Source: an uncultured Rickettsiales bacterium
GTDB taxonomy: Bacteria > Pseudomonadota > Alphaproteobacteria > WRAU01 > CAYYLE01
Direction: 5' to 3'
NCBI GenBank assembly: GCA_964472375.1
Contig: CAYYLE010000010.1
Span: forward strand, 2,421 to 26,420
DNA: 24,000 nucleotides
Part shown: positions 1 to 24,000 of the stretch, in pieces
Position numbering within the stretch: position 1 is the first letter of the stretch
Layout: every line of letters starts with the position of its first letter
The notes under the pieces: generated by a model
What the model was told of the DNA's origin: nothing
What the model saw: the letters and a program-made list of their open reading frames with translations, nothing else
Database searches by the model: none
Translations under genes and position numbers: made by a program

Positions 1-663
1 ATCTGGCCTCTTCCACAAACTGGTCAGATGTGGCTAGAGTATGAAATACTAAAAAACCCTAATGTACCTGGTTATTTTTGTATTTCAACATCATACAGAG
101 AAGAAAAAAACCCAATAGAAGGACGTCATAAACAAATCTTCCCTATGTTTGAGTTTGAAACAAAAGGCGACCTTGAAGTTTTAAAAAATCTAGAAAAAGA
201 ACTAATAGCTTTCTTAGGTATCATGAAGTTAGAAGATATTAAGGATGTAAAATACTCTGAAATGGCAACCAAATATAATGTTAAAACAATAGAAGATGAA
301 CAAGAAGGTAAGCTTTGCAAAGACTATGGTGATGCTGTTTTACTAACCCACTTCCCTTTTTATACAAGCCCTTTCTGGAATATGAAAAAAGATGGCGATG
401 TTGCTAAAAAGATTGATGTTATTATACACGGTCAAGAAACTATCGGCAGTGCAGAAAGAGCAACAAGCAGAGATGAAATGAGAGAGCTTTTTCATACAAT
501 CTCAAATGGTGGCTATGCAGAACTTTTATTTAACAAGTTTGGTGAAAAAAGAGTTCTAAGAGAGCTTGATGATTACCTATCTTTTGATTTTTTTGAAAGA
601 TGTGGCGGTGGCATTGGTGTTACTAGACTAATGAGAGCTTTAGAACTTTCTAAAAAGATATAA
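1..663 (+). CDS. Class II aminoacyl-tRNA-synthetase-like catalytic core, AsnA / archaeal-type asparagine synthetase (AsnRS paralog)-like; 5' end lies outside the window
   Basis: Frame 1 is open from nt 1 (IWPLPQTGQ precedes the listed Met), so the gene is truncated at the window edge. Motif-2-like 'YFCISTSYREEKNPIEGRHKQIFPMFEFE'. AsnRS/AspRS-like 'HFPFYTSPFWNMKKDG..KKIDVIIHGQETIGSAER'. Motif-3-like 'GGGIGVTRLMRAL' resembles E. coli AsnA 'GGGIGQSRL'. No anticodon-binding domain is visible in the part present. The exact activity (Asn synthetase versus another amino-acid ligase) cannot be decided from sequence reading. Confidence 0.65.
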   Translation: MWPLPQTGQMWLEYEILKNPNVPGYFCISTSYREEKNPIEGRHKQIFPMFEFETKGDLEVLKNLEKELIAFLGIMKLEDIKDVKYSEMATKYNVKTIEDEQEGKLCKDYGDAVLLTHFPFYTSPFWNMKKDGDVAKKIDVIIHGQETIGSAERATSRDEMRELFHTISNGGYAELLFNKFGEKRVLRELDDYLSFDFFERCGGGIGVTRLMRALELSKKI

Positions 664-688
664 TTTAAGCTCTTTTTTCTTAAGGTTT

Positions 689-730
689 AAGTGTAGCAAA
701 AGCTTTAAAATTGCTACACTTTAAGCTTTT
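689..730 (+). terminator. Rho-independent terminator candidate downstream of the aaRS-like gene
   Basis: Perfect 11-bp inverted repeat aagtgtagcaa (689-699) / ttgctacactt (711-721) with an 11-nt loop, followed by taagcTTTTTgagaTTTTT. It starts 26 nt after the stop codon. Confidence 0.55.
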
Positions 731-765
731 TGAGATTTTTGAATAATAAATACTAGGTATAAAAA

Positions 766-1395
766 TTGTCTTTAATACTTTCTTTAGATACAAAAAACAA
801 AGAACTTGCCAAGCAAATAATACAAGATACAGTAAAACATGTAGATTGTATTAAAGTTGGGCATATTCTAAGCCCTTATCTATCATACAATGATATAAAT
901 AAAGAACTTTGCAATAAAGATATCTTCTTAGATTTTAAATTATTTGATATACCAAACACAGTTTTTGAAGGCATAAAATCTTATGAAGAAAAAATCAAAA
1001 ACCTTAAATATATTACAATACACGGCACAGCAGAAGATGAAATGATACTAAAATCATTAGAGGCCACTAAAAAAACTACAATCCTTTCTGTAATATCTTT
1101 AACAAGTAGCACTTTAGATAAAAGCTTATTTTTAAAGCACGCTGAAAGAAATATAAAACTAGGTATTAAAGGCTTTATTTGCCCTGTTAGTATGTTGCAA
1201 GATATGCGAAAACACTTTGGTGAAAATATAGAGTTAATCTCACCTGGGATAAGAAACCAAAGCGATAACAACGACCATAAGGAGTTTGCAAGCTCAAGCT
1301 TTGCATATTCTCAAGGTGCTAGCCATATAGTTGTGGGGCGACCTATAATAAATGCAAAAGACCCGAAAACCGAAGTTTTAAAATATTTAAAATAA
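766..1395 (+). CDS. pyrF: Orotidine-5'-phosphate decarboxylase
   Basis: OMPDC signatures: N-terminal 'LILSLD', 'IKVGHIL', 'FLDFKLFDIPNTV' (D-x-K-x-x-D-I-P-N-T) and C-terminal 'HIVVGRPI'. The track start is TTG at 766. At 209 aa it is slightly short for the family. Confidence 0.85.
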   Translation: MSLILSLDTKNKELAKQIIQDTVKHVDCIKVGHILSPYLSYNDINKELCNKDIFLDFKLFDIPNTVFEGIKSYEEKIKNLKYITIHGTAEDEMILKSLEATKKTTILSVISLTSSTLDKSLFLKHAERNIKLGIKGFICPVSMLQDMRKHFGENIELISPGIRNQSDNNDHKEFASSSFAYSQGASHIVVGRPIINAKDPKTEVLKYLK

Positions 1396-1406
1396 AAAAT
1401 AGTGAG

Positions 1407-1817
1407 TTGGCGAAAATGGAAGATAATTTATTTATTAAAAAAAGATTTAAAATGAAATCAGGCGGAATGTCAGATTTTAAAATAGAATGCGATGCACTAA
1501 AAGAAGAAGACTACGATACTATTGCCTTTTTAATCTCACGAAAAGTTAAATACAAAAAAGCCTATGGTGTTCCTAGAGGTGGGCTTGTTTTTGCTGAAAA
1601 ACTAAACAAATATGCAAGCAATGAGTCTGACCTTATACTAATAGCAGAAGATGTTGTTACAACAGGTAAATCTATGGAAGATTTTAAAGAAAAACTAATG
1701 CAAGAAAATAGCTCTTATAAAAATATATTAGGTATTACGGCTTTTAGTCGTGGCCCTTTACCTATGTGGATAAAAAGCGTAATGCACTTAGATAGTTTAT
1801 TTTGGCAAAACGATTAA
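1407..1817 (+). CDS. Minimal type I phosphoribosyltransferase-fold protein (PyrE-like by context only)
   Basis: PRPP-binding motif 'LILIAEDVVTTGKS', N-terminal 'FKMKSGGMSDF' (compare PyrE 'F.LKSG..SPYF') and 'GVPRGGLVFAEKL'. It is only 136 aa, and the segment that normally carries the flexible catalytic loop (PyrE 'RKE.K.HG') is absent. The start may be TTG 1407 or ATG 1416. Confidence 0.6.
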   Translation: MAKMEDNLFIKKRFKMKSGGMSDFKIECDALKEEDYDTIAFLISRKVKYKKAYGVPRGGLVFAEKLNKYASNESDLILIAEDVVTTGKSMEDFKEKLMQENSSYKNILGITAFSRGPLPMWIKSVMHLDSLFWQND

Positions 1818-2569
1818 TTAAAAAGATTTATAAAATGGAAAATATTTCAAAAATAATTTTATCCCCTCCTGTTGGCAGTAGGCTTTTTGTTAAAAATGTA
1901 TCTTCTGTACTTGGCTCTTACACCTTGCACAAAAGAAAAGGACTTTTTTTACAAATTGTCAAAACCATAAGGTTAACCAAAAAAGGCTGGGTTAATAAAA
2001 TAGGGCTAAGAAACAAAGGAGTTGAAAACATAAAAGTAAGAAGAAAAATAGATATTATATCTATATCTTCTTTGCAAGAAAATGATTTTGAAAATATATT
2101 AGAAATATTACTAAAACATAAAGCAAACAAAACTATAAAAACCAACACCATAGAAATAAACATTAGTTGCCCTAATGAAAATGTTTTTAATATAAAAGAA
2201 GATGTTTTACAAAAATACTTGCAAAACTTTCAGATTATTGTAAAAACATCACCCTGTATTAAAGAAAATACCTACGCTAAACTTATAAAACTTGGTGTTA
2301 AAAACTTCCATATAAGCAATACTTTACCATCTGAAAGAGGTGGTCTTTCTGGTAAAATCCTTAAACCTATGAACATAGAAACCATAAAAACACTAAGAAG
2401 AAAATACAAAGAAAGCATTTATATTATAGCAGGCGGTGGCATATATAGCTATAAAGACCTTTTAGATTATAAAAATGCTGGTGCTGATAGTTTTTCTTTA
2501 TCTACTTTGTTTTTCAACCCTTTTAAAACCTTGTTTTTTTTAATAAGTTGCTATAAAAATGGTGTTTAA
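1802..2569 (+). CDS. pyrD: Dihydroorotate dehydrogenase-like flavoprotein (class 1-like TIM barrel)
   Basis: 'VNKIGLRNKGVENI' (N.xGL.N.G), 'IEINISCPN', 'ISNTLP', 'GGLSGKILKP' and 'IIAGGGIYSYKDLLDYKNAGAD' match the DHOD motif order. The track start (TTG 1802) overlaps the upstream gene by 16 nt; ATG at 1835 (MENISK...) is a plausible alternative. It is short (244-255 aa) for the family. Confidence 0.7.
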   Translation: MAKRLIKKIYKMENISKIILSPPVGSRLFVKNVSSVLGSYTLHKRKGLFLQIVKTIRLTKKGWVNKIGLRNKGVENIKVRRKIDIISISSLQENDFENILEILLKHKANKTIKTNTIEINISCPNENVFNIKEDVLQKYLQNFQIIVKTSPCIKENTYAKLIKLGVKNFHISNTLPSERGGLSGKILKPMNIETIKTLRRKYKESIYIIAGGGIYSYKDLLDYKNAGADSFSLSTLFFNPFKTLFFLISCYKNGV

Positions 2570-2678
2570 ATAGTATTAAAAGTAAAAAACACATCAAGAA
2601 AAACTTAAAAAAATTATAATGCAAAACATTGCAGAAGATAAAATATTTATAGGTATCTAATTTTTAAATCTATTTAAA

Positions 2679-2705
2679 AAAACAACCCCTGTTGTTTTAC
2701 TTTTT
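2679..2705. terminator. Weak AT-rich hairpin, possible (bidirectional) terminator
   Basis: aaaacaac (2679-2686) / gttgtttt (2691-2698) with loop ccct. It is followed by acTTTTT on the + strand and preceded by an A-run, which gives a T-run on the - strand. Only two G:C pairs, so it is weak. Confidence 0.3.
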
Positions 2706-3038
2706 AACAAAATGTTTTTATTTATTGGTTTGCTTTAAAGTCTGTTTATTTTATAAATCTTTTTAAAAAGATAAAGTACTTAAACCTTTACGCCCACAAC
2801 AGACAGCTACTAAAACACCAATCATAATAAAATATCAGTGAAATAAATAGCCTACTATGTAAGTATTTACCCTTATGCAGAATCCACAAAATTAAAGACT
2901 TTTGGTATTTTTGGCTAGGCGTGTGTTCTAGGTGTTGTATAGCACATCAACCAAAGGTGCTATCTAGCTTGTAAAAAACAACCAACAAAAACAAAAACAA
3001 ACTATGTTTTAAAATACACTTTATTTATTAAGTCCTTC

Positions 3039-4268
3039 TTAAGGTATCTTACTTAAAAAAGAAGTTCCATGATTAATTCCATCTTTAAGATTGAAATAAT
3101 CAGCTACAGTTTTAGCAACATCAGCAAGAGTTTGCCTTTCACCAATTGTTGATGCATTTTTTTGCTTGTTTTGTTTTGTAAAAACTAAAAGCGGAACTTT
3201 CTCTCGTGTATGTTGGCTATGACCAATTAAAGGGTCGTTGCCATGGTCGGCCATTATAAGTAAAACATCTTCTTTTTGCATATTATCTATTATCTGCTTT
3301 ATGCCATTGTCTGCTTTTTGTAGTATATTGTAGTACTCTAGTGCATCTTCTTTATGCCCTGCTAAGTCGGTTTCTTGTACATTTAAGCAAATAAAAGCTT
3401 TTTTGTTTTCAAGGCTTTGTAAAGACTTTATAGTATTTTCAAAAACCTTTAAGGTATCAACAGCCGGAACGCTTAAACCACTTGGGTTATATACAATATC
3501 AGCCACTTTACCAATTAAATGCACATCAATATTATTCTTACTTAAGCAATAAGGTAGTTGCTTTTTGTAATCAACACCATAACCTAAATGCACAACATTG
3601 TAACCATTGTTGTAAATACCACTTTTAGGCGTATTTATACCAAAGCTACCTTGTTTATATTCTCTTGCATCTAAAACATCATTAATTGTTACCTTAGTGC
3701 CACCAAAACATATAACACGAGTAACTTCTGTTACACTTCTAACTTTTTTGCCAATTTCTAACACTTTGTTAAAGTCTATATAATCTAAACATGCACTAAC
3801 ATTATAAGCAAGACCCTTTTGTGCCTCAATATTGTCAGCTATTGTTAATGCATTTTCTACCACAAGCAAGCTTTTTCCAAAGTCTTGGAATCTTTCTACT
3901 TTATAGCCTTCTTTTAACAAAGTATTTTCAACAGTATCTATATCTTGGTCAAATGTTTTATAGCTAGGCTTAAAAGGTGTAGAGCCCATAATTTCCTGAT
4001 GACCTTGAAAAGTATCTGCACCATAGTGCATAAGGTTAGATTGCCCATAAATACAAGATTGTGATTTTTTCATAAAATCAGTTTCAAAGCCTGCTGAGTT
4101 CATAAGCCCTAGACTTTCAAGCGTTTTTAGTTTAAAACTTGGCACTTTTTTTATTATACTTTTTATAGTATTTGAGCCTACATCTTCTTGCTTTGTTATT
4201 TTAGTATCTTCCATGTAACCTATGCCAAATCCATCTAAAACAACAACTATAAACCTACTTTTATTCAT
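3039..4268 (-). CDS. yhfW: YhfW-like phosphopentomutase-family metalloenzyme (alkaline-phosphatase superfamily)
   Basis: 409 aa (E. coli YhfW is about 408 aa). 'FIVVVLDGFGIGYMED', 'GADTFQGHQEIMG', 'VVHLGYGVD', 'GKVADIVYNPSG', 'AFICLNVQETDLAGHKED' and 'MADHGNDPLIGHSQHTREKVPLLV' are collinear with E. coli YhfW as I remember it, and with DeoB-type metal and phosphoryl-transfer motifs. It is the last gene of the operon. Confidence 0.85.
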   Translation of the reverse strand: MNKSRFIVVVLDGFGIGYMEDTKITKQEDVGSNTIKSIIKKVPSFKLKTLESLGLMNSAGFETDFMKKSQSCIYGQSNLMHYGADTFQGHQEIMGSTPFKPSYKTFDQDIDTVENTLLKEGYKVERFQDFGKSLLVVENALTIADNIEAQKGLAYNVSACLDYIDFNKVLEIGKKVRSVTEVTRVICFGGTKVTINDVLDAREYKQGSFGINTPKSGIYNNGYNVVHLGYGVDYKKQLPYCLSKNNIDVHLIGKVADIVYNPSGLSVPAVDTLKVFENTIKSLQSLENKKAFICLNVQETDLAGHKEDALEYYNILQKADNGIKQIIDNMQKEDVLLIMADHGNDPLIGHSQHTREKVPLLVFTKQNKQKNASTIGERQTLADVAKTVADYFNLKDGINHGTSFLSKIP

Positions 4269-4295
4269 AATAAAAAAACACTTTTTTAAAAGATT

Positions 4296-5450
4296 TTATT
4301 TTATTCTTTCGCCTAAAGCAGTATAAACCGCTTTTACAATTGGCTTGCCTGTGCTTATTTTATCTACAAGCACAACCTTAGCCCTTGTAGTAAATATTTG
4401 AGTTCTAAAGCAAGCTATTACAGGAGTTTCTATTTTTAGTTTAGATTTTAACCCAATGTGATAATCAATACTTTCACTATCTTGCTTGCAAACTTTGTGG
4501 GTTTTGTAATCACTTGTCAAAACATTTGCAAGATGCGACCTTCTATAATAACCACCGCCATAAATACAGCTTTTGTCTTTTAAACTATGAGAAACTGAAG
4601 AGTAATAAAGCAAAGATTGTTTTTCTTCTTGCTTGTTATTTTCCAATGCATGCAAAGGTGTTGTACCTGTTGCCCCGTTGCCAACTTCGGCATAGTTGCC
4701 ACCTTGTTTTTTCACAAGGTTTATAGTGCTTTTACATGCAACTGAAGGTAAGTTTATTTGGTTAACATTAACATCGTGTGCTTTTAAAATAGCATTTGCT
4801 TTATGTATAGTTTTAATGTTATTTGTCACTGCAACACTATTATTTTCTCTATCAAACAAAAAACAAGGAAAAGAAGTAATCCCATTTATTTTTACATATT
4901 CTAGCTTTTTAACTTCTTTTACAAAATTTTCAAATAAATCAAGCTCTACCCCGCTTTCTTGCTGTGGGTATATAGTATCTTTTGTTGCATCTAAGGGTTT
5001 TAACATTATATCTTGCACAATACCTAGCTTTTTAGCGGTTTCGTTAATTGCTTGGGCTTTTTCTAACGAATATACTGTAATAATACCAACGCCTTTTTGC
5101 ATAAAGCCTTCAAGCATTTTATTAGGGCATTGCACTAAATGACCCAAGTGAGCTATTTTTACATCATTTTTATGCATAACTTGGGCTTCTACAAAGTCTA
5201 CTGGCATAATACCTTTAAAGCCAAACTCTACTGCTTTTTGGGCTAAAAATGGGTTAAATCCTATATGTTTTGGCACAAAAAATAAATTAACACCATGTTT
5301 TTCTGCTTCTTTTACAATGCTTTGCATATTTTTGTATGTTGTTTCTAAATCAATAACATACGAATTAGGCTCAATTAAATTTTGTTTAGCTAGATAAAAA
5401 GTAGCATCTATAAAACTTTTATTACTTTTAACAAGGTTATTTAAAAACAT
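4296..5450 (-). CDS. yhfX: YhfX-like PLP-binding-barrel protein (alanine racemase N-terminal domain family)
   Basis: 384 aa. 'NLFFVPKHIGFNP' is a candidate PLP-lysine context. 'HLGHLVQCP', 'ITVYSLEKA', 'SFPCFLFD', 'CIYGGGYYRRSH', 'SIDYH' and 'CFRTQIFTTR' match remembered E. coli YhfX blocks. Its start codon lies 2 nt after the yhfS stop. Confidence 0.8.
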   Translation of the reverse strand: MFLNNLVKSNKSFIDATFYLAKQNLIEPNSYVIDLETTYKNMQSIVKEAEKHGVNLFFVPKHIGFNPFLAQKAVEFGFKGIMPVDFVEAQVMHKNDVKIAHLGHLVQCPNKMLEGFMQKGVGIITVYSLEKAQAINETAKKLGIVQDIMLKPLDATKDTIYPQQESGVELDLFENFVKEVKKLEYVKINGITSFPCFLFDRENNSVAVTNNIKTIHKANAILKAHDVNVNQINLPSVACKSTINLVKKQGGNYAEVGNGATGTTPLHALENNKQEEKQSLLYYSSVSHSLKDKSCIYGGGYYRRSHLANVLTSDYKTHKVCKQDSESIDYHIGLKSKLKIETPVIACFRTQIFTTRAKVVLVDKISTGKPIVKAVYTALGERIK

Positions 5451-5452
5451 GT

Positions 5453-6547
5453 TTAGCTTATATAATCCATAGTTTTATTTAAAATATTTACAACAGTAAA
5501 GGCACTTGCCCGCATTGGGTTAACCCTTATAAAATAATCTTTCATTTTTGGGTTATCTTTTTGAAAAGTCCCTGAAACATTATAAACCATAGGGGCAATT
5601 TCATATTTTGACTCTGCACCAACAGGGTAAGAAACCGCCCCAAACAATACAGCATTTTCAACCACTTTGCTAGCAATAGGGCTTTCAAGCTCTATTATTG
5701 CAACTTTTGACTGTGCATTTGCTACAAAAGCTTTTTTTAAGCCTTTGATTTTTGTGCTGTTTATAGTATTTACAAGGTTTTCAACCTCTTTTGCCTGTAT
5801 TGCAAGGGCAACAGGTGCATACACAAGCCCTCTTAGGCATTCTAACGCCTCATGCCCTTGTACTTTACTACCACCTGAATAATTAGCTTTACTTATAAAA
5901 TCATAAAGTTCTTTTTTACAAACAATACAGCCAATGCCTTCTTTACCAAGCAATTTAAATAAAGAAAAACAAGAAACATCAGCCCCTAGCTCTACTCCTA
6001 TTTTTTCAACTTTCATAACTGCATAGTTATCGTCTGTTATTATGTTTATATCTTTAAAATTTTCTTTAATGTGTTTTATAAAGTCTTTAGCACTGTAATA
6101 ATCAGTAATTTTTTGCCTTGTTATTTGCAATAAAACAGTTTTTATATTATTTTCTTCAATGGTTTTACAAACACTTGCAAGGTTATGAAAATCTGCCTCA
6201 AAAATATTTGCCTGTAAATCTTGTAAGCTAGAAAGCGTTGTAGGGTAAACAGGTGCATTGTGTACTAAAATATTTTTATTTTCTTGCAAATAATACCTTA
6301 AAGCATAGTATATTGCCCCAGTGCCTGCATTACGCACAAGCTTTGCATGAGGAAAATTAAAAAAATCAGCTATTGTGTTTTCTGTTAGGCTTGTGTGTTT
6401 TGGCTGTAGCCCATCTTTAAAAATTCCAACTTGCCCAAGCTCTAAAATCTCATTATTTTTAAAATTTTTAGTTATTTTATCAACAAGTTGAAACTGTTTT
6501 TCTTGTGCTTGCTCTAAGGTTATTGATTTAAGAACATAACTTTCCAT
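5453..6547 (-). CDS. yhfS: YhfS-like PLP-dependent (fold type I, aminotransferase/SelA-like) enzyme
   Basis: 364 aa. 'NAGTGAIYYAL', 'VHNAPVYPTT', 'TDDNYAVMKV', 'FSLFKLLGKEGIG' (candidate PLP Lys), 'YSGGSKVQGHEALECLRGLVYAPV', 'ANAQSKV', 'YPVGAESKYEIAP' and 'RVNPMR' are collinear with remembered E. coli YhfS. Confidence 0.8.
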   Translation of the reverse strand: MESYVLKSITLEQAQEKQFQLVDKITKNFKNNEILELGQVGIFKDGLQPKHTSLTENTIADFFNFPHAKLVRNAGTGAIYYALRYYLQENKNILVHNAPVYPTTLSSLQDLQANIFEADFHNLASVCKTIEENNIKTVLLQITRQKITDYYSAKDFIKHIKENFKDINIITDDNYAVMKVEKIGVELGADVSCFSLFKLLGKEGIGCIVCKKELYDFISKANYSGGSKVQGHEALECLRGLVYAPVALAIQAKEVENLVNTINSTKIKGLKKAFVANAQSKVAIIELESPIASKVVENAVLFGAVSYPVGAESKYEIAPMVYNVSGTFQKDNPKMKDYFIRVNPMRASAFTVVNILNKTMDYIS

Positions 6548-6564
6548 CTTTTTTTTAAACCTTT

Positions 6565-7437
6565 TTACAAATTAAAAATTCTTTTAGGATTTGTAACTAG
6601 TGTTTTGTGTAAGGTTTGCTCTAAAACACCATGTTTTAATGCATTTTTTACAAAGTTATCTAACAAATAGTTATAACCAATTCCACCTTTATCTTTTAAA
6701 TGGCTATTGTAGGTCAAGTCAACCGACATTGTGATTTGGTTGGCAAAGCCTTGTTTTTCAACTTCTTTTAAAAGCTCTATTCTATTTTCATCAAGGTTGT
6801 ATTTGGTTTTTCCTATGGTATCAAAGGCAATATTTACCCCTGTTTTTAAAATATCTATAACATAATTAGCATCTTTAGATAAATCCATATGCGATATTAC
6901 AACAGTTTCAAGGTTAACTTTTTCTTGCTTAAATAGCTCAACCTGCTCTTTAGCAAGTGTAGCAAGTGTTGTGTGGGTTACAATAGGTATATTAAGCTTT
7001 TTAGCGACATATGAAGATGCTTTAAATAGCTTAATTTCAATATCGCTTAAAAAATCTCTTTTATCTGTTCCTATTTCACCTATCACCCTTGCTTTAATAT
7101 TTGTGCCATCAATGCCTTGTGTTATTTCTTTTTCTATAAAATCAGCTATTTGTTCTTTGGTAAAAATATAGGCTTCTTCTGGTAAGTAGGGCTCTTTATA
7201 ATACCCTGTTGATTGCAAAATATTTATACCTGTTTTTTCAGATATTTCTTGCACTTTTAAAGGGTTTCTGCCCATTCCTTTTGCTGTAACATCAACAATA
7301 TAGTCAACACCTTTTTGCTTTAACTCTTTAAGCTCTTTTATTGTTTGGCTTGTATTGTCTATAAACCTATCTTGTTTATCTTCTGTGCGTAAATCTAAAA
7401 CCATATGCTCGTGTGCATAAACCATATGTTTAAACAT
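6565..7437 (-). CDS. php: Phosphotriesterase homology protein (amidohydrolase superfamily, binuclear metal centre)
   Basis: 290 aa (E. coli Php is 292 aa). 'YAHEHMVLDL' (HxH), 'GMGRNP', 'TGINILQSTGYY', 'QGIDGTNIKARVIGEIGT' (Glu at the bridging-ligand position), 'VTHT', 'ISHMDL', 'AFDTIGK', 'MSVDL' and 'SHLKDKGGIGYNYLL' give a near block-for-block match to E. coli Php. Confidence 0.9.
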   Translation of the reverse strand: MFKHMVYAHEHMVLDLRTEDKQDRFIDNTSQTIKELKELKQKGVDYIVDVTAKGMGRNPLKVQEISEKTGINILQSTGYYKEPYLPEEAYIFTKEQIADFIEKEITQGIDGTNIKARVIGEIGTDKRDFLSDIEIKLFKASSYVAKKLNIPIVTHTTLATLAKEQVELFKQEKVNLETVVISHMDLSKDANYVIDILKTGVNIAFDTIGKTKYNLDENRIELLKEVEKQGFANQITMSVDLTYNSHLKDKGGIGYNYLLDNFVKNALKHGVLEQTLHKTLVTNPKRIFNL

Positions 7438-7458
7438 AACAAAACCTTTTTAAAAAAA

Positions 7459-8742
7459 TTAAAACAAACTAGGTAAAGCCAGAATGTTTACTAAAATACC
7501 CGTAAAAATTGCTGCAACAGGTCCTATTACCATTTCAACAAGAGGTTTTTTAACTATTTTGTTAAATGTATACAAAGTAACTAAAACAAAAATACCAATA
7601 TTAGGGTCAATTTGGTAGCAAGCCATTGCACCACCTGCAAGTAGTGATATTTCTAAAACTTTATTGGTTGCTGTTCTTATATAATCACCACATTTTCTTA
7701 CCCCTGGTGATTTATCTAAAACAACTGCAATTTTGTTTAATAGCAAAACCTCGCAAGCTATTGCTACTGCACCTGCAAAAAATGCTAAAATTGGTTGGTC
7801 AATCAATAAAAGACCAACTACAAAAACTATTTTCATACCAGAAGGTGAATAAACCCCCGTTGCAATTGCTGTTGTAGCCACAAGAGGTATAAAGCCCAAA
7901 GCCCTTGCAAAAGATGCTAAAGTAGCCTCGCTATATTTACCATCGCTAAGTAAAGCTTGTGATATTGGACCTTCTGCCATAATAACAAGAGAAGAAGCAA
8001 CAGCAACAAAGCCACCTGTAATTGCTAAAAGCAAAATGTTTGACTTTATGCGTTTAACTCTTTCAGAAAATATCTGCAAAAGCTGTTGGTTGCTGTTTTG
8101 GTTGTCTGTATTTTTTTCTCTTATTGCTATTGCAAGCATAACAACCATACCAAAAGCTAAAGACATTCCAATAGGCTCTAAAGTAACCTTATAAGATGCA
8201 ACTTCAAAACTACCTAACATTTTTAAGCTCTGGTAAAATAAAGCTGTTGCAATTGCAAGTGCAAATCCCTTAAAAGAGCCATAAACACCACCAATAACCA
8301 AAGCAGGGAATACTGCAAAACCAATCATTACAGGTTTACCGATTAAAGCCATTGCAGGTAAAAAATCAATCGGTAGCAGGGCAAAAATATCAACAACTAT
8401 TTCTAACCCTTTTAAAATAGCATAACCAAAAACACCACCTGTTACAAAAGATGCTAAAGACCCCTTATTGTTATTGGGAAAAAAAGTTCCTATAATATCT
8501 GTACCAAGCAAAATACTATGCACAAGCAATACTTTTGTTGCAATAGATATTGGTATACCAAAACCAATAAGTAACCCAAAACTCATTGCAAAAGATGTTG
8601 TAGCAAGGCTTGCTTTGTTTATTCTACCTTCTACAAACTCTGGAATTATCGGTCTTAAACCATCATTAAAAACTGCTATATTTTTGTTTGCAAGCAAGCT
8701 TGAAAAACTTGCCACTAATATTATTGCTATATAAGGTAACAT
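7459..8742 (-). CDS. yhfT: YhfT-like polytopic inner-membrane permease
   Basis: 427 aa and highly hydrophobic, with roughly 10-12 predicted TM stretches. N-terminal 'AVFNDGLRPIIPEFVEGRINK' matches E. coli YhfT 'AVFHDGIRPILPQLIEGYMNR'. 'GFIPLVATTAIATGVY' is also shared. Confidence 0.8.
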   Translation of the reverse strand: MLPYIAIILVASFSSLLANKNIAVFNDGLRPIIPEFVEGRINKASLATTSFAMSFGLLIGFGIPISIATKVLLVHSILLGTDIIGTFFPNNNKGSLASFVTGGVFGYAILKGLEIVVDIFALLPIDFLPAMALIGKPVMIGFAVFPALVIGGVYGSFKGFALAIATALFYQSLKMLGSFEVASYKVTLEPIGMSLAFGMVVMLAIAIREKNTDNQNSNQQLLQIFSERVKRIKSNILLLAITGGFVAVASSLVIMAEGPISQALLSDGKYSEATLASFARALGFIPLVATTAIATGVYSPSGMKIVFVVGLLLIDQPILAFFAGAVAIACEVLLLNKIAVVLDKSPGVRKCGDYIRTATNKVLEISLLAGGAMACYQIDPNIGIFVLVTLYTFNKIVKKPLVEMVIGPVAAIFTGILVNILALPSLF

Positions 8743-8760
8743 GTTAAGACCTGTGTTTTT

Positions 8761-9123
8761 TTACAATGTATTATTAATCAGCCTTATAACAATAGGAACA
8801 ATAAAATCACTTGACTGTGCTACAAAACCAAAAGCTTTTTTGCCTTCATTAAATACTTTTGTTATTTCTTCTTCATTCATTGTATTGCCAGGTGATGCAA
8901 GCGTTATACAGCTTTCTACACCAACAAGTGCAATAGGCATTGCCAAAGCACCGCCTCCGCCTGTCATACACGCACCTAGATAGTAATCAACCTCATTATT
9001 TTTTAGTGCCATTGCTCCTTCAAGGTCTGACATTACTTGAAACTCAATGCTAGAATGTGCATACTTTTTTGCTATTTCTAGCACTTTTTCTTTTTCTATC
9101 TGCCCTGCTATTGCTATTTTCAT
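8761..9123 (-). CDS. yhfU: YhfU-like DUF2620 protein
   Basis: 120 aa (E. coli YhfU is about 117 aa). 'MKIAIAGQ...', 'DLEGAMALKNNEVDYYLGACMTGGGGALAMPIAL' matches the family 'D.EAAM.VK.G.LDYYIGAC.TG.G.AL'. Its ATG shares one nucleotide with the yhfY stop (TAATG). Confidence 0.75.
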   Translation of the reverse strand: MKIAIAGQIEKEKVLEIAKKYAHSSIEFQVMSDLEGAMALKNNEVDYYLGACMTGGGGALAMPIALVGVESCITLASPGNTMNEEEITKVFNEGKKAFGFVAQSSDFIVPIVIRLINNTL

Positions 9124-9491
9124 TAAGCTACTCCTTCATTTTCTAATACTAAAGATGAAAGGTATATTAAAACATACTCTTTCTCTCCTTTATCAAACTC
9201 TAAACCTATAACTTGCTCTACTTTTTTTAGCTCTTTTTCTGCTGTTTTTAGTGTTTTTTCATCAAGCTCTTGCAAAATATCTGCCACATCTAAAGTTTCT
9301 GCTTTGTTTTCTTTTATTCTTTGCAAAGCTTTTGCAAGGTGGATAAAAAACATAGACCCTGCACTTTCTTCTACCTTAAACCCTTGGTTTTTAAACATTT
9401 CTACTGTTTTTAAAACATCTTCAAAGGTCTTATCATCTATTTGGTTGCTATCTTTTAGAAGTGAAATCTTACCTTTTAAGTCTAAGTTCAT
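9123..9491 (-). CDS. yhfY: YhfY-like stand-alone PRD-domain protein
   Basis: 122 aa (E. coli YhfY is about 120 aa). It is helical, with the PRD-type 'FFIHLAKALQRIKENK' histidine context. An AGGTGA Shine-Dalgarno lies 6-7 nt upstream of the ATG. Confidence 0.7.
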   Translation of the reverse strand: MNLDLKGKISLLKDSNQIDDKTFEDVLKTVEMFKNQGFKVEESAGSMFFIHLAKALQRIKENKAETLDVADILQELDEKTLKTAEKELKKVEQVIGLEFDKGEKEYVLIYLSSLVLENEGVA

Positions 9492-9506
9492 TTATTTATC
9501 ACCTAC

Positions 9507-10424
9507 TTAATATTCAGGAATTATTTGACCACTAACAACCTTTTGCTGGTAAGCAATAACCTCTTTACTATCAATTGCCATTTTAAGTATTGTTTTTAAT
9601 AAAGTATTATCCCTGTGAACAACAAGGGCTGCTTCTGTAAAGTCTGTATTGTATGTTATATCTTCAAGAATTATTTTATTTTCATCTATACCTGCAATTG
9701 CAGATTGCTGAAAACTCCAAACTGTTGCATCTATTGTAGAAGAACGCAATGAGTCTAGAATTTTGTAAGAGCTTAAGTTTTTGTATGTAATTTTTTTATC
9801 TTTAAAGCTATCATGCTCAGTAAGTTTAGCAACAAGTAGCTTATGGTCTTGCGACATAATATCAACACCCATTGTAATATTTTGTTTTTCAAGACAATCT
9901 TTATTATAAATAGCCATATGCTTTTGTACATAAGAGCCTTTACCAAAACTTTTAACAACTTCTAATTTACTTTCTTTATCACTTTTTAGGTAGGTATCTA
10001 TTGCATGTTTAGATACTATTGTAAAGTCATATATTCTGTCTTCTGTTCGCAAAAGCCTGTTTAAAGCCCCTCTTGTATAAGCAAAAGATGCCCTTGTATA
10101 GTTGTGCAACATTGCAATTATAGAGCTTGCTAAACCTTCATAAAGCTTTGAGTAAGGCAAAGGCATAGAACCTAAAATATGGTTGATTTCTGCATATTCT
10201 AAAAGCTTACTATAGTCAATGGTATCTATAAATGTTCCTGTTTGCCCCTTAGAAACAAAAGAAACAACACCTTCTTGCTCTAGTAGTTTTATGGCTCTTT
10301 GAACAATTCCACGCGAACTACCTGCTAAAATGCAGTATTCATCTACTGTTTTTATTCTATCGTTTTGATTATAAATAAATAAGTCTTGTGCTATTTGCTT
10401 AACAACTTTTTGTGTTTTATTCAT
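9507..10424 (-). CDS. yhfZ: YhfZ-like transcriptional regulator (N-terminal GntR-type winged HTH plus C-terminal YhfZ/periplasmic-binding-like domain)
   Basis: 305 aa (E. coli YhfZ is about 301 aa). 'IKTVDEYCILAGSSRGIVQRAIKLLEQEGVVSFVSKGQTGTFI' is a typical GntR-like wHTH. It is the first gene of the eight-gene operon, immediately downstream of the promoter/operator candidate. Confidence 0.75.
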   Translation of the reverse strand: MNKTQKVVKQIAQDLFIYNQNDRIKTVDEYCILAGSSRGIVQRAIKLLEQEGVVSFVSKGQTGTFIDTIDYSKLLEYAEINHILGSMPLPYSKLYEGLASSIIAMLHNYTRASFAYTRGALNRLLRTEDRIYDFTIVSKHAIDTYLKSDKESKLEVVKSFGKGSYVQKHMAIYNKDCLEKQNITMGVDIMSQDHKLLVAKLTEHDSFKDKKITYKNLSSYKILDSLRSSTIDATVWSFQQSAIAGIDENKIILEDITYNTDFTEAALVVHRDNTLLKTILKMAIDSKEVIAYQQKVVSGQIIPEY

Positions 10425-10450
10425 ATCTCTTGTTTTTTTAGATAAAAGTA

Positions 10451-10464
10451 TACAATATATTGTA
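10451..10464. promoter_or_regulatory. Perfect 14-bp palindrome TACAATATATTGTA, candidate operator of the yhf operon
   Basis: TACAATATATTGTA equals its own reverse complement. It is flanked by the related hexamers GTATAC (10448-10453), TGTACA (10461-10466) and TATACA (10471-10476). It lies 27-40 nt upstream of the yhfZ ATG, just downstream of a consensus -10 box. Confidence 0.4.
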
Positions 10465-10468
10465 CATT

Positions 10469-10474
10469 ATTATA
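10469..10474 (-). promoter_or_regulatory. Consensus -10 hexamer (TATAAT on the minus strand) for the yhfZ operon
   Basis: The minus strand reads ...TAGTTGgctatttgaggtatttgTATAATaatgtacaatatattgta... This is a perfect TATAAT with a weak -35 (TAGTTG) at 17-nt spacing. In an AT-rich genome a TATAAT can occur by chance. Confidence 0.35.
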
Positions 10475-10532
10475 CAAATACCTCAAATAGCCAACTATTT
10501 TTTCATAAGTTTTACTAAAAGCTAAAAAGTCT

Positions 10533-12902
10533 TTACTTTCTCTTTTTGTGAAACTTACCTGACTTACTTGTTTTTTTAAATTGTTTTCCTCTTCCTTCTT
10601 TGCTTTTTCCTCTAAAAGAGTGACCTTTATTAGCATGCCTACTAAAAGGTACAAAATCAACAGCTGGGTAAAAAGCAATTAACCCTCTTAAAACATCAAC
10701 TTCTGCTATTTTAACTTCAATTTTATCACCTAGTTCATACCTTTGCTTGGTGTGAGAGCCTTTTAAAACCCCTCTTCTACCGTCAAAGATAAAATCATCA
10801 TGGTTTAAAAACCTCATTGGCACTAAACCTTTAACAAAATAATTATCTAAAAGCACAAAAATACCTGACTTTGTAACCGATGTTATTTTTGCAGTGTAGA
10901 TTTTATTTTCTTTTACTTCTTTTTCAAAATGCTTTGCTATTATTCTATCTATGCTGTTGTATTCTGCACTTGCAGCCCTACGCTCTTTTGCAGAAATATC
11001 TTTAGCAATATCAACAATATCTTTGTTTTTGGCAAAATCTTTTTTGGCTAAAATATCTTTAATAATTCGGTGAACAATAAGATCTGAATATCTTCTAATA
11101 GGAGAAGTAAAGTGTGCATAGTCTTTTAACGCTAGCCCAAAATGACCTATGTTTTCGTTTGAGTATTTAGCTTGCGATTGTGTTTGTAAAATTGACTTAT
11201 AAACCAAATCTTTGTTTTCATTATGCTTAAAATCATCAATAATTTTATTAAAAAAACTACCATTAATCTTATTTTTAGTATCTAGTTTATATTTAAAGTG
11301 CTTTAAAGTCTCTTTTAATTGAATTATCTTAGCAAAATCAGGCTTTGCATGAATACGAAACACAGCATTATCAGTAAAACCATTTTCTTGAATAAACAAA
11401 GCAGCACAAACATTTGCCAAAACCATAAATTCTTCAATAATTTTATTGCTGGTTTTAGAATAAACCCTTTGTATTTGGGTTATATTCTCATTTTCATCCA
11501 TTAATATTTTAGTTTCTGGTAGGTCAATTTTTAAAGCCCCACGCAAAATACTACTTTTGTGCAAAACCTTAAAACACTCATGCAAATTCGCTATAAGCTC
11601 TTGAATATTTTCATCTATGCCTTCCCTATTACCTTCTTCTATAAAAGATTGTACCTTTTTATAGGTTAAACGAGCATGAGACCTTATTAAAGCATTTGTA
11701 AAGTTGTATTTTAAAATATCACCTTTGCCGTTTATATAAATATGTAAAGCAATGGCTTTTCTTTCCTTATTAGGAACCAAAGAACATAGGTTGTTAGAAA
11801 GCAAAGGAGGAAGCATAGGCACAACCATATTAGGCAAATAAACTGAGTTTGCTCTTAATAGTGCTTCTTTATCTAGTGCTGAATTTTTCTTTACATAGTG
11901 TGCAACGTCTGCAATTGCTACAATAATATGAAAGCAATTTTTGTGGTTTTTATCTTCATAAGGCTTGCAATATACAGCATCGTCAAAGTCTTTTGAATCA
12001 TCACCATCTATTGTTACAAGAGGGATATTTGTTAAATCTTCACGATTTTGTGTTGCATCATGTTCTTTTATTAAAGTTGTTTCTTTTAAAACATCTTCAG
12101 GGAACTCAATAGGTATGTGAAGCTCTTTTAAGCTTAAAAGGCTTAAAGATAGTAAATCATTTTCTTTATGCACAAGTTGTATAAAATCAGCTTGGCTATT
12201 TTCATGTAAGATACTATCTTCACTTAAAGGGTTGGTAAACTTTACAATATCGCCTTCTTTTACATACTCTGGCACAGAATAAACAGTAAAGCTTTTTCTA
12301 ACCCCAAAAGTTATGCTTTTAACAAGGGCTTTATTTTCACCTTCAAGGCTTGTTACCCTACCTGTTATAACATTTTTGTTGTTAATATCATCAACTGTTA
12401 TATCTTCAATTGCTTTTTTATTTAGCTTGTATTCTTCTAAAGGGCTTTGATTTTGCACTAGTTTTTTTAAAGTTGGTGCATTAACTATTATTTTACTACC
12501 TTCAACTTTAACAATTCTTACTACAAGGTCTTTGTTTAAATAGTCTTTAGAGTAGTTTTCAAGCACTATTTCAGCATCTTTAAAAACCTTACTAGCTTTT
12601 TTGGTAGTTATTTGGCAATAAGGCTTACCTTGTTTGTTTAAAAGCACCTTTACTTTAAGGTTTTTAGGCAAAGATTTTGTGCTGTTAAACTCAAGGTCAT
12701 TAATTTGGTAAATTTTACCGATTTTAAATATACTTTTGTCTTTTACTAGTTTTTTAAGCTTTCTTCTTACATGGTGCTTTTGGCTTAACTCAATCTTAAA
12801 ATTACTTAAAATAGCACTTAAAGTTGCCTGATTTTTATTGCTTTTAATAAAGTCTAAAATAGCTTTACTTTCAGGCAGGTTTTTGTTTTCTAGCTCACTC
12901 AT
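10533..12902 (-). CDS. rnr: Ribonuclease R (3'-5' exoribonuclease, RNB family)
   Basis: 789 aa. RNB-domain blocks 'TIDGDDSKDFDDAVY', 'VAIADVAHYV', 'SVYLPNMVVPMLP' and 'HFGLALKDYAHFTSPIRRYSDLIVHR'. A C-terminal S1-like domain is followed by a lysine/arginine-rich tail. Confidence 0.92.
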   Translation of the reverse strand: MSELENKNLPESKAILDFIKSNKNQATLSAILSNFKIELSQKHHVRRKLKKLVKDKSIFKIGKIYQINDLEFNSTKSLPKNLKVKVLLNKQGKPYCQITTKKASKVFKDAEIVLENYSKDYLNKDLVVRIVKVEGSKIIVNAPTLKKLVQNQSPLEEYKLNKKAIEDITVDDINNKNVITGRVTSLEGENKALVKSITFGVRKSFTVYSVPEYVKEGDIVKFTNPLSEDSILHENSQADFIQLVHKENDLLSLSLLSLKELHIPIEFPEDVLKETTLIKEHDATQNREDLTNIPLVTIDGDDSKDFDDAVYCKPYEDKNHKNCFHIIVAIADVAHYVKKNSALDKEALLRANSVYLPNMVVPMLPPLLSNNLCSLVPNKERKAIALHIYINGKGDILKYNFTNALIRSHARLTYKKVQSFIEEGNREGIDENIQELIANLHECFKVLHKSSILRGALKIDLPETKILMDENENITQIQRVYSKTSNKIIEEFMVLANVCAALFIQENGFTDNAVFRIHAKPDFAKIIQLKETLKHFKYKLDTKNKINGSFFNKIIDDFKHNENKDLVYKSILQTQSQAKYSNENIGHFGLALKDYAHFTSPIRRYSDLIVHRIIKDILAKKDFAKNKDIVDIAKDISAKERRAASAEYNSIDRIIAKHFEKEVKENKIYTAKITSVTKSGIFVLLDNYFVKGLVPMRFLNHDDFIFDGRRGVLKGSHTKQRYELGDKIEVKIAEVDVLRGLIAFYPAVDFVPFSRHANKGHSFRGKSKEGRGKQFKKTSKSGKFHKKRK

Positions 12903-12922
12903 AAGTGCCTTTCTTTTGTTTT

Positions 12923-15334
12923 TTAAGTTTTCTTAATCTTTTTATCAATCAAGGCAATAGCTTCTTCAAGGGTTATTTTAAAAGGGTCATATTCTTTTAC
13001 AACTCTAATATTAACACCATCAAAAGGAATATAAGCACCAAAGCGACCAAACTTTATAGCAACATCTTTTCTTTTATACTTACCTAGCTTAATGCCTTCT
13101 TTTTTAATACGGTTTTGCTCTATTGCTTCTATTGCACTTTCTTTATTTACTGTAAAAATATCTTGCTTGTATGATACAAAATCACTACCGTGTTTTAAGT
13201 AAGGACCAAAGCGACCAATTGAAAGTGAAACATCTTTACCTTCATAATCTGTAACATGGTAAGGTAGCTTTAATAAAAAATAAACTTTAGAAGCATCTAA
13301 AGAGCCAACCTCAATACCATCTGGAATTGAAACCTTCTTCATTTTACCTTCGTGCATACCTTCTATATAGTATCCATAAGGTCCTTTTTTTACCTTTATA
13401 TTATCGTCTAAACTATCGTTTATAGAAAGGCTATCTTCCCCTTGCTCATCACTATTTGTGTTAAAGCTAGAAACATAATTACAATCAGGGTAATTAGAGC
13501 AACCAATAAAACCACCAAACTTACTTGTTTTAATTACAAGGTTACCATCTTTACAAGTTGGGCAATTTCTATCTTCTCCTATTAAAAGGTCAGATAAACA
13601 CTCTGTAAGCCTATCTGCAACAGCTAAAGGACTTAGTTCTTTTGCAGTTTCAACATTTTCATTAAATTCAGTCCAAAAGTCTTTAAGCATTTCAATTTGG
13701 CTTGCTTGCCCGTTTGATACACTATCAAGCCTATCCTCCATATCAGAGGTAAAAGTATATTCTACATATTTTGTAAAAAATGCCATTAAAAATTCAGATA
13801 ACAAAATCCCTCTATCTTCTGGCACAAGCTGTTTATTGGTCAGCTTTACATACTCCCTTGCTTGCAATACAGCAATAATAGGAGCATAGGTTGATGGTCT
13901 TCCTATTCCTAGTTCTTCTAGTTTTTTAATCAAACTTGCTTCGTTGTATCTAGGTGGGGCTTGAGTAAAGTGCTTTGTTCCCTCAAAGTCAACTGATTTT
14001 AACTCTTGCCCAATTTCAAGCTCTGGTAATATATTTTCAACAAGGTTATCTTGACCATATAAAATACTAAAGCCTTTAAAAGCAATTGTAGAACCACTTT
14101 TATAAAATTCTATTTTAGAATCATCATTTGCAATATGTAACCCAACTAAGTTATATTTTATTGCACTCATTTGGCAAGCAAGTGTTCTATTCCAAATTAA
14201 TGTATATAATTTTAGTTGCTCTGATGTTAGGTAGTTTTTTACCTTTTCAGGGCTGTTTTCCATAGAGGTTGGTCGTATTGCTTCGTGTGCCTCTTGTGCA
14301 TTTTTTGTTTTTCTTTTGTATAAAACAGGCTTATCAGTTAAATATTCTTTGGTGTATTTTTTACCTATATAATCTCTTAAAGAGTGCAAAAAGCTACCTT
14401 CAAGGTCTGTTCCATCTGTTCTCATATAAGTTATTAAACCAACGGTTTCTTTCCCTAGTGATATCCCCTCATAAAGCTTTTGTGCAACTTGCATTGTTTG
14501 CCTTGTGCTAAAAGATAGCTTTCTTGCTGCATCTTGTTGCAAAGTTGAGGTTATATAAGGAGGGTAAGGTTTTCTTGAGCTTACTTTTTTAACAATATCT
14601 TTAACTTTAAACGATTGTTTTTTAATCTTGCTTAAAATATCGTTGCATTGTTTTTCGTTTTCAATATCAAGCTTTTGTAGTTTATTGCCATTAAATATTG
14701 TTAGGTCTGATAATATTTCTTCTTTTTTTGCTGTTTCAAAAGCACCTACAACTTGCCAATACTCTTGATTTACAAAGCTTTTAATTTCTTTTTCACGCTC
14801 TGTTATAAGCTTTAATGCAACTGATTGCACCCTACCAGCCGAGCGCGCACCTGGAAGCTTTCTCCATAAAACTGGTGATATTCCATAACCAACTAAATAA
14901 TCAAGTGCTGTTCTGCCTAAATATGCATTTACAAGGTTATCGTTTAAATCTCTTGGGTTTTCAAAAGCTTTAAGAACGCTATCTTTAGTAATAGAAGTAA
15001 AAGTAACCCTTTTAACAGGTTTTTTAGCAAGTAATTTTTTATCTTTTAAATAATTAATAATATGCCAAGAAATAGCCTCTCCTTCCCTATCAGGGTCGGT
15101 TGCAAGTATTAATTCATCACATTTTTTAACCCACTCAACTATTGGTTTGGTGTGTTTTTTCCCCTGTGGAGTAAGCTCCCACTTCATTGCAAACTTATTT
15201 TCAACATCAATAGAGCCACTTTTAGAAACAAGCTTTCTAATATGCCCATAACTTGCAATCACCTTGTAATCTTTACCAAGGTACTTGTTAATAGTTTTTG
15301 ACTTAGCAGGTGATTCAACTATTACTAACTTCAT
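12923..15334 (-). CDS. topA: DNA topoisomerase I (type IA)
   Basis: 803 aa. TOPRIM 'MKLVIVESPAKSKTINKYLG' and 'LATDPDREGEAISWH'. Active-site region 'GLITYMRTDGT' and 'SAGRVQSVALKLI'. C-terminal Zn-ribbon 'CPTCKDGNLV...GCSNYPDCNY'. Confidence 0.95.
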   Translation of the reverse strand: MKLVIVESPAKSKTINKYLGKDYKVIASYGHIRKLVSKSGSIDVENKFAMKWELTPQGKKHTKPIVEWVKKCDELILATDPDREGEAISWHIINYLKDKKLLAKKPVKRVTFTSITKDSVLKAFENPRDLNDNLVNAYLGRTALDYLVGYGISPVLWRKLPGARSAGRVQSVALKLITEREKEIKSFVNQEYWQVVGAFETAKKEEILSDLTIFNGNKLQKLDIENEKQCNDILSKIKKQSFKVKDIVKKVSSRKPYPPYITSTLQQDAARKLSFSTRQTMQVAQKLYEGISLGKETVGLITYMRTDGTDLEGSFLHSLRDYIGKKYTKEYLTDKPVLYKRKTKNAQEAHEAIRPTSMENSPEKVKNYLTSEQLKLYTLIWNRTLACQMSAIKYNLVGLHIANDDSKIEFYKSGSTIAFKGFSILYGQDNLVENILPELEIGQELKSVDFEGTKHFTQAPPRYNEASLIKKLEELGIGRPSTYAPIIAVLQAREYVKLTNKQLVPEDRGILLSEFLMAFFTKYVEYTFTSDMEDRLDSVSNGQASQIEMLKDFWTEFNENVETAKELSPLAVADRLTECLSDLLIGEDRNCPTCKDGNLVIKTSKFGGFIGCSNYPDCNYVSSFNTNSDEQGEDSLSINDSLDDNIKVKKGPYGYYIEGMHEGKMKKVSIPDGIEVGSLDASKVYFLLKLPYHVTDYEGKDVSLSIGRFGPYLKHGSDFVSYKQDIFTVNKESAIEAIEQNRIKKEGIKLGKYKRKDVAIKFGRFGAYIPFDGVNIRVVKEYDPFKITLEEAIALIDKKIKKT

Positions 15335-15345
15335 CTTGCTTCCTA

Positions 15346-16482
15346 TTATAATACTTTTTCTTTCTCTTCTTGCACTAACAAGCTTACCTTGTTACCCAAG
15401 TAACGGGTTACAATACCACATAATTCCATTTCTAGCAAAATTGTAGAAACACTTTGGTAATCTAAACCGCTTTCTCTTACTATTAAATCAACCTCTAAAG
15501 GGTCATAAGAAAGTATGTTTTGTATTTTTTCTCTATCTTTGTTGCTTATTTTTCTATCTTCCTGCATTGCAAAAGCAATTGGCTTAGCTATTTCGTTACC
15601 ATCTTCATTAAGCTCTAGTTTGTTAACAATATCTAAAACATCTTGGTAGCTTTGCACAAGGCTTGCACCTTTTTGTATTAAAATATTATTACCATTGCTT
15701 TGCTTGTTAAAAGGCGAGCAAGGAAGTGCCATAACAGCTCTTTTTTGTTTTTCTGCAAGGTTTGCTGTTATAAAAGCACCTGATTTTGCAGATGATTCTA
15801 CAACCAAAACCCCCCGAGACATACCTGTAATAATACGGTTTCTCATAGGAAAAAACGAAGCTTGTGGCTTAGTATTGCATTTAAACTCTGATATTACTAC
15901 ACCTTTTTCTACTATTTCATCAAAAAGTTTTTGGTTTTCTTTAGGGTAAACAACATTCACACCACAACCAAGCACTGCACTTGTGCCTTTTTCAACCGCT
16001 GCAGTATGTGCAAAAGAGTCAATTCCTTTTGCAAGACCTGAAACAATATTAAACCCATTGCTTGATAAATGATAAGCAAAGTTTTCAGCTATTTGTTTAC
16101 CATTAACCGAACTATTACGAGAGCCTACAATAGATATTGATTTTTTCTTAAGTAAGTTAACATTACCTTTTGCAAAAATAATTGGTGGTTTATCTTCAAT
16201 TTTTGTAAGTAAAGATGGGTAGTTTTCACTAAAATAAGGAATAATATGCACATTGTCTTTATAACATTGCTCTATTTCTTTTAGTGCATCTTCTTTACTG
16301 CATAGTGTAAAAGGTTTAGTGTTTTTATAGCTAGCATCTTCTAGCATTTTTGGTATGTTTTCTACTGCATTTGTGGCTGTTTTAAACTTATTTATAAGCT
16401 TAAAAAAAGTTATGTTGCCTATGCGTGGTGTTCTTATAAGCCTTAATGTGTTTAAAATCTCATTATCAAGACCTTTTATCAA
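15346..16482 (-). CDS. dprA: DNA-processing protein DprA (Smf)
   Basis: 378 aa. 'LIRTPRIGNITFFKLI', 'SIVGSRNSS..G', 'IVSGLAKGIDSFAH', 'AVLGCGVNVVYPKEN' and 'FPMRNRIITGMS' match the DprA Rossmann core. The start overlaps the plsY 3' end by 17 nt. Confidence 0.9.
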   Translation of the reverse strand: MIKGLDNEILNTLRLIRTPRIGNITFFKLINKFKTATNAVENIPKMLEDASYKNTKPFTLCSKEDALKEIEQCYKDNVHIIPYFSENYPSLLTKIEDKPPIIFAKGNVNLLKKKSISIVGSRNSSVNGKQIAENFAYHLSSNGFNIVSGLAKGIDSFAHTAAVEKGTSAVLGCGVNVVYPKENQKLFDEIVEKGVVISEFKCNTKPQASFFPMRNRIITGMSRGVLVVESSAKSGAFITANLAEKQKRAVMALPCSPFNKQSNGNNILIQKGASLVQSYQDVLDIVNKLELNEDGNEIAKPIAFAMQEDRKISNKDREKIQNILSYDPLEVDLIVRESGLDYQSVSTILLEMELCGIVTRYLGNKVSLLVQEEKEKVL

Positions 16483-17053
16483 AGCGACCTTCCTCTTTAT
16501 TTATAAGCCTTATAATGTTGCTTTTATGCATTGTTATTGATACTAAACTTATAGTATTAATAGCTAAAATAGTAATTAAATCTTCTACAATAAAAAAACT
16601 AGCAATTGAAATTGCTACAAAAGATGTTAAAGCAGCTAAAGAAGAATATCTAGTAAACTTAAAAACAACAACCCAAGTTACTAAAAATATTAGTGCAATT
16701 TCATAGCCGAAAATAAACATTGTGCCTATTGATGTTGCAACACCTTTACCACCTTTAAAACCAAGCCAAACAGGAAAAATATGCCCTAAAACAGCAAAAA
16801 CACCAGCAACATATGCAAAATTATGCCCTAAAAAATGCTTTGCTAAAAGTGCTGCTATTAAACCTTTTAATAAATCCAATAAAAGTGTAATAACTGCGAT
16901 TTTTTTAAAACCTGACCTGTAAACATTTGTTGCACCTATGTTTTTAGAGCCTACTTGCCTTAAGTCAACCCCTTTCAAAGTTTTAACAAGTACAAGACCA
17001 TAAGGCACAGAACCTAAAAAATACCCTAACAATACTGCGTATAAATATTCCAT
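16466..17053 (-). CDS. plsY: Glycerol-3-phosphate acyltransferase PlsY (acyl-phosphate dependent)
   Basis: 195 aa membrane protein. 'GYFLGSVPYG', 'GSKNIGATNVYR', 'DLLKG' and 'GHIFPVWLGFKGGKGVAT' are canonical PlsY motifs. Confidence 0.92.
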   Translation of the reverse strand: MEYLYAVLLGYFLGSVPYGLVLVKTLKGVDLRQVGSKNIGATNVYRSGFKKIAVITLLLDLLKGLIAALLAKHFLGHNFAYVAGVFAVLGHIFPVWLGFKGGKGVATSIGTMFIFGYEIALIFLVTWVVVFKFTRYSSLAALTSFVAISIASFFIVEDLITILAINTISLVSITMHKSNIIRLINKEEGRFDKRS

Positions 17054-17188
17054 TTTTCCTATCTTGGGTTAAACTCTATATAATATAAGCTAAAAAAATC
17101 GGTGTGTACATATTTTTTTTAAAACTACTTATAACAATAATGCTATCATGTATACATCTAAAAATAAAATTTTAGGAGAGCTAAAAAC

Positions 17189-17572
17189 ATGAAAACACAA
17201 GACCTTGTTAACCTTGCCTTAAAAACAAAAGAAACCGCCTATGCAAAATATTCTAATTTTAAGGTTGGTTGTGCTTTATTAGACGATAGAGACAAAGTTT
17301 TTACAGGAAGCAACATAGAAAATATATCATATGGTTTAACAATTTGTGCTGAAAGAAATGCAATTACAACTGCAGTTAGCGATGGTGCCAAATACCTTAA
17401 AAAAGTTGTAGTTTCGGCAGATAAAGACTTTACAACCCCTTGTGGTGCTTGCTTGCAAGTGATTTGTGAATTTGCAAATGAAGATACAATGGTAGTGCTT
17501 GTAAACAGTGAAGGCAAATATAAAGAAGTTGCTTTTAAAGACTTTTTACCTCTTGCATTTAACGATTTTTAA
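17189..17572 (+). CDS. cdd: Cytidine deaminase (small homotetrameric type)
   Basis: 127 aa. 'YSNFKVGCALL', the zinc/catalytic motif 'CAERNAI' and 'PCGACLQVI'. An AGGAGA Shine-Dalgarno lies 9 nt upstream of the ATG. It is the only plus-strand gene between 3 kb and 24 kb. Confidence 0.9.
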   Translation: MKTQDLVNLALKTKETAYAKYSNFKVGCALLDDRDKVFTGSNIENISYGLTICAERNAITTAVSDGAKYLKKVVVSADKDFTTPCGACLQVICEFANEDTMVVLVNSEGKYKEVAFKDFLPLAFNDF

Positions 17573-17579
17573 AAAACAC

Positions 17580-17608
17580 AAGACTCGTTTTTATGGGTCT
17601 TTTTTTTA
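17580..17608. terminator. Short hairpin plus T-run between convergent cdd and the DASS transporter gene
   Basis: aagac (17580-17584) / gtctt (17597-17601) with a 12-nt loop, followed by T7 on the + strand. The stem is only 5 bp and the T-run overlaps the stop codon of the minus-strand gene. Confidence 0.4.
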
Positions 17609-19012
17609 ATTAATTGCTACAAAAAATAAAGCCATAAGCGCTAAAACCAAAAAAGAAGCTATGTTTAACACAAAACCATATCTTAATAAATACTTTGGCT
17701 TAATGTAAGAAGATGAAGCAAGTAAATTAGGTATTGTAGAAATAGGCAACATAAAAGCTAAGCTTGATGCCATAACTAAAAGAATTGTTAAATATTGAGG
17801 CTTAATTATTGTATTAATATCAGGTATTAAAGCAACAATAGGAAAAAACACAATTAAAGCACCTGATGCACTGCTAATTTCAGTAAATAATAGCAATAAA
17901 GCCAAAATAGCTATAAGTATTAATACAATACTAAACTGACCTACAAAAACATTAAGATAGCTTGTTATAATATCTTGCAAGCCCGAAACCTTAATAGCCC
18001 CTGCAAAAGAAAAAGAAGCCCCCATTACTAAAATAACCTGCCAAGGGAAGTTTTTAGCATCTTCATTCCACAAAAGTAGTGGTTTGTTTAAAGGTATTGT
18101 AAAAAGCAGTATTTTTGCAATTAAAAGTATATAAAAATAATCTACCTTAAAGTTTACAATGCTTGATATATAAGATGAAAAAAATGCCAATGAAAGTGAA
18201 ATAATTGTTATAAAAACAACAAGTTTTTCCCTTGTTTTAAAATCAAAATTAAGATTTTTATAAATACCTTGATTGTTTATTTCTTTAATATTATATTGCA
18301 AAAGCTTTTTTTTGCTTATCCTTAAGCTAAAAAGCAAAACAATTGTAAGAGCAAAAACAACAGGCATTGCAAATAAAGACCATGTAGTAAAATCAATACT
18401 TAAATCAAAATATTGCTCAAGTAGTGCTAAGCCTAAAAAATTAACAGGTGAGCCAAAAACAGTGCCGATACCTCCAATACTTGAAGCAAAGCAAACAGCT
18501 AAAATGGTTCTATTTTTTATTAAATTAAAATAAGGTTCTTTACCATAAGCAGCATTAACAATAACATAAGACAAAGGCAACATTATAACCCCTGTAATTG
18601 TATTACTTATAAACATGCTTAAAAAACAACTTGCTAAAGTAAAAGAATACACAAAACCATTTACAGAAGAACCAAAACGAGAAAAAAAATAAAAAACAGT
18701 TGCTTTATGAAGATTGTATTTTGCAAATGCAAGCCCTATTGCAGAACTTGAAAGTATGACAATACTTATTTTACTAAAATAGTTTGCTATAACATCGTTT
18801 AACGAAAATAAACCAATAAAAGGAAAAAACAACAAAGGCAACAAAGCAACAATACCCATTGGCATTGCTTGGCTAACCCATAAAATATCTAAAACTAATA
18901 TAAAAATAAAAACCTGAAAAGCAGGCAAAGAAAAAAAAGAAGGGTGCCAAAAGAAAGACACCCCTATAAGAAAAAAAGATAATAAAATTAAAAAACTATT
19001 TGCTCTAATCAT
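17606..19012 (-). CDS. DASS/SLC13-family anion (di/tricarboxylate or sulfate):Na+ symporter
   Basis: 468 aa polytopic membrane protein. Two hairpin-tip motifs are typical of the family: 'FISNTITGVIMLPL' (SNT) and 'MLPISTIPNLLA'. It starts 12 nt after the rlpA stop and is probably co-transcribed. Confidence 0.75.
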   Translation of the reverse strand: MIRANSFLILLSFFLIGVSFFWHPSFFSLPAFQVFIFILVLDILWVSQAMPMGIVALLPLLFFPFIGLFSLNDVIANYFSKISIVILSSSAIGLAFAKYNLHKATVFYFFSRFGSSVNGFVYSFTLASCFLSMFISNTITGVIMLPLSYVIVNAAYGKEPYFNLIKNRTILAVCFASSIGGIGTVFGSPVNFLGLALLEQYFDLSIDFTTWSLFAMPVVFALTIVLLFSLRISKKKLLQYNIKEINNQGIYKNLNFDFKTREKLVVFITIISLSLAFFSSYISSIVNFKVDYFYILLIAKILLFTIPLNKPLLLWNEDAKNFPWQVILVMGASFSFAGAIKVSGLQDIITSYLNVFVGQFSIVLILIAILALLLLFTEISSASGALIVFFPIVALIPDINTIIKPQYLTILLVMASSLAFMLPISTIPNLLASSSYIKPKYLLRYGFVLNIASFLVLALMALFFVAIN

Positions 19013-19024
19013 ACATACCTTTAA

Positions 19025-20083
19025 TTATTGTTCAATAACAACTCTTGCTGAATCATAACCTAAGCCAACAATATGTCTTTTAGCTTTGTTAGCATCTTCA
19101 ACACTTACAAAAGGACCTACTCTTACCCTTACAAGAGATGAATTAGCAAAATCTAATTTTTGAATAGTAATAACACCTACATCATCTAAACTAGAAACGA
19201 TGTTTGGTATTTTACCCGAACTACTAAAAGCACCTACTTGAACAAAAACACCTTTAGGAACAGAAGAAGATACAAAAGCATTAGGCTCTAATATTCCAAC
19301 AGGAACTTGTTGGCTTTCTCTTACTGAAATTAGCTTGTCAACTCTTCCATCAGTAGCCATAGAATCAATGTCTACTAAAGTATTAACAGCAGGTTCGCTG
19401 TTTACTGCTGTGCCATCTACTGGCTCACTTGAAACTTTAATATTAGAAATAGCTTCTTCTAAGACACCTTCACTTGCAACATTTGCAGGAGTTTCTATAG
19501 CTACTTTTGGCTCTTCTTTTGTTTCAATATCGCTTTTTGCATATTCTTTTAATTGGTCTTCCATTAGTTTTTGTGCAACTTCTTTACTAATGTCAGGAAT
19601 TATTCTAACTCTTGCTTTAGTTGTTCCTTGATCTTGGAAGCCAAGCAACTCTGCTGCACGCTTAGAAACATCAATAAGTCTACCGCTTACAAAAGGACCT
19701 CTGTCATTTACTCTTAAAACAAGCTTTTTGCCGTTTTCTAGATTGGTAACTTCTACAAAACTAGGTAAAGGCAATGTAGGGTGAGCAGCTGTTAGCTCTG
19801 CCATATCAAAAACTTCACCATTTGAAGTTAAATTACCATGGAAATCTTTACCATACCAAGATGCAATACCAACTGCATCATATTCATAATCTTCTTTAGG
19901 TTCGTATTTAACACCCAAAACTTCGTATGGGTTCCCAACTTTAAAACTTGGGTTAGGTGAAACATTTACACTAGAATTGTCGGCTTTTACAACTGGTTTT
20001 GCAGGTGCTGCCAACAGTGTTACAGAAGAAGAAATCGCTACAAATAATAAAGGTGTTGCAACTGATTTAAAATTATATTTCAT
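19025..20083 (-). CDS. rlpA: Septal-ring lytic transglycosylase RlpA (DPBB domain plus C-terminal SPOR domain)
   Basis: Signal peptide, then the DPBB core 'GIASWYGKDFHGNLTSNGEVFDMAELTAAHPTLPLPSFVEVTNLENGKKLVLRVNDRGPF'. An acidic, low-complexity linker of roughly 100 aa follows. The SPOR-like C-terminus is 'VFVQVGAFSS...VRVGPF...A'. Confidence 0.88.
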   Translation of the reverse strand: MKYNFKSVATPLLFVAISSSVTLLAAPAKPVVKADNSSVNVSPNPSFKVGNPYEVLGVKYEPKEDYEYDAVGIASWYGKDFHGNLTSNGEVFDMAELTAAHPTLPLPSFVEVTNLENGKKLVLRVNDRGPFVSGRLIDVSKRAAELLGFQDQGTTKARVRIIPDISKEVAQKLMEDQLKEYAKSDIETKEEPKVAIETPANVASEGVLEEAISNIKVSSEPVDGTAVNSEPAVNTLVDIDSMATDGRVDKLISVRESQQVPVGILEPNAFVSSSVPKGVFVQVGAFSSSGKIPNIVSSLDDVGVITIQKLDFANSSLVRVRVGPFVSVEDANKAKRHIVGLGYDSARVVIEQ

Positions 20084-20202
20084 TACGGTCTCGCTATCTC
20101 GGTAATTACTACAAATTAATACATCAAATATATACGCTTGCTAGAGTATGTATTATTTTTGGTAAAAAAACAGTTAACAAAAGTAACTATTATTGTTTAT
20201 TT

Positions 20203-21243
20203 TTATTTATAACCACTGTACGTTTTCTTTTTTAAGAACTCATCGTTCAGTATACCCACTGCAAGTGCATATAATGTAGACCTGTTCCATTTTCTTATAA
20301 CTAAAAAGTTGTCATATACTAAAAAATAAACATCTTCTTTGTTATTTTCTTTTTCAATTTTAATTAAAGATGCTTTTTCAGACGCATTAACAAAACCATC
20401 TTTTCTATAATACTTTGGTTTAACGCCGTTTTCTTCCCAATATGATATTTTTTCTCTTGTCTCTAAGCCGATTTTATCATCAGGAATCTTTTTAGAAAGC
20501 ACTACTTGAGTTCCCCAAGTTTCGCCATACTGCCAACCTAATGTTTTAATAAAATTACCCATGCTGTGGAATGTATCTGGGTAAGAATCCCAAAGGTCTA
20601 TTTTTTTATCGCCATCTGCACTAACACCATAAGCTAAATAGTTACTAGGCATAAATTGCGGGTTGCCTAAAGCGCCAGCCCATGAAGACTTAACAGTCTT
20701 TGCATCAATATGACCATCTTCCATTAACTCAAGCAATGCAACTAGTTCTTTTTCAAAAAATTCTTTTCTTCTACCTTCATAAATAAGGTTTAAGAAAGAA
20801 CCAACAGGGTTTACTCTCCCTGTAATTCGCCCGTAAGATGTTTCCATTCCCCAAAAAGAAATCATTAATTCTTTAGGAACTTTGTATTTATTTTCTACTT
20901 CGTCTAAAACTCTTTCATATTTGATTAAGTTTAGTCTACCTTTTGTTACCCTATATTTATTTATAAGGTTTTTTAGGTATTGGTCTGCTGTTAGCTTAAA
21001 CTCTGATTGATTTCTGTCTAAATTAATAATAGATTCTTTGAATTTAATATCTTTAAAAACATCTGAAACAAAAGAACGGTCTAGTTTTCTGTATTTTAAA
21101 ACAAGCTCTTTTTCGTAGTCAACAAGCCACTTGTCAAAATCTTCTTCACTTCCAAAACCATGAAGGAAAAAACTAAATAAAACAAAAATTAACGAATAAA
21201 CAGATAAACTTAAATACTTTTTCATTATTCCCACTAACAACAT
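20203..21243 (-). CDS. Lytic murein transglycosylase, MltB/SLT_2 family
   Basis: N-terminal signal/anchor, then 'SFWGMETSYG' (catalytic Glu context), 'IYEGRRKEFF' and 'SWAGALGNPQFMPSNY'. The start may be Met1 (21243) or Met7 (21225). Confidence 0.85.
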   Translation of the reverse strand: MLLVGIMKKYLSLSVYSLIFVLFSFFLHGFGSEEDFDKWLVDYEKELVLKYRKLDRSFVSDVFKDIKFKESIINLDRNQSEFKLTADQYLKNLINKYRVTKGRLNLIKYERVLDEVENKYKVPKELMISFWGMETSYGRITGRVNPVGSFLNLIYEGRRKEFFEKELVALLELMEDGHIDAKTVKSSWAGALGNPQFMPSNYLAYGVSADGDKKIDLWDSYPDTFHSMGNFIKTLGWQYGETWGTQVVLSKKIPDDKIGLETREKISYWEENGVKPKYYRKDGFVNASEKASLIKIEKENNKEDVYFLVYDNFLVIRKWNRSTLYALAVGILNDEFLKKKTYSGYK

Positions 21244-21388
21244 AAATTCAATTTAGATACAAAATAAAAGTAAGCCGATTTTACAATATTAGCAAGAGGT
21301 TAGCAACCTACTTAACTGCTTTTTCACAAAGCATTGTAACAATCGGTAAAACTTATTATAAATCACTAACTATTAAATTTCTCTAAAA

Positions 21389-22105
21389 CTAATTTATTTC
21401 TTTTTTTGCTAAAACAGTAGCAACAAGAGAGTTACCTGTTACATTAACCGATGTTCTTAGCATATCAAACAATCTATCAACATCTAAAATAAGTGCAATA
21501 CCATCAACAGGAATATGCTTTGCATTAATATCATGGTTAACCCAACTGAAGGAACGCCAGCTGTACCAATTGATACTAAAACAGCTAAAGAAACAATGGA
21601 TGCATAATCTATAATTGACATATCAACCGTATACATTAACTAAAACACGGTTGCTATACCTTGCATTATTGCAGTACCGTTCATGCTTATAGTTGCACCT
21701 AAAGGAAGAGCAAAACTAGAAATATCGTTAGAAACACCTAAAGGTGCAACTTTCATTATAATATCATTAAGCCCATTAAAAGTCTTTCTAAATGTTTAAA
21801 AAACCTTTAACAGCTCCTGCGTGTTCTTTTTCTATTTTTAAAACAACAATGTCAATAAGCAGCGTAATCACTATTAGTTGCAGCATATTTGAAGAAACCA
21901 TAGGCGAAAGTGTATTACTAGGAACATATCTAAAAAAACACAGCTGTTGCTATTGCAAAAAAAACAATTGCAAGCGATATTGATGAAATCATAAAAACAC
22001 TATTGTTTTAGCACATAAGCTTGCAAACCTTAAAATACTACCTACATTTATATACCAAGTGTTAAATAAGAAAATACAACAGGAACAGTAATAAGACTTA
22101 TTAAT
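21389..22105 (-). pseudogene. Decayed dicarboxylate/amino-acid:cation symporter (DAACS, GltP/DctA family) gene
   Basis: No ORF of 60 aa or more on this strand, but minus-strand translation gives collinear DAACS blocks in different frames. 'LITVPVVFSYLTLGI*', 'GSILRFASLCAKTIVFL*', 'NMLQLIVITLLIDIVVLKIEKEHAGAVKGFLNI*'. Then 'NGLNDIIMKVAPLGVSNDISSFALPLGATISMNGTAIMQGIATVF*LMYTVDMSIIDYASIVSLAVLVSIGTAGVPSVGLTMIL', and after a frameshift 'IPVDGIALILDVDRLFDMLRTSVNVTGNSLVATVLAKKEIN*' (stop at 21389-21391). There is an in-frame TAG at 21640-21642. About 85 aa appear deleted at the APLGV|SNDISSF junction (about 21731-21739). The N-terminus and start codon are missing. Confidence 0.8.
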
Positions 22106-22123
22106 TGGTTGTTTTTTTAAGTA

Positions 22124-22163
22124 CAAAAAAACAGGCAAAATATTTTTATAAAAACTTTGCCTG
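22124..22163 (-). terminator. Rho-independent terminator of the outer-membrane protein gene
   Basis: The minus strand reads CAGGCAAAgtttttataaaaatatTTTGCCTG followed by TTTTTTT. The 8-bp stem is 22132-22139 / 22156-22163 and the T-run is 22124-22131. It begins 33 nt after the stop codon. Confidence 0.6.
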
Positions 22164-22195
22164 CTTAAATAAAGTAATCTTTAAAGTAAAATATA

Positions 22196-23053
22196 CTACA
22201 ATAAATCACTTAAATTAGGTGTTACAGTGGTCCATAATATTTTAATAGTGTTGTCTCTTTGTAATGGTTTATCTTGGTTCATTACATAATGCTCGTAAGC
22301 AATACCCAACCTCATAGGTATTCCAAACGCAAAAAATGTTGTTTTAACACCAATACCAACAGGAAGGTCAAGTTTTTGCCCGCCTCTTGCATCATAGTTT
22401 ATATCTACAATAGGAGACATATAAACTTGAAATCTTGGGTTAAAATCATAAGAAAGCATATATTGTAGCTGTGCCTGGTTATCCGTTGCACTATCTACTA
22501 AATCAAAAGTTTGGGTATAAATAAAACCTGCTACAAGACCTTTTTTTATATAAAGTGAAATAAGACCAAAACCAGCTTGCCAATTTTCTGATGTATACAC
22601 TAAATCATTATGGAAAGGTGCTGCAACCATTGGCCCTGCTCCATAAATAAAACCTTCTGATTTATTGGGTCCAAGCATAGTAAGCCAACGAAAATCTGTT
22701 AGCTCTGTGTTGTATCTTCCATCTTCATAAGGTCCTACCCTGCCTATTGCTTTTTCATCTACTGTTAAAAAACCTAAAGTTGGTCTGTTAACCAAAACAA
22801 ATTGGTCATCTTTACCAATTTTGGTTGGTAAAACAGGTTGAAACATGAAAAAATCACCTTTTACAGTCTCACCTGTTTGCTTATTTTCAAAGCCCATATA
22901 GTGGTTTTCTGTTGCAAAATACCAAAGATCTGATAATGGATTAGAAAGCTTTTTTGAAACAACACCAATGTCTTGGTGTTGGCCCTTAGCTTCATTAGCA
23001 TGCACTACAACAGGTAGCAACAAAGCTATGAAAGCTAGTAAAAAATTAATCAT
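22196..23053 (-). CDS. Secreted protein, putative outer-membrane beta-barrel (possibly MetA-pathway/phenol-degradation-like transporter family)
   Basis: The signal peptide 'MINFLLAFIALLLPVVVHA|NEA' is clear. The protein is rich in Gly and aromatics, with an alternating beta-strand-like pattern (e.g. 'GFGLISLYIKKGLVAGFIYTQTF', 'GIPMRLGIAYEHYV'). The N-proximal 'LSNPLSDL' recalls that family. The C-terminus ('NLSDLL') lacks the usual terminal aromatic residue, so the barrel assignment is tentative. Confidence 0.45.
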   Translation of the reverse strand: MINFLLAFIALLLPVVVHANEAKGQHQDIGVVSKKLSNPLSDLWYFATENHYMGFENKQTGETVKGDFFMFQPVLPTKIGKDDQFVLVNRPTLGFLTVDEKAIGRVGPYEDGRYNTELTDFRWLTMLGPNKSEGFIYGAGPMVAAPFHNDLVYTSENWQAGFGLISLYIKKGLVAGFIYTQTFDLVDSATDNQAQLQYMLSYDFNPRFQVYMSPIVDINYDARGGQKLDLPVGIGVKTTFFAFGIPMRLGIAYEHYVMNQDKPLQRDNTIKILWTTVTPNLSDLL

Positions 23054-23114
23054 TGTTAAACGCTCCTTTTTACTTATTATATAATTAATATAAGCTAATC
23101 AATTAAAGGTATAG

Positions 23115-24000
23115 TTAGCTTATGAAACCTCCGCCTAAAAGACGGTTGTTTTGGTATATTGCACAAAGTTGCCCAGGTGCAGGAGAAAATACACCTCCTT
23201 CAAAAACAACATGTGCCTTGTCATCTTCTAAAAAAGTAATTGTAGCATCTGCAAGGGTTTGTTTTGCACGAACTTTAGCCTGAAGCTTTAAAGTATTGCC
23301 AACTTTATAGTCACTTTCCTTGCCAAGCCAGTTAAATTCTGTTAATGTAAGCTCTTGTTTTTCAAGCTCATCTTTTGTGCCTACAACAACTTCTGATTTT
23401 TCTGCATTAATTGCAATAACATATAAAATATCATTGCTATCTTCTATGCCTATGCCTCTTCTTTGCCCAACAGTAAAGTTTACAATGCCTTTGTGCTTGC
23501 CTAAAACATCACCTTTTTTGTTTACAATATTGCCTTCTTTAAAAGAGCTTGGGCTTAAAAGCTTTACAGTTTCAGAATATTTACCATCTGCAACAAAGCA
23601 AAGGTCGTTGCTTGATGGTTTATCAGCAACTGAAAGATTAAACTTTCTTGCTATTTCTCTTACTTGGTTTTTGGTTAAATGCGCTAAAGGAAAGCGAATG
23701 TGTTTTAAACTTTGTTTTTTAACGCATGCTAAAAAATAACTTTGGTCTCTAATATCAACATCACCTTTTAATATAGAGCCACCTAGGTCTTTATCGTCTT
23801 TCCAAGTAATATAATGCCCTGTCACAAGGTAATCAGCCCCTATGTTAAAAGCCTCTTGCAACATTGCATCAAACTTAATTTCTCTATTGCATCTAATACA
23901 AGGGTTTGGGGTTCTACCTGCTGAATAATCATCTGCAAATGTAGAGATTATGTTTTGCATAAACTTTTCACTAAAATCAACCATGTTGTACTTAATGCCA
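23115..24000 (-). CDS. mnmA: tRNA-specific 2-thiouridylase MnmA, C-terminal about 295 aa; the 5' part (PP-loop) lies beyond the window end
   Basis: 'GRTPNPCIRCNREIKFDAMLQEA..GADYLVTGHY', 'DQSYFL', 'FPL..LTKNQVREIA', 'DSNDLCFV' and the C-terminal barrel ending 'PGQLCAIYQNNRLLGGGFI'. The frame stays open upstream of the listed Met to nt 24000 (..GIKYNMVDF), and the N-terminal ATP-binding 'SGGVDS' region is not in the window. Confidence 0.9.
   Translation of the reverse strand, partial: GIKYNMVDFSEKFMQNIISTFADDYSAGRTPNPCIRCNREIKFDAMLQEAFNIGADYLVTGHYITWKDDKDLGGSILKGDVDIRDQSYFLACVKKQSLKHIRFPLAHLTKNQVREIARKFNLSVADKPSSNDLCFVADGKYSETVKLLSPSSFKEGNIVNKKGDVLGKHKGIVNFTVGQRRGIGIEDSNDILYVIAINAEKSEVVVGTKDELEKQELTLTEFNWLGKESDYKVGNTLKLQAKVRAKQTLADATITFLEDDKAHVVFEGGVFSPAPGQLCAIYQNNRLLGGGFIS

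Follow-up and report, generated by a model that had tools for sequence, protein, structure and literature searches.

Eight genes of the yhf/php family lie packed together in a small, AT-rich alphaproteobacterial genome, and the locus raises the question of whether they form an intact operon, how they reached this host and what they might do together. The window (the whole 24,000-nucleotide stretch analysed) carries on its minus strand, from 10424 to 3039, eight co-directional ORFs corresponding to YhfZ, YhfY, YhfU, YhfT, Php, YhfS, YhfX and YhfW. These identities had been proposed from the sequence in an initial annotation, and all eight were borne out by Pfam and NCBIfam profiles, by E. coli proteins and by solved structures.

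Gene content and layout of the operon

The first gene, yhfZ (9507..10424, 305 aa), encodes a transcription regulator with HTH_41 and YhfZ_C (ligand-binding-type) Pfam domains. It exceeded the cutoff of the NCBIfam YhfZ_full equivalog (265.1 bits and 260, respectively), shared 29% identity with E. coli YhfZ along its full length and matched the structure of the YhfZ C-domain (PDB 2ozz, E 4e-23). The product of yhfY (9123..9491, 122 aa) is a stand-alone PRD-domain protein (Pfam PRD, E 2e-7; 25% identity to E. coli YhfY, E 1e-7) in which His51, Arg58 and Glu103 were invariant across 79 family members, the window copy included. The genes yhfU (8761..9123, 120 aa; Pfam DUF2620, E 3e-40) and yhfT (7459..8742, 427 aa; Pfam YhfT, E 2.5e-146) follow, the latter encoding a polytopic membrane protein presumed to be a permease.

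The remaining four products belong to enzyme families. Php (6565..7437, 290 aa; Pfam PTE, E 5e-64) is a phosphotriesterase-homology protein of the binuclear-metal amidohydrolase, lactonase/esterase type that retains the metal motifs HEH and SxD. Its best PDB match was E. coli Php (1bf6/4lef, E 2e-53), from which it differs in falling far under the score of NCBIfam equivalog PRK09875 (231 bits; cutoff 486). YhfS (5453..6547, 364 aa; Pfam YhfS-like_C, E 1e-39; PDB 4j8l, E 2.5e-89) is a PLP enzyme of fold type I that stands closest to lyases of Cys/Met metabolism, with an invariant PLP-lysine, K198; once YhfS itself is set aside, the best matches of the family profile were methionine gamma-lyase and C-S lyases (E 1e-9 to 1e-7). 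YhfX (4296..5450, 384 aa; Pfam YhfX-like_C and Ala_racemase_N; PDB 4kbx, E 2e-75) is a fold-type III PLP enzyme with an alanine-racemase-like barrel and keeps Lys61 in the motif VPKHIGFNP. YhfW (3039..4268, 409 aa) is a phosphopentomutase-like metalloenzyme that reached 522 bits with NCBIfam PRK12383 (YhfW-type phosphopentomutase; cutoff 254), was 45% identical to E. coli YhfW and matched solved DeoB-type mutases in the core regions and nowhere beyond. The structures of YhfS, YhfX and the YhfZ C-domain contradict the earlier statement that only Php had been crystallised.

The ORF list reproduced exactly the gaps reported earlier between successive genes, from yhfZ to yhfW: 15, -1 (a TAATG overlap at the yhfY/yhfU junction), 18, 21, 17, 2 and 27 nt. 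With no gap above 27 nt in 7.4 kb, and a single terminator-like match within the operon, in yhfW, which is below the chance expectation of the terminator scan, the view of the genes as one tightly packed unit was upheld. The window carries a complete, intact yhf/php operon, a fairly ordinary member of a widespread orphan gene cluster.

The E. coli K-12 cluster (b3383-b3376) contains the same eight families, contiguous and co-directional, with sizes within a few residues of those in the window and full-length identities of 25-45%. Its order, Z-Y-X-W-php-U-T-S, and its position next to frl were verified in NC_000913 as the initial annotation had given them; the window operon does not adjoin frl. 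The order Z-Y-U-T-php-S-X-W does differ from that of E. coli, but it is no shuffled curiosity: among 80 species surveyed it was the commonest (31 complete cases, plus partial ones), whereas the E. coli order had one further case, Providencia. The blocks [Z-Y], [U-T], [php-S] and [X-W] were preserved across four different gene orders.

Origin of the operon

The initial annotation described the operon as retained, that is, as an ancestral set kept vertically during genome shrinkage, its order that of a shuffled module. All frames are indeed intact and under purifying selection, the GC and GC3 of the operon are those of its flanks, a nearby pseudogene indicates ongoing gene loss, and the operon was found in three members of the clade. 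However, TopA of the host is alphaproteobacterial, yet each of the eight proteins found its best match in Clostridiaceae (35-56% identity), and the best 80 YhfT loci included no alphaproteobacterium. Two complete related genomes of 1.1-1.4 Mb (OZ026533 and OZ026535) keep plsY-dprA-topA-rnr and had no yhf genes after rnr in the 22 kb inspected in each (the operon may lie elsewhere in them). In a sister species the same operon occupies another site, between era and an lplA-like gene. Because of the alphaproteobacterial host, the Clostridiaceae matches, the absence after rnr and the other site in the sister species, the operon appears to have been gained by this lineage rather than kept from an ancestor.

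In gene order and in operator position, too, the operon matches Clostridium. The order was identical in Desnuesiella massiliensis, Fonticella tunisiensis and Clostridium tertium, and Clostridiaceae clusters carry the same palindromic motif about 30-40 nt upstream of yhfZ. Unlike the window, many of them have a further operator where Z meets Y, and an extra amidase-like gene that lies downstream of yhfW or separates yhfT from php. Vertical retention is unlikely, and the description of the operon as retained was probably wrong. Judged from best matches and synteny rather than from a rooted phylogeny, this AT-rich, small-genome alphaproteobacterium most likely acquired the operon horizontally from a Clostridia-like lineage. 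The operon has fully adopted the composition of its host.

A Clostridium-like contaminant segment joined to alphaproteobacterial DNA during assembly would also place the best matches of operon and flanks in different phyla, and the contigs do derive from eukaryote host assemblies. The rnr-yhfZ and yhfW-pyrD-like junctions nevertheless recurred in independent assemblies and read sets (99.7% and 91% identical), GC3 was equal inside and outside the operon, and identity to any Clostridium did not exceed the range given above. An artefact of this kind is extremely improbable. The same provenance bears on the suggestion that the locus would make a good compact model, which did not hold: the bacterium is uncultured and has been seen solely as contigs within assemblies of eukaryote hosts, and the system is also present in E. 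coli, Clostridium and Enterococcus.

Selection and proposed function

Purifying selection on the operon is real. For all eight genes, dN/dS against a strain 91% identical in DNA was 0.07-0.19, a range like that of the flanking housekeeping genes rnr, topA and plsY, and in all three lineages the 7.4 kb were free of frameshifts and stops. The earlier argument for active selection was upheld, and the transporter pseudogene cited with it, about 11 kb away, was confirmed as SDF family (fragments 21389-21756; Pfam SDF, E 7e-22).

In E. coli the divergence lies in YhfT and YhfU, which deviate at 42 and 8 conserved columns, respectively; in the window clade it lies in Php, YhfS and YhfX instead. Close to their catalytic motifs, these three enzymes have exchanged about 22 residues that are otherwise invariant and that Clostridiaceae keep; these 22 deviations, at positions at least 95% conserved elsewhere, were the most among 82 taxa. 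Together with the loss of genes from the genome and the mostly weak Shine-Dalgarno sequences of the operon, they could be taken as marks of lost activity in a decaying or dead relic whose frames are intact by chance or recent history. The dN/dS values and the absence of frameshifts and stops argue against this reading, as does retention of the catalytic His, Asp and Lys residues. The replacements, moreover, are common to three lineages up to ~40% apart in protein sequence and are thus old and since conserved. A relic appears highly unlikely. Instead, the remodelled residues around the catalytic motifs may indicate an altered substrate in the window clade. The clade-specific substitutions lean to AT-rich codons (Y, F, K, N) and could also result from mutational bias and weak selection in a small-genome symbiont.

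No published function for any cluster member was found in the literature searched, and RefSeq names all of them 'putative' or 'uncharacterized', in agreement with the initial annotation. We favour, with moderate confidence, a functional, horizontally acquired copy of the yhf/php operon that would serve, under its own regulation, to take up and break down (salvage) a small nutrient; the parts were observed in the window, and their proposed chemistry is read from family resemblance. YhfT would import the compound. Three proteins would act on a sugar-phosphate-like part of the substrate: Php, a binuclear-metal hydrolase with characterised relatives that open phospho-sugar lactones; YhfW, by moving a phosphate group; and YhfU, as an isomerase. 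YhfX, as a racemase-type PLP enzyme, and YhfS, as a PLP enzyme closest to beta/gamma-lyases, would act on an amino-acid-like part. Many species add the amidase-like ninth gene (45 of the 80; the window is without it), so the compound normally handled is probably an amino acid joined through an amide bond to a phospho-sugar or sugar acid.

The lactonase activity suggested for Php is an analogy with the COG1735 phospho-sugar lactonases (NCBIfam 'phospho-furanose lactonase', Lmo2620 type), which have the same PTE-family amidohydrolase fold and HxH...D metal motifs; Php matched their profile weakly (82 bits; cutoff 630). For YhfU, the AF2 model (pLDDT 95.8) predicts an RpiB/LacAB isomerase fold with the Cys-x-Thr motif kept. 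The top Foldseek matches in the PDB were RpiB, led by 3s5p_B (TM 0.73, probability 1.0), and motif-level alignments to RpiB/LacAB placed the invariant Cys52-x-Thr54 on RpiB Cys66-Gly-Thr68. In both families a Cys-x-Thr-Gly motif follows the third strand (Cys66-Gly-Thr68-Gly in RpiB). YhfU is shorter, however, has an invariant Gly-Gln in place of the N-terminal Asp-His of RpiB and showed no counterpart of the RpiB His-Asn after strand 4; it did not reach the threshold of Pfam LacAB_rpiB. The AF2 model of YhfT was all-helical (pLDDT 77) and matched no PDB fold (TM <0.2), with no recognisable match to a transporter fold.

The cluster contains no kinase or phosphorylase, so the phosphate presupposed in the roles of YhfW, YhfU and Php lacks a source there. 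A PTS-like group translocation, in which YhfT would be the EIIC-like permease and YhfU would carry phosphate on its cysteine in the manner of EIIB, would explain the phosphate by phosphorylating the substrate on entry, and YhfY would sense the phosphorylation state through its PRD. The invariant His of the PRD protein, the invariant Cys of YhfU and the adjacency of yhfU and yhfT in nearly all 80 loci fit such a scheme. However, the best 50 structural matches of YhfU included RpiB/LacAB and no PTS EIIB, and its cysteine, part of a C-x-T-G motif, comes after strand 3 as it does in RpiB, whereas the EIIB cysteine sits in the first loop. Moreover, YhfT had no fold similarity to solved EIIC proteins, and EIIA is missing from the cluster. 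We regard PTS-like translocation, with sensing by YhfY, as unlikely. Within the preferred salvage module, the constant YhfU-YhfT pairing could still reflect a transport role for YhfU instead of an isomerase.

Candidate promoter, predicted operator and downstream end

A consensus scan of the minus strand gave a candidate operon promoter, made up of a -35-like TTGAGG (10481..10486), a 16-nt spacer and a -10-like TACAAT (10459..10464), which is a match to consensus only. An alternative TATAAT lies at 10469-10474, without a well-spaced -35 element. The -10-like hexamer falls inside the left half of a palindrome, GTACAATATATTGTAT (RTAC-N8-GTAY; 10450..10465), the predicted YhfZ operator, which stands 26-41 nt upstream of the yhfZ ATG. 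Counting from the first cluster gene, 51 of the 80 species loci had the motif (consensus ATATACAAAATATTGTACATT) in the interval -200..+40, against about 2.6 expected by chance from a background density of 0.138 per kb, and the whole window had only two matches. Its position relative to yhfZ was the same as in other species' clusters.

YhfZ, a GntR-type regulator, is the likely protein to bind the RTAC-N8-GTAY palindrome overlapping the promoter. Bound over the -10 element, YhfZ would repress the single eight-gene transcript, and an inducer at its C-terminal domain would lift the repression. YhfY is a candidate regulatory partner that, through its PRD and invariant His51, would modulate YhfZ after a phosphorylation signal; yhfZ and yhfY were neighbours wherever both were detected in the survey.

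The transcript is expected to end in the 469-nt non-coding stretch downstream of yhfW (2570..3038), in which no ORF, Rfam match or tRNA was found and the terminator scan gave no canonical terminator. In strain L090 (91% identical), which is without this stretch, 16 nt separate yhfW from the convergent pyrD-like gene.

Gene content, order and distribution of the php/yhf operon

Eight consecutive minus-strand ORFs, running from position 10424 to 3039 of the window (G+C 31%), encode proteins of 305, 122, 120, 427, 290, 364, 384 and 409 aa in the order yhfZ-yhfY-yhfU-yhfT-php-yhfS-yhfX-yhfW (Z-Y-U-T-php-S-X-W). The genes are contiguous and co-directional, with intergenic gaps of 15, -1, 18, 21, 17, 2 and 27 nt, in agreement with the tight packing on a single strand described in the initial annotation. 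The family it had named for each ORF was likewise matched by Pfam, NCBIfam and BLASTP comparison with E. coli. YhfZ contained HTH_41 and YhfZ_C and exceeded the cutoff of the NCBIfam equivalog YhfZ_full (265 bits against 260), YhfY contained PRD, and YhfW matched PRK12383, the YhfW-type phosphopentomutase model, at 522 bits against a cutoff of 254. Php was assigned to PTE (217 bits, cutoff 22.4) and scored 231 bits against a cutoff of 486 for PRK09875. The Pfam domains of the remaining proteins were DUF2620 (YhfU), YhfT (YhfT), YhfS-like_C (YhfS) and YhfX-like_C with Ala_racemase_N (YhfX); in NCBIfam, YhfS matched only weak SufS models under their cutoffs, and no model was matched by YhfU, YhfT or YhfX. 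Seven of the proteins gave full-length BLASTP matches to their E. coli K-12 counterparts at 29-45% identity, and YhfY matched E. coli YhfY at 25% identity (E 1e-7).

The window operon is a further example of a widespread known operon, not a new kind of system; the yhf/php operon is a conserved E. coli cluster without known function, with relatives in at least 533 species. The earlier statement that no function had been assigned to any member held up, as RefSeq labels all E. coli members putative or uncharacterized and a full-text literature search by gene names, b-numbers, DUF2620, COG1735 and accessions returned no function assignment. The literature matches for b3379 and b3383 proved to be the name of a plasmid and an entry in a table of sigma-54 candidates. 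The accompanying claim that only Php has a crystal structure was incorrect: in addition to Php (1bf6, 4lef), structures have been solved for YhfS (4j8l), for YhfX (4kbx) and, in the case of YhfZ, for its C-terminal domain (2ozz). For YhfU, YhfT and YhfY, no solved relative was found by sequence.

Gene order was surveyed using one genome per species. At least 533 genomes carried a YhfT relative, and the best 80 loci were analysed by ORF calling and phmmer assignment. All genes were co-directional within the clusters of these loci, and the order found in the window was the majority order in this 80-species set. That of E. coli, Z-Y-X-W-php-U-T-S beside frlABCDR as stated in the initial annotation, otherwise occurred only in Providencia, and the order Y-X-W-U-T-php-S was present in five Pasteurellaceae loci. 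The blocks [Z-Y], [U-T], [php-S] and [X-W] were kept across the differing orders. The proposal that the set constitutes a module is thus supported, because four blocks persist through rearrangement, while the description of the window as carrying a shuffled order is not, its arrangement being the standard one among the 80 species. In two loci from Bacillota and Negativicutes MAGs (L003, L005), the order was Y-T-php-S-X-W-T-U, with a second yhfT copy and an NYN-domain gene ahead of yhfU.

YhfT was found on just 6 of 72,556 plasmid records, all of them megaplasmids or mis-filed chromosomes, and the cluster is therefore not typical plasmid cargo. In a few species a large secondary replicon carries the cluster, as in Entomospira entomophila (plasmid p118) and Cetobacterium somerae (a 705-kb replicon).

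Host, origin and selection

The TopA protein of the window was closest to alphaproteobacterial proteins at 46-52% identity, from unnamed MAGs, 'Rickettsiales bacterium LUAb2', Rhodospirillales and Pelagibacteraceae. Near-identical DNA was present on contigs with five- or six-digit serial numbers in NCBI assemblies, a pattern expected of bacterial DNA within a eukaryote host assembly, which we infer it to be. The organism is uncultured and hence a poor experimental model, contrary to the suggestion that the locus would be a good, compact one.

In two complete, more distant relatives (L088 and L089; OZ026533.1 and OZ026535.1; 1.105 and 1.383 Mb) the plsY-dprA-topA-rnr block is conserved and syntenic with window positions 10533-17053; they differ from the window in the yhf operon and in the DASS transporter/cdd region. 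Downstream of rnr both relatives have rpmG and other genes, and no yhf operon was present in the 22 kb covered of each genome. A strain 91% identical to the window in DNA (L090) carries the operon at the site that it occupies in the window. In a sister species (YhfT 82% and TopA 79% identical), all eight genes recur in unchanged order but lie between rnc-era and an lplA-like gene.

All eight window proteins had their best matches in Clostridiaceae (35-56% identity, against 25-45% for E. coli), and alphaproteobacteria were absent from the 80 best YhfT loci of the at least 533 genomes. The G+C and GC3 of the operon were those of its flanks. On the basis of best hits and synteny, the simplest reading would be that a Clostridia-like lineage long ago donated the operon in its entirety, and that within the clade it was later relocated or inserted a second time. 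On this reading, a small-genome, host-associated alphaproteobacterium would be keeping a foreign, putatively catabolic 7.4-kb operon under selection, which points to a nutrient available in the host environment.

The dN/dS computed against the 91%-identical strain ranged from 0.071 to 0.187 across the eight genes (yhfZ 0.147, yhfY 0.179, yhfU 0.183, yhfT 0.071, php 0.121, yhfS 0.171, yhfX 0.187 and yhfW 0.094), and was 0.095 for rnr, 0.071 for topA, 0.294 for dprA and 0.091 for plsY in the flank. These values indicate that the operon is held by selection, as had been argued from its intact frames. The transporter pseudogene cited in that argument was also recovered, as a fragmented sodium:dicarboxylate symporter (SDF) gene at 21389-21901 on the minus strand; when joined, its three short ORFs matched positions 270-386 of Pfam SDF (E 7e-22), confirming gene decay nearby.

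Additional features were seen in the flanks. Between yhfW and a convergent pyrD-like gene lies a 469-nt non-coding stretch (2570-3038) in which no Rfam, tRNA or ORF signal was found; it holds a 7-bp hairpin (approximately 2939-2963) lacking a T-run, and it is absent from L090, in which the corresponding gap is 16 nt. The plus-strand region 766-2569 contains a pyrF-like gene, whose score of 126 bits exceeds the TIGR01740 cutoff. Two weaker ORFs come after it, one of 136 aa with only a faint phosphoribosyltransferase match and the other a 255-aa DHO_dh-family protein (71 bits against a cutoff of 269). These may be pyrimidine genes that have diverged or are decaying, and L090 shares this layout. 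A 285-aa ORF at 22196-23053 (minus strand) with a signal-peptide-like N-terminus matched no Pfam or NCBIfam model and may encode an outer-membrane protein of the clade.

Predicted operator and regulators

A palindrome, GTACAATATATTGTAT, is located on the minus strand at 10465-10450, 26-41 nt upstream of the yhfZ ATG, where it overlaps a -10-like TACAAT with TTGAGG 16 nt ahead. The corresponding pattern RTAC-N8-GTAY (consensus ATATACAAAATATTGTACATT) was present within -200 to +40 of the first cluster gene in 51 of the 80 loci; at the background frequency of 0.138 per kb, approximately 2.6 loci would be expected by chance. It preceded yhfZ in loci that start with this gene, and yhfU in those of the Enterococcus-type order. 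YhfZ has the features of a GntR-type regulator, namely a winged-helix HTH (HTH_41, E 1e-11) and a palindrome at its own promoter. Because it overlaps the promoter of an operon starting with a GntR-type HTH gene, the 10450-10465 palindrome is most simply read as the likely operator, to which YhfZ is predicted to bind. The sole other match in the window, ATACTTTTTATAGTAT at 4156-4171, lies about 100 nt inside yhfW and is probably due to chance.

A second copy of RTAC-N8-GTAY was found at the Z-Y junction in 30 loci, many of them Clostridium-type (e.g., L007, L008 and L013), and was absent from this junction in the window. Its position suggests that yhfZ may be controlled separately from the remaining genes in those clusters.

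A phosphorylatable PRD usually carries the signature of a His followed by an Arg. YhfY keeps the family-invariant His51, Arg58 and Glu103, and Z and Y were adjacent wherever both were detected among the 80 loci. Given the retained His/Arg signature and this constant adjacency, YhfZ and YhfY are read as a putative two-part regulator. Scanning the window for Rfam families and tRNAs gave no hits, and therefore no riboswitch or RNA element is indicated at the operon. The terminator scan gave a single match, inside yhfW, which is fewer than expected by chance.

Predicted activities and clade-specific replacements

The AlphaFold model of YhfU, built with 36 homologues, had a pLDDT of 95.8. Its top PDB fold matches in Foldseek were type B ribose-5-phosphate isomerases (RpiB; TM 0.58-0.73, probability 1.0; best match 3s5p_B, TM 0.73, probability 1.0) and LacAB-type isomerases, and flavodoxin-like, CheY-like and B12-binding domains scored much lower. 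In three independent sequence tests, the only region of YhfU aligning to RpiB-type proteins was the invariant motif DYY-x-GAC-x-TGGGGAL. Alignment by hhalign placed the motif on residues 49-75 of E. coli RpiB, with Cys52 on Cys66 and Thr54 on Thr68, the RpiB catalytic pair; the invariant Cys52-x-Thr54-Gly55 aligned to RpiB 66-69 and also to 2ppw and 3c5y. A profile search of PDB sequences placed these two RpiB/LacAB-like proteins on the same segment at scores that were not significant, and E. coli YhfU matched Pfam LacAB_rpiB (PF02502) there at a sub-threshold 13.6 bits (cutoff 24.7). Window YhfU gave no match to PF02502 and falls outside the RpiB/LacAB profile. The Cys-x-Thr dyad of RpiB/LacAB proteins is thus kept in YhfU, whereas the other RpiB residues are not, and YhfU is best described, from its modelled fold and this motif, as a putative remote, shortened RpiB/LacAB relative.

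An isomerase-like role is favoured for YhfU on these grounds, although its near-constant adjacency to YhfT would also fit a transport-associated role. A reading of YhfU and YhfT as PTS EIIB and EIIC is less likely, since no EIIB was among the top 50 structure matches of YhfU, YhfT had no PDB match at TM >0.2, and no weak PTS Pfam hits appeared at E values up to 10. The YhfT model had a pLDDT of 77, with all PDB fold matches at TM <0.2, and a HMMER search of 1.84 billion representatives retrieved 268 relatives only; no wider superfamily link was seen for this protein.

Php keeps the HEH and Asp (SVD) metal motifs, and its characterised relatives, weakly matched here, include phospho-furanose lactonases. 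YhfW matched DeoB-type phosphopentomutases in the catalytic core only, which suggests DeoB-type chemistry on a different substrate. Beyond its own structure, the YhfS family profile was nearest to methionine gamma-lyase, YnbB-type C-S lyases and cysteine desulfurases (E 1e-9 to 1e-6), and an elimination or lyase reaction would therefore be at least as likely as the transamination of the RefSeq name. YhfX is a PLP enzyme of the alanine-racemase fold.

A ninth gene, encoding a divergent amidase-signature protein of about 370-430 aa with a GSSS...GSDGGGS motif (e.g., L004 11455-12585 and L019 17126-18418), was located inside or beside the cluster in 45 of the 80 loci: 18 have it in the yhfT-php gap, 22 have it downstream of yhfW, and five have it upstream on the other strand. 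Its scores of 23-26 bits were just below the Pfam Amidase cutoff of 27. Other recurrent neighbours were beta-lactamase-family hydrolases (nine loci), NagB-like isomerase/deaminases (nine), Cof-type phosphatases (six) and nucleoside hydrolases (six). None of these extra genes was present in the window or in E. coli. At the level of protein families, the operon and the extra genes would break down a conjugate that links an amino-acid moiety to a phosphorylated, sugar-like moiety; the cluster contains no kinase to account for the phosphate.

Each family was aligned from the 80 loci and E. coli, and departures of the window were recorded at columns at least 95% conserved elsewhere. The window departed at 39 of 425 such columns, 22 of them in Php (6), YhfS (8) and YhfX (8), with the catalytic His, Asp and Lys motifs kept. 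Departures in these three enzymes numbered 12 in a Sneathia locus (L048), 10 in a Brevinema locus (L059) and 4 in E. coli, and the average identity of the window to other species was just slightly below that of E. coli. Nearly all of the replacements are carried by the L090 strain and the sister species, and they fall within core motifs. In Php, the consensus DLS..K and SMDiTRkSH became DLRTEDK and SVDLTYNSH; in YhfS, RGAGTxAiR and FKllGPeG became RNAGTGAIY and FKLLGKEG; and in YhfX, MtKQxGRNP and EPGHaltG became VPKHIGFNP and EVGNGATG. Individual replacements were S17R, K20D, R243Y and P264K in Php, D39Q, G73N, R80Y, P202K and Q228K in YhfS, M59V, Q62H, R65F/Y and H258N in YhfX, and H37S and D150Q in YhfW. 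The replaced residues lie beside the catalytic motifs of the four enzymes and are invariant in approximately 78 other species, among them E. coli.

The clade has lost three arginines and acquired Lys/Arg at other positions, suggesting a changed mode of binding for a charged substrate group and hence that a different compound may be used in the clade. We tentatively propose, as a possibility still open to considerable doubt, that the clade carries a re-specified variant of the Yhf pathway, shaped by coordinated replacements after acquisition. The replacements might instead be slightly harmful, AT-biased changes that became fixed in a symbiont with a small population. That dN/dS is low and that the clade as a whole conserves the new residues speaks for re-specification over such drift, though not decisively. 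If re-specification is correct, the replaced positions would be substrate-recognition residues of the whole orphan family and, together with the RpiB-like DUF2620 protein and the amidase-like ninth gene, would serve as handles for a substrate search. The comparison provides as leads a candidate YhfZ operator, an isomerase-type fold and motif in the DUF2620 protein, an affinity of YhfS to lyases rather than transaminases, a frequent amidase partner gene and possible pocket positions, alongside the evidence for acquisition by a small-genome alphaproteobacterium.

E. coli showed a different distribution of departures. Where conservation among the other 81 taxa reached at least 95%, its YhfT and YhfU (L001 11033-12702) had 42 and 8 departures, respectively, against 0-2 in each of its enzymes, indicating that within the family it is the transport pair of E. 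coli that is unusual.

Follow-up and report, generated by a model that had tools for sequence, protein, structure and literature searches.

The yhf/php genes of Escherichia coli K-12 (yhfZ-yhfY-yhfX-yhfW-php-yhfU-yhfT-yhfS) are long-standing unknowns for which crystal structures exist but the substrate is still missing, and no function was found for them in the literature searched, with most subscription journals outside its coverage. The EF_0829-EF_0839/AHA_3910 cluster (TIGR03577-03583) also encodes a stand-alone PRD protein, a homologous Cys/Gly-rich small protein, membrane proteins, a metal amidohydrolase and a fold type I PLP enzyme. There the PRD and small (SFCGS) proteins occur with a deacetylase, a DgaE-family lyase and DgaF, with no kinase and no canonical EII. 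That cluster differs from yhf/php in its membrane proteins, in its DgaE/DgaF exit to KDPG and in having neither YhfX nor YhfW. DgaE/DgaF chemistry leads to KDPG in the Salmonella D-glucosaminate (dga) pathway, as the NCBIfam names also reflect.

Uncharacterised operons of rhizobia, roseobacters and actinobacteria combine YhfX with ROK and M20 proteins and a sugar ABC transporter, in some cases with SIS/NagB proteins and a ROK kinase. They share the PLP-site residues, an amide hydrolase and neighbours of amino-sugar type with the locus described here, but differ in ABC or APC uptake, in the absence of YhfY, U, T, S and W, and in a YhfX without Arg304; this ABC-type clade may act on a different substrate. 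The characterised enzymes DeoB, Alr/D-Thr aldolase, methionine gamma-lyase and PTER share folds and cofactor ligands at 12-30% identity, but their specificity residues differ.

A complete operon with intact active sites

The window, a stretch of 24,000 nucleotides, derives from a 1.2-Mb gut alphaproteobacterium whose genome is 92% complete. Four intact enzymes, which an initial annotation had treated as a core unit, are half of an eight-gene yhf/php operon of the E. coli type (yhfZ-Y-U-T-php-S-X-W, 3039-10424, minus strand, as are all features below). The locus belongs to this cluster type: all eight orthologues are co-located, families and catalytic residues are shared with K-12, and the operator before yhfZ is also present. 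The gene order differs from K-12 and is that of most Bacillota loci, and the proteins are 28-44% identical. At the DNA level E. coli genomes gave no match, which so large a sequence distance would lead one to expect, and neither did a locus search by single sequence.

The comparison set consisted of ~100 related loci (labels such as L045 and L166 denote individual loci) gathered by YhfX, which biases presence counts accordingly; residue conservation was counted in 78-91 orthologues from ~80 orthologous loci. The catalytic residues of all four enzymes are invariant in these orthologues except YhfW T86, which is Thr or Ser, and so the motifs are not due to chance. Each open reading frame is intact with every motif quoted in the initial annotation at its expected position, and the alignments contain no substituted metal ligands or PLP lysines of the kind that would mark pseudo-enzymes. 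The notion of a strict four-enzyme core did not survive, both because the operon has eight genes and because YhfS is absent in 4/70 well-covered loci and YhfW in 1/70.

Php (6565-7437, 290 aa), a phosphotriesterase-homology amidohydrolase, is the orthologue of E. coli Php (1BF6/4LEF, E 2e-53). Its metal ligands (H9/H11, E121, H155, H183 and D240) align with 1BF6, and all six are invariant in 81 sequences, in agreement with the proposed binuclear site in which a Glu bridge replaces the carbamylated Lys. While the PTE Pfam family includes Php, it reaches only 64 bits against a cut-off of 500 for the organophosphate hydrolase (OPH) model NF041153, and with the bridging Glu this upholds the initial view that organophosphate detoxification does not fit. 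Php also matches the structure of PTER (9EFA, E 8e-27), an N-acetyltaurine hydrolase that shows the PTE family to include N-acyl amidases (PMC11374699), and is related to the phospho-furanose lactonase NF045706 (E 4e-23, far below its cut-off).

YhfW (3039-4268, 409 aa) is a phosphopentomutase-like member of the alkaline-phosphatase superfamily and an orthologue by PRK12383 (522 bits, cut-off 254). Metal ligands D12, D301/H305, D341/H342 and H353, the nucleophile position T86 and K254 are in place and conserved, as the motifs first reported had indicated. The protein is nearest to phosphopentomutases but falls below the DeoB equivalogs (PRK05362, 170 vs 256; TIGR01696, 131 vs 341), and a true deoB, its product 27% identical to YhfW, lies elsewhere in the genome; judged from sequence, YhfW is a DeoB paralogue and not DeoB itself.

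YhfX (4296-5450, 384 aa; PF21279) is a fold type III PLP enzyme orthologous to E. coli YhfX (4KBX, E 2e-75); in a collection with one genome per species, relatives are encoded by no fewer than 526 stretches. Its description as alanine-racemase-type stands for the fold, which is common to Alr, and for the invariant PLP lysine K61, but not for the Alr hallmarks: Glu255 (EPG-like, as in LysA) replaces the pyridine-nitrogen Arg, and a short hairpin takes the place of the one that bears the second-base Tyr. Both differences come from a manual comparison of motifs in Alr, LysA and aldolase sequences rather than from superposed coordinates. D-Thr aldolase and D-Ser dehydratase are structurally at least as close (Z 28.9 and 26.4, vs 26.8 for Alr and 56 for 4KBX). 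The strand matching the metal ligands of these two enzymes appears to carry invariant Arg349/Gln351, within a C-terminal domain where profile alignments to Alr, LysA and aldolases are unreliable. Arg349 and Arg356, both invariant, could hold a carboxylate.

YhfS (5453-6547, 364 aa) is a fold type I PLP enzyme orthologous to E. coli YhfS (4J8L, E 2.5e-89), with its PLP lysine K198 at the expected place and invariant. Of the transaminase/lyase-like options first suggested, it resembles Cys/Met lyases rather than transaminases: the best non-self matches in a profile search are methionine gamma-lyase and Cys-Met lyases (E 3e-10), far below equivalog cut-offs.

Upstream, the GntR-type regulator YhfZ (9507-10424; NF041241, 265 bits vs a cut-off of 260) is preceded by a 22 bp palindromic operator (10447-10468) immediately downstream of a TATAAT box (10469-10474). 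This palindrome precedes yhfZ in 36/73 loci and yhfY in 25/41, where ~0.06 would be expected per 230 bp. The operon is under purifying selection, with 20/26 of the best-supported strain differences in its coding parts synonymous (14/16 in the four enzymes, leaving two non-synonymous), and its GC and GC3 match those of flanking core genes. A role in organophosphate detoxification, the presence of pseudo-enzymes or the decay of a foreign insert could draw on the Pfam family of Php and on a same-order relative that retains only broken remnants. Set against the OPH score, the invariant active sites, the synonymous differences, the native composition and the kept operator, this explanation is scarcely credible, and decay is already refuted.

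A putative uptake module

The three remaining proteins may form an uptake module. YhfY (9123-9491; PF00874) is a stand-alone PRD protein with H51, R58 and E103 invariant (78/78) and is homologous to the EF_0829 PRD (96% probability in profile comparison). YhfU (DUF2620; 8761-9123) is a truncated RpiB-fold protein, a candidate phospho-carrier or isomerase, that carries Cys52 in a Gly-rich loop (invariant, 79/79) and is homologous to EF_0830/SFCGS over 110 columns (E 3e-5). YhfT (7459-8742; PF10797, E 2.5e-146) is a polytopic membrane protein and putative permease. Some YhfY/U/T loci have ptsH(I) joined to them (L068, L083 and L049) or embedded in them (L166); this linkage, along with the invariant His51 and Cys52, is suggestive of a phosphorelay from HPr. 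We consider it possible, if short of an even chance, that YhfY, YhfU and YhfT constitute a PTS Enzyme II of a class not described before, assembled out of an isomerase fold and a regulatory domain. It would feed a new PLP-dependent pathway for an N-acyl amino-sugar derivative, in which YhfX would catalyse a reaction without precedent among fold type III enzymes.

Against this stand the best fold match of YhfU, which is RpiB (Z 10-12; best 11.9, rmsd 2.5, 111 aligned) rather than PTS IIB (IIB-mannitol, Z 8.6), and YhfT, which resembles neither EIIC proteins nor EF_0832/0833 at a detectable level. Pfam PTS EII domains found no match in the operon proteins, and an Atlas search with YhfT gave no usable match. 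Nor does this reading account for why uptake that phosphorylates at position 6 should be followed by a phosphomutase. The predicted YhfT and YhfU complex, with a score of 0.03, was given no weight on either side. Fusions of YhfU (P0121-P0123) were set aside as singletons, of which P0121 lacks the first 100 YhfT residues and lies in a decayed operon.

The same fold match feeds an alternative in which YhfT is a secondary permease, YhfU is a fifth enzyme that interconverts aldose and ketose phosphates as RpiB does, and YhfY is a regulator that senses the PTS. The substrate would arrive phosphorylated or as a pentose or ribosyl-amino-acid conjugate, and YhfW and YhfU would yield pentose 5-phosphate. 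Cys52 aligns with the catalytic Cys loop of RpiB, YhfW has its phosphopentomutase kinship, the host has transketolase, Rpe and DeoC, and PRD domains are classically regulatory. However, YhfU has Gly7-Gln8 in place of the N-terminal Asp-His of RpiB, is ~30 residues shorter (120 aa vs ~150) and lacks the full-length C-terminal phosphate-binding segment; PF02502 (RpiB) recovers a separate rpiB in the host and not YhfU. Moreover, yhfT adjoins yhfU in 77/78 loci, even where the enzymes are reshuffled, YhfY stays beside yhfU/T where YhfZ is absent (L166, L093, L032 and L040), and the deaminase and kinase neighbours described below indicate hexosamines. We regard this alternative as unlikely.

Neighbourhoods of amino-sugar type

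A catabolic role on an amine-bearing, probably phosphorylated small molecule, as initially proposed, is supported, and among the substrates then named the neighbourhoods favour an amino-sugar phosphate, with the correction that phosphorylation probably accompanies uptake and depends on genes lying outside the four-enzyme stretch. Five clostridial yhf clusters have NagB 33-261 bp away (above cut-off in L045), NagB-II-like SIS proteins accompany YhfX in L094, L161 and L171, a SIS gene takes the usual YhfS place in L166, and L169 has a NagB-like gene; hexosamine-6-P deaminases thus accompany YhfX in unrelated layouts. Amide hydrolases replace or join Php, including an M20 deacylase, PIG-L, an amidase-signature gene (30/70 loci) and a PBP4B-like hydrolase (three loci). 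Divergent YhfX proteins occur with sugar-type ABC transporters and NagC-like ROK regulators, and a ROK sugar kinase is present in the ABC/APC variants L170 and L171, while the accessory genes of YhfY/U/T loci include no recurring sugar kinase but, in the cases named above, ptsH(I) instead. It should be noted that NagB is beside only 5 of ~80 yhf clusters and ptsH beside 4, and that kin are not independent. Eda/KdgK and MurQ, each seen once (upstream of L047 and of L040, respectively), were left out of the tally. Where glmS, rpe-gph-trpS and cysG flank the loci, this stems from a chromosomal position that related genera have in common.

The analysis establishes the folds, the orthology and the intact active sites, together with purifying selection, gene co-occurrence and the conservation of both operon and operator; function is read from the neighbourhoods. 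Our preferred reading, for which the chances approach but do not reach even, is a functional yhf/php operon copy for scavenging an N-acylated amino-sugar derivative (a hexosamine or amino-sugar acid, possibly amino-acid-linked). By analogy, the EF_0829-type PRD and SFCGS pair, heading a kinase-less deacetylase/DgaE/DgaF cluster, would count in its favour. YhfT would import the substrate, with phosphate passing from Enzyme I/HPr through YhfY His51 and YhfU Cys52 onto it. Php would then strip the N-acyl group or open an amide or lactone, and YhfX would act at C-alpha of the freed amine by epimerisation, aldol cleavage or elimination, with YhfS, dispensable in some loci, as a possible beta/gamma-lyase or ammonia-lyase. 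YhfW would shift the phosphate between positions, and the product would enter central metabolism as hexosamine 6-phosphate via NagB, and in this host not as KDPG.

The PLP enzymes and amide hydrolases also suit an amino acid-sugar conjugate or cell-wall fragment (O-glycosyl-Ser/Thr, glycosyl-Asn, muramic acid or its lactam, or a glycated amino acid), from which the PLP enzymes would eliminate sugar phosphate while amidases trim the peptide. The nearness of YhfS to C-S/C-O lyases, the accessory amidase-signature and PBP4B-like hydrolases and the potential carboxylate-binding arginines of YhfX are consistent with this, and SIS proteins also include deglycases. Yet the best scores of the SIS neighbours are to NagB-II and GlmS, and FrlB is not among their matches listed at E 1e-12; MurQ, NagA and NagB are already present in the host, and no single conjugate is directly evidenced. 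This improbable alternative overlaps the preferred reading and differs mainly in the role of the PLP enzymes.

Less probable still is a D-glucosaminate-type route, in which an amino-sugar acid 6-phosphate is deaminated to KDPG and Php is a phospho-sugar lactonase. The sister EF_0829-0839 cluster ends in DgaE/DgaF, Php has its lactonase relative and YhfS is weakly related to DgaE (61% probability in profile comparison), though YhfS has no match at E 0.01 to the DgaE/SelA-like ammonia-lyase models TIGR01437 and NF047797. Eda (KDPG aldolase), DgaF and KdgK were not detected in the 92% complete host genome, and none recurs inside yhf clusters.

Meaning for the host and the family

The host carries HPr-EI, four EIIC, NagA, NagB and MurQ, and has a DeoB, an RpiB and an Alr of its own, which means that the yhf enzymes do not stand in for housekeeping ones. 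This small metabolic map, with NagA/NagB, transketolase and DeoB/RpiB/Alr but no KDPG aldolase found, limits the destinations of the product. The four-enzyme set is already annotated in databases, and the locus adds a host to a known orphan system. That the whole operon and its operator are kept under purifying selection suggests that the substrate is a worthwhile gut nutrient. Should the PTS-like reading of YhfY, YhfU and YhfT be true, these three proteins would represent a new transporter class.

Operon structure and enzyme integrity

The four enzyme genes on the minus strand of the window (3039-7437) are all intact, and their products correspond to E. coli proteins of solved structure whose function is unassigned. 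Php (1BF6/4LEF, E 2e-53), YhfS (4J8L, E 2.5e-89) and YhfX (4KBX, E 2e-75) are orthologous to their E. coli counterparts, and YhfW scored 522 bits against PRK12383 (cut-off 254). Each catalytic motif quoted for these enzymes in the initial annotation was found at its expected position. Across 78-91 orthologues per enzyme, the six metal ligands of Php, the metal ligands, T/S86 and K254 of YhfW, K61 of YhfX and D172/K198 of YhfS are invariant, so the substituted metal ligands or PLP lysines that would signal pseudo-enzymes are absent. At the best-supported sites of strain difference in three gut metagenomes, silent changes account for 20 of 26 across the operon, and within the four enzyme genes for 14 of 16. 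Judged from their sequences, the four enzymes appear to be live.

The proposal that these enzymes catabolize a phosphorylated, amine-bearing small molecule was right in observation and outline, but the unit is larger than four genes. Genes for YhfT, YhfU (DUF2620), YhfY (PRD) and YhfZ lie upstream of php on the same strand, completing a yhfZ-Y-U-T-php-S-X-W operon at 3039-10424. A 22-bp palindrome (10447-10468) sits just behind a TATAAT box. Of 73 related loci, 36 carry it ahead of yhfZ, where chance would give ~0.06 copies per 230 bp, and this recurrence marks it as a predicted conserved operator. All eight genes occur in 64 of the 70 well-covered loci from other genomes, with yhfS absent from four (one also without yhfW) and yhfZ from two, though the loci were gathered by YhfX and the counts are biased toward it. 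In 30 of these 70 loci the operon has a ninth gene, of the amidase-signature type, which was not found in the host genome. Every feature tested places the operon within the yhf/php family, for which the searchable literature, with most subscription journals outside its coverage, holds no functional assignment; the operon is a further copy of an already known orphan system.

Elsewhere in the window, the plus strand at 1-2569 encodes a class II synthetase paralogue resembling asparagine synthetase A, and after it come a short pyrF, a PRTase-like gene of 136 aa and a pyrD of 255 aa; of these, only the PyrF domain is above its equivalog cut-off. A 469-bp non-coding gap (2570-3038) separates the convergent operons and varies more among strains than the coding parts, with several substitutions and indels at 2682-2871. 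About 950 bp (21244-22195) lack any ORF of 80 aa, and the 285-aa secreted-looking protein encoded on the minus strand at 22196-23053, which has no NCBIfam match, may be an outer-membrane beta-barrel.

Enzyme chemistry and the likely substrate class

As initially anticipated, organophosphate detoxification is ruled out for Php by its Glu bridge and an OPH score of 64 against a cut-off of 500. The Php family includes the N-acyl amidase PTER (PMC11374699), whose structure 9EFA is among the Php matches, as well as sugar lactonases. The phosphopentomutase machinery is present in YhfW, a paralogue, 27% identical, of a separate host DeoB encoded in a nupC-deoC-deoA-deoB cluster. The closest folds to the YhfX model (pLDDT 96) are D-threonine aldolase (Z 28.9), Alr (26.8) and D-serine dehydratase (26.4), so the suggested comparison with Alr gave a match that was not the highest. 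In motifs compared by hand, YhfX has Glu255, as LysA has Glu, where Alr has Arg; it lacks the Alr hairpin with the second catalytic Tyr and seems to carry Arg349/Gln351 in place of the His/Cys metal ligands of D-threonine aldolase-type enzymes. Because YhfX departs from Alr motifs and the host has a separate Alr, the label 'alanine-racemase-type' holds for the fold and K61 and not for the reaction. YhfS most resembles methionine gamma-lyase and its Cys/Met lyase relatives, which favors the lyase side of its 'transaminase/lyase-like' description over the transaminase side.

Gene neighborhoods point toward amino sugars. Some YhfX proteins, forming a divergent clade, are encoded apart from the rest of the yhf genes. 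Their neighbors are either a NagC-like ROK regulator, an M20 deacylase of the ArgE/DapE type and an ABC importer for monosaccharides, or a PIG-L deacetylase, ROK sugar kinases and NagB-II-like SIS proteins. Five clostridial yhf clusters have a class I NagB gene 33-261 bp away, and in one further cluster (L166) a SIS gene takes the position of YhfS. By guilt by association, the recurring logic would be import, phosphorylation, deacylation, a YhfX step and deamination of an amino-hexose phosphate. As a caveat, the divergent clade lacks Arg304, which the yhf-type YhfX clade keeps and which could bind phosphate. It should be noted that one alphaproteobacterium carries a divergent YhfX alone (L088:8316-9515), with the other yhf genes absent within ~8 kb. 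A Bacillus thuringiensis plasmid (L093:5840-16367) carries yhfY-U-T-php-S-X; yhfW and yhfZ are missing, and ATP-grasp genes and an MFS transporter come next. The YhfX of this locus has Gln at position 304, and the module may here be re-used for biosynthesis.

The layout works like that of the dga/EF_0829-0839 amino-sugar-acid systems. However, the yhf operon has neither DgaE nor DgaF and its membrane proteins differ, and it is thus not a member of that group. Searches of the 92% complete host genome found NagA, NagB, MurQ, transketolase, Rpe, RpiB and DeoC but no Eda, DgaF or KdgK, and a KDPG exit is therefore disfavored.

Source of the phosphate

The accessory genes of yhf clusters include no recurring sugar kinase. 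His51 of YhfY is invariant, and so is Cys52, within a Gly-rich loop, of YhfU, whose gene is next to yhfT in 77 of 78 loci. The EF_0829 and EF_0830/SFCGS proteins, homologous to YhfY and YhfU respectively, are encoded at the head of a cluster that also has a deacetylase, a DgaE-family lyase and DgaF, and neither a kinase nor a canonical EII. The enterobacterial example L115:6497-15325, which lacks a kinase and a canonical EII, adds a lactonase and a PRD/EIIA activator to these three enzymes. Directly 3' of three yhf clusters lies ptsH, twice accompanied by ptsI; in a fourth (L166) both are embedded alongside a DeoR gene, with YhfY retained and no yhfZ found. The most economical, though tentative, reading of these findings is a relay in which phosphate would pass from HPr to the YhfY His, on to the YhfU Cys and then to the substrate. 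Alternatively, YhfU may be an isomerase and YhfY regulatory: the best fold match of YhfU is RpiB (Z 11.9, rmsd 2.5), of which it is a shortened version, ahead of PTS IIB-mannitol (Z 8.6), but the Asp-His of RpiB is missing. For the relay, the host could draw on an HPr-Enzyme I fusion (C8:15355-17430); it also has four EIIC genes. Against the relay, YhfT gave no EIIC match in profile comparison. A cellobiose-family PTS cluster (C14:7225-11877) includes a probable MupG/DUF871 gene, recognized by eye.

Host and origin of the operon

The host genome is small (1.2 Mb, 31% GC), as are all others of its order (0.9-1.5 Mb); the proteins closest to its topA product are alphaproteobacterial, and the stretch is present in animal gut metagenomes from two studies. 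We infer that the host resembles the PTS-bearing gut symbionts of the Hepatincolaceae/WRAU01 (PMC13515547), and its cellobiose-family PTS cluster with the probable MupG gene, together with MurQ, NagA and NagB, suggests that it scavenges cell-wall sugars. Of 11 further genomes in the order, 2 carry the operon and a third holds broken remnants of yhfY, yhfT and yhfS (L178:8418-10006), an operon loss in progress; a search of 401 genomes of the class found no other real match to YhfT. The GC and GC3 of the operon are those of the flanking core genes. The closest relative (L001) is 58-82% identical in most genes and occupies a different chromosomal site. In a concatenated tree, the copies of the window and of L001 group with two from the same order (SH-aLRT 99) among mostly Bacillota sequences. 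This pattern would fit an old acquisition followed by losses.
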